Source: Mobula birostris
Taxonomy: Eukaryota
Direction of reading: 5' to 3'
Length of the DNA: 64,000 nucleotides
Assembly: GCF_030028105.1 (NCBI RefSeq)
Contig: NC_092374.1
Span: forward strand, 178,522,057 to 178,586,056
Part shown: piece by piece, positions 1-64,000 of the stretch
Position numbering within the stretch: the first letter of the stretch is position 1
Layout: every line of letters begins with the position of its first letter
Made by a program: the position numbers and the translations under genes
The notes under the pieces: model-generated
Seen by the model: only the letters and a program-made list of their open reading frames with translations
Databases searched by the model: none
Told to the model about the DNA's origin: nothing

Positions 1-224
1 GATGCAGCACTGACCCTTGCAGCACACCTCTAGTCACAGGCCTCCAGTCAGAGAGGCAAACATCTCTGGCTTCTCTAATGAAGCCAGTGTCACATCCAAT
101 TTACTATCTCAACTGAAGTGACTGAACATTTTCAATCAGCCTCACACATGGCTCCTATAAAAACAATGTGGGTCTGCATACAGTGTGAAGCCCATTCACT
201 TTACAAGCATAATGATGCACGCAC

Positions 225-488
225 CTGTCATGCTTCTGTTGGTTGGTTGAATTGCTATCTGGAGGTTGGCCATGGACAGCTTGTGCCGATTGATTAGTCT
301 CTGGGTCTCCTTCGTCCAGTAGTCACCATCCAGTTCTCTCTCCATCCACGGCTGTCTTGAAATGTCCTCCATAATACTGTTGTCAAAGTAGGTTATCTGG
401 ACATCATCCAAAAGTCCAACGTGTACAAACTCAGGAAAATCCACATTTCCGGTCATCGAGGTGTAAAAATATTGCCGTTTGTGTGTCT
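225..488 (-). CDS. MHC class I-like gene A, alpha1 exon (264 nt)
   Basis: Translates as (E)THKRQYFYTSMTGNVDFPEFVHVGLLDDVQITYFD...RQPWME...DYWTKETQ...TNRSMT(G), a class I alpha1 pattern. Acceptor TTTGGCAG| at 490-489, donor |GTGCGT at 224; both boundaries are phase 1, as expected for MHC exons. Confidence 0.93.
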
Positions 489-689
489 CTGCCAAATACA
501 AAACAACCACAACTTCATAATGAGGTCACATATCATGGCGATTCTCCTTCCTCATCTCCTGCCCCGCTAGTCATCAGTGATGTGCAAAGTTCAAAAAATG
601 AACATATTCAACTTAGTGTTTGAAGGAAATCACTAAAACAGACAGACAGATGGAAGGGAAACACGTACAGTTCTGATTATTGCATTACA

Positions 690-950
690 GGATACATGTG
701 ACCACACTGGAGGGGTGTAAAGAAGAATGGCGGATTCTGTTTATGAGGAAAGACTGGAGAGGCTGTGTTTGTTTTTCTCGAGGCAGAGTAGGTTGAGGAG
801 GGATCCAAAAGAGGTGTGTCAAATTATGAGAGACATAGAGTAGATAATGAGAACCTTTTCCCCATAACAAAGACATCCGAAGTAGACAGCATAAGTTTAA
901 GGAGAGAGGAAGTTGAGAGGGGATCGAGGGAAATGTTTTCACCCAGAAGG
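690..950 (+). mobile_element. Degraded CR1 LINE 3' fragment
   Basis: Resembles the CR1 ORF2 end (ERL..L.LF.LE..RL) seen intact at 27780-28030. Confidence 0.6.
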
Positions 951-1449
951 TGAGGTTCAGGAACTTATTACCCTTCAACCATCAGACTACCTCAACACTG
1001 AACCAATTCCACAACCTATGGACTAACTGTCAAAGGCTACATCTAGTTTTCTCAGTATTATTTAATTATTATTATTTGTCTTTTTTCTTTTGTATTTGTA
1101 CATTTTGTCTCTTCTACACATTGGTTGTTTGTCTGTAATTGTATATGTGTAGTTTTCCGTTAATTATTGTGTTTCTTTTACTGTGAATGCCTGCAAGGAA
1201 GTGAATCTCAGGGTAGTATATGGTGACATAGTCATGCTTTGATAATAAATTTACTTTGAATTTTGAACTTTGATTGCAATTTGTAAAACACACTTTGAGG
1301 AGCGGATAGGTAATCTCAGAGACATAAAGGTGTCTGAATTCAGTAGACAAAATGCTAGTTCTCATGGGTGGGTTAGAGTGGAGAGTCATCAGCTTCAAAT
1401 TCCTGGCTGCCAACATCTCGGTGACGTTTCATGGGCATGGCACATAAAT

Positions 1450-2120
1450 TAAATCATTAAAAAGGTCCATCAACATCTCTGCTTTCTGAGAAATTTAAGA
1501 TTTGCCATAGCACCAAAAATGAGAACAGACTTCTACAGGAGTACTATAAAGTATCCTAAATGGAGGCCTTATGATTAGTATGGCAATTCCAATGCAAAAG
1601 AACACAAGATGTGGCAGGGAGTAGTGGACATAGCTTGGTCTAAAATGGACACAGCCCTCCCGTCCACTGACAGCATCTACAGGAGGTTCTGCCCCAAGAA
1701 GATGGCATCTATCAGCAGCATCTTTTCAATCTTGGTCATGCCCTCCTCTGGGTTTTGCCACTGGGCAGGAGGTACAGAAGCCTGAGGTCCTACATCATCA
1801 GCTTCAGGATCAGATACTTTCCTACAACCAAGAGGTCCTTGAACTGACCTGCACGACACCAATCTACCTCAGCAATGGAGCAGTGCAGACCACCTCTAGA
1901 ACTATCCTGGTTTTATTGTTGATTGTGTTTTTTTTTGGAATAATGTCTCCTTTTTGCACATTTTTTCATTTCTATTCACCATCATATAGCTTACATATAA
2001 CTTACCTGTATGTACAAATTATATTCTGCAATTGTGAGCCTGTGATGATGCTGCAAGCAAGTTTTTCACTGCATGTGTACCTCGCTGTATTTGTGCACAT
2101 CACAATAAACTTGATTTGAG
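1450..2120 (+). mobile_element. Rex1/Babar LINE 3' fragment
   Basis: Degenerate match to the 3' ORF and tail of the better-preserved copy at 9260-9910. Confidence 0.65.
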
Positions 2121-2339
2121 TTGACTTGAATTGCAAAGGCACAGAAGGCTAAGGACTAAATGCTGGCAAACAGAACTACTATAGATGAGGACACAACAGT
2201 TAGCATGTTTGTGATGGTCTGAAGGGACTGCTACTGTCCTCCATGAATCTATGACCCTCTCATTTCAAAATTTGCCTGCTTTCTTTTTTTTTGAATATCC
2301 CAGATGATTCCACTTCCCCTGCATAGGGAATTCCAGAGA

Positions 2340-3050
2340 TTATCCATTCTCTCTGAGAGTGTCAATTGTGTCAAAATGCTGTTGATTGATGTCAGTACTG
2401 TTTTCAATACAATTATTCCCCAGATATTGGTTGGAAAATTGTCCATGTTTGGTCCCACTACTTGCATCTGTAACTGGACCTTGATCTTCCTGATGAAGAG
2501 ACCACCCATTGCCCCTGTTGGCAGCAATGTCTCTGATCCCATCACACATAGCACTAGCACGCCCCTAGGGCCGTACTTTCAACCTACTGCTGTTCATAAC
2601 ACTAACACACAACTGCGTTGCCAAATCCATTCTAACTGCATCATTAGGTTCGCAGACAATGCAAAAGTGGTTGGCCTCATCAACAGCAATGATGAAACAG
2701 CAGGAAGGAGGTAGTGCAGCTTGTGGACAGGTGTAAACACAGCAACATAAATCTCAATGTCGACAAGACTAAAAGAGATAATGTTCGACTTCAAGAAGAT
2801 GCAGGCTGACAACTTCATACTACACATAATGGCTTCTTTACGGAGAGAGTCAGAAGCACCAAGTTTCTTGGAGTGCACATGACTGGCAATCTCCTATCTC
2901 CCCACCTTCCCCACATTTCCTCCCACCCTCCCATTTTCACCACCTTCTACCGGAGCACCAAAAAGAGTGTCCTAATCAGCTGCATTACTGTCTGGTACAG
3001 TAACATTATACATTATAATGTCTTACATAAACATGCACATCGCACTTCAT
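2340..3050 (+). mobile_element. Rex1/Babar RT remnant
   Basis: ORF 2304-2714 contains STVFNTIIP, CNWTLIFL and IRFADNA..VGLI, degenerate Rex1 RT motifs. Confidence 0.75.
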
Positions 3051-3222
3051 GCCAACCTGTCAGTCTTCACACATGCCACTCAGGGATTGTGCTCATGTTA
3101 TTTTGCGACTTTATGTGCCGGATTGGACGATCCAGGGGCGGCGTGGTGGTTAACACAACGTTTTACAGTACCAGCAATCCAAATTCAATTTCCACTGCTG
3201 CCTGTAAGGAGTTTGTACGTTC

Positions 3223-3368
3223 NNNNNNNNNNNNNNNNNNNNNNNNNNNNNNNNNNNNNNNNNNNNNNNNNNNNNNNNNNNNNNNNNNNNNNNNNNNNNN
3301 NNNNNNNNNNNNNNNNNNNNNNNNNNNNNNNNNNNNNNNNNNNNNNNNNNNNNNNNNNNNNNNNNNNN
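3223..3368. other. Assembly gap (146 N) in intron 1 of gene A
   Basis: Run of N. Confidence 1.
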
Positions 3369-3369
3369 T

Positions 3370-3800
3370 CCTGAGACTGCCTGGACAGGAATGTGGGAAA
3401 ATGTGGGCTGACCACCAGGCATCTAGCTAACCGAGTTTTGGATCTTGGACTAGTGTAGATGAATGCTTGATGGTCAGACTGTTTCTGTAATGTGCGTCTC
3501 AATGTGAATAAAGTGGGGTGTAGGGAAAGTGGAAAGCACTTTAATGCCTCTGCATCCACCTTGGCCCTGAGAACATTTTCTTTTACTCATCTGCTGGAGA
3601 GGCATTATTTATAGGCCCTTCATTACTGCCCCATTGAAGGTGAGGATGAACCATCTTTGTCGATCTGCTGGAGACCTTCTGGTGAAAGTTCCACCAATAA
3701 GCCATTGGAGTGAGGTGCTGTATGCTAGGACTTAATGTCCAATGAACATTCAGGAGTGGCAATATATTTCCAACTCTGGATGGCGTGGGGAACCTGCAGG
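3370..3800 (-). mobile_element. Rex1/Babar RT remnant
   Basis: Reverse complement resembles the AFNTI/LGL..LC.WI region of Rex1 RT; degraded. Confidence 0.5.
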
Positions 3801-4364
3801 GAGTAGTGTTCCCATGCAAATTAAGCTTTTGACCCTCCTGGTGGTGGTCACAAGTTTTTGGTGAGGAACTGTGATGGATTTCATAGATGGTGCAAACTGC
3901 AGCTGCCATCCACTCATAAAGTAAGGAATGAATGTTCAGGGTGGTGGATGGCAGGCTGCTTTGACATCCAGCAAAGAGAAGAGTACACGTTAGCACTCCT
4001 GACGTGTGTAATCTGACTGGATTCATTGTCCACAGCAACAGCGAGGCCGGGGGAGAACTGATACAAAACTGCTACACAAATAAAACAGACTGTAGGAAAC
4101 CAAAGGGCTGAGGTATAAGGAAAAGGTGGGACTGGATTTGGGGAACACAATTTGTATTCAGAGGGTGGTTGGATTCTGGAACGAACAGCCTGAGAGGGTG
4201 GTGGACCAGAGACTCTCACAACGTTGAAGCATCTGGATGAGCACAGCTCAAACCCACCTATAAATATGCGGACAACACAAATATTGTTGGAAGAATTTCA
4301 GCTGGTGACGAGGAGGTGTACAAGAGTGAGACAGATCAGTTGGTAGAGTGGTGTCACAGTAACA

Positions 4365-5163
4365 AATCTAAATCAGGTTTCACACTGCTGGCATGTGTCA
4401 TGAAATTGGTTAACTTTGCTGCAGACTACAATACAAATTTATATATACAGTATATAGTTATATTAAATAAGTAGTGCAAAAATAGAAACAAAAAAGTGGT
4501 GAGATAGTGTTCATGGGTTCAATATCCATTCAGAAATTGGATGACAGAGGGGAAGAAGCTGTTCCTCAATCATTGAGTGTGTGCCTTCAGGCTTCTGTAC
4601 AATGAGAAGAGGACATGTGATGGCTGATGGGCGTGCTTAATGATGGCATTGGTATGTCACCAGAGACACTCACAAATTTCTACAGATGTACCGTGGAGAG
4701 CATTCTAACCTGTTGCCTCATCATCTGGTACGGCGGCTCCACTGCGCAGGATCGATAAAAGCTGCAGGAAGTTGTCAACTCAGCCAGCTCCACTGTGGTC
4801 ACCAGCCTCCCCTGTATCCAGAATACCTTCAAAGAGAGATGACTCAAGAAGGCAGCATCCATCGTTATGCCATCACATGCCCTCTTCTCATGGCTACCAT
4901 CAAGGATGAGGTACAGCAGCCTGAAGGCACACACCCAATGTTTCCAGATCAGCTTCTTCTCCTCTGCCATCAGATTTCTGAATGGACACTCAGCCCACAA
5001 ACACTACCACAGTCATTCTTCCCTAACTTCTTCCATGACTTATTTTATATTTATACACTTACTATTGTAATTTTTAGTTCTTTTATTATGTATTGCAATG
5101 TATTGCTGCCGCAAAATAACAAATTTCATGACATATGCCCATGATATTAAACCTGATTCTGAT
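4365..5163. mobile_element. Two Rex1-type 3' ends joined head-to-head (foldback)
   Basis: 4365-4440 (aaatcaggtt...catgaaatt) is the reverse complement of about 5087-5163 (aatttcatg...aacctgatt). The interior switches strand near 4640. Confidence 0.6.
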
Positions 5164-5719
5164 AAAATTATCAGGGGCATAGATACAGAAAGCACCCAGT
5201 ATCTTTACTGTTAAAATGTCTAATACTAGAGGGCATACATCTAAGATGGGAGTGAGGGTAAATTCAAAAGAGACGTGCAAGGCAGTAGGGATGAATTTAG
5301 TAAGGCATTTAATTGCCAATTTAATTATTTCACACAACATTGCAGGCCGCAGGATCTACTCCCGTAATGTTCTATGTTCTAAATTGCAGGGAGCTGAGTA
5401 CACAGCACAGTCCATCACTCTGTCTACATTTCCCCCTACCTCAGGAAAGAAGACAACAAACCCTTTGCACCCAAGTCATTTTTGGTTCGCCCCACTCCTA
5501 CTGGGAGAGGATTCAAAACTTGAAAACAGGAACCAGCTGCTTTAAGGACTGCTTTGGTCCAGCTGTCATAAAGCTCTTGAATGGACCTGTAGTATAATAA
5601 ATTTGAACGACCAACCTTACAGCCTACCTTGTTATGGCACTTGCACCTTATTCTCTGAAAATGTAATACTATAATCTGCATTCTTTTATTCCTCTTCTCT
5701 TTGTTCTACTTTGATGTAC

Positions 5720-6570
5720 TTACATTTTGAAATTATCTACAATGATAACATACAAAACAAAGTTTCCCACTGTATCTTGGTATAGCTCCAAGACCACATA
5801 CAAGTTTGCTGATGATACCACTATTGTGGGCTGTATCAAAGCTGGTGATGAATCTGCATACAGGAGGGAGATTGAAAATTTGGCTGAGTGGTATAATAAC
5901 AACAACCTCTCACTCAATGTCAACAGTACCAAGGCACTGATTGTGGACTTCAGGAGAGGGAAACCAGAGGTCCACGAGCCAGCAACCATGGAGGACCAGA
6001 GGTGAAGATGGTCAGTAACTTTAAATTCCTGTGAATCACTATATCAGGGGACCTGTCCTGGAACCATCACTATTGCAAAGAAAACACTTCCTCAGGAGTC
6101 TGCGAAGATTCAGCATGTCATCAAAAACCTTGGCAAACTTCTATAGATGTGTGGTGGAAATTGTGCTGACTGGCGGCATTATGGCCTGGTGTGAGAACAC
6201 CAATGCCTTTCAGCAGAAAATCTACAAAAGGTGGATTTGGTCCTTTACATTGCAAGTAAAACCCACTAAATCATGAAACATTGCCATACAAAAGCTGCTT
6301 CTATCAACATCATCCTCACCACCCAGGCTGTGCTCTTTTCTAGCTGCTGCCATCAGGTAGAAGGTATAAGTGCCTCAGGACTCACACCACCCAGTTCAAG
6401 AACAGTTACTACCATTATTACCCCTCAATCATCAGACTCTTGAACAAAAGGGGATAACTATATTCATTCTATCTCTGCTGTTCCCACAACAGATGATCTC
6501 AATTTAAGGATTCTTAAACTTGTTATTTCATGCTTGTTATTTATTGCTATCTATTTATGTTTGTATTTGC
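5720..6570 (+). mobile_element. Rex1/Babar RT 3' fragment
   Basis: YKFADDTTIVG, LSLNV..TK.LIVDFRR and LRSLRRF...KTL.NFYRCVVE motifs. Confidence 0.85.
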
Positions 6571-7443
6571 AGAGTTTGTTGTTCATTGACCGCGTTTGCA
6601 GTTACAGTTTTATAGATTTGCTCTGTATGCCCGTAGAAAAAGAATCTCCGCCATGTACGTACTCTGATACAGTAATAAATTTTATTTTGAACTTTGAACA
6701 TCTGACAAATCATTTTTGGAGGTCTACAGATGAGAAGAACTTAAAAGGAAGCAGAAAAATTATCAGGGGGCGGAGACATTCGATCTGGGACAGAATCAAC
6801 AACTTGGGTGGATTCGGCTGATAAGATAAAAACTGTACAAACACTGGAGGTCAGCGTTGAGCCTGGGCCGACGGCGCAGCGAAACAGCAATGCCACCAGA
6901 TGCACCACCCCCAAGTCCTTCAAGTCACAGTTTTTTTTTTAATGATTTTGCCCTGAGGCAAGTCGACTGGAGTGATCCAAACACGGAGTTCCATAAAGTT
7001 GTGGAGTTAGAGGCCGGGGGGGGGGGCGCGGGATAGCGGGGTTGATTCCACCCTTCCGGGAAAGAGTAGAGAGAGGGACAATCCTCGACAACAGGGGGCA
7101 CAAAGAGCACACTGTGCGCTGCATGTCTGATGGACCATGGCTCAACGATAGTAGAGTCCAGCCATACTGGAGGAGTGCAGATCACCCCTATTCCTGTAGT
7201 TCCGAAATCAATTTAAAACGGATCACTTTAACGTTGTCTGTTCCCCGTTTACTACCTCCCCGGTTCTGTAATCATGCGCCCTATTGTTAGTCGGGGAAGT
7301 TACACAGGAATCCTTCACTGGAGTCCTTTATCGGGCAAGGAATTAAGTATCATCCCTTTCAAACCCTAACCATAGTCTAAAATTATCAACGAAGTGTCTC
7401 CCGGGGCGACAGTGGAGGCTGGGTTGATGAAATCACTATTCAC

Positions 7444-7495
7444 CTGGGCAAACCGGACGAATGGAAAGACACAGGGTACAGAGTATCAGCAACAT
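7444..7495 (-). CDS. MHC class I-like gene A, leader (signal peptide) exon
   Basis: ATG at 7495 encodes MLLILCTLCLSIRPVCP + G, then donor GTGAAT. Phase 1 joins the alpha1 exon in frame (G|AG = E). It lies about 157 bp downstream of an SXY module. Confidence 0.82.
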
Positions 7496-7651
7496 TCCCC
7501 AAACTTAATGCTCGGCTGGGACACAGAATCAAATTATATAAAAAATAAAATGAAAATCCACAGATTTATCCACACAACTCTACGGCTTCATTTCCAGGTA
7601 CTCGGTGCTAAGCCTGTTAAAAAAAAAACTAAGCTTTTCCTATACAGGCAG

Positions 7652-7727
7652 CCAATTAGAAGCTTAAGGAAGTCTGATCACCAGTTACCAGGCAGTCTTG
7701 ATGCCTGCAGTTTGAGAAATAGAAACT
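7652..7727 (-). promoter_or_regulatory. MHC class I promoter: ISRE - S - X1 - X2 - Y
   Basis: On the - strand: AGTTTCTATTTCT (7727-7715), CAAACT (7714-7709), 16-bp spacer, CCTGGTAACTGG (7692-7681), TGATCA (7680-7675), CTAATTGG (7659-7652). Order and spacing match the known MHC SXY enhanceosome. Confidence 0.8.
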
Positions 7728-8430
7728 AACAGAGAGGCGCGGCAATTGCTGGTTATGAACAGAAGTTAGAGTCCAGTTTTTTTTTTGTTCTGGAGCCTCG
7801 GATGTTGAGGGGCGGCCTGACAGAGGTGTATGAAATTATGCGAGGCAGAGATACAATAGACATACTGTAGACCTTTTGCCAAGACCTATGATTGTTTTTG
7901 AACTTTATTAACGTTCAGTAACATGCTGACAAGGCTTGGAAGATAGTTCCGGATTAAGGTATAACAGCCCAGGGTTATAATGAGTCTTAATGAGCAATAA
8001 GATACAAATTTCCTCTATGTTCTGTACTGAATTAATTAGCTGCACCACTAATAAAGGGGAGAGGCTCTTCCTAAAGAAGGGTTTGTGATTCAAAATTTTT
8101 ACTGGGTTCTCTTCCCCTCTGATATATCACAAATAAATGAAGGGAATCCCAGCTATTTTCTTAATGCATTTTTGTCTTTTAAGAGTTGTCCCATGTACGT
8201 GGCTGCCCCAATTAACCGGTGGACTAATTAACCAGGGAGTGAACGTTGACTCACACCTTGAGGCCTGCGTCGCGCATTTTCATGCCTTACAAGGTGCAGA
8301 TCCCTCCCTCCCTCCCTAATTAACCAGAACCCAGCATATTTGCCAGACAGCAAATGGTAGGACGTGAAGTGCTTCTCTCTCCAGATGAGGGGCACTTCCC
8401 CTACTAACAGTGACATCTAAACAAATTCCA

Positions 8431-8590
8431 CTCTAACCATGCAAACAAAAGGAATTCTGCACATGCTGGAAATTCAAGCAATGCACATCAAAGTTGCTGG
8501 TGAAGGGTCTTGGCCTGAAACGTTGACTGTACCACTTCCGAGAGATGCTGCCTGGCCTGCTGTGTTCACCAGCAACTTTGATGTGTGTTG
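8431..8590. mobile_element. Small Penelope-terminus hairpin fragment
   Basis: 26-bp inverted repeat (8479-8504 / 8565-8590, 2 mismatches) around a partial hammerhead motif; same sequence as the Penelope termini at 46727 and 50200. Confidence 0.75.
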
Positions 8591-9910
8591 CTCCATTCTG
8601 ACCATACTGGATAATTCCAGCTACCGGAGCAACAGGTCAACGGCAGATGCCATCTCTCTGGCCCTACATTCCTCCTTAGAACACCTGGAGAATAAAGAGG
8701 CATATGTAAGGCTCATTTTCATTGACTACAGTTCTGCCTTTAATACCATCATTCCAAATAAACTGATTCCTAAGCTCTGGAACCTGGGCCTTAGCAGTCA
8801 GATCTGTAGCTAGATCTTCAAATTCCTCACAAACAGGACCCAGGCTGTAAAAATAGGGGACAAGCTCTCCTCTACAATCACTCTGAGCACTAGTGCCCCA
8901 CAAGGCTGTGTACTCAGCCCCCTGCTGTACTCACTGTACACCCATGATTGTGTAGCCAAGTTTCCATCAAACTCAATATATAAGTTTGCTGATGACACAA
9001 CAATTGTAGGCCGTATCTCGGGTAATGATGAGTTTGGGTACAGAGAGGAAATTAAGAACCTGGTGGCATGGTGCGAAGACAATAACCTATCCCTCAACAT
9101 CAGCAAGACGAAGGAATTGGTTGTTGACTTCAGAAGGAGTAGCGGACCGCACGATCCAATTTACATCAGTGGTGCGCAAGTGGAACAGGTCAAAAGCTTT
9201 AAGTTCCTTGGGGTCAATATCACAAATGACCTGACTTGGTCCAACCAAGCAGAGTTCACTGCCAAGAAGGTCCACCAGTGCCTTTACTTCCTGAGAAAAC
9301 TAAAGAAATTTGGCCTGTCCCCTAAAACCCTCACTAATTTTTATAGATGCACCTTAGAAAGCAGGGTGCATCACAACCTGGTATGGAAGTTGTCCTATCC
9401 AAGACCGAAAGAAGCTGCAGAAGATTGTGAACACGGCACAGCACATCACACAGACCAATCTTCCGTCCGTGGACTCACTTTACACTGCATGCTGTCGGAG
9501 CAGTGCTACCAGGATAGTCAAGGACACGACCCACCCAGCCAACACACTTTTTGTCCCTCTTCCCTCCGGGAGAAGGTTCGGGAGCTTGAAGACTCGTACG
9601 GCCAGATTTGGGAACAGCTTCTTTCTAACTGTGATAAGACTGCTGAGTGGATCCTGACTGGATCTGGGCCATACCCTCCAAATATCCGGACCTGCCTCTC
9701 GGTTTTTTTGCACTACCTTGCTTCCCATTTTTCTATTTTCTATTTATGATTTATAATTTAAATTTTTAATATTTACTAATTTTAACTATTTTTAATATTT
9801 ATAATATTTAATATTTGTAATCCAGGGAGTGTGAAGCACAGAATCAAATATTGCTGTGATGATTGTACGTTCTAGTACCAATTGTTTGGCGACAATAAAG
9901 TATAAAGTAT
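8591..9910 (+). mobile_element. 5'-truncated Rex1/Babar LINE (RT), relatively young
   Basis: [39 protein letters not shown]; a stop at 8811-8813 and a frameshift near 9362; tail ATAAAGT repeated at 9894-9910. Confidence 0.9.
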
Positions 9911-9914
9911 TCGT

Positions 9915-10094
9915 TTAAACCACTCCCAACCGATCCAGTAAATTTGCCCGCAAGAATATTGGTCCCCCTTGGATTCAAGTGCAACATGGCCTTTTTGTAC
10001 AGGTCTCACCTGCCCCAGAAGAGGGCCCAATTATCCAGAAATCTGAATCCCTCTCCCTCCCCTGCTCCAATTCTTCAGCCACACCTTTACCTGT
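9915..10094 (-). mobile_element. Older CR1 ORF1 fragment (left half of the L1 host)
   Basis: Continues at 20743-20978 across the L1 TSD and resembles 19340-19700 of the young CR1. Confidence 0.65.
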
Positions 10095-12030
10095 CTCCTC
10101 ATTCTATTCCTTTTTTTTATAATTTATTTTTTATTGAATTTCATCATCAAACAAACATTTCTATAAGTTGTATTTCAGATACTGTACATATATATCATAT
10201 AATCATATTTGTCACAAATCTCCACGTAATATTTATCTGAGATATACACTTACAGAAAAGAGAGGAAATGAAAGAATAATCGAAAGAAGAAAGCTATGTA
10301 CATAGTAGGGAGTGATCTTTTTTTTTACAACATATTCATTAACTTGTGAGAATAAAATCAGGCCTATGATGTGTTATGTAGTTGAACCAATTTTTCCAGC
10401 ATGAATAAAATTGTTCCAACTTATGATTAACAGATGCTGTTATCTTCTCCATTTTGTAAATGTCCATTGTAATTTTGTAATTTTCATCCATACATTTGGA
10501 GTTGGGCTGTCCTGTGATAATCATTTCCTGGTAAGAGTCTTTTTACCAACCACCAGCAGTACATACATTAAATATTTATCTCTTTTCAACCATTCTTGAG
10601 GTATATACCCAAAGTATATGGTCTTACTCTCTAAGGGTATCTCACATTTAAAGATGTCTTGTAGGGCATTATGTATCCCAATCTAGTAGTCTTTGATAAC
10701 GGGGCATTCCCAGAAAATATGATAACGGTTTGCATTTTGATTTCCACAATTTCTGCAGCAAACAGGGGGTTGTTATCATAATGGGGTTTCTGTGAGGGTG
10801 TAATAAAATATCTTATCAAGTTTTTCCACCCGAACTCCCTCCATTTCTGTGAACTGGTACACTTCCATTGATACCTCCATATTATTGTTCAGTCTTCCTC
10901 AGATATTATCATCCCTCCTTCCTTCTCCCATTTTGTTTTAATGTATGAAGTTGAATGCATTTTAAGATTTGACAAATCCTTATTCATGCTTGAAATGATC
11001 ATACTACCATTGTCTGAATTATATGCTTTTCTAAACAGCTCTATCAGACACGCACTTGCCTTGGTTACATTTTTAACCGTCTTATTAACATACTGTCACA
11101 TTTGTAAAAGTCTTGTTTTTCTAACGCGTGTTTCTCTTTGAGCATTTCAAAACTGAACAGTGTTCCTTCTTTCATTATATTGCAAATAGCTGTTATTCCT
11201 CTAGCTGTCCAGTCCTTAAATCTAGCATCCAGTTTATTCGGCGTAAAATCCGAGTCATAGGCACACCATTTAAGAATCGCAATGTCTCTCTCCGGTTTAC
11301 ATTCTTTTATAATAGTTCTCCATATCTTAAGAGTCAATTTCACCCATGGGTTGTCAATATTATTTATGTAACTGTAGGTTGTTATCAGCCAAAATTGCCT
11401 GTATGGGGATGGAATGTATCATCTCCTCAATGTTTTTCCATTGAGTGTCATATGATGGGTTGCACCAGCATATCGCAGCTCTCAACTGTGCTGCAAAATA
11501 ATAATCTCTAAGAGAGGTAGGCCCCAACCCCCCTTTTCCTTGGCTAATTGCAAAGTTTTGAGACAAACCCTAGGCCTTTTACCTTGCCATATATATCTTA
11601 ATAGCATCTTGTTCCTCTCATTGAATTGATTTTGGTTAATCTCAATTGGTAGGGTCTGAAAGAGATATAGTAGTCTGGGCAGTATATTCATTTTAATAGA
11701 TTCAATCCTTGAACTGAGGCCAAGAAAAGGGATTAGGTTCCATCTTGTTATATCCTCCTTAATTTTTTATATATTGGCTGATAATTGCATTCTGATACCT
11801 TTGCCAAATCTTTTGGCATAATGATGCCCAAATATTTGACGGACTCTGTTTGCCATGCCCAAGTATATCTACTTTCAATTTCTCTTGGTGGACTATAGTT
11901 ATGTGAAAGTAGTTTGGTTTTATCTATATTGATCTTGTATCCTGCTAATTGGCCATATTGTTCAAAGGATTGCATCAATTTAGGTAAAGAGTCTTTTGGT
12001 TGCCCAAGATAGATCAAAATGTCATCCACG

Positions 12031-12233
12031 TGTAAGGGGGTTTCATCTTTTATGTTACTGCATAGGCTAATTAAAATGGCTTCTTTGTTATGTTAAACGC
12101 TGAGCAAGTTCTTGCGCTAGTAGCTTGTTTTGGGTTAGATTGCGATAAGAAGATGTTACAAACCAATTGGGATAGTTGTTATGCTTTTGGTATCTGTAAG
12201 ATTTGTATGCGTGGGGTTTTGGAGGGAGAAGGC

Positions 12234-12282
<49 letters not shown>

Positions 12283-12739
12283 GATGGACCAGGTGCTGTG
12301 ATGTCCGTTAACGGGGTCGGACCCCAAGCGGGGCGTTCAGAGAGGAGAGGAGAGGAGACCCAGACGGACTCGTGTGGAGCATCTGGTTGACCACCATTGT
12401 TGGTCCCAGGCGGCCGGTCGATGTGGTCCGAGGGGTTGCAGGGTGAAGAAGAAGGATCCTGAGCTCCAACTGCTTGTGCATGAAGAGATTGAACATTGAT
12501 AAGTGTAGCGCCTTTTATTTTCCTTTTATATTTTATTCTCTATTAATTATATAGTTCCAGTAATATCTATAAACTGTAAATCATTTAATCGTATCTGGTG
12601 TATTTGTCTGTTATTTGGGTGGGGTGGGGTACATCACACAACATCCACACAAACTAATTACCCAGTTTGGCAGGGCCGAGAGCTGTTTCCCTAGATGACA
12701 GCGAGCTGAGCAACCCTGAGGTTGGCCGGGGGTGCTACT
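12031..12739 (+). mobile_element. Solo LTR (709 bp) with 4-bp TSD
   Basis: Starts TGTA, ends TACT (mutated TACA). TSD CACG at 12027-12030 and 12740-12743. Homologous to 42122-42807. Confidence 0.85.
12236..12277 (+). repeat. (GA)21 microsatellite inside the LTR
   Basis: Direct reading. Confidence 0.95.
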
Positions 12740-15700
12740 CACGTAACAGGCCAATTTATGCTCTGTCCCTTTAATAGTAATTCCCCTGATATCTTCATTT
12801 TGTCTGATGCATTGAGCTAATGGTTCCAGATATAATGCAAAGAGTAGCAGTGACTATGCACAACCCTGTCTCGTGCCCCTTTCTAGGGTAAAACTATTAG
12901 ATAAATATCCATCGATTTTAACCCTGGCAGTAGGATTGTCGTATAGTGCCTGTATAGTTTTAATAATTGTGTCATGTAGACCAAATCTATGTAAAACTCT
13001 ATAGAGAAAATTCCAATTAACCAAATCAAATGCCTTTTCAGCGTCCACGCTTATCACTATTGCTTCAATTTCATTTCTTTTACATGATCCATAATGTGAA
13101 GTGTCCTTCGCATATTGTCTTGTGTTTGGCGTTGTTGTATGAAACCTGTCTGATCATTTTGTATCAGTGTGGGTAGAAACTCTTCTAATTGTTTGGCCGT
13201 GATGGAGGTAAATATTCTATAATCCACATTAAGAACAGATATTGGTCTAAATGACCCACATTCCATTTTATCCTTGCCTTCTTTCCATATAGCTGAGCTT
13301 ATCGCCTCCTTCCAGCTGGGTGGCATTTGTGCTTTTCTCAGGGCCCAGATCAGTTTGGGGAGTAAAGCAGGGATTAACTCACTTCTAAACTCTTCATACC
13401 ACTCTGCCGTATATCCATCTGATCCCAGTGACTTGCTTAATTTAAGCCTACTAAATGCAGTTTTTAGTTCAGCTTTAGTTATGTCAGCAGTCATCGTTCT
13501 ATTTTGTTCTTTGCTGAACGTGGGTAACTCTAAAGAATTCAGGAAGGTGTCAATTTGGGTTAAGTTTCCCCTGTAACTTTGGAATATAGAGTTTTGTAAA
13601 ATATTTCAAAAGCTTCATGAATATCACTTAGCTTATTCTTTTTATCACTTTTGTTCTTGGATCCCTACTTCTATGAATTGTATTTTCTGCTCCCTTTTTT
13701 TTTCAGTTTTGACGCCAGTATTTTCATAGATCTAGATCCACTTTCGTAGTGTCTCTGTTTCAGAAACATTAAATTTTTTTCTAATTTCTTGTGTAACCAA
13801 ACTATTAATTTCATTCCTAATTTTTAATTGCCTCTTGTATATCCTGTGCCAAACTCAATTTATGTTTTTTTCTAGTTCCTTCAGCTTATTTTGTAATTCC
13901 TCTAATGTTCTATTTTTTTCTTATATGAAGATATCGCTATAATTTTTCCTCTTAAGACAGCCTTCGGAGTATCCCATAGAATGGGAGGTGAAACCTCTCC
14001 ATTATCATTGAATTCTAAGTAAAGACCAATTTCCTTTATACTTTGTTCCTTAAAATAGGGATCATTGAGTAGACTTGCATTTAGTTTCCAAATAGTATTC
14101 TTTGGTTGTAGGTCAAAATCAACAGATAAATATATAGGTGCATGGTCACTTACATCTATTGTCCCAATTCCACAGGTGATTATTTTGTCTCTGTCTTTTC
14201 CAAATGTTATGAAATAGTCTATTCTTGTATATACGGAATGGGGGGGGCAGAATAATGAATGTAATCCCTTCTGTCGGTGAAAAGGTCCCTCCATATATCA
14301 ATTAGTCCAACATCCTCAAAAAGAGTGTTAACTTTCTTATGTAAGGACTTGGTTTCATAAGTTTTCCTATTGGAAGAGTCTAGCTTTGGTTGTAATTGTA
14401 AATTTAAGTCTCCCCCACATATCAAGAGACCTTCTGTTTCCGTTACCATAATATTAGTAATTTTCTGGAAGAAACTAGTATCAATTCCTGAGGGTGCATA
14501 TATATTCAATAAGGTAACTGGATTTCCACCTATATTCCCCTTACCAGAATATATCTGCCCTCCTTATCTCCCATTTTGAATACTTCTTCAAAAATTTAGC
14601 TTACTTGAGATGAGAATAGCAACTCCTCTCCTATGTCCTGATTTATATGAGGAGAAAAACAAATTAGTGAAGCCCATTCTCTTTAATTTTCCATGCTCAT
14701 TATCACTTAAGTGAATTTCCTGTAAATATACTACATGGGCTTGTTCTTTTTTCATTTTTGATAGAATTTTACTGCGCTTGACTGGATTCAACAGCCCATT
14801 GACATTAAAAGAAATGAATTTTACTTTGTCCTTAGCCATGTGTATTTATCTGTTAGTATATAATTGAAATTTGCAGAATATAACTTAATCGATCAACTCG
14901 CTGAACAAATAAGAGCCAAGAAATGCGAATAATAAAAAAAAGTTTATGAAGCTGTGATTCCAAGGCTGGGGTCTCTGGATGACCCTGGGTTGGGCTAGAA
15001 GAAAAGTCTAGCCATGGGGGATAGTCCCTCCTACCTGTGGGTTGAGGGCCCCCGCTGCAGTACATATAAAAGTAAGTAAAAAAAAACTACGTCCATTACA
15101 CAGAAATGATTTGCCTGTGTATTCTCCCATGTATATCTTCTCATTTAGGTGGGGAAAAAGGAATGAATAAATGATTTTTTTTAAATTGAGTAATATAAAA
15201 ACCACATTACAACACGTATTTCTCGAGATAGGTATATCACCGTCTATTTTTGCTTCTGTTTAGTTTATCAACACTTTTAATGTTAGCCAAACGTTATGGC
15301 TGTTCTGGAGGAGGTGAGGGTTGTCTTCGGAGAACTCACAGTCTCTTCCTAATATTCTTCTCTCGTCCTGTTCCTGTCCCCTGCTTTCTCGGTTCTCTTA
15401 CTATTTCCCAAGCAGTTCGGGACAACTGCTCAGCGAGACTTTCCCTTGGTTTGACCACGCTAATAGACAGTCCTCGGTTGTTCACGTCTGTAGACGCCTG
15501 GTACAGTCATATTCCTTCTTGGTAAAATACTCTCAGTTTAGCAGGGTACGGGGTTTGAAACTTAATCTTTTTGTCCTTCAATATTCGTTTCCCTTCGGAA
15601 TACTCCTTCCGTTTCTGTAGGACCACCGGGGGGTAATCATGATCGAAGTATGTTAACTTCCCGTTCCAAAAAACCCTCTTCTTACCCCAGGCCCTTCGTA

Positions 15701-16289
15701 GAATCTCCGCCTTGCTCTCGATTCGGAGAAATTTAAGTACAATGGATCACGGTTTACTTTGTCTGTCTCCGGCAGGCCGCTGGGCGAGAGAACGATGTGC
15801 CCTTTCTATTTCTACTCCATATTCGGGGGAATCTCCAGCGCTTCTCGCAGTAGCTTATCTACACAGTCCATCATCGACAATCCCTCTGCTCCTTCGGGAA
15901 CATTATAAATCCTGATATTTTTCCGTCGCGATCTTCTCTCCTGGTCAAGCAATTTACTTTCCTGTTGATTTAATATTTTTATCGTCTTACTTCGTATCTG
16001 TTCCACGTTTTGCACGCGATCTTCCAACTTCTCAATTCGAGTCTCTGCCATCGCTATATTCTGATTGACGTTGGCGAGCTCTGACTTTATATCATTGAGT
16101 TGCTGCTTTATATCATTTTGGACTCCACTTATCTCTTCCAGAATCTTCATCATATTTGCCGCTTCGCCTGCACGAGGCCCGGCTGTACCTCTCTCTTCCA
16201 TAGGCTCCGCAGTGGGGCTTTCTTTTTAATCTCCATTCTTTCTCCCCATTCTTGCCCCCCCCCCCGCTTATCAATTCAGATATAGAACA

Positions 16290-19200
16290 TAGAACACAGA
16301 ATAGTACAGCACAGTACAGGCCTTTCGGCCCACAATGTTGTACCGACTCTCAAACCCTGCCTCCCATATAAGCCCCCACCTTAGATTCCTCCATATACCT
16401 GTCTAGTAGTCTCTTAAACTTCACTAGTGTATCTGCCTCCACCACTGACTCAGGCAGAGCATTCCAGGCACCAACCACTCTCTGAGTAAAAAACCTTCCT
16501 CTAATATCCCCCTTGAACTTCCCACCCCTTACCTTAAAGCCATGTCCTCTTGTATTGAGCAGTGGTGCCCTGGGGAAGAGGCGCTGGCTATCCACTCTAT
16601 CTATTCCTCTTATTATCTTGTACACCTCTATCATGTCTCCTCTCATCCTCCTTCTCTCCAAAGAGTAAAGCCCTAGCTCCCTTAATCTCTGATCATAATG
16701 CATACTTTCTAAACAAGGCAGCATCCTGGTAAATCTCCTCTGCACCCTTTCCAATGCTTCCACATCCTTCCTATACAGAGGTGACCAGAACTGGACACAG
16801 TACTCCAAGCGTGGCCTAACCAGAGTTTTATAGAGCTGCATCATTACATCACGACTCTTAAAATCTATCCCTCGACTTATGAAAGCTAACACCCCATAAG
16901 CTTTCTTAACTACCCTATCCACCTGTCAGGCAACTTTCAGGGATCTGTGGACATGTACCCCCAGATCACTCTGCTCCTCCACACTACCAAGTATCCTGCC
17001 ATTTACTTTGTACTCTGCCTTGGAATTTGTCCTTCCAAAGTGTGCCACCTCACACTTCTCCGGGTTGAACTCCATCTGCCACTTCTCAGCCCACTTCTGC
17101 ATCCTATCAATGTCTCTCTGCAATATTTGACAATCCTCTACACTATCTACAACAGCACCAACCTTAGTGTCATCTGCAAACTTGCCAACCCACCCTTCTA
17201 TCCACACATCCAGGTCGTTAATAAAAATCACGAAAAGTAGAGGTCCCAGAACAGATCCTTGTGGGACAACACTAGTCACAACCCTCCAATCTGAATGTAC
17301 TTCCTCCACCACCACCCTCTGCCTTCTGCAGGCTAGCCAATTCTGAATCCACCTGGCCAAACCTCCCTGGATCCCATGCCTTCTAAATTTCTGAATAAGC
17401 CTACCCTGTGGAACCTTGTCAAATGCCTTACTAAAATCCATATAGATCACATCCACTGCACTACCCTCATCTATATGCCTGGTCACCTCTTCAAAGAACT
17501 CTATCAGGCTTGTTAGACATGATCTGCCCTTCACAAAGCCATGCTGACTGCCCCTGATCAGACCATGATTCTCTAAATGCCTATATATCCTATCTCTAAG
17601 AATCTTTTCCAACAGCTTTCCCACCACAGATGTAAGGCTCACTGGTCTATAATTACCTGGACTATCCCTACTACCTTTTTGAACAAGGGAACAACATTCT
17701 CCTCCCTCCAATCCTCCGGTACCATTCTTGTGGACAACGAGGACATAAAGATCCTAGCCAGAGGCTCAGCAATCTCTTCTCTCGCCTCGTGGAACATCCT
17801 GGGATATATTTCGTCAGGCCCCGGGGACTTATCTGTCTTAATGTATTTTAACAACTCCAAAACCTCCTCTCCCTCAATATCAACATGCTCCAGAACATCA
17901 ACATCATTCATATTGTCCTCACCATCTTCAAGTTCCCTCTCATTGGTGAATACCGAAGAGAAGTATTCATTGAGGACCTCGCTCACTTCCACAGTCTCCA
18001 GGCACATCTTCCCACCTTTATCTCTAATTGGTCCTACCTTCACTCCTGTCATCCTTTTTTTCTTCACATAATTGTAGAATGCCTTGGGATTATCCTTTAC
18101 CCTACTCGCCAAGGCCTTCTCATGCCCCCTTCTGGCTCTTCTCAGCCCCTTCTTAAGCTCCTTTCTTGCTTCCCTATATTCCTCAATAGACCCATCTGAT
18201 CCTTGCTTCCTAAACCTCATGTATGCTGCCTTCTTCCACCTGACTAGATTTTCCACCTCACTTGTCACCCATGGTTCCTTCACCCTATCATTCTTTATCT
18301 TCCTCACCAGGACAAATTTATCCCTTACATCCCGCAAGAGATCTCTAAACATCGACCACATGTCCATAGTACATTTCCCTGCAAAAACATCATCCCAATT
18401 CACACCCACAAGTTCTAGCCTTCTAGCCTCATAATTTGCCTTTCCCCAATTAAAAATTTTCCTGTCCTCTGTGATTCTATCCTTTTCCATGATAACTATA
18501 AAGGCCATGGAGCGGTGGTCACTGTCCCCCAGATGCTCACCCACTGAGAGATCTGTGACCTGACCCGGTTCATTACCTAGTACTAGGTCTAGTATGGCAT
18601 TCCCCCTGGTCGGCCTGTCCACACACTGTGACAGGAATCCATCCTGGACACACTTAACAAATTCTGCCCCATCTAAACCCTTGGAACTAATCAGGTGTCA
18701 ATCAATGTTAGGGAAGTTAAAGTCACCCATGATAACAACCCTGTTATTTTTGCACCTTTCCAAAATCTGCCTCCCAATCTGCTCCTCTGTATTTCTGCTG
18801 CTACCAGGGGGCCTATAGAATACCTCCAGTAGAGTAACTGCTCCCTTCCTGTTCCTGACTTCCACCCATATTGACTCAAAAAAGGATCCTGCTACATTAC
18901 ACACCCTTTCTGTAGCTGTAATAGTATCCCTGACCAGTAATGCCACCCCTCATCCCCTTTTTCCGCCCTCCCTATCCCTGTTAAAGCACTGAAATCCAGG
19001 AATATTGAGAATCCATTCCTGCCCTGGTGCCAGCCAAGTCTCTGTAATGGCCACTACATTATAATTCCATGTATGTATCCAAGCTCTCAGTTTATCACCT
19101 TTGTTCCTGATGCTTCTTGCATTGAGGTACACACATTTCAGCCCTTCTACCTTACTGTCTTTACACCATTTATTCTGCTTCTCTTTCCTCAAAGTCTCTC

Positions 19201-20602
19201 CGTATGTTAGATCTGGTTTTACTCCATGCACTTCTTTCATTGCTCTATTGCTCTGGGTCCCATCCTCCTCGCAAATTAGTTTAAACACTCCCGAACCATG
19301 CTAGCAAACCTACCTGCAAGGATATTGCTCCCTCTCGAGTTCAGGTGCAACCCATCCAATCCGTACAGGTCCCACCTTCCCCAGAAGAGATCTCAATGAC
19401 CTAAAAACCTAAAACCCTGCTCCCTGCACCAACTCCTCAGCCACGCATTCAACTGCCATCTCCTCCAATTCTTACCATCTCTGTCACGTAACACTGGCAG
19501 CAATCCTGAGAACGTCACCCTTGTGGTCCTGTTCTTCAGCCTCCTGCCTAGTTCCCGAAACTCACACTTCAGGACCTCATCCCTCTTCCTGCCTATGTCG
19601 TTGGTCCCACCATGTATCACAACTTCTGGTTGCTTTCCCTCTCGTACCAGGATGTCATGCACCCAGTCAGAGACATCCCGGACCCTGGCACCCGGGAGGC
19701 AACAAACCATGCGGGTGTCCTTCTCACGTCCACAAAATCTCCTGTCTGCTCCCCTGACTATAGAGTCTCCAATGACGACAGCTCTCCTCTTCTCCGTCCC
19801 ACCCTTCTGCACCACAGGGTCAGACTCAGTGCCGGAGGCCCTGCCACCGTGGCTCACACCTGGTCGGTCATCCCCGCCAACAGTATCCAGGACGGTAAAC
19901 TTATTATTCAGGGGAATGGCTACAGGGGTGCTCTGTACTACCTGTCTGCTCACCTTCGCTTTCCCCCCTCTGACTATCACCCAACAACCTGCTTCCGACA
20001 GCCTAGGTGTAACTACCTCCCTGTAGCTCTCATCTATGACTGCCTCATTCTCCCTTATGAGTCGAAGGTCATTGAGCTGCTGCTCCAGATTCCTTACACG
20101 GTCTTCCAGATCGCCCAGCCGTATGCACTTCTGGCAGATGTGACTCTGTGGGAGAGGGGCGTTCCCCCAAGACTGCCACATCTCACATGAGAGGCACATC
20201 AACATCTCCGGGGATATTGTAAAAACTAACTGCGAGCAACCTTGTCCTCTGCCTCTTCTCGTCGAAGCCTCTCGAGTCAAAGCCTCAAAGCTCCACTCCT
20301 TCACTGGCCCACTCGCTCACTGGTCACTTTCCACAGGCCGCTTTGCTTGAGCTATCCCTCTATTTATCTGTTTGAGCTTTTCAAAATGTTTGGTCACCTG
20401 ACCTCAACTGCCCAATCAGCTGCTTCCTGCTGAGTCTGAGCTATTCAAATCTTGATTGTCTAATTAACAGCTCACTGCTGATCTACTCAAATCTTGATTG
20501 ACTTGATTGCACAGACCAACTGCCAAAACTGCCAGAATCTCTCGAGTCAAAGCTCAAAGCTCCACTCCTTCACTGGCCCACTCACGCTCTGGCCGCTTTC
20601 CA
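16290..20602 (-). mobile_element. Near full-length CR1 LINE inserted in the L1 5' region
   Basis: ORF1 19393-20304 (CxxC/CxxC, zipper, GDSIVR...GTND SGNH esterase). ORF2 pieces 19288-16350 (YLNARSI, DFSKAFDKVP, FADDTK) with stops and a frameshift. ATAGAAC-type tail at about 16284-16300. Confidence 0.93.
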
Positions 20603-20742
20603 AAGATCTTTGATGTTCGAAAGATCTTAGATTTTCGAAAGATCTGAGATTTGATGCATTAACGGGGCAAAATATCCGTTTTTCCGGAGGACCTGTTGAT
20701 CTGAGCTGCCGTTCTGAACCGGAACCCTCCTCATTCTATTCC

Positions 20743-20978
20743 TATCCTCACTGTCACGTGGAACAGTCAGCAATCCTGAGATTTTACTACTCCTGAGGTC
20801 CTGCTCCTCAGCTTCTTTCCTTTCCCCTGTATTCTTTTCTCAGGACCTTGTACCTTTTCCTTCCAAAATCATTGACACCAATATGTATCACGGCTTCTCT
20901 CTGCTCACCCTCCCTTTTCAGGATATTGTGGACGCGTCCAGAAACATCTCAGACCCTGGCACCTGGGAGCCATCTGTG
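20743..20978 (-). mobile_element. Older CR1 ORF1 fragment (right half of the L1 host)
   Basis: Reverse complement encodes a degenerate LPGARV.DVS. Confidence 0.65.
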
Positions 20979-21636
20979 TGTAATGGCCTTTGCCCCAACT
21001 GACTCTCGTTGCCTAGGGTGAATAACCATCGACCCCGCCATACAGTGCAAATGCTTTGGTGCGGATACAGTGTGAGGCACCCAATGATCAGCCACGACAC
21101 AAATGTGAAACAATATACCAAGTGCGAGTAAAGAATTATACTTTATAGCAAGTTTTGGTGATGTGTTAGTAGCAACAACTGAAAGAAAAGGCGCCACATA
21201 AGTAACTTATCAGTCTAGTGCACATAATATTTTGATACGTTGGAGTTCACACCTCCGATTCCATCCACAACTTCCTTCCGAGACTCCGGCCACCATCCGA
21301 GCCCCCGAGGTCCGGTATCTGCCGCCCTGGAACCGCTGTCTGTTCGCCGCACGTCCGTCCTCTCTGCTCGCCTCCCGAAGAAGCCCGCGCTCCTCAACTC
21401 AGCACACACATACAAGATAACATAACATAACTTCCATTGGCTAACAAATGAATACAATTTCCATTATCACCAAGTATAACCCAAACATGTCATTACAGAG
21501 AACGCCTGGCTCAGCGGTTAACAGTACGAGAAGGCATTTTAGTATAATACTTCAGAGAAGCCACTTTGGTAATAAGTAATTAACAGTTAACTGTCCGTCT
21601 AGTATTACGGAAAGAACCCTATATTCTCCCCCCACC
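20979..21636 (-). mobile_element. Probable Gypsy-type LTR with adjacent polypurine tract
   Basis: Begins TGTAAT on +, about 650 bp, followed by CTCCCCCCACC (GGTGGGGGGAG on -) at 21626-21636; CpG-rich; interrupts the old CR1. Confidence 0.45.
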
Positions 21637-23419
21637 GAAATATTTCATGCCCTCATGATGCTCAGATAATTCGATGGATGGAGGCCCTGAGCTTAATTTG
21701 TAACACAGGCCCAAACATTGAACACATTGCTGCTCAGTTCAGAAATTCCCCAGGGGAGCAACACCTAGGGAGCATAGCTTTAAGTGAGAAACTTTGAATA
21801 ACGAAAGTGAAAGCCAATGGATATAGGCCAATGGCAAGCAAATGGAACGTGCTTAGATGGGCACCTTAGTCGGCATGGAGAAGTTGGTCCGAAAGGCCAA
21901 TTTCTATGCCGTTTTATTCTGACTTTCAAACAAAGTATTGGTTAATTGAGTGATCAAGTCGTACAGCACAGAAAAAACACTGTTCAATCCACCATTTCCA
22001 CACCAATTAGTGATCACCCATCCGTATTAATGCCACCTTCCACACTTAGCCTGTAGCTTCCGTATCTAGACAATTCCATATACTGTATCTAGACTCTCCT
22101 TGAGTGCTATCAATGGCTCTCTTTCCACCACTCTCTCAAGTAGTGCATTCCAGTATTCTCTTGGTGAAACCAAATATTTCTTACATCCTAAGTTAGCAAC
22201 AAAATAAATTGCCTTAGTGATGGGCAAGCCGGTCTGATTGGTTATTTCATTCCTGGGAGCTCAATAAAGAAATGATCCCAGTATGATCAGTCCAAAGGCA
22301 TTGTGTTCTTGATGGTCAGAAGATACACAGTGGCCAAGAATGTGGTCACACTACACCTTGTCAATAGTGGCCTTGTAATTTTCTTGGTACTGATATCCAC
22401 AAGCACAGGAAACCCAAGTCCAAAGTCAAGAACGTTTGACTTATCTGTAGACCAAGCCAAAGGCAAATGCCTTACCCCCTCTGCACTTTGGTGAAAAGAC
22501 TTGCTTCCAACCCAGTGTTTACAACAGTAATGTCTGTTAGTTCTGGTTTGTGTACTCATGAATCAGCATGGGCATTTAACCAAACTTTGCTCCCTTAGAA
22601 AGAGGCAGCATGGAAGCAGGTCCCTCACCACACCGTCCATGAGCATTGGACACCTGCTTTACACTAATCCTACTCTTACCCCATTTTAATCTTCCTATAT
22701 TCCCTATCAAGCTTCTCCATACCTCCCACTGACTTACACGCAATACACAGCGCCCTTTTAACCCACCAACTGCATGTTTTTGTGAGTAGTGAGGAAACCA
22801 GCGATCCTGGGACAAAGTGCAGTCACAGGGAGTACATGCAAACTCCACACAGACAGTACCGGAAGTCAGGACTGAACTTGGGTCTCTGGAGATGTGAGGC
22901 AGCAGTTGTAACTACTGCATCACTATATAGCCCAGAGCATTTGTAACATTGTGCAAGCTGGGTGAATTCAAAGGCCTGGAGGGATACTCCAAGTTTATTT
23001 CATTTACTTCTATTTTCTGTCTAACATTTAATTTTCGGTCAACAAACAACTAGTCCATGATCCCTGATTATGCAATTATCACAGAATCAAAGAAGTGTAG
23101 AGTACAGAAATGAGGCATTTTGGCCCATTTCCTTCGCACCAACCCATGGTGCCTATCTACAACAATCCCATGTACCTACATTAGGCAACTACCCCTGTAT
23201 GCCTTTCCTAATTAAGTGCTTGTCCAAGTTCTTTGAAATGTTGTATCTGCCTCCATCATTCTGGCTGTTCATTCCAGATATTCAGCAATCTCCGTACGAA
23301 ACACTTCCTCCGAGGATCTCCTTTCATTGCCTTTCCTCTCGCTTTGAAACTGAACCTTCAAGTTCCATATTCCCTGTGTGCGTCTGGCACCTTCTGTGTC
23401 AACTTTCTTCTCATTTGAG

Positions 23420-23720
23420 ATCATAGAAACATACAAACCCCACAGCACCATACAGGCCCTTCGGCCCACAAACCTGTCCTTACCTAAGAAATTACCTAGG
23501 GTTACGAATAGGTCTCTGTTTTTCTGAGCTCCATGTACCTGTCCACGAGTCTCTTGAAAGACCCTATTGTATCTGCCTTCACCACTGTCGCCGGAATCCC
23601 ATTCCACACCCTCACCACTCTGCGTAAAAAACTTAGCCCTGACATCTCCTCTGTACCTACTTCCAACACCTTAAAACTGTGCCCTCCCATGCTAGGCAAT
23701 TCATCCCTGGGAAAAAGGGA
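23420..23720 (-). mobile_element. CR1 3' fragment
   Basis: FLRRVVRVWNGIPATVVKADTIGSFKRL..YM (ORF 23502-23699). Confidence 0.8.
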
Positions 23721-24439
23721 TCATTGGAGTAAATTTCTCCTTCCTCTGCAGAACTCCTGAACTTATAATCTCAGACTCTATCCTCATGGCAGTTGCGTGG
23801 GGGTTCTCAGCAATCCTCTAGATAAAATTTGCCCAAATCTTCCAAAACTTACCAAGCAATGAACTGGGAAATAGACTATTCCCAGGCTGAGGAAGTAACG
23901 TACTCTTCCACTCACTGATAACAGGACACTGTGTGGAGAACGGATTACTCTTAGTCTGGAATTCTAGCTGCCAATTCCAGGCCAGAGTCTCCCAAGACAA
24001 GTACAACAGGCCACTTACCTGAATAGGAAAAATGAAATGGAGATACAGGAGACTATGGATGCTCGAACGTGGAGCCACAAACAAACTACTGGAGGATTTC
24101 AGTGGGTGGGGCATCTGTGGAGGGTGTAGGAGGAACTGGCTAGTTTAGGAGGAGAGACAACAAGAACCAGGACAAAGCAGATTGTCTTAACTGAGGAGAG
24201 GTAAGAAGAACTTCCCATTCAGTTTAATTAAGATGGTGACTATGATTCTAATAATGTGTGGGTTCAACTTTCTTGACTTCTATAATTAAACAGTCTATAA
24301 TCCAGCACTCTTAGGTTTTCAGTGGTATCAGACCAACGGATATTTCAGAGTTTTGGATATTACTCCTATCAGCTCCTAAACATATTTTTTCACATGTTAC
24401 ACATGGGATAATACATTTTCCAGTGATCCCAGGGAGTTT

Positions 24440-24830
24440 ATAGGCAGTAGGATGTGGAGACTGGAGAGAGTACATGAGAGGTCTGCAGGATACTGCCTGG
24501 ATTAGAGGCTATGAACTTTAAGGGAAGGTTAGATAAAACTTCTTTTTACCGTAGAGCATCAAAGACTGAGGTGAGAACTGATTGAGGTGTTTAAAATTAT
24601 GAGAGGAATAGATAGGTTGGACAGTCAGAATCTATTCCCAAAGGTAGCAATATCAAATGCCAGAGAGCATACTTTCAAGGTTAGGGGGAGAAGTTTTTTA
24701 CAGAGATTGGTAGGTGCTTGGTTATTAGAGATAGTAGATGAATCAAGCAGTTTGATGGGGTTTAAGGACCTAGGTAGGCATAATATGAAGGGTATGGATT
24801 ATACACCAGAGGAGGGCATTTAGTATGAAC
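24440..24830 (+). mobile_element. CR1 3' fragment (old)
   Basis: FKIMRGIDRLDSQNLFP...FKVRG. Confidence 0.75.
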
Positions 24831-25189
24831 TAGCACATCTTCATTGGATGAATGGCTTATCCATTGTTCTATTCATACAGTCAGTCCGAGACCGTTTTCC
24901 AGGCAGAAACCAAACCTGCTTATGATGTTGGGGATGGGCATCAATGGAGTCTGCGGAGAGAATTTGTTTTGCAATCCTAGTGAACTTTATCTCAACATGA
25001 CAGTCTATGGGGCAAGTGAATTAACAATTGAGGCGTAGGGTTAATGATGGGGTACAGGGGTGGCAGTGCAGCCAATACAAAGTTCCTTCTTCTATCACAT
25101 GTGGAGGGGCTGCGAAACAGCTTAAATTCTTCTCTTTAATGTCTCTTTTTACCTCTTTAAGGTGGCTGGGGTTCTGTTGTATTCTGTGA

Positions 25190-28100
25190 TCTACAGCTGC
25201 ACTCACTGGGGATGGGACCCAGAGCGATAGAGCAGTGAAAGAAGTGCATGGAGTAAAGCCAAATCTAACATCCAGAGCGGCTTTGAGGAAAGAGAAGCAG
25301 AATAAACGGTGTAAATACAGTAAGGTAGAAGGGCTGAAATGTGTATACCTCAATGCAAGATGCATCAGGAACAAAGGTGATAAACTGAGAGCTTGGATAC
25401 ACACATGGAATTATGATGTAGTGGCCATTACAGAGACTTGACTGGCATCAGGGCAGGAATGGATTCAAAATATTCCTGGATTTCAGTGCTTTAAAAGGGA
25501 TAGAGAGGGTGGAAAAAGGGGAGGAGGGGTGGCATTACTGGTCAGGGATATTATTACAGCTACAGAAAGGGTGGGTAATGTAGGAGGATCCTCTTTTGAG
25601 TCAGTATGAGTGGAAGTCAGGAACAGGAAAGGAGCAGTTACTCTATTGGGGGTATTCTATAGGCCCCCTGGTAGCAGCAGAGATACAAAGGAGCAGATTG
25701 GGAGACAGATTTTGGAAAGGCGCAAAAATAACAGGGTTGTTATCATGGGTGACTTTAACTTCCCTAATATTGATTAGCACCTGATTAGTTCCAAGGGTTT
25801 AGATGGGGCAGAGTTTGTTTAGTGTGTCCAGGACGGATTCCTGTCACAGTATGTGGACAGGCCGACCGGGGGAATGCCATAATAGATCAAGTACTAGGTA
25901 ATGAACCGGGTCAGGTCACAGATCTCTCAGTGGGTGAGCACCTGGGGGACAGTGACCACTGCTCCCTGGCCTTTAGCATTATCATGGAAAAGGATAGGAT
26001 CAGAGAGGACAGGAAAATTTTTAATTGGGGAAAGGCAAATTATGAGGCTATAAGGCTAGAACTTGCGGGTGTGAATTGGGATGATGTTTTTGCAGGGAAA
26101 TGTACTATGGACAAATGGTCGATGTTTAGGGATCTCTTGTGGGATGTAAGGGATAAATTTGTCACGGTGAGGAAGATAAAGAATGGTAGGGTGAAGGAAC
26201 CATGGGTGACAAGTGAAGTGGAAAATCTCGTCAGGTGGAAGAAGGCAGCATACATGAGGTTTAGGAAGCCAAGGATCAGATGGGTCTATTGAGGAATATA
26301 GGGAAGCAAGAAAGGAGCTGAAGAAGGGGTTGAGAAGTGCAAGAAGGGGGCATGAGAAGGCCTTGGTGAGTAGGGTAAAGGAAAACCCCAAGGCATTCTT
26401 CAATTATGTGAAGAAAAAAAGGATGACAGGAGTGAAGGTAGGACCGATTAGAGGTAAAGGTGGGAAGATGTGCCTGGAGGCTGTGGAAGTGAACAAGGTC
26501 CTCAATGAAAACTTCTCTTTGGTATTCAGCAATGAGAGGGAACTTTATGACGGTGCGGACAATATGAGTGAGGCTGATGTTCTGGAGGATGTTGATATTA
26601 AGGGAGAGGAGCTTTTGGAGTTGTTAAAATACATTAGGACAGATAAGTCCCCGGGGCCTGACGGAATATTCCGCAGGCTTCTCCACGAGGCCAGAGAAGA
26701 GATTGCTGAGCCTCTGGCTAGGATCTTTATGTCCTCGTTGTCCACGGGAATGGTACTGGAGGATTGGAGGGAGGCGAATGTTGTCCTCTTGTTCAAAAAA
26801 GGTAGTAGGGATAGTCCGGGTAATTATAGGCCAGTGAGCCTTATGTCTGTGGTGGGAAAGCTGTTGGAAAAGATTCTTAGAGATAGGATCTATAGGCATT
26901 TAGAGAATCATGGTCTGATCAGGGACAGCCAGCATGGCTTTGTGAAGGGCAGATCATGTCTAACAAGCCTGATAGAGTTTTTTGAGGAGGTGACCAGGCA
27001 TATAGATGAGGGTAGTGCAGTGGATGTGATCTATATGGATTTTAGTAAGGCATTTGACAAGGTTCCACAGGGTAGGCTTATTCAGAAAGTTAGAAGGCAT
27101 GGGATCCGGGGAAGTTTGGCCAGATGGATTCAGAATTGGCTTGCCTGCAGAAGGCAGAGGGTGGTGGTGGAGGGAGTACATTCAGATTGAAGGATTGTGA
27201 CTAGTGGTGTCCCACAAGGATCTGTTTTGCGACCTCTACTTTTCGTGATTTTTATTAACGACCTGGATGTCGGGGTAGAAGGGTTGGTTGGCAAGTTTGC
27301 AGACGACACAAAGGTTGGTGGTGTCGTAGATAGTACGGAGGATTGTCAAAGATTACAGAGAGACATTGATAGGATGCAGGAGTGGGCTGAGAAGTGGCAG
27401 ATGGAGTTCAACCCGGAGAAGTGTGAGGTGGTACACTTTGGAAGGACAAACTCCAAGGCAGAGTATAAAGTAAATGGCAGGATACCGGGTAGTGTGGAGG
27501 AACAGAGGGATCTCGGGGTAAATGTCCACAGATCCCTGAAAGTTGCCTCACAGGTGGATAGGGTAATTAAGAAAGCTTATGGGGTGTTAGCTTTCATAAG
27601 TCGAAGGATAGAGTTTAAGAGTCGCGAAGTAATGATGCAGCTCTATAAAACTCTGGTTAGGCCGCACTTGGAGTACTGTGTCCAGTTCTGGTCACCTCAC
27701 TATAGGAAGGATGTGGAAGCATTGGAAAGGGTACAGAGGAGATTTACCAGGATGCTGCCTGGTTTAGAAAGTATGCATTATGATCAGAGATTAAGGGAGC
27801 TAGGGCTTTATTCTTTGGAGAGAAGGAGGATGAGAGGAGACATGATAGAGGTGTACAAGATAATAAGAGAAATAGATAGAGTGGATAGCCAGCGCCTCTT
27901 CCCCAGGTCACCACTGCTCAATACAAGAGGACATGGTTTTAAAGTGAGGGGTGGGAAGTTCAAGGGGGATATTAGAGGAAGGTTTTTTACTCAGAGAGTG
28001 GTTGGTGCGTGGAATGCACTGCCTGAGTCAGTGGTGGAGGCAGATCACTAGTGAAGTTTAAGAGACTACTAGACAGGTATATGGAGGAATTTAAGGTGGG

Positions 28101-28190
28101 GGCTTATATGGGAGGCAGGGTTTGGGGGTCAGCACAACATTGTGGGCCGAAGGGCCTATACTGTGCTGTACTATTCTATGTTCTATGTTC
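25190..28190 (+). mobile_element. 5'-truncated CR1 (entire ORF2 region), same subfamily as 16290-20602
   Basis: Endonuclease and RT motifs in ORFs 25235-28051; several stops and frameshifts; tail TTCTATGTTCTATGTTC. Confidence 0.93.
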
Positions 28191-28860
28191 TAAATGGTGG
28201 TTCTTTATGGCGGTGGGATCTCGCTTCTGGAGCTCACCAATCGGCCATTTTCGATATCTCCAGGAGAGGCTTGAAAGACTTGCAGCTTCGGGGTGTGGCT
28301 TCAAGGAGCCCCTGTGGCCTCGAGTCCTTGCTGGTGTCAGCAACTGAGGCATCGCAGGAGAACAACTGACAGAACATTGTGACAGCGGGTGCAGCTGTCA
28401 GAGGCCTCTGCATTCTCTCTCTCTTGGAGAAACTTGGAACAAAAGCGATGCTGCAGATTGTAACGTCGTAACAGCCAGCTGTTTGTTGGACTCCCCTCTC
28501 TCTGGAAAGGGTGCCATCTCTCTCTCCCTTGTTAGTGAGAAAGAGAGAGCCTGCGCCATGTTGAATTGTTGGGTGAACAATGGTTCTTGTTGGACTGCAG
28601 ATCATAGTCTCACTTTGGGGGTTTGTTATTGCTTACTTGGCAGGTGGTGGGCATTGATGTTTCCTGCTGAAACAAGTGGGGCAAGGGGGAGGGGGAGTGC
28701 TGATGCTTTGTTGCTGCATGTGCGTGGGGGGCCTTTGGGTTTCTAGCATTTTTGTGTTATTCACTCTTTCGGGTTTTCTTGTTTCATGGATGTTGGTGAA
28801 GAGTAAGAATTTCAGGTTGTATACTGTATACTATATTCTGTGATATTAAATGAACCATTT
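28190..28860 (+). repeat. Unclassified interspersed repeat; related copy on - at about 55650-56460
   Basis: 28520-28700 aligns by eye with the reverse complement of 55860-56010 (gagagagagcctg...gggtgaacaatg...ggtggtgg). Confidence 0.5.
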
Positions 28861-29349
28861 ATTTTTTAAAGAAAACTTCTCTGCTGACTGAGCAGCTTCC
28901 CAAGGTACAACAATCCTTTAGCACGGCTCCCCTGACCATAAGGTGCTGAGCTGATACTTCCCAGCCAACAGCACTTCTTTCACCCTGTATGAAACTGATC
29001 TCATTCTCTTTCACTTCACTTTCATTGCGTATTCTAGTTTCTACTTCTGCTTCTGCTTTCCTTGTAATATGGTTCATATTATGATGCATTTCTTGTTTCT
29101 GATTGCTCCTCTTTGTTTGCTATTTTTGGGTGTTTTTGATTGGGCGGACTGCAGGTAATGAATTGAGTTGAACTGAATATGCCTGAACTCTTTCAATGTT
29201 ATGTTTTATATTCTGTGCTTTTCTCATTTTTCTGTTTCTGCATGGAGGGAGGGGTTGATGTTTTTCTTTGAACAGGTTCCTTGGTTTTCTTTCCGTCATG
29301 GCTGTCTGTGGAGAAGATGAATCTTAGGGACGTATACTACAGGGAACTA

Positions 29350-30300
29350 TTGTAGGGTAACGTAATTGCGAGAAATGGACATAATTCACAACCATTGACA
29401 TTGAGTTGGGGTTCCGCTTCAAGAGGCTGGTCTGACATGATGACATTACATAGAGATTTTTAGTGTGTTTTAGAGTTATAAATGTGTTACAGGCTCTCAG
29501 ACGATTCCAGAATTATTGAACACGTCGGGCAACACAATCGCTTTGAAACTGCCAAAGTTTTGCAAGCAAAGTGCCGTCACTTTTATCATACAAGCTGAGG
29601 CCCAGTTCGCTCTGCAAGAAATCACCACCAATGACACCAAATTTTACCAAATGGTAGCATCGCTCAGCATTTCTATGGCTACAAGAGTGGTGAGTCTGCT
29701 TGAACACCCGCCTGAACACAATAACTACCAATTGCTGAAAACTACCCTTTTACACAATTTTGTTCTATTGGAGTCTGAGTGTGCCAAACAGTTGTTCTTC
29801 TTATCCAGTCACGGTGATTCTAGACCTTTGAAGATAATGGACCATATACTGTATCTCCTGGGAAATCAGCATCTTTGTTTTATTTTTTAAAAACTCTTCA
29901 TCCAGCTAATGCTTGATCAAGTTTGCATAGCCCTCACTAATGCACCCGTGAAGTACTATAGCGAGCTTGTTAAAAAGGCTAATAGTCTACACTCAGCTAG
30001 GCAGTGGTGCATCATTCCTCCTCCTTTCTCTACCTCAATAAGCCCAGTCAGAAAGGCCCCCAACAAGAGGATGCCAGTGGCTGTGAAACTAACAATGCTG
30101 GGTCTGTGCTTTTATCATGCTCACTTTATTACATACATGAAGAAGTGCCAGCCATTTTCTGCTTTGACACTTCCAGCACATTGGGACATCAGAGATGTGT
30201 GAACACCCGTGAGCTTCAACTGCCAGGGTTGTCTGCTATTCATTATGGACATCTATTCAAGGTGATGTTTCCTGTGTGACACGTACTCAAGTGTGTGTGC
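29350..30300 (+). mobile_element. Degenerate Ty3/Gypsy gag remnant
   Basis: ALKLPKF...QAEAQFAL..IT..TKFY..VASL (gag N-terminus) and LCFYH..F...KKC (zinc-knuckle-like), with frameshifts. Confidence 0.72.
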
Positions 30301-30639
30301 TGCCAGCATAGCCTATTGAGGAGAAGGCAAAGAGCTATGAGGTCTTTCTGGAGGCTGACAACAGCAGCAAGATCCAGACTTAAAGGACACGACAGGTGTC
30401 GCTCTGCTTCAGTGGGTGACATTACACATAGGAATTTGTCCTGGCTAAAGTGGCTGGACCTCTGCTCGATGTAGATTTCCTGTGTGTCCAAGGAAACTTT
30501 CCTGAACACACTTGACAAACTCTATTCCATCCAATCCTTTTGCAGTTTGGGAGTCCCAGTCAATATGTGGAAAGTCAAATTCACATACTATCACAACCTT
30601 ATGTTTCTTGCAACAGCGTGCGATCTCTCTACAAATTAG

Positions 30640-31150
30640 TTCCTGTAAAGCCCACAGATGTTCTCCACTGCCAAGATGAAGCACAATGCAAGCTGGAGGA
30701 GCAACACCTTATAGACAGCCTGGATTGTTTATGACTCAACGGCTTGAATACTCAGTTGTTCAATTTTAGTTTAACACACCTTCCACCCACTTTAACCCCT
30801 CTCCACATATCCCTTTTTTCTTCCTCTCCTTCTGACCTTCCAGTCCTCCCACTTTTGTCCCCTTTCCCACACCCACCCCTAGCTTCCCACTCACCTTCAT
30901 CCCCGCCCCTCCTTTACTCATATATCACCCTTCTTACCTCCCTTCACCAGATTTCTCCTGTCCTCACATTGTCCTTCTCCATCTGTTTTTCTTCCCTCTT
31001 TCCTCCCTCTTTGTCTTCCTTCAGCTATCATTTACCTGCCACTGTCTCCCAACTCCAATTCCGCTCACCTACCCTACCTGTCTGTCATCTCACACCCTTC
31101 CTCAGTCCATCAGTTACCTACGAGTCCCTTTCCCAAAATCAAATTTCTTT
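30640..31150 (+). mobile_element. Old Penelope 3' remnant with pyrimidine-rich tail
   Basis: CQDEAQCKLEEQHLI matches the GIY-YIG C-terminus (CKDEATLRLEEQHLI) of 49513-49839. Confidence 0.6.
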
Positions 31151-32149
31151 AATGAAACTGTTCTTCTTTTCCAATGCATCCCTTCACACTTACACCCATA
31201 ACACCACTGAGCCATAGATACAGGCCTGTTGTGGTTTGGAGGCTTGTGTGCCTCATTCACCTGGAGGACTGTTGGCTGGAGTCAGGGCTTTATGTTTTTG
31301 TTCTTGGTAGGGTCATCCATGCCGAACAGGTCAAAGGGTAGAGGACAGACTAAGCGTTGTCCACCAGTTCTCCAGGTTCAGGGTTCAGCTCTGGGCTAAT
31401 ACACCTGACTGGTAACACAAACTTGTTATAGAAAGAGCAATTAAGAATCCTTCTGCATCTAAGTGTAATGGTCCACCCAGGACTTCAATGACTGACAGTA
31501 GTGAAAACTGAGTAGAAGCTACTGTCATGATGAAGGGAGCCTTGAATACCACCAGCGATGGAGAACCTTCATTGCTGCCCTAAATGCAAGCAGTATAACA
31601 GGCTGTAAGCTAAGGGGTCACAGAGTTTTCAATAGAGACACGACGAGGAGAGAGGAAGTAGAAGGGTCTCATGAGATGCCTGCTGCAGAAAAATCAGACT
31701 TGCATGATTTTCCTGTAACTCCTGGGTGTCCAGGTTTCCTTCCCCACCCCAATGATGCATAGATGGTGCATTAATTGGCAGCTGTAACTTGCCCCTAGTG
31801 TGTGAGTCAGGGGTAGAATCTGGAGTTGAGGGAGAAGATGATAAGAATCTGGAGTGAATAAAATAACAACCTGCAGCAGCTAATTTACCTCCTGATCTGC
31901 CATGTCTTTGGGATGAGGGATGAGCACCCAGCAGATACCCATGGAGTCACAGGAGAAACATGCAAACTGCCCACAGATATCACCCAAAATCAGAACTGAA
32001 CCTGTGTCTACAGTTAAGCTGCAGGGCTACCAGCTGCACCACTCCGCTGGTAGTGCCTTAAGGGAAGAATAACAGACGAAAGCCCAATGATCCATCAATC
32101 TGAAGCCCTGCCTCCTACACCAAATCCTTAGCCGCAACTGTATAATCTT

Positions 32150-34130
32150 TCTTTCTTTCTTTTCAAATCTTTTTATCACGATTATCCAAAATTAACAAGA
32201 GTACATCGAAGTAGGCAACACTTATAATGTCTCAAGAGAAAAATATTGTTTTAAAGATTGAAAAAATTCTGGTGACAAGAAAAAGAGGAAAAAATAAACC
32301 CTACTAAATCAAAGAAAAGTGAGAAAAGAAACACCATTAGGTGTTCAACCCTGGAGCCATGCGTCATACAAAAAGCTGCCAAAGATAAACATCAAACCGC
32401 CAGCAAGAAAAAATAATGTACCAAAAATTTACAATTAGATCGTGGAGGAAATCTATCAATTAACTCAAATGATAGTAACGAACAAATGAACTCCATCTGT
32501 TCTCAAAATCAAACATAGGTTCAAAGGTTTGACTTCTAATTTTCTCCAAACCAAGACATAGCATCACTTGAGAGAACCATTGTGACAAAATGGGAGCCAA
32601 CGTATCCTTCCACTTCAAAAAAATGGCCCTCCTAGCTACCAATGTACCAAATGCAATAACATGTTTGGTCACTGATATTTTGAGGAAGTATTCCAAAAAG
32701 CACAGTTAATTTGTTAGGTTGTAAATTAAGTTTAAGTGCTTTAGAAATTGTAGAAAAAACTGACTTCCAGAACTGTTCCAGTATGGAACAAGACCAAAAC
32801 ATGTGTGTCAGTATAGCTGTCTCAGTTTTACATCTATCGCAATAACTATCAACATTAGGAAACATTTTACACAATCTCTCATTCATCAAATAGTAACGAT
32901 GTACAATTTAAAATCGAATCAGTGAATGACTAGCACAGATCAAAGAAGAGTTAACCAACTTCAGAACCCGCGTCCAGACCTCTGTCATAAAAGTCAAATT
33001 AAGTTCCTTTTCCCAATCTTCTTTAATCTTAAATAAAGGACGCTTATCCCATTGTAACAGTAAATTATAAATTCTTCCAATGGAACCCTTCATCAATGGA
33101 TTCATACTCGTAATAGTATCTAACAAGTCGGCATCCAATATATAAGGAAAATTACTTAAATATTTTTGTAAGAAATGTCTAACTTGAAGGTATTGTAAAA
33201 AGTGTGAGTATAAAAGAGAATATTTATCAACTAACCGTTCAAAAGACATCAGTCTATCTGCTTAAAATAAATCCGAGAAAGAATGAATACCTTTATTTTT
33301 CTAAAGTAAAAAAATGGGTCACTCAAAGAAGGCTTAAAAAAAATTACGATAAATTAAACTACAAAGTTTAAATTGTTTAAAATTTTCATAAAATATGGAA
33401 CTGGAACCAAGTTTGTAAAGATTGCTTAATCACAGGGTATACATTTAAATTAGCAACTTTAGCTAATTGTATAGGTAAAGCTAAACAAGGTTAAATAAAA
33501 CTGTTTCATAGCTTTCAATTCCAAGTCTAGCCAAATTGGCCGATCATTCTTATCAACCCAGTGTAACCAAAAGGACATATATCGCACATTAACAGCCCAG
33601 TAATACATTCTTAAATTAGGCAAAGCAAGACCTCCATGCTTTTTCAAATTTGGTAAGTGACATTCACTAATTCTTGGTCTTTCATTATTCCAAATAAAAG
33701 ATAAAATAATAGAATCAATCTGATCAAAAAACTTCTTAGTCAGAAAAACAGGGATATTCTGAAATAAATATAAAAATTTTGGTAATATCATCATTTTGAC
33801 TATATGGATGCGACCAGCAAGTGAAAATGTAAGTGGGTTTCATCTACTAAATAAATACTTCATCAAATCTACCAAGGGAACAAAATCAGCTTCATAAAGA
33901 TCCTTATATTTTTCAGTGATTATAACACCTAAATACCTAAAGGAATCTGACTTTGAAAGGAGTATTATCATATACAGAAACAGATTCATTTAAAGGAAAC
34001 AGTTCACTTTTACTGAAATTTATTTCCTATCCTGAAAAATCTCCAAATTCATTAAATAATTTTAGCAAGGCAGGAATAGATGCCTCGGGATTGGATATAT
34101 AAACCAGTAAATCATCAGCGTAACTATATG
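32150..34130 (-). mobile_element. L1-type ORF2 3' fragment (second subfamily)
   Basis: ILPKFLYLFQNIP, GGLALPN...YYWA, CDRCK....LTHMFWSC, FENRWSSF; poly-T at the left end. Confidence 0.85.
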
Positions 34131-34429
34131 TTATAATTATGTGTTTTTTTTTCAGTTTTTCAGTCGTGTTCTCTCCTGTGTTTCTGTGATATCACACTGG
34201 AGAAATATTGTATCATTTCTTAATGCATGCATTACTAAATGACAATAAAAGAGGACTGCGTGTCCTCATAATCTAATTTAATCTAATCCAAAATCGGTCA
34301 AAAAGGAGTGAATGAATGGCACGGAATGATTTGGAAGTCGCTGATTGGTTGAGCTCTTGTCAATCAAAGGACTTAAACAACAGTAAAAATTGAGAGCTTC
34401 CTACTTCTAGCCTCACTGGCACGTGGTAC

Positions 34430-35370
34430 TTAGCAATCCTGAGATCACAACTTTGGAGGTCCTGCCCTTTAATTTAGCACTTAACTCCTTGAACTCCTTT
34501 CTATTTCTCTAACTAACAAATCCACTATCACCACTGCTCACCTCTTTTTCCCCATTCTCTTATGAATCACAGAGCCAGACTAAGTGCCAGAGACCTGACC
34601 ACTGTGACTTTCCTCTACCTGGTCATTCCACCCCCCCCCCCCCCCCCCCACAAAATATCCAAATTGATATTCCTGTTGTTGAGGGAGACGGCCACAGGGG
34701 TACTCTGCCCTGGCTGTTTAATCCCATTCCCTTCCTGACTGTCATCCAATTTCCTGTGTCCTGTGCCTTTGGTGTAACTACCTCTCTATATTTTCTAGCT
34801 ATCACCCTCTCAGCTTCCTAATGATCTGGACTTCATCTAGTTCCAGCCCCAATTCGTTAACGTGGATTGTTAGAAGCTGCAGCTGGATGCACTTCTCATT
34901 AGGCATACTGGAGGTCTCCCTGCCTTCCCACATCCCGCAAGAGGAGCATTCCACTATCCTGCCTGTCATCCCTACTGTTTTAAATAAAAAGAAGGGAAGA
35001 ACAATAAATTGTTGGGAAAATATCTACCTACAGCTTTTCGCTATCTCTCACTGAAGCTTCGAAGCTAAAACCTCAAAATCCTCACTCTGACTATCCACTC
35101 AAATGATGGCTACTCCACTTGCCCCTGCCTTCATTTAATTTGTTCTTGCCAATCAATGCTGATCGCTGATTGGCCATTGCTTAAAACCCCAAACTGCCAC
35201 ATGTCAATGCCCTATATATTCAATCAGCAAACCTGAGTGAGCTACGTCTTCTCACGCTTTGGATCTCTGTTATTCCATTGCTCAAAACACCAAACTGCCG
35301 CGTGTCAATGCCTGATATACTGAATTGGCAAAGTTAAGACAGCTACATCTTCTCAGGCTTGGTACCTCTG
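34430..35370 (-). mobile_element. CR1 5'/ORF1 remnant
   Basis: YREVVTP..Q..GNW.TVR.G, as in CR1 ORF1 at 19393-20304. Confidence 0.65.
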
Positions 35371-36018
35371 CTGGAAATATTTGAGATCGCTCAGTACCTG
35401 TGGAGAAAGAAAAGATGTTTAGTTTCAGCAGAGCTGAAACAGGAGAGGAAAGTTAGGGTTAGAAAGATAAAGCACAGTAGGGACAAAGCTACTGACCCTT
35501 GAATCTCACACTGACAATTGGTTAAAAAGCTTGATAGATCTTCTGTGCTTTGATCTCCAGTGGTAAAGAAAATTAGAGGGGGAAGGCTCGGGCAAAGAGT
35601 GAAAAAAATAGAGAATATTGAGAGAGTGGAGATGAATAGAGAGGATATAAGACCATAGATATAGGAACAGATTTAGTCTATTTTGCCCTTCTGGTCTGCT
35701 CCATCATTAAATTATGGCTGATTATTTTCTGAACTCCATTCACCATTCTTCCACCCAAAACCCTTCACCCCCTTACCAATCGAGGACCTATCAATCTCTG
35801 CCTTAAATACCCAAACAACTTGGCTTTCACAGCCCTCAGTGGGAACAAATTCCACAGATTCAGGCTGAATAAATTCCTCCTCATTCCAGTATTAAAAAGA
35901 AGTCCCTTTATTTTGGTGTGGCCTTCAGATCGGAGACTTTCCTGCTGATAAAAATATCCTCTCCGCGTTTACTCAATCCAGACCTTTCAGTATCAAGCAG
36001 ATTTCAATGAGATCCCCC

Positions 36019-36613
36019 TGACAGAGTGGACGGATAGGTAAATATGGGTATAGACTAAGAACAATGATTAGTTAATGATCAATCACCTTATGAGGACCTT
36101 AGCTTACTGTTGTTGGGCAAGTCAGAAAGAAACCCTACCCAGCAACAGTTGACGTATTAGACATTGTCCTCTATCTGGCCATACAGAAGGGACATCTCAA
36201 GGTATAACTAAATATGGGAAGGATAGCGTAGGGGATAGAATGTTCGAGAGAAAGGGGAAGGTGTGAATATAAGGAACTAATGTTGTATCCAGGCTAGCTG
36301 TGGCAGAATATAATTATAACTAACCAATGATGATTTTACATTGAATACTTATATTAACAGGTGATCGAAACTATTCTAAAACTGTCTTAACTCGTGTAAT
36401 TGTAAGATTTCCTGTGGACATAATGATTAATATTATAAATTGTGAAGAATTGTGATTTGGGGGAGGGTTGTGTCTGGACTGGCTCTTTGGGAGATCTGTC
36501 TATAACTTCCCCCATAGCATGCGATGAATAAAGAGTAAAGTTTGAGAAAATATTGCTTGTGTTATTATGTTTGTGGTATCTGCGTTCTTGCATCGGGTCG
36601 ATCCGCCTTGACA
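36019..36613 (+). mobile_element. Probable solo LTR inserted in a CR1 fragment
   Basis: TG...CA ends, AATAAA at 36527-36532, C-rich near-duplicated flanks; the CR1 sequence resumes on both sides. Confidence 0.5.
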
Positions 36614-39600
36614 ACCCCCAACCCCACCCATCCTTCTGAATTTCATTCAGTGCAAGTCAATAGAGATTAAGCACTCCTCATATATTAAGGAGAGAAGGAA
36701 GAATATGACAGATGAGGAAGAAAAGGCAAGAACAGGTGGTCAGAATTAGTTTTGAACCCAAGTAATGTAATCATTGAGTGCAGAGGAAGGTCTAATCTGA
36801 GACTGTGGTGTGGTCAAAGGGAGGGTGGTAGTGTGACATCCTCAGATACGGGGAGAGTACTACACTGTCAGTGGGGCCATGCACTGTGGAGGGGCAGGTA
36901 GAAGTTGTGGGGTACTGAAGGAGGAGCATTGCACAGTCAGTGGAGCAGACAGCATCTGTCATTGGGGAGAGGTGCTTTGTTATCTCTGAGGAATGCAATG
37001 AAGAAATGGCACTCCATCAGCAGTCAGTTGCAATGCATTGGCAGGGTGTAATTCAGAGGAACACTACTGCATTTCTCAAAATTAGAAAAGTAAGTTCATT
37101 ATATGCAGTACTACAAGTACCACATTAAATGAGGAGGGTAGGGAACAGCCCCTTCAAACAGGTAAAGAGAGGCTGCATCCTCATACACACCATATACTTG
37201 TGACACATGGTCTCTTTCAGCCCACGGAAGTGACAAGCAGCTGGGAAACTTATTACAGAGCTCTCTGTGTCAACATTGGGATATTGCTTTGGTTCCTCAC
37301 TGGGGATGGAAAACATCATGGTCTTTGGGCTCTTGTTAGTGGTGGAAGGTAGTGCTGTTGTTCTAGAGGGAGAGGGTTAGCACAACACAGTGAATTTCTG
37401 GACTTGTGCCGATGAACTGCTTTTTCTTCCTCAAGGAAGAAATGAAATCAAGGTTCCCCCCGCCAAAAAAAAAGAAATTTCATATTGTACTGTCTTCACA
37501 TATATTTTCTTGCAGCACAGGGTAGTCGAGGCCTCTGGGTGAGGACATTCAGGACATGGTTCTGCACCTAATTTTGTGCAACAACAAAGACTCCAGAGAC
37601 AGGGGTGTGGAAGGAAACGGACAGTTGACATATCAAGTCAAAATCCTTCATCTGGATTTGATCCAAAATGTTTAATCTCCATTTCCTTCCACAGACGCTG
37701 CTTAACACTATAAGCTCCCCAAGGAGTTTGGGTGTGGCTCCAGTTTGCAGCATCTGCAGCCTCTTCTGTCCTCCCAGGTAGGGATCTGTTGTCTGAGATG
37801 CAGAGTTACATTTGCTGTGAACTACCCACTGCACCCCAGTCCAACTCCAGCTGAGTAATGTTACACAGATTTTGCCTATTCCACAGAACAGATTAGGAAG
37901 AAGAATAGTTCTTAGTGTGTGCATGAGGAATTCAGAGCAAGTGATAGACAAGTGTGATTGGATGGGCATGGGGCTGTGAAACCTGTGGAGGAATAGAGTT
38001 TAGACTGTTTTGGAAGGCCTGGAATTTAGCAGCAGGAGTTTTGTGTTTGGACAAACAGCAGGGACTTAGATGTTAAAAGGAAAATCCCGAACCAAAGAAA
38101 CACAGAACAGTGCACTGGGAAACAGACTGTCCTTGTTATTCCTCAGGCTGGTGCTACCATGACTGAGAAGGGACAGCAATCAAAACACCTCATGAACCTA
38201 TTTACTATCCTGATCTTCTAACCTGGCCTTTAAACTACTTCCACTAATGGTCTATTTCCCCATAATCATTTTCCAGTTTAATCACATCAATGAGGACCAT
38301 AGGGCAATCTCCAATTTTGTCGTGATTCCCAGAGATTCCTTCTTAAGGTTTTATTTCCCCTCCAAGCCTGCTGATTATTTTTGGTCTCAGTCTTTTACTT
38401 TAAACTGTTTTGCTAATATCTTTCCTATCTACTGCATCCTGGACCCTTACAGCTTTTCATATCTCCCTTCAATATCTTCTGCTCCCAAGAAGCAATTGCA
38501 ACTGCTCAACTGTCCTCAAAAACAAAAGTACCCAGACTTTGCAGATCTCCCCTACACCCTCGCTTGTGCTATATCATCTTTGTAGTTCACATAACACGTT
38601 CCAACTTTACTTGTTGGGCAGGACTCAGTGAGCCCCATGGAGCAGGTCCCATACTGCGGTTCATGGCTATGTTTGCAATAATTGTTGGAGTGATGTAGAG
38701 GAGCAGTTTAGAGATAGCTAAGGCATTACTACAGGTGGGTAAACAGGGATCCATTATCTAATCCTATTTTCTGTCACAGTACTGGACAACCAATCTCTTC
38801 TCATTTTTCCTTTGCAGATAGTGTTTGGCCCTAACTCAAGCGCAGCTCTGAACACAGGGTGGAGCCTCAGCCTGCTCCGGTTATGAATGGCCACATATTT
38901 CAGTAAACTTAGTGTTGTATCAGTGTGGAAGCTGATTAGCTTAATCTTCTGCTGCTTTGCAATGCACCTTTTCACCAGTTTTAATTTCTTCTTACATCTC
39001 ACTCAGAATTCAGGTTTCAGTGTTGTGGTGTGTTGAAATCTGAGCATCTCATCCACAAGGTCTTACCTGAGATGAGTTGCTCTCCTCAACTTTAGCTAAA
39101 ACATCAATATCATATATTAGACCATTGCTGTGAAGGGCTGTGGCCAAGGAAAGTTCGTGGGACAGGCAGAGAAAGCTTTGCTGGGCGATTGGAAGTATCT
39201 CACTGGAAGTGGGAATGCTGTGGACACTGGAGACCCAAAAGTAATTCTTTCCTTAATGGAGATTGGGAGGGTCCAACATTTAGCTTAAAATATGAACAGA
39301 AGCCTCTGGCTAATGGAGCAATTCGGTTTGAGATTTGAGTTGAAAATATCTGAGAATCATAAAAAAATTGTAAATAGATTCATGAATATGTGTGTGGTGA
39401 ACTCTCTCTCCTTCTTGCTTCCCCCAAAGGAGGTTTCTTGCATTCTAACGATCTACCTCTCTCCCTCAATGCCATCAGAGGATGATGCCTCAGTACTCCA
39501 GTGATCCAGACTCAATCCTGATCTCCAGAATTGTCGGTGTGATTTTTTTCACATTGTCCCTGTGACTGCTCAGAGGTTCCAGTTCCTTCCTCTATCTCAA

Positions 39601-42121
39601 ACTTTGGTCACTGTAAAGCTTCTCTGGTGTGTGCAGGAGAGCAGTAGAATCTGGGGGCAGTTGAGAAGTTTGAAGGAAGGAGAGTAAAATGGGATTATTG
39701 TGTATGGGGATGGATACTCAGCACAGGCTATGTAGGCTGAAGAAAGTGTTTCTGTACCCTGATGCAGGGGAAAGAACCCCATATGCAGAAGGGTCTGACT
39801 TCACCTGATGTTTTTAAGAGTTGTTGCTCTGGTCCTTTGCCTTGTTCTGACTGAAACACAGGCTGTGATGGAGGGGAAAGAGCAGACTGGAGACTGACCT
39901 GACTGTGCTGATTACCTCTATAGGCATGCAGAGTCCCCAGGGTTTGGGAAAATCCCTGTCCAGCTTCAGGTGACTAAAAAATGTACTCTCACCTCACTGC
40001 AGGAATGCTTGAAGTAGACATGGCATCCCTGTGTTATTCAGTGCTACCTCCCTGTGTTTGTGAGGCACCTAGGGGAGAGTTATTGGGGGAATATGCGTGG
40101 TCCCAGCACTGAATATGGTCCAGGGGGTGTCTGGGTTCAGTGAGTGCTTCAGTCCCACAGGTTGTTCTGAAACTTGAAGTAAGATCATCAAGCGCTACAA
40201 GTAATTTTTTTATTATCCATGGGATTTCTGCATTTTGGTGATCTTTTCAAACATATAGCTCCTCCAAGCCTATAAGATGTCCAGGAAATGTTTTACCATC
40301 CATAAATCCTGCTGGAGTGTAGCCAAGTTGTGAAGTAGGAATGGGGTATTCTATATGTGAACAGCAAGATCCCACCCAGAGGATCAGTTTAAGGTGAATG
40401 GAGGGAAGTTTATGGGAGATGTCAAAAGTAGTTTTTCTGACAGTGAATGGCGGGTGTCTGGAATGCACTGCTGGGGGTGGTGGTAGATACTGATACAACA
40501 GGGATATTTAGAAGTCTCTTAGATAGGCACATGGATGTAACGAAAATAGAGGGTTTGATGCAGTGCTAGGAGGAAAGATTAAGACTGATCACGCAGTACA
40601 TTTCTATTGGTCAAAACAACATCATGGGCTAAAGGGACTGTACTGTGCTCTACTGCTCCATGAAACACAAGTGTAGAAATATTGCTGAACTGCTCTCCGA
40701 TCATGCAGCATTCACTTAATACCATCTCTGAGAATGCAACCCATTCTCAGCACAGCATCCTCCCCACCCCACCCCCAGGGTGCAGACATGCAATGCTACA
40801 CCATTGCCCCACTACCAAGTATTTGACCATGCTCTGCTCCCTCTGTGCAGCAGTGCAGCTCACCAATGCCACAGTGCTCCCCCAGCACTGCACCTTTGAC
40901 ACTGCATCACTCTGTCAGCAACGGTCTTTCAGATAATTCACTTCTGAATGTGAATCAGTGTCATTGCAGCAATGGTGGAGTCCATCACTCCAGAAGTATA
41001 GTACTTCCCTGTAATTATCAATTTGGATTACACCAGGTGAAAATGCCCTTGAATGGAATTAGTCCCAAATCTATGTAGCCAGACCAATCATCTCCCTGCA
41101 ATCAAGGGGCAAAAAGCATTCTGATCCATCTGTGCATGTTCAAAGTCTTTGGCATTGATTTCTCAGCTCTGTTCTGTCTTCCCCAGTCTAGCTCTTCATG
41201 TTTCTATTTGTAGCAGCACTTAGCCATAGAGAGACTGGCCCTTCAGCCTGCTGAGTCTGTGTCATCCCACTTCCTGCATTTCACTCTCTCCACATTTTCA
41301 TGGACTCCTCACCCTCTCCCCAGATTTCATACTCACTCACACACTAGGAGGAACTTATAACTGTTTGCTAACTTAACAAGGAACATAAGGGAAATTTCTT
41401 GGATGGGGAAGGAAACCGGAACACCTGGCGGAAACCAATATGGTCACAGAGTTTGCAACCAAAGCACAACGACGAGAGGAAGTTGAGTTACACAAGGCAC
41501 CTGATCCAGATAATTCAGATTTGCTCGTTCTCCCTTAACCCCTTGGAATTCTTCCTGGGTGGTTTGGTTTCCTCCCTCATCCCAATGATTCACGGGTAGC
41601 TGCATTAATTGTCAACTGTAAATTGCTGCTAGTGTCTGGGTGATGGGCAGAATCTGAGCAGAAGACTGTGTTAACATGGGGAGAATGAAATAAAAATATA
41701 GGACTAGTAAAACTTGTTGCTTGTTAGGCAGTGTGGACACTGGGCTGGATAGCCTGTTTCTGTGCTGTGTAACTTTGATGACATTTTGCTTTTCAAACAG
41801 GCATTCAGCTTAGTTGTATCAGTTGGTTCTTTTTGCACAATTAGACTGTTAACTCCCTGTTGTTTTCTTGCGCACAGACGTAGACTTATATGGCACAGAA
41901 CTAGACCCTTTGACCCACCAAGTTTATGCTGGCTATCAACCACCCATTTGCTCAAATTCCACACTGATCCCATTTTGTTTGTCACACATTTCAATAATTT
42001 CCCCCAATTCCCACACATTAGAGACAATTTACAGCAGCCAATTTACCTCCTACCCTGTTTTGCCTTTAGAATGAGGAGAGAAAAGTGAAGCACTTGGGGG
42101 AACCTGGTGGGGTCACAGAAG

Positions 42122-42807
42122 TGTAAGGGGTTTCTTCTTTTATGTTACTGCATAGGCTAATTGAAATGGCTTCTTTGTTATGTTAACTGCTGAGGAAGTT
42201 CTCCCGCTAGCAGCTTGTTTGCGTTATGTTATTGATGGGAGAGCAAATGAAACAATTGGAATGGATGTCGGTTTTTCTAGTGTGTCTGTAAGTTATTGTG
42301 ATGCGTGGGATTTTGGGGAGAAGGCGCGATAGAGAGAGAGAGAATGGACAAGGTGCTGTGAGCCGGTTAATGGGGTCGGACCCTGAGCAGGAGTCTGAGG
42401 TCCAGGGTCTTTGGTGAGGAGAGGAGATGGAGACAGACTCATGTGACTTCTGATCGACCACTGTGGTTGTTCCCAGGCGGCAGGTCGAGGTGGTCAGAGG
42501 GGATCGAATGGTGAAGAGAGGATCGTTACTGAAGCACCAACTGTTGTGCACAAACAGACTGAACCTTGATAAGTGTGGCGCCTTTTATTTTCCTTTTATA
42601 TTTTATTTCTATTAATTACATAGTTCTAGTAATATCTATAGACTGTAATTCATTTAATCATATATGGTGTATTGTCTGTTATTTGGCAGGGTGGGGTACG
42701 TCACAAGCATCCACACAAATTTAGTTACCCAGTTTGGCGGGGCCGAGGGCTGTTTCCCTAGATGACTGCAAGTTGAGCAAACCTGAGGCTGGCCAGGAGG
42801 GCAAACA
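42122..42807 (+). mobile_element. Solo LTR, same family as 12031-12739
   Basis: Shared start TGTAAGGGG..TTTTATGTTACTGCATAGGCTAATT and shared 3' end; no matching TSD visible. Confidence 0.82.
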
Positions 42808-44226
42808 TTTAATATCCCCTGTTCACTGGAGTTTTCATCCTTGCCTTTCTCTGTATCTCTCTTGTACTCTGTATCTTCACTTGTCAGGTGTCATTTAACT
42901 TGCAAGAATTTCTGCCAATCTACTTTTGTGTCATTCCCGCCTATACTATTCTGATCAAACTTCTACCAATTTAGGACAGGATATCAGTCGTGGTTGAAAC
43001 CTGGAAAGTATGGCACGCTGAGGAAGGGGGAAGAATGTGGCAGGGTGGGTTGTGGGAAAGGGACTGCAATAGGAGGAAGAACACCCGAAGGATGGTGAAG
43101 GGAGAACCCACTGGGGAGTGCAAGAGCACAGGGAGGGAAAGTCATGGCCATACAGCATGAAACAGGCCATTCAGTCCATCATGTCCATGTCAACCAGTGA
43201 GTGCCCTTCCTTATTCAACTAATCTTCCAACAATTGTTCCTTTGTCTTCTGCAGCTGGGAGATTCAAGTGTTTGTCCAGACACAACTTCAATGATTCTGC
43301 TTCCACAACTAACTGGCAATATGTTCCAGATACTCACCGCTCTCTGGATGAAAAGGTTTTCATTTGAATCTTTTCCCTATCACCCAAGTCGATTACCTCT
43401 ATAAATACCTGTGACACAAGGAGTAGAGTCTTGTACTCGATCTATACTCAATGTAATTTCAGGACCCCTCTAAACAGCCTCTGTCCCGGGGAGAACAAAC
43501 CCAGCCTCTCCAGCCTCTTCTCATAAATCAAACATTCTAGGATGCATCTCTTCTCCTTCCTCTATACTCTTCGCACATCCTTCTTGTAGTGTGGAACCGC
43601 ACGCAGACTCCAACTGAGTGGGGGAGGAGAGGGCACATAGTGTAGTCGACAGGGTATGAGGGAGAGAAGGGATGCATGAAGGAACGTCGGAGAGCGTACG
43701 GGGTGGGGAAGGGTTGGGGAAAGCGTGCGGGGTTAGAGAGCGCTTGGGCGGGACGGGAGCGCGTGCACGAATGAAGAACGCGCACGTAGGAAAAGGACAG
43801 GGTGGGGTGTAAGCAAGTGAGGAAGTGGGGGTTGGGAGAGGGATAGGTGCAGCTTGGGGAGCAATGAGTTTGCAAGGAAGTCCGCACTGGCGTCTGGCAG
43901 TGTATTGGACAAAAGTGTAATCCTAGTTGTCCAGGAGCGAGGGCGCAAGAGACGAGATCCGGAGAATCGAGTGCATAGAGACACGTGAATAAGCAGTCGC
44001 TAGAATTTAGAGCAGAAACCAAAATTCTGGGGGATCTCGTGTGGAGGGAAGTGGTGAGTTGACGTTTTGGAATCTTATCTCTACTCTCAGCCCTTCACAT
44101 AGCCGGCTACCTGCCCTTTACCCTTCCAGTCCAGATGAAGTACTTTGACCCAAAACGTCGTCTGTGCATTTCCCTTCATAGATGCTGCCTGACCCGCTGA
44201 GTTCTTGCATCAGTTTTGTTTTACAG

Positions 44227-44307
44227 CAGGGATTCCCAGCCTGGGGTCCATGGCCCCCTTGCTTAATTATATTGGTCGATGGAATTAAAAAAGATTGGGA
44301 ACCCCTG
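44227..44307. mobile_element. Small hAT-type MITE
   Basis: TIRs CAGGGATTCCCA...TGGGAACCCCTG, 81 bp; flanks ttttacag / ttgtatac look like a decayed 8-bp TSD. Confidence 0.55.
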
Positions 44308-44737
44308 TTGTATACAGCGACTGGAGACGGTTTGTGGTGATCATCTCCCGGGAGGGTCCTGGAAACCTGCCCAGAGATGTGTCAGTGACTGGGTGTTGCT
44401 GCCTGCGCCTCTCTGTCGCGGTCTGCATGTGCCCACATCCTTACTGGAAGTGGTTCGGCTCCGCATCCTCCACTACACATCCTGTGCCTGGCCGGCTGTC
44501 TACCGGCCCGCCTCCCTCCCTCCCTCCCTCCCCCGCTCCCCCCCTCCCCCTCCTCCCCACTCCAGAGCAGCGGCGGGCTGGTTATTTCTGCAGGAAGATT
44601 TTTAGTTACAGGAGTTCTTACTGGCTGCTCCTTGTAGCAGGCACTATTTACCCCCGAACTGCCTCCGTGAATCTTATCTGCGCCCTCAGCAGTTTATTGA
44701 CCAACGAGTAGATTTGTCGAGGTGAGGAGACATCGCA

Positions 44738-44813
44738 ATGGAGAGTTGGAACGGACCGGGATCTCTCCTTTTCACCATATTGTCTCTCTGCTCTGTTGCG
44801 GGAAGCCAGACAG
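44738..44813 (+). CDS. MHC class I-like gene B, leader exon
   Basis: GCAATGG start, MESWNGPGSLLFTILSLCSVAGSQT + G, donor GTAAGG. Phase 1 joins the alpha1 exon (G|TC = V-SHSL). Confidence 0.78.
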
Positions 44814-45339
44814 GTAAGGCGAGGGTGAGTGATGGTTTTAAAGGTCTGGAGTTGCGCTTTGGAAACTCACCCCTAATCTTCTGGAGATCCCAGACATGCC
44901 CCCATTAGACTGGAGGACTGGTGCATCACACTCATGTGTCCTACAGAAGAAATCCAAGATACTGGGGAATTTTTGGAGTCTATAAGTTCGGGATAAAATT
45001 ATCACTGAAAATGTTCAAGTGGCGTTTGAGATCTGTCGCGGGTTCCAAAAGATCTTTTTTCTCTGTGAAGTTTAATGGCAGTAGGCAGGCCAACATAAGG
45101 TGCATTATCGCCACCTACTGAGTTGGGGTGTGTAATGAAGAGACAGGAATTATATCCACGAAATCACCCCGCCCGCTCCCTCCCACACACACACACACAC
45201 CATCACCAAGAAAACCTCAAACAATATCAAAAAGTCTGATGCTCATCACAATGAAAGTCAATGCTCACTTAAACACATTACATGGCAGTGGTATCCTAAC
45301 AAACTTTCCATGTTTACCTGTGTGCCAAAGATCGCAATT

Positions 45340-46480
45340 TAGCAATGAGAAGTTTCCTTTCCACCTCTTAGGAGCTACATTCAAACAATATATGCTGCAC
45401 TGTTTCTTGACAAATACACTCACTGCAGATGCCAACATCATGCACATTATTCAACTTAGTATGTCCAATATGTAAATGTGTAAGTAAGACTTCTCTCCTT
45501 TTATATCCATCTCCCAGTTGAGTTCCCACCATCCTCTGAATTTTATATAAAAGCCGTTGTTTTATTCCTTTATCCCAACTGAAAAGGTACTTCACCCATT
45601 TCTCCCAGTAATAGTAGAATTTGGGAGATTTGATGGTACCACAACATAATCTGAATGCGTGAGATTGAACTTTATCTCGGGTCTTTAAGACCACTGGTGA
45701 GGCAACACATCCATAATCAAATACAGATTAAAGCAATATACATTTACTTAAGTGACCTCCCACTCACACCCAACTAAGCAACTGAGCACGTTAACGACAT
45801 TTCTCTGGAATTTTATTCACATGCACTGTCCATGTTAGCCTTGTATCCATCTACATACCATCTACAAACAAAAAGCTTCACCAGTATCTCTTGTTTAAGT
45901 GATGTAATATAAAGCTTGAGATCATGTGTGGGTGTAATGTTCCTTTCAGTAAAACAAAATTTAGATTGTCCAAGAGAAAATTTAAACACACACCGACATC
46001 ACCAGTTTTTCTACTTCATTAATAGCTGCCTGCATTTTCCTAACTATTTAATTTATGTCCTTGCCTCTCTTCCACACTGCAGCATTCCTTCATCAGCATA
46101 TAATGATCTGGAAATATCTAAGCCAACAATTAAGAAGATACCATTAATCATAATAAAAAGGAGTGGGGTCCCATTCTCTATTTCATACTCCTCAAAAAAA
46201 GGTGTTTCTACCCTAACTTGTATCTCCTTATCATTTAAAACATCTACCACTTATTGCCATCTTTTCCAGTTTAAGCAGCAACCCTTGTGTCCATAACAAA
46301 TAAGCTCTCTCTGGATCAAAGAAAACTGCCACCACTGGTTCTTTATTAACTTGGGCCTTAAGAATATCAAATTCCAAACTTAATACCAAGTCCATCATCA
46401 TTCTTTCTACGAAATCCAGATGGGTATACAGCCTATAGGAAGCCTTGTGATAACTATTTGTTCCGTTACCTTACATACAT
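45340..46480 (-). mobile_element. I-clade (RNase H-type) LINE fragment
   Basis: IENGTP (RT), FRLCCGTIKSP and HIGHTKLN...CSEC...ETVQHILFEC (C-terminal zinc motif). Confidence 0.65.
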
Positions 46481-46778
46481 GTGAAATTAGCAAAGTAGGT
46501 CTATATAATAATAAGTACTTTATTGATTCCAAGAGGGGAAATCTTTCATTACAGTAGCAGCATTTAAAAACACACAGCAGTGTGCAGACTAACTAACAAT
46601 AATGTACAGCATAATAACATACCAATGTTCAATAAAATGCAATAATAATGTATGAAATAATAAAGCAGGGACTAATGTACTAGGATTTGTGTTCTGTCAC
46701 AATGAGATGAATTGTTGTATATGCTTCAAAGTTGCTGGTGAACGCAGCAGGCCAGGCAGCATCTCTAGGAAGAGGTGC

Positions 46779-46814
46779 AGTCGACGTTTCAGGCCGAGAC
46801 CCTTCGTCAGGACT
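46779..46814 (-). ncRNA. Minimal type I hammerhead ribozyme motif (Penelope)
   Basis: AGTC-CTGACGA-AGG(GTCTCGG)CCT-GAAA-C-GTC-GACT on the - strand. Confidence 0.8.
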
Positions 46815-49800
46815 AACTGAAGGAAGAGTGAGTAAGGGATTTGAAAGTAGGGGGGGAGGGGGAGATCCAAAATGATAGGAGAAGACAGGAGGGGGAGGGA
46901 TAGAGCCAAGAGCTGGACAGGTGATAGGCAAAAGGGGATACGAGAGGATCATGGGACAGGAGGTCCGGGAAGAAAGACAAGGAGGCGGGGGGGGGGGGGA
47001 AGACCCAGAAGATGGGCAAGAGGTATATTCAGAGGGACAGAGGGAGAAAAAGGAGAGTGAGAGGAAGAATGTGTGCATAAAAATAAGTAACAGATAGGGT
47101 ACGAAGGGGAGGTGGGGCCTTAGCAGAAGTTGGAGAAGTCGATGTTCATGCCATCAGGTTGGAGGCTACCCAGACGGAATATAAGGTGTTGTTCCTCCAA
47201 CCTGAGTGTGGCTTCATCTTTACAGTAGAGGAAGCCATGGATAGACATGTCAGAATGGGAATGGAATATGGAATTAAAATGTGTGGCCACTGGGAGATCC
47301 TGCTTTCTCTGGTGGACAGAGCGTAGATGTTCAGCAAAGCGGTCTCCCAGTCTGCGTCGGATCTCACCAATATATAAAAGGCCACACCGGGAGCACCAGA
47401 CGCAGTATATCACCCCAGCCGACTCACAGGTGAAGTGTTGCCTCACTTGGAAGGACTATTTGGGGCCCTGAAAGGTGGGAAGGGAGGAAGTGTAAGGGCA
47501 TGTGTAGCACTTGTTCCGCTTACACGGATAAGTGCCAGGAGGGAGATCAGTGGGGAGGGATGGGGAGGACGAATGGACAAGGGAGTTGCGTAGGGAGCGA
47601 TCCCTGCGGAATGCAGAGAGAGGCGGGGAGGGAAAGATGTGCTTAGTGGTGGGATCCCGTTGGAGGTGGCGGAAGTTACGGAGAATAATATGTTGGACCC
47701 GGAGGCTGGTGGGGTGGTAGGTGAGGACCAGGGGAACCCTGTTCCTAGTGGGGTGGCTGGAGGATGGAGTGAGAGCAGATGTACGTGAAATGGGGGAGAT
47801 GAGTTTAAGAGCAGAGTTGATAGTGGAGGAAGGGAAGCCCCTTTCTTTAAAAAAGGAAGACATCTCCATCATCCTAGAATGAAAAGCCTCATCCTGAGAG
47901 CAGATGCGGCGGAGACGGAGGAATTGCGAGAAGGGGATGGCGTTTTTGCAAGAGACAGGGTGAGAAGAGGAATTGTCCAGATAGCTGTGAGAGTCAGTAG
48001 GCTTATAGTAGACATCAGTGGATAAGCTGTCTCCAGAGACAGAGACAGAAAGATCTAGAAAGGGGGGGGAGGTGTCGGAAATGGACCAGGTAAACTTGAG
48101 GGCAGGGTGAAAGTTGGAGGCAAAGTTAATAAAGTCAACGAGTTCTGCATGCGTGCAGGAAGCAGCGCCAATGCAGTCGTCGATGTAGCGAAGGAAAAGT
48201 GGGGGACAGATACCAGAATAGGCACGGAACATAGATTGTTCCACAAACCCAACGAAAAGGCAGGCATAGCTAGGACCCATACGGGTGCCCATAGCTACAC
48301 CTTTAGTTTGGAGGAAGTGGGAGGAGCCAAAGGAGAAATTATTAAGAGTAAGAACTAATTCCGCTAGACGGAGCAGAGTGGTGGTAGGGGGGAACTGATT
48401 AGGTCTGGAATCCAAAAAGAAGCGTAGAGCTTTGAGACCTTCCTGATGGGGGTTGGAAGTATATAAAGACTGGACATCCATCGTGAAAATAAAGCGGTGG
48501 GGGCCAGGGAACTTAAAATCATCGAAAAGTTTAAGAGCGTGAGAAGTGTCACGAACATAGGTCGGAAGGGATTGAACAAGGGGGGATAAAACCGTGTCGA
48601 GGTATGCAGAAACGAGTTCGGTGGGGCAGGAGCAAGCTGAGACAATAGGTCGGCCAGGACAGGCAGGTTTGTGGATCTTGGGTAGGAGGTAGAAACGGGA
48701 AGTGCGGGGTGTGGGAACTATAAGGTTGGTAGCAGTGGATGGGAGATCCCCTGAGCGGATAAAGTCAGTGATGGTGTGGGAGACAATGGCCTGGTGCTCC
48801 TCAGTGGGGTCACGATCGAGGGGTAAATAAGAGGAGGTATCCGCGAGTTGTCACTGTGCCTCGGCAAGGTAGAGGTCAGTACGCCAGACTACAACAGCAC
48901 CCCCCTTATCGGCGGGTTTAATAATAAGGTTAGGATTAGTGCGGAGGGAGTGGAGAGCAGAGCGTTCCGAAGGAGTGAGGTTGGAATGGGAACAAGGTGC
49001 GGTGAAGTCGAGACTGTTGATGTCCCGTCGGCAGTTAGCGATAAAGAGATCCAGAGCAGGCAGAAGGCCAGAGCGGGGTGCCCATGAAGAAGAGGAGGGT
49101 TGAAGACGGGAGAAGGGGTCATCGGTGGGGGTGGAAGAGTCCTTGCCGAAGAAGTAGGCTCGGAGACGGAGACGGCGGAAGAAAAGTTCCGCATCATGGC
49201 GAACACGGAACTCGCTGAGATGTGGGCGAAGGGGGACAAACGTGAGGATCCGGGTCCAACATATTATTCTCCGTAACTTCTGCCACCTCCAACGGGATCC
49301 CACCACTAAGCACAGCTTTCCCTCCCCCCCCCCCCCCAAGCCCCGCATTCCGCAGGGATCGCTCCCTACACAACTCCCTTGTCCATTCGTCCCCCCCATC
49401 CCTCCCTACTGATCTCCCTCCTGGCACTTATCCGTGTAAGCGGAACAAGTGCTACACATGCCCTTACACTTCGTCCCTTACCACCATTCAGGGCCCCAAA
49501 CAGTCCTTCCAGGTGAGGCAACACTTCACCTGTGAGTCGGCTGGAGTGATATACTGCGTCTGGTGCTCCCGATGTGGCCTTTTATATATTGGCGAGACCC
49601 GACGCAGACTGGGAGACCGCTTTGCTGAACATCTACGCTCTGTCCGCCTGAGAAAGCAGGATCTCCCAGTGGCCACACATTTTAATTCCACATTCCATTC
49701 CCATTCTGACATGTCTATCCACGGCCTCCTCTACTGTAAAGATGAAGCCACACTCAGGTTGGAGGAACAACACCTTATATTCCGTCTGGGTAGCCTCCAA

Positions 49801-50134
49801 CCTGATGGCATGAACATCGACTTCTCTAACTTCCGCTAAGGCCCCACCTCCCCCTCGTACCCCATCTGTTATTTATTTTTATGCACACATTCTTCCTCTC
49901 ACTCTCCTTTTTCTCCCTCTGTCCCTCTGAATATACCTCTTGCCCATCCTCTGGGTACCCCCGCCCCTTGTCTTTCTTCCCGGACCTCCTGTCCCATGAT
50001 CCTCTCGTATCCCCTTTTGCCTATCACCTGTCCAGCTCTTGGCTCTATCCCTCCCCCTCCTGTCTTCTCCTATCATTTTGGATCTCCCCCTCCCCCTCCT
50101 ACTTTCAAATCCCTTACTCACTCTTCCTTCAGTT

Positions 50135-50170
50135 AGTCCTGACGAAGGGTCTCGGCCTGAAACGTCGACT
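50135..50170 (+). ncRNA. Minimal type I hammerhead ribozyme motif (Penelope), sense to gene B
   Basis: Intact CTGACGA and GAAA cores, stem I AGTC/GACT, stem II AGG/CCT, GTC cleavage triplet at 50164-50166. Confidence 0.82.
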
Positions 50171-51135
50171 GCACCTCTTCCTACAGATGCTGCCCGGCCT
50201 GCTGCATTCACCAGCAACTTTGATGTGTGTTGCTTGAATTTCCAGCATCTGCAGAATTCCTGTTGTTTGTTGTATATGCTTATTGCATTTGGTAGGAATG
50301 ATTTTCTGTAGCAATCCTTATGACGGCAGAGCTGAATGAGTCTATTCGAAAAGGTGCTCCGCTACTTATTCCGTAGGTAATGGAGAGGATGTTCCAGATT
50401 GTCTATAATGGATAACAGTTTGTTTTGTGACCTCCTCTCCACCATTTAGTCAAAAGAGTCTGGTTTTGTAGCCAAGGCCGGATCCAGCCTTTGTGATGAG
50501 TTTATTTAGTCTTTTTGCATCACCAGCTCCAATGCTGCTCCCCCAACAAAAAGCAGCAAAGAAGACTTGCTACAACAGACTGGTAAAAGATCTACAATAT
50601 CCTGCTACACACGTTGAAGGATCTCAGCTTCCCTAAATTTCAACCACAATTGACTCATAAACAACCCCAAACTCCAAAAGTCTACTGTATATGCTATCCC
50701 ATTTTTGGCAAATGTAGACACTCCTCCATTGCCCATTTTCCGATCATGGCTTATGTTAACATAACTTTGTATTTTGAGACTGACAGGATTTCAACCAGGT
50801 TTCCTGTACACATGACATCAAGTTTATTTGGTAAATCTGCAATAAATTTCTTATCCTCTTGACCACTAGCTAACAGGCTTCTAGAATTCCATTGTAAGAT
50901 TAAATGCCATTAACAACTCTCTTTTGAAATGTGAACATTTTTACTCCTTGAAAGGCATCATTAATAGCTTCTAGTATTTTATGTCAATGTTTTTCTTCTG
51001 CTTTTCACATAATTTTAATATTTGTCCTATTTCAGTTTGTGCTGTACAATTTACCACATCTGCCATGAAAGTTTATCAACAATTAGAGAATCCTTTGTTA
51101 TACAATTATGTACTTTACACAATGCCACTAAACTA

Positions 51136-51753
51136 CAAGAGGTGATTGATAAGTTCGTGGCCTCAGGTTGCAGGAGTCAGTTTTAGAATACCTAGCACAT
51201 TTATTTTTCCTACATTTACACACTTAGTCCAACAATTGTGGAACATACGGATCCCTTCAGTGTAGAAGCCTGTTGGACCTCCAGAAAGTGGTCCACGGCA
51301 CGGGTTATTGATAAGTTCATGGCCTGAGGTAGAAGGAGATATTATTAACTTCAAACTTTCTGCATTTTCACTCAAAGAGTTGAACTGCACGTGCATGCAA
51401 CAAGAGCTGTATAACCCATCTCCTTCTACCTAAGGCCACAAACTTAACAATCACGCCTGCTGTGGACCACCTGGAGGTCCAAGACGCTCTCATTACATGC
51501 ACGTGCAGTTCAACTCTTTGAGTGATAATGCAGAAAGTTTGAAGTTAATAAATCCGCTCCTTCTCCCTTAAGCCACGAAGTTATCAATCACCCCTGCTGT
51601 GGACCACTTCTACAAAGAAGGGATCTGTATGCTCCACGACCGCTGGACTATGTGTGTACATGTAAAAGAGGACTATGTTGAAAAATAAATGTGCTAGGTT
51701 TTCTAAAATTGACTCCTTCTACCTTGGGCCATGAACTTGTCAATCACCCCTTG
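51136..51753. mobile_element. Mariner-derived foldback MITE
   Basis: TA flanks (51134-51135, 51754-51755), TIR CAAGAGGTGATTGATAAGTTCGTGGCC, internal TIR copies. The arm encodes the mariner C-terminus FYKEGI..L..RW..C....DYVEK*. Confidence 0.85.
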
Positions 51754-52419
51754 TATCTGCATTCTGGATGTTAGTAGATCCCATTGATACTGTCTTCTAT
51801 ATTTTCTGCAGAGCCTCTGCATATGATATACCTATTTCCACCTGAAAATGCTGCCACTTCCACAACATTATGCAGGACATCCTGGATAATCAGAGCTACG
51901 TTTTCCTCCACAGTTGCTACAAATCCTTAGTTACTGTGATTGATTTATATTGGAAGCAGATCCACATTCAAACCTCAACAAAACCTTAAACTCTTCCTTC
52001 CTTCTTTTATTTAAATCCTATCTACTGCCTTCATCACTGGAAGATAAGCCTCTACAATCTTCAATAAGCTATTTATTTTTCCGTTTCCCAGAAATCTGCC
52101 ATTTGACCTCCTCCAGTCGCTACCTCTGAGATCTCCGTCACTTCCTGCCATCTCTACCCCCTTCCTGCCTGAGAGAAAACTCCCAACAGTGGGCTTAGTC
52201 CATTGTTCCAACCCCAATCAGCTTAATTAGCTTGGTGGATGACTTGCGAGCGTACGCAAACCTTCCCAGCCCCTCAAATGCCCAAAGATGACAGCCGCAT
52301 CACCTTAACACAGACATCACACTAGAACAATTAATCTAATCTTAACTGCCCCATTAAGACAGTCTGTTACACGTCACCAAGGAAATAGATTTTGTTCGAC
52401 CCAAAGACCTTGCCTTCCT

Positions 52420-54950
52420 TTCTTTTTCAATCTCTTTATTAATTTCATAGAATATAAACATAACATAGTGTACGGGGTCTTTCTTTTGTTACATTTAAAA
52501 TGGCGACTTTGTTATGTTAATCTGGGGAATGCGGCTTTGTTGTGCTTTAACGCTGAAGAGAGTTTGCGCTAGCAGTTTGTTTTACTTTAAATTGAGATAG
52601 CAGCCTTCTATTAGCCAATGGGTGGTTACGTATCGTTTTGTTTTCGGATACCATGCTGTATTTGAATGACTGTGGACGGAGTTTTGACAGGGAGTCGGAG
52701 GAGAGACGAGGAGGACGGAGGAGAGACGGGGGTGTGGTCGGAGGAGAGATGGGGGGGTTGGAGGAGAGACGGGGAGGACAGCGGACGTGTGAAGAGGCTC
52801 CGGTCGATCATTCCGGGTGGTCCCGAGCCGTGAGTCGACTGAATTCGGGTGGTCGTCAGGAATCGATTGAGCTCCAACGATAGCGCACGAAGAACGTGGA
52901 CTTTGATAAGTGTTGGTGCCTTATTTTTCTATTACTTTCCTCTCTGTATCAAATGTATATTAATGTCATAGAATTAGTAATATCTATAAAGTGTACTTGT
53001 TAAAATTTACTGGGTGTGCTGGCTGATGATTGATGTTGTGATTGATTCGGGCGGCGACCAACCGTGTGGGGAGTGTTGAGGCGGGTGCTGGGCTGGATTT
53101 CCCCTAGACATACACGAGCTAATATAACTGAACGTTACAATAGCAATAATACAACATTGTTGGGAATACATTGTTATACTTAAGATGGGTAATTATAAAA
53201 CCAAAAAGTATTTCATTGACAAAATTCCCAATCATGTAGGATACCAATGAATAACACAGGACAAAAAAAATTATCTAAACAAAAATCATAAAAAAGGAAA
53301 AAAAATAAAAACAGACCTCCCCCCCCCAAAAAAAATAATCCAAACAGAATTAATCAACTAAACTAAAAAAGACATGGGCAAATTTAACAACGTAAAAATG
53401 GAAGAAAAGAAAACTTTAGTGTCGATGACTCCGTTCCTCTCAACCAACACTACAGAGAAGTAAAATAAGTTTGGAAATGGTCAAATTACATCATATGAAA
53501 ATGCTGAATAAATGGCCTCCAAGTTTTTTCAAATTTAATGGAAGGGTCATAAACCACACTTCTAATTTTTTCCAAATTTAAACACAACATGGTTTGTGAA
53601 AACCAGTGAAATACAGTAGGAGGGTTAATCTCTTTCCAATTCAGCAAAATGGATGTTCTAGCCATTGAACAAAGAAATGCAATCATCTGATGAGCTGAAG
53701 AGGTTAAATGATTTGAGTCTATCATTGGTAATCCAAAAATAGCAGTAATTGGGTGAGGTTGTAAAGTCTGTATTCAAAACCATTGAAATAATATCAAAAA
53801 TATCTTTCCAATATTTTTCCAACAAAGGACATGACCAAAACACGTGAGTTAAAGAAGCTATCTTGGAATGACATCAATCACATTTTGGATTAATATAAGA
53901 ATAATAACGAGATAGTTTATCTTTGGACATATGAGCCCTGTGCACTACTTTAAACTGTATCAACACATATAGAGAATGAATTAACCAATTGAAGAATTTT
54001 TCCCATTTTTCAATTGGTATAGTAATCTTAAATTCTCTTTCCCAATCAGTTTTACTTTCATTGGAAACATCAGGACATAAATTCATAATTAGGTTCTAAA
54101 TAATTGCTACAACACTTTTCTGAGAGAGATTTAGATCTAAAATTTTTTCCAAAATATCCGTTGGATATAAGTGTGGAAAATTAGGAGAAACAGTAATTAT
54201 AAAGTTTCTGATCTGCAGGTATCTAAAAAAGTGAGATCTGGGTAAATTATATTCATTGGAAAGTTGATCAAAGGACATGAAACAATTATCCAAAAATAAA
54301 TCACGAAAACGTACTATACCTTTGATTTTCCAATCAAAGTAACTTGGTCCATAGTGGAAGGTTGAAAAAGGAAATTAGATATAATAGGGCTTGCTAAAAT
54401 AAATTGATTGAACCCAAAAATCCTTTGGAATTGAAACCATATACATACAGTATGCTTAACTATTGGATTATTCATTTGTTTATACAATGTAGAAGAAATA
54501 AAAGGAAGCAAAGTTCCTAAAACCGAACCCAAAGAAGACCCTTGTAATGAATTACATACAAGATTTACCCAATGTGGACTTGAAGTTGCATCCAAATCTC
54601 GTAACCAAAATTTTAAGTATCGGATATTAATTGCCCAATAATAAAATCTAAAATTCGGGAGGGTGAGCCTCCCCTCTTTTTTAGATTTCTGTAAATACCT
54701 TTTACCTAGCCTAGGATTTTTTTTCTGCCATATATATGAGGAAATTTTTGAATCAACATTATCAAAAAAAGATTTTGGGGTAAAAATTGGAACCGATTGA
54801 AATACATATAGAAATTTAGGCAAAATAATCATCTTAATAGCATTAATCCGACCAATCAAAGACAAAGATGTTGGTGACCATTTAGTAAACAAGAGTTTAA
54901 TCTGATCAATTAAAGGTAAAAAATTAGCTTTAAATAAATCTCACCCTCCT
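52420..54950 (-). mobile_element. L1-type ORF2 3' fragment and 3' UTR
   Basis: SLIGRINAIKMIILPKFLY, LPNFRFYYWA, HMFWSCP, FEKTWRPF. Confidence 0.88.
52469..53139 (+). mobile_element. Solo LTR (671 bp) in the L1 3' UTR
   Basis: TGTA...TACA ends; TSD ATAG at 52465-52468 and 53140-53143; shares blocks with the 12031/42122 LTR family (aaaatggc, tgcgctagc, ttgataagtgt...gcc, tttccctaga). Confidence 0.87.
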
Positions 54951-55409
54951 CATTGGTCCGCATGCCTGTAATGGACCAAATGGCCTGTCTTTGTGTGGTC
55001 TGGCTATACGATGTTAAGAACTTTACTCTCATTCGTCAAAAATGATACTTGCTCGATTGTGACAATATCTTGACCAAATGTATGGTGTTTTCTCTGAATG
55101 TAGTCATTAACTGAGGAAACGCAGCTGCTAATCTGTAAACATCAAGATCCTTTGAAGTATTTTGTGATATCCTGTTTGGCTTTTGGTGACATTAGTTGAG
55201 AGCTCCTATGAATGTTGTGTGGGGGAGGTAACTCGCTAATTAGAGCCATGGTTTACCTGCAGAGGCAGACAGGGGCTCCACCTAACCTAACACCTTTCCC
55301 AATGCACTGTTCCCTCAGAGGCTTAAGTATCAAGCGGGGCAGAAATGTGACGATCTTTAGTGTGGGAGGTGAGCGTGTGACCCACAAAACCACAGCTGGG
55401 ACACCAATT

Positions 55410-55640
55410 CAAGATGGTTGGTGTAGCAGCTGGCAAAACTGTGAGATCGGGGGGTCAGCTTCCACTGCTGTCAGTAAGGAGTTTGTATGTTCTCCCCGTA
55501 ACCTTGTTACTTTCCTCCGGATGCTGTGCTTTGCCCCCATTGTCCAAAGATGTACGATTTAGGATTAGTGAGTTGTGGCCATGCTATGTGGACACTAGGA
55601 ATGCAGGAACACTTACCGGATGCTCAACAGCTGTTTTAAT
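55410..55640 (+). mobile_element. Elasmobranch-type SINE (HE1/V-SINE-like core); other copies near 3140, 22750, 31720, 41350-41700
   Basis: ggagtttgtatgttctccccgt...tttcctccggatgc...ccaaagatgt core. Confidence 0.6.
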
Positions 55641-58394
55641 TTGATGCAATCTGCATTCAAAGGTTCAAAAGGACATTTAATGTCAGAGAAATATTTCAAT
55701 ATACATCCTGAAATGCTTTTTCTTTACACCTATCCACGAAAACAGAGGAGTGCCCCAAAGAATGAACAACAGTTAAATGTCAGAACCCCAAAGTCCCCCT
55801 CAGCTCCCCTCCTTCCCGCACATCAGCGGCAGCAAGCAACAATCCCCCCTTCCCCCCACCGGCAAAAAAAAACATCTGCATCCACCACCGTGCACTCGAG
55901 CGTGAACAAGACAACAGTAAAGACAAAGACTTGCAGTGCAGTACTCCAAAGACTACATTGTTCACCCAGCATTTGACATACCACAGGCTCTCTCTCTCCC
56001 TAATAAAGGAGAAGTGCGGTCTCTGTTTCACGGCGAGAGGGGAGATATAACAAACAACTCGCTAGTTTACGACATTAAAAGTCCCGTTGCGTTTCATTTT
56101 TACGAGCTCTGAGCCCAAAGATATCAGGTCTCTGGGCACACAGCCGTAGATCTTCCGACTCTCCTGACGACACACGGATCTCCTGCCGTGACACCGACTT
56201 TCGATCCACTGCTCTCCAGAGCCCCGAGATCCTAGGCCTCTAAAGACAAGCTGAAATCTTAGGCTGGAGCCCTTGGCGTGCCGAACAGCGGCCAGTTGTG
56301 AAACCCGAGAGTGGGTCCCTCTCCCACAAAGAACCATAGTCAGCATGTAACTGCAGGTCAGAGTCTTCAAAAGGACCCTGAAAGGGAAAAATAAGAGATA
56401 TTAAAGATGGAAATACTGTAGAGCTGTTTCCGAAGAGGCAAACAAAGGAGTCACCGTTAGGCGCCATATTTTCCTATGTTTGAAAGTGTATGTGTAACCC
56501 AGGTTAATTAAACCCAAAGACGTAATGTTAGAAAGTTCCACCTGTGGAGGGATGAAAATGAAGTTTACCAAAGAGAACTTGAAAAAAAATGCTGTGCGAG
56601 AACAAGGCGTGGCTGACGCAGGCACGGAAGGAGAGAGAAACGCAGAAACGATTAGAAGCTGAAGACATTAACTGTTAAGAGTGGAATTATTAATGCATAG
56701 CTTTACCCTAGTAACTTGAAAATCTCAGGGTGAAACCCCTGCAGAAGAGACAATAGTGATCAAAGATTTATTGAAGCTACGGCTATAACATGCAGCAGCA
56801 AAAACGGGACAATATCAGCAGAGGCGAGTGTCCAAGATCTCTACCGTGTAACTGGACATTAGTTTTATAAAATCATACCAAGGGATTTGGTCAAGTTTTT
56901 GTGCAAGTTTGTGAATTGACTTGCCGTGGATGATAAACTATATTAGTCCAATGAGCCAAGAAAGAAGATGGTGAGCTACTCAAGATTCAATGAGCCAGCG
57001 CAGGAACGAAATGTGTAATGACGCAAAGGATTTAATATGGTTGGATGTGTAAATTCATTTTCATTCAAAGAATCCAAATTAGATTTTCTGAAAGAACTGA
57101 TTATTTACAAAGACTTTGATAAGTCGCTGAATGAGATTTACTTTGTTTAAAAGTTCTAAAGTTGCAGAATTACGAAAGGGATTAAACCGTATATATAATT
57201 TTTGAATTTCAGTTTAAACTTGTAGATACACTGGAACTGAAACTGAAGTTAATTATAATACTTAAAAATGGGAATTATGTTTGGTTTTCTAACTAACTAG
57301 GGATAAGTAAAAAGGAAAAGGTTGTCTGTAAACTTTTAAATAGGGAACTACACTAGATCTAATTAGTTCGAGAAATTAGAGTCATAAAGGAATCTCACTG
57401 ATTCTAATTAAAAAGGAATTTGTTTTGGTTTGATATCTGAATTTAGAACCTAAACAGAATGTTGGAATTTTGAATTGTTCTTGCTCATGTAAATAGTTTG
57501 TACATATTGTTGTTTTCTTATAAACAGAACTTATCTCCAGAAGTATGTGGTTTCTATTCACTGCCTCCTTCCGATACCTAGAAGCTTCTGATGGCCTACT
57601 AGCACCCAGTGTAGTACTATGTAATTTGATTTTCTCAACGAGTGCAGCGACTAGTTGCACACAATAAGACAGGTGCTACAGTGGTGTTACATATGTGGTA
57701 AATGAAGCTTCATTTTAAAAATATTTTATTTGCTTTATTCACTCATGGACGTGGATTCACAAAGTGAACCACTGTTTAGTTCCCCAACCCAAGATGTCCT
57801 TGAGAAGGTGGCTGGTTGCTGCCTTTTTGAACTGGTGCAGTACTCGAAGTGTGGATATATCCACAATGGTGTTCAGGTCCGGATAGTACTAAGTCTATGC
57901 TCTCTCAATTTTGGACAAGCCCTCAGTTAGTCAGTGTCAAGAGTGGTTGCTACATCCTCACAGCACAGAAGCAGGCACTTACACCCAACAGGTCCATGTC
58001 AGCCAAGATTACCATCCAACTTGGCTCATTTGACTCATATCCCTCTAAACATTTCCTATCTGTGTACCTATCCAAGCATCTTCAATAGTGATACCCAGGT
58101 TGCTCAATAGTTTGGAGGATTGGGACCCTTCATTTCCTGTCCCCACTGCAGTTGGGTTCTTCTATCCAGAGCTGCTTAGGATTTATACCTGGCTGATGCA
58201 GTGAGGCCTGTTTTAGTGTTGGTGGTTCCACGTGGATGGGGAGCCAATCACAGGGGTGAGGTGGGTGCCTAATTTGTGTGCCTGTGCATTAATTTGGGCA
58301 AGTGGAGAGTCTTCCACCAGAGTTTTGCCTTATAAATGGAGGGCATCCTTAGTTATTTTCTCACACTCCTCTCTCACTCTCTTCTTTTTTTCAG

Positions 58395-58643
58395 TCTCCC
58401 ACAGCTTGACATATTTCTACCTCCATTCGATAAACATTCCTGAGCTGCCATACATCTCCATGGTTGGGATGTTGGATGACCTGCAGATATGCTACTATGA
58501 CAGCACCATCCAGAGGGTAGAAGCCAAGCGACAGTGGATCATGGACGGCTTTTCAGCTAACGACTGGAAAAACCAGAAAGAGATCCCGGACGCAATTAAA
58601 AAGTTACTTCCTCCTAATCTGACTCCATTCGCCTCGATGCTTG
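58395..58643 (+). CDS. MHC class I-like gene B, alpha1 exon (249 nt)
   Basis: (V)SHSLTYFY...P....VGMLDDLQICYYDS...RQWI...W; acceptor TTTTTTTCAG|, donor |GTACGT, both phase 1. Confidence 0.93.
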
Positions 58644-60621
58644 GTACGTGTCTTTTGATTTCCGCTGTTCTTCGAGGCTCACAGTGACTTGCACACTGAA
58701 AACACGTTGACCTTTCAATGGACCAAAGTAGGTTGTATCAGTTTTAAAATTCCTATCCTTGGTTTCAAATCTTTCAAGGGTTATATGCCTTCCCGACATC
58801 CTCTAACACATATTTACCTTCAATTAAAAGCATTCCATCTGTATCCCACATTTGCAAGAGAAATTTTGCCCTTCAAAAAAAACTGAGAATCTATTTCTGA
58901 GAACCCAGTGCTCATTCCACACCGATCTCCTCCGAGAAATAATGAGAATCAGACCCACTGCCTCTCTGGCTTCGCACGGGTCAAGCAAACATAAGTTAAT
59001 ATAAAGTAAAATTCAAATATATTACGTGTAATTTGCATGTGTACAAAAACATAATGATACTTATGCAAATTGGGAGAAAAATCATGAGAAGTAATGTTGG
59101 GGTTTTTCAGCTTGGTTCAAGAACCTGATGGCAGTGGAGGGAAAGGTGCTAAACCTTGAGGTGTGGGTTTTCTGGCTACTGTAACTCATGCTTGATGGCA
59201 GCATGGGGAAGAGGACACGGCCCTGATGGTGGTTGTCCCTGCTGAAGAATGTCACCTTCACTGGTAAATGTCCTCCATCGGAGAGAGTTTCAATACTAGG
59301 ACGTGATTTCTATAAATTTGTCAGAGTTTTCAATGACATGCTGAATCTCCTTAGACTTCTAAGCAAAGATGTTGGTGTGCTACCTTCTCCACACACTGAT
59401 ATGCAGTACACAGTCCTTCATCATGACCCCTGCATTATATCATGCAATGATATACACTCTGTACAGATCACCCCCTCCACCAACAATATTCCACTGTGCC
59501 ACACTCTCATGCTCACGTTCATTACTGATCCTGTCATGTGTACCACACACTGCATGCAGAACACTGTGATCCCATGCTCTTTGCCATTGCTTTGTGTGCT
59601 TCATGGTAAATTGCTAAATTGATTTGTTATTGTCGTATCTGCTAAGGTCCAGTGAAAAACTTCGTTTTGCACACCATCTGTACATGTCATTTCGTTAACA
59701 CAGTACATTGAGGTGCAAGAGGAAGCAATAACAGAATGGAGAATGAATTGTTACAGTCATAGAGAAAGTGCAATGAAAGCAGACCATAAGGTGTAAAACC
59801 ATAATATGGGTGTTTGTGAGGTCAGGATTTCATATTATTGTACCAGGGGATTATACATAGACTGATAACAGCAGGATAAAAGCTGCCCTTGACCCCGGTG
59901 ATATATGTTTTCAGGCTTTTGTATCTTCTGCTCTATGGGATGGGGAAGAAGAGAGAATGTCATCGAACACAGAAGAGCGCAACAGTGTTGTGCTGAACCG
60001 GCTAAAAAGCTAATCAAAAACACCCAAACACTAATCTGTCCTACCTACACCACATCCATATACATCCATCCTCCTTATATCAATGTACCTATCCAAATGT
60101 CTCTTAAAGTCCTTTAATGTATTTGCCTCTACCACTGTACTAGGCATCCATGACTCTGAGTAAAGAAAAGACTTACCCCTCAGATCCGTCTTGAACCAAC
60201 ACCTCTCACCTTCTATGCATGTCCTCTGGTGTTAGACATTTCAACCCTGGGAAACGGATGCTCTCTAATCATGTCTCTGTTTAACCTCTATCAGAAGGTT
60301 GTCTTATCTTTTCATCCCCGTCCTTCTTTCTAACCAGGAACATACTTTTCCTGTACTCTAGAAATTGATATTTAAACACACTCCACATGTCTATTGTAGA
60401 TTTGCCAGAGAAAAAGTGTTCTCAATTAACGCTTCTTAGTACCTGCCTAATGCCCTTATAATTTGCCCCACCCCAATTTAAAGCTGGTGGATGGATGGGG
60501 TCTTTGATTTTGTTGTCTGATTTACTGAAGCAGCGAGAAATGTAGATAGAATGTGCGGAGGGGGGCGCTGTGTGTGCTGATCTGTGTCCATAACTTTCTG
60601 CAGTTTCTTGTGATCATGAGC

Positions 60622-60826
60622 CAACCAGTGGCCTAGTGGCATCAGCACTGAACTTCTGAGCGAAGGCTCCCGAGTTCGAATCCAGCCGTCTCCCTTGCAC
60701 GCTTTCCATTCATGCTGGGTTGAGCGTCGAGCTAGCAACTCGGCCTCTTTAAAAATAAGAAAGCCGGCTAAAAAAACACCATCATGACGGCGTCCCAGTG
60801 ACTCCACTCGGGCTTTCTTCTTCTTC
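60622..60826 (+). mobile_element. tRNA-derived SINE with (TTC)n tail and 17-bp TSD, in intron 2 of gene B
   Basis: A box TGGCCTAGTGG, B box GAGTTCGAATCC; TSD TTCTTGTGATCATGAGC at 60605-60621 and 60827-60843. Confidence 0.85.
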
Positions 60827-61049
60827 TTCTTGTGATCATGAGCAGACCTGATGCCATACCAAGCTGTGATGCCTATATTGTACATCAATAAGCATGACTG
60901 AGGGTCAAAGGGGACATGTCATATACTTCACCCTACTGAGACAGTGCACATTGTATTTACATGTTTAGCAAGACATTATGCAGGTGGGAATGGTTGAAGA
61001 ATTCGAATATTCAGCCACTAACACAGATTAACCTGTTGGTCCTTTCCAG

Positions 61050-61319
61050 GCATCAGATACATCCAGGGGCTTCTGGGCTGCACGCAGTCTGCAAATACAT
61101 TCAAAACCTTCCTCAAGATTGGCTGCCAAGATTTAGGAGAGCTCATTTGTGACTTCACTACCGGGAAGTGTATTACCACTGGTGTCCTGATGTTGGTCAA
61201 TGATTATCTTCAGCAAGTTAATATTGCTGATATTCCTGAAATTTATATGCTGAACAGTAGCTGCATCCAGTATTTGAAGAAAGGTCTTCGGCTTGGCAGA
61301 GAGGAGCTTGAAAGGCAAG
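61050..61319 (+). CDS. MHC class I-like gene B, alpha2 exon (270 nt; absent from the ORF track)
   Basis: Stop-free frame (G)IRYIQGLLGCTQSANTFKTFLKIGCQDLGELICDFTTGKCITTGVLMLVNDYLQQVNIADIPEIYMLNSSCIQYLKKGLRLGREELERQ. Keeps Q96, C101, C164 and the C..YL...L..G...L.R end pattern. Acceptor CCTTTCCAG|, donor AG|GCAAGT, both phase 1. Confidence 0.88.
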
Positions 61320-62104
61320 GCAAGTGGAACATCTGATTACATACTGTAAGCTCTGTGAGGGAACTCCTGCTTCAGACAATTGATGGACTTCTGATCTGAG
61401 ATGTTCAGGGGTGTCTTGACACAAATAGATGGGATCAGCCTGATTCTGAGTTTGTGAGAGAGTTTTTGATTCAGCACAATGAGGGGACTCACAATCAAAG
61501 TGACATGACCAAATTTGGTGAGCAGTGTTCTGGTCTAAGAAGATGAGAGAGGTCCCAATCTGCGACACTGGGGGATCTCCCAATTCTGAATGGTGAGCAA
61601 TGTCCTTATCTGGGGTGAAGGGTACCTCAACTGAAGGTGACTAATGATGTCCAAGTCAAGGATTGTGTTGGAACTTCTATTTAGACACAGTAACAGATCT
61701 CCCAATCCAGGACATTGAGGGCATCTCTTGATCAGGAATTTTGAAGGATCTCCCAATTAAGGCTGGTAAACCAAACTTAATTTGGGGTGATTATGGCATG
61801 ATCAATCTTGGAATATGAGGTAATATTGACTTGGGACTATGGGTGACATAAAGATTGGTAACGGTGGCTGTAACCTTGATCTAGGCCTGTCAGATGAATG
61901 AAAATTACTGCTGGCTATGGTCTGCATGGACTTGAGCTGAGGAGATGATTTCGGGCAGGATAGTGATTAATGGTGAGGTAGGTCCTGGTCTGAGGCAGTA
62001 AAGAGTAAGAATCCCACTCTTGGACACTGTAACTTCCATTTGTAATGGTAAGATAATATAAGTTTGTGTTGACTTAGTGACGTTAATTCTTCATTCTTCC
62101 CTAG

Positions 62105-62380
62105 TTGCTCCAGAGGTTCAGGTGTTGAAAAAGAGGCCAACAGCTACTGAGGGCGAGAGTCTGTCATGCATCATCACTCCCTTCTACCCCCGTGCTATCA
62201 ATGCCACTTGGCTGAAGAATGGACAGGTTGTCTCCAAGGGCTACGAGGTGACCGTGCTACCAAACTACAATGATACATACTGGATGGAACTAGTCATTGA
62301 GCTGCAGGATAATGATACGAACATCTATACCTGTCATGTCAAGCACAGCAGCCTGCCGGGGGCACTGATGGTGCAGGGAG
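62105..62380 (+). CDS. MHC class I-like gene B, alpha3 (Ig C1) exon (276 nt)
   Basis: (V)APEVQV...LSCIITPFYPRAINATWLKNG...LPN..DTY...YTCHVKHSSL; acceptor TTCCCTAG|, donor |GTAGGT, both phase 1. Confidence 0.95.
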
Positions 62381-62960
62381 GTAGGTCATCGTACGGTACA
62401 GAATTTGCTTCATTCTGTTGTGGTGGCTCATAAATTCATACAGTACTGAAGGAGGCCATTTGGCTCACCACATACATGCTGACCCTCTGGTGCCAGTCTA
62501 TTCCAACCAGTACTTGGTCTGTACTTCGGCCTTCTCTTCCTCGATGATTCAAGTGCTTGTCAGAATTATGATATGAAAATTGATCTTTTGCAACAGCAGT
62601 ACAGTGCAAAGACATAAAAGGCGTATGAGCTTAGAACATGGACCAACTCATGAAATTATGATACTGTAGCTATAGGTGAGATTTACTAGCTGGAGGGAAG
62701 ACTGCCAGCCCAAGGTGTGTGGATGAGAAGAGTATGTAGGTCTAGACCCAGGTGTGGATTGAAGGGAATAAGCAAAATGGCATTTTGACAGACTAGATGG
62801 GCCAAATGGACTGCTTCTGTGCTGTAGTGCTCCATGACTGAAAGATAACATAAATTATAAAATGAAGTAATTAGTGCAAAAATTGGAATAATGAGGTTGT
62901 GTTCATGGGTTCATGACTATTCATGAATGGTAGAAGAAAAGAAGATGTTTCTGATTAGTG

Positions 62961-64000
62961 CAACACACATAAAAGTTGCTGGTGAACGCAGCAGGCCAGG
63001 CAGCATCTCTAGGAAGAGGTGCAGTCGACGTTTCAGGCCGAGACCCTTCGTCAGGACTAACTGAAGGAAGAGTGAGAAAGGGATTTGAAAGTTGGAGGGG
63101 GAGGGGGAGATCCAAAATGATAGGAGAAGACAGGAGGGGGAGGGATAGAGCCAAGAGCTGGACAGGTGATTGGCAAAAAGGATACGAGAGGATCATGGGA
63201 CAGGAGGTCTGGGAAGAAAGACAAGGAGGGCGGGGGGACCCAGAGGATGGGCAAGGGGTATATTCAGAGGGACAGAGGGAGAAAAAGGAGAGTGAGAGAA
63301 AGAATGTGTGTATAAAAATAAGTAACAGATGGGCTACGAGGGGGAGGTGGGGCATTAGCGGAAGTTAGAGAAGTCGACGTTCATGCCATCAGGTTGGAAG
63401 CTGCCCAGACGGAATATAGAATGAAAAGCCTCATCCTGAGAGCAGATGCGGTGGAGATGGAGGAATTGCGAGAAGGGGATGGCATTTTTGCAAGAGACAG
63501 GGTGAGAAGAGGAATAGTCCAGATAGCTGCGAGAGTATCCCCTTCCCGCAATTCCTCCGTCTCTGCCGCATCTGCTCTCAGGATGAGGCTTTTCATTCTA
63601 TGACGAGGGAGATGTCTTCCTTTTTTAAAGAAAGAGGCTTCCCTTCCTCTACTATCAACTCTGCTCTTAAACGCATCTCCCCCATTTCACGTACATCTGC
63701 TCTCACTCCATCCTCCCGCCACCCCACTAGGAATAGGGTTCCCCTGGTCCTCACCTACCACCCCACCAGCCTCCGGGTCCAACATATTATTCTACGTAAC
63801 CTCTGCCACCTCCAACGGGATCCCACCACTAAGCACATCTTTCCCTCCCCGCCTCTCTCTGCATTCCGCAGGGATCGCTCCTTACACAACTCCCTTGTTC
63901 ATTCGTCCCCCCCCATCCCTCCCCACTGATCTCCCTCCTGGCACTTATCCGTGTAAGCGGAACAAGTGCTACACATGCCCTTACACTTCCTCCCTTACCA
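62961..64000. mobile_element. Penelope-like element with inverted architecture, running off the window
   Basis: - strand terminal repeat 62961-63410 matching 46727-47180, an internal strand switch at 63417-63600, then + strand RT C-terminal region. Confidence 0.88.
63023..63058 (-). ncRNA. Minimal hammerhead ribozyme motif (Penelope)
   Basis: Same 36-nt motif as 46779-46814. Confidence 0.8.

Follow-up and report, generated by a model that had tools for sequence, protein, structure and literature searches.

The elasmobranch nonclassical MHC class I lineage UFA has a CD1-like binding region and resides in the MHC-Ib cluster (PMC10751288). Its presence in both sharks and rays has been reported (PMC10751288, PMC12562908), as has that of UGA, and crystallographic and mass-spectrometry data indicate that the ligands of these two lineages are lipids (PMC12562908). 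UFA has been described as 'single- or low-copy' (PMC12562908). The case that lipid presentation of the CD1 type may date back to the first jawed vertebrates rests on UFA and UGA. CD1 has an endosomal-sorting tail in addition to its transmembrane segment, and UFA is MHC-linked.

We analysed a 64,000-nucleotide stretch of the Mobula birostris genome (the window) containing a divergent class I gene, gene B, which is almost certainly a ray copy of UFA. Gene B is neither a new lineage nor a new mechanism. It adds exact exon coordinates, including those of a GC-AG intron overlooked by gene predictors and ORF tracks, and evidence that UFA expanded in rays, and it flags a 581-aa RefSeq model as a probable fusion of two genes.

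Exon structure and coding capacity of gene B

Within the window, gene B has four phase-1 exons on the forward strand, between positions 44738 and 62380, totalling 871 nt, or 290 stop-free codons. Its features are as follows.

44738..44813, + strand: exon for the leader (signal peptide); 25 codons and 1 extra nt, opening with ATG and closing at a phase-1 GT donor
44814..58394, + strand: intron 1; 13.6 kb, packed with retroelements
58395..58643, + strand: alpha1 exon; 83 residues, AG acceptor, GT donor
61050..61319, + strand: alpha2 exon; 90 residues, AG acceptor, GC donor, UFA-specific extra cysteine pair
62105..62380, + strand: alpha3 exon; Ig C1-set, 92 residues, AG acceptor, GT donor, phase 1

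The splice sites are good, and the original prediction that four exons splice in frame without stops was borne out. So was its description of alpha2 as missing from the ORF track and ending in a GC donor. The exon lies inside a 104-codon stop-free stretch (61022-61333) but escaped the track because it lacks an early start codon, and its donor sits in a strong context (AAG/GCAAGT). As to the suspicion that alpha2 could be mis-annotated, the GC donor is real and used in RNA, and RefSeq does model gene B, but only within a fused two-cassette model. Pfam returned no match on the alpha2 stretch, and this domain was recognised only through the nurse-shark UFA structure 8GM8. Alpha3 matched the Pfam C1-set (E 1.7e-15).

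Within intron 1, an element whose ORF is GIY-YIG-like occurs in opposite orientations, at 47120-47446 (- strand) and 49513-49839 (+ strand), along with other reverse-transcriptase-like ORFs. Searching to the right of alpha3 for transmembrane and cytoplasmic exons, as had been proposed, revealed none between 62381 and the window end at 64000, placing any tail exon beyond the window; the searched interval is mostly retroelement. Upstream of the leader, a motif scan detected no ISRE and no clear SXY module, and self-BLAST of the window found no similarity between the promoters of gene A and gene B.

Placement within the UFA lineage

Each gene B domain had 8GM8 as its best PDB match (alpha1, 1.7e-14; alpha2, 4.6e-8; alpha3, 3.2e-23). 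For alpha2 it was the sole significant match, with the extra cysteines aligned. Querying with the full ectodomain, phmmer returned 8GM8 at 2.8e-62, 9CH4 at 1.8e-31 and all other chains at 1e-26 or weaker. Foldseek, which titles 8GM8 'shark nonclassical MHC class I, UFA' and 9ch4 UGA, placed 8gm8_A first (TM 0.85/0.89) when given an AlphaFold2 model of gene B with a pLDDT of 92.4.

Phylogeny gave the same placement. In an IQ-TREE maximum-likelihood tree, gene B fell within a UFA clade supported at 100/100 (100 SH-aLRT in a quick tree). This clade leaves out UAA, UGA and the remaining class I sequences and comprises nurse-shark 8GM8 (P0126), a single gene from each shark species and a batoid group with multiple copies. 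Within it, the batoid subclade received 100/99, and gene B grouped with P0102 and P0001 at 100/100.

Gene B and 8GM8 are ~40% identical over alpha1-alpha3, and UFA has likewise lost most of the classical anchors. Two derived features link them further. An extra pair of alpha2 cysteines, at mature residues 117 and 124 of gene B (model residues 119 and 126), sits on adjacent strands of the model (E115-120 and E125-128) and is additional to the canonical alpha2 disulfide. The pair is kept in 8/9 shark UFA rows and most ray UFA rows, whereas F/L and W occupy these positions in UGA, UAA and a shark-only multi-copy clade. The alpha1 end, moreover, is four residues shorter in gene B and the UFA family alike.

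The original prediction had raised two possibilities, a candidate new lineage or a representative in rays of the UEA family known from sharks. Fuelling such readings, gene B scores below threshold against Pfam MHC_I (26.2 versus 28.3 bits), its peptide anchors are lost, and the automatic names that NCBI gives to UFA family members disagree (MR1-like, CD1d-like, HFE homolog). Gene B nonetheless nests at 100/100 inside PDB-named UFA, an already described lineage in which these features recur, and is therefore not a new one. Every shark and ray genome with matches also contained related genes. As for UEA, it shares with gene B a nonclassical character, a hydrophobic predicted groove and multigene organization, and it lies in the MHC-Ib cluster, where gene B may also reside. 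Gene B, however, lies outside the shark-only multi-copy clade, which we take to be UEA or UBA in a tree whose rows hold no named UEA or UDA references. Members of that clade lack both alpha2 disulfide cysteines, which gene B retains, and possess a transmembrane segment and tail. We consider either reading of gene B, as a new lineage or as UEA, extremely improbable.

UGA appears as the sister lineage of UFA, with weak support (85/49 from the careful tree and an SH-aLRT of 89 from the quick tree). Like UFA, it is found in sharks and rays, has hydrophobic helices and was reported as CD1-like. It differs in being ~27-30% identical to gene B, in lacking the extra cysteine pair, in keeping a transmembrane segment and a cytoplasmic tail of the normal kind, and in having one gene per species in our searches, including P0146 of M. 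birostris. CD1 resembles gene B in the proposed mode of action: as published for UFA, this would involve beta2-microglobulin association and lipid ligands in a hydrophobic groove. We found no demonstrable orthology between the two: gene B is ~25% identical to primate CD1b and scored 22.2 bits against the Pfam CD1-type model PF16497 (MHC_I_3), below the 35-bit cut-off for membership.

Groove, C-terminus and proposed mode of action

To call groove residues, we aligned gene B with classical UAA of sharks in MAFFT. Only Y7 of the classical UAA anchor set (Y7, Y59, R/Y84, T143, K146, W147, Y159 and Y171) is retained in gene B. Y59 is replaced by D, Y159 by M, Y171 by G and T143/K146/W147 by V/Y/L, and the R84/N86 region falls within the four-residue deletion at the alpha1 end. 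These calls agree with those made originally, save that the Y123 equivalent, previously read as L, changes between E and L when the alignment is shifted by one column, and is Tyr in neither case. The helices, described earlier as rich in aliphatic residues, are indeed more hydrophobic than those of classical UAA (mean Kyte-Doolittle -0.34 versus -0.85) and carry a smaller charged fraction (0.25 versus 0.34). With anchors lost and exons apparently intact, the notion of an intact nonclassical class I gene that does not bind peptides conventionally is supported. Judged by its residues, the groove is likely unable to clamp peptide termini in the classical manner, and the predicted ligand is hydrophobic.

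Complete UFA family models that we examined end in a tail-less, hydrophobic C-terminus, a third shared derived feature, one Narcine isoform excepted, and the M. birostris models XP_072115050.1 and XP_072113434.1 conform to this pattern. In these relatives, small residues are followed by a short polar spacer and ~16 hydrophobic residues running to the protein end. The arrangement resembles a GPI-anchor signal; gene B's own tail exon lies beyond the window. The same C-terminal layout is seen in the mammalian GPI-anchored class I-like proteins Qa-2, ULBP/RAET1 and MILL, which belong to unrelated lineages, and GPI attachment of UFA is putative.

Going by the structure of nurse-shark UFA and by the literature, the gene B chain would pair with beta2-microglobulin, and its groove, incapable of clamping peptide ends, would hold a lipid or other hydrophobic ligand. 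The reported lipid ligands are those of shark UFA; for the ray copies, lipid binding is a prediction. The tails of its relatives suggest that gene B may be tethered to the cell surface through a GPI anchor in place of a transmembrane segment and cytoplasmic tail. There, T cells or other innate-type receptors could recognise it. The ray lineage has expanded into a multigene family, with gene B in one old sub-branch. We place at roughly 0.8 the reading that gene B is both a UFA member and a working copy acting in this way, which combines about 0.97 for membership and about 0.6-0.7 for a working copy.

Copies, transcripts and possible diversification in rays

The RefSeq protein XP_072115050.1 (581 aa) carries the gene B ectodomain twice, and both cassettes are 100% identical over alpha1-alpha3. 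Its model spans 150 kb and is probably two genes fused. The paralog XP_072113434.1 is 96.6% identical to the gene B ectodomain, and a relative in Hemitrygon akajei is 85% identical. M. hypostoma XP_062905767.1 has the same leader peptide as gene B, and the leader of XP_072113434.1 departs from it by one residue. XP_072115050.1, in comparison, lacks the 44738 leader and uses one that differs at 3/25 residues. The lengths of neighbouring genes matched gene B consistently to neither cassette 1 nor cassette 2 of that model.

The perfect protein identity of two cassettes spread over 150 kb, in a repeat-rich region with an N gap, is what an assembly duplication might produce, in which haplotypes or a collapsed repeat are set in tandem, gene B and its twin then being a single locus. 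We regard this as improbable, given that the leaders differ and that clearly different paralogs share the cluster; it would, in any case, leave gene B's identity unchanged.

Alpha1, alpha2 and alpha3 are joined with 0 mismatches in RNA contigs (846 and 914 nt), whose 61319/62105 junction fits only a GC-AG intron. Their match stops exactly at 62380/62381 and is followed by 405-1573 nt of further sequence, placed nowhere in 62381-64000. Sampling eight words from the leader stretch (44690-44813), a weak test, gave 0.00 in the same-species runs X1, X3 and X10 and 0.25 in related-species RNA runs. RNA-seq, suggested originally as a check for a spliced transcript, thus yielded the exact alpha1-alpha2-alpha3 product but not the leader. 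Because a protein-identical second cassette exists and leader words are absent from same-species runs, transcription of the gene B copy itself is unproven, as is assignment of the contigs to gene B over that cassette.

Gene B could accordingly be a silent or decaying recent duplicate, with transcripts arising from the identical sister cassette and its own leader. The missing leader words and the different leader employed by XP_072115050.1 fit this scenario, as do the position of gene B's tail exon outside the window and an orphan tail exon at 38620-38698, which marks gene debris in the same cluster. Yet 4/4 exons are open with good splice sites, and alpha1-alpha3 are identical to transcribed sequence. 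The leader peptide is also shared with the M. hypostoma relative, related-species RNA contains its words, and eight words probe the same-species runs poorly. We therefore hold silence or decay to be unlikely and favour a working copy.

UFA-clade gene models numbered at least six in M. birostris and at least six in H. akajei, whereas sharks returned one per species. Copy number in rays does not fit the 'single- or low-copy' description of UFA, a trait that describes the lineage but does not define it. The window and its neighbourhood contain further class I genes. In sawfish, the automatic names of two relatives (P0103 and P0107) match MHC-Ib cluster entries on NC_067438.1, a correspondence by name only (PMC10751288 supplement). 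That supplement labels the genes just 'MHC-Ib', with no lineage names.

Members of the gene B sub-branch differ from shark UFA in having D in place of Y59 and a cysteine gained at mature residue 109, a platform-floor position that is aromatic and conserved elsewhere. We tentatively suggest, as a possibility still short of likely, that myliobatiform UFA is an expanded, diversifying family of at least two old sub-branches, and that the gene B branch has a remodelled A-pocket end (Y59 to D) and a free Cys109. If the ray copies are functional, they would amount to a polygenic, possibly GPI-anchored system presenting lipids or small ligands, with no counterpart described in sharks. Between gene B exons and transcripts of a related species, 7/10 differences are nonsynonymous, including 5/5 in alpha1, a pattern that diversifying selection or relaxed constraint would explain equally well. 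Gene B and P0102, both from Mobula, carry another cysteine at mature residue 33.

Exon structure of gene B and transcription of its exon set

Gene B, the class I gene at 44738-62380 (+), had been predicted to consist of four exons that splice in frame without stops. We confirmed this structure: spliced together, the exons give 871 nt, or 290 codons, with zero stops.

Exons of gene B
44738-44813 (+), leader exon: GT donor, phase 1; encodes a 25-residue signal peptide
58395-58643 (+), alpha1 exon: AG acceptor, GT donor, phase 1; 83 residues
61050-61319 (+), alpha2 exon: AG acceptor, GC donor in strong context (AAG/GCAAGT), phase 1; 90 residues
62105-62380 (+), alpha3 exon: AG acceptor, GT donor, phase 1; 92 residues

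Pfam searches identified an unmistakable Ig C1-set domain in alpha3 (E 1.7e-15), an MHC_I match below threshold in alpha1 and no match in alpha2. The alpha2 exon is absent from the ORF track because it lies inside a 104-codon stop-free stretch without an early start codon. To the right, where transmembrane and cytoplasmic exons were sought, the sequence from 62381 to the window end is mainly highly repeated retroelement and holds no candidate transmembrane or tail exon. On the other side, a long C/T-rich tract of CCCT/CCCC repeats (44500-44565 (+)) lies ~180-240 bp ahead of the leader ATG; a scan of the 800 bp preceding the leader detected neither an ISRE nor a clear SXY module.

RNA sequencing runs from the same species yielded contigs of 846 and 914 nt that join 58643 to 61050 and 61319 to 62105 with 0 mismatches, and the latter junction fits only a GC-AG intron. 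These contigs reach 145-213 nt upstream of alpha1. Others cover the last 94 nt of alpha3 to its donor and continue for 405 and 1573 nt more, extensions that match nothing in the rest of the window. The exon set is therefore transcribed with correct splicing, and further exons lie downstream. For the gene B leader, by word index, 0/8 sampled words of 44690-44813 occurred in same-species runs, and only a quarter were present in the runs of a related species. Given that there is an identical cassette with a different leader, these transcripts may derive from that cassette instead of gene B. Separately, a contig from a related species' run (X5, 61049-61375) runs past the GC donor into intronic sequence, representing either unspliced pre-mRNA or genomic DNA in an RNA run.

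Comparison with related-species contigs revealed 10 exon differences (nonsynonymous: 5/5 in alpha1, 1/3 in alpha2 and 1/2 in alpha3), too few to tell diversifying selection from relaxed constraint.

Placement of gene B in the UFA lineage

The original prediction proposed a candidate new class I lineage. We rejected this reading, as domain matches in the PDB, the predicted fold and the tree all pointed to UFA, a described elasmobranch lineage. For each gene B domain, the best PDB chain was 8GM8_A, the nurse-shark UFA structure (alpha1, 1.7e-14; alpha2, 4.6e-8; alpha3, 3.2e-23). It was the sole significant match for alpha2, and the unusual cysteines align. We queried the entire mature chain with residues 289-581 of P0131 (XP_072115050.1), a Mobula birostris protein model whose alpha1-alpha3 are identical to gene B. 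This query matched 8GM8 at 2.8e-62, followed by 9CH4 at 1.8e-31 and by all remaining class I, MR1, CD1 and ZAG chains at 1e-26 or weaker. A confident AlphaFold2 model (pLDDT 92.4, pTM 0.84), made from a 57-sequence alignment, likewise returned 8gm8_A as its first Foldseek match (TM 0.85/0.89). The 8gm8 entry, released 2024-11-27, is titled 'Crystal structure of shark nonclassical MHC CLASS I, UFA'; in the Foldseek library, the 9CH4 title ends '...UGA'.

An exhaustive HMMER search with alpha1 returned 101 proteins at E-values up to 0.001, headed by a Hemitrygon akajei protein with 71% identity in alpha1. The UFA family was delimited by word-indexed searches from this protein and the best shark match. 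They returned a single UFA gene per shark species (Cetorhinus, Carcharodon, Mustelus, Pristiophorus, Heterodontus, Chiloscyllium, Scyliorhinus, Heptranchias and Ginglymostoma, whose 265-aa entry is the counterpart of the 8GM8 chain), one each in Narcine and Amblyraja, and several each in M. birostris, M. hypostoma, H. akajei, Hypanus sabinus and Pristis pectinata. For UGA, the lineage linked to 9CH4, one gene per species was returned in both sharks and rays.

In an IQ-TREE phylogeny (LG+C20 PMSF, 53 rows), UFA formed a clade with 100/100 support that includes gene B and contains a batoid clade (100/99). Gene B paired with the M. birostris paralog XP_072113434.1 (100/99), and the H. akajei protein joined this pair (100/100). 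All other sawfish and stingray copies form the sister group of this three-member branch (98/91), which is therefore an old sub-branch; a quick 71-row tree agreed. A dasyatid stingray retains an open, 85% identical relative, which argues for long-term maintenance of the sub-branch. UGA, UAA, teleost sequences and a shark-only multi-copy clade were clearly separate from UFA. By every available sequence test, then, gene B is a UFA member, strongly supported within an already described lineage whose features match its own. What is new is modest: how large and how old the ray expansion is, the substitutions private to the sub-branch and a probable mis-annotation.

A UEA-type identity is also unlikely, with gene B outside the shark-only multi-copy clade (P0159-P0221), which is probably UEA or UBA. 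All 10 of the sampled members of that clade lack both canonical alpha2 disulfide cysteines (C101 is replaced by V, and C164 by L, F or Y), and the clade has no close PDB relative.

Groove, cysteines and proposed function

We aligned gene B with shark classical UAA sequences, recognised by how well they match 6LUP, the UAA structure of nurse shark (2e-94). The predicted loss of peptide-anchoring residues was confirmed: Y7 is retained, Y59 is D, T143/K146/W147 are V/Y/L, and Y159 and Y171 are M and G. The reported absence of R84 also stood, since the R84/N86 region falls within a 4-residue deletion at the alpha1 end; the Y123 equivalent, given as L, reads as either E or L when the alignment shifts by one column. 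Helices taken from the AlphaFold2 model were, as anticipated, more hydrophobic and less charged than those of UAA (mean hydropathy -0.34 versus -0.85; charged fraction 0.25 versus 0.34).

Shark and ray UFA share a second alpha2 cysteine pair at mature residues 117 and 124, positions taken in other lineages by F or L, and by W. In the model, these residues face each other on adjacent strands (E115-120 and E125-128), making a cross-strand disulfide plausible. Private to the gene B sub-branch are D for Y59 and a Cys at mature residue 109, elsewhere a conserved aromatic; Cys33 occurs only in gene B and XP_072113434.1 (P0102). Cys109 and Cys33 are probably unpaired, because they sit on non-adjacent strands of the class I sheet.

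UFA proteins of sharks and rays also have a shortened alpha1 C-terminus that lacks the classical N86 glycan site, and they end after ~16 hydrophobic residues without a cytoplasmic tail, whereas UGA, UAA and the shark multi-copy clade keep a transmembrane segment and tail. In the twin of gene B, the identical cassette of XP_072115050.1, alpha3 is followed by a 26-residue tail of small residues, a short polar spacer (EPRGAG), a hydrophobic run and a stop, a layout matching that of a GPI-anchor signal.

The UFA binding region is described as CD1-like (PMC10751288), and UFA crystal and mass-spectrometry data are reported to indicate lipids like those of human CD1d (personal communication in review, PMC12562908). 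By homology with UFA, the gene B chain would pair with beta2m through its normal C1-set alpha3 and present a ligand that is hydrophobic and probably a lipid. With a GPI-type anchor, the chain would sit in the outer leaflet and lack the tail that CD1 uses for endosomal sorting, and loading would therefore have to differ from CD1. The likeness to CD1 would be one of action, by analogy only; family membership was ruled out by a PF16497 score of 22 bits (threshold 35 bits) and ~25% identity to a primate CD1b.

Annotation, twin cassette and neighbouring features

XP_072115050.1 is annotated as an 'uncharacterized protein' of 581 aa (Mobula birostris, GCA_030028105.1). It comprises the alpha1-alpha2-alpha3 cassette twice in tandem, both times 100% identical to the gene B domains, then one tail. 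Its leader differs from that in the window at 3/25 residues, and its 150-kb gene range encloses an opposite-strand 318-aa family member. The predictor probably merged two near-identical genes into this one model. The gene B leader peptide is identical to that of M. hypostoma XP_062905767.1 and one residue off that of XP_072113434.1, the 96.6% paralog. Two M. hypostoma models appear truncated: XP_062905767.1, at 285 aa, lacks a tail, and XP_062894932.1, at 198 aa, lacks most of alpha2.

Other class I features in the window
38620-38698 (+), orphan UFA-type tail exon: AG acceptor, 25 codons, stop
262-486 (-), alpha1 exon of gene A, a second class I gene: Pfam MHC_I 2.5e-10
near 7500-7730 (-), leader/promoter region of gene A

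The orphan exon has a GPI-signal-like hydrophobic end of the type found in the other ray sub-branch. Upstream on the same strand, the entire window yielded no alpha1-alpha3 exons; the orphan exon may be left over from a lost copy, or it may terminate a gene that has a very long intron. Gene A alpha1 retains Y7, a YW motif and an N-glycan site at its end, and gene A could be UDA. Its best matches (57-60%) include the first unit of a fused catshark model, XP_072329338.1. As this model shares a 90%-identity cluster with a catshark UFA fragment, there is a hint that gene A-UFA adjacency is conserved in sharks.

Copies of a single retroelement lie inverted in intron 1 (47120-48481 (-) and 49513-49839 (+)), with another past alpha3 (62900-64000). 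Its ORF weakly matches a GIY-YIG endonuclease (E 0.0017), a domain that Penelope-like elements carry, and RNA-run contigs for the 62.9-64 kb copy are very abundant, at a word depth of 10^4-10^5.
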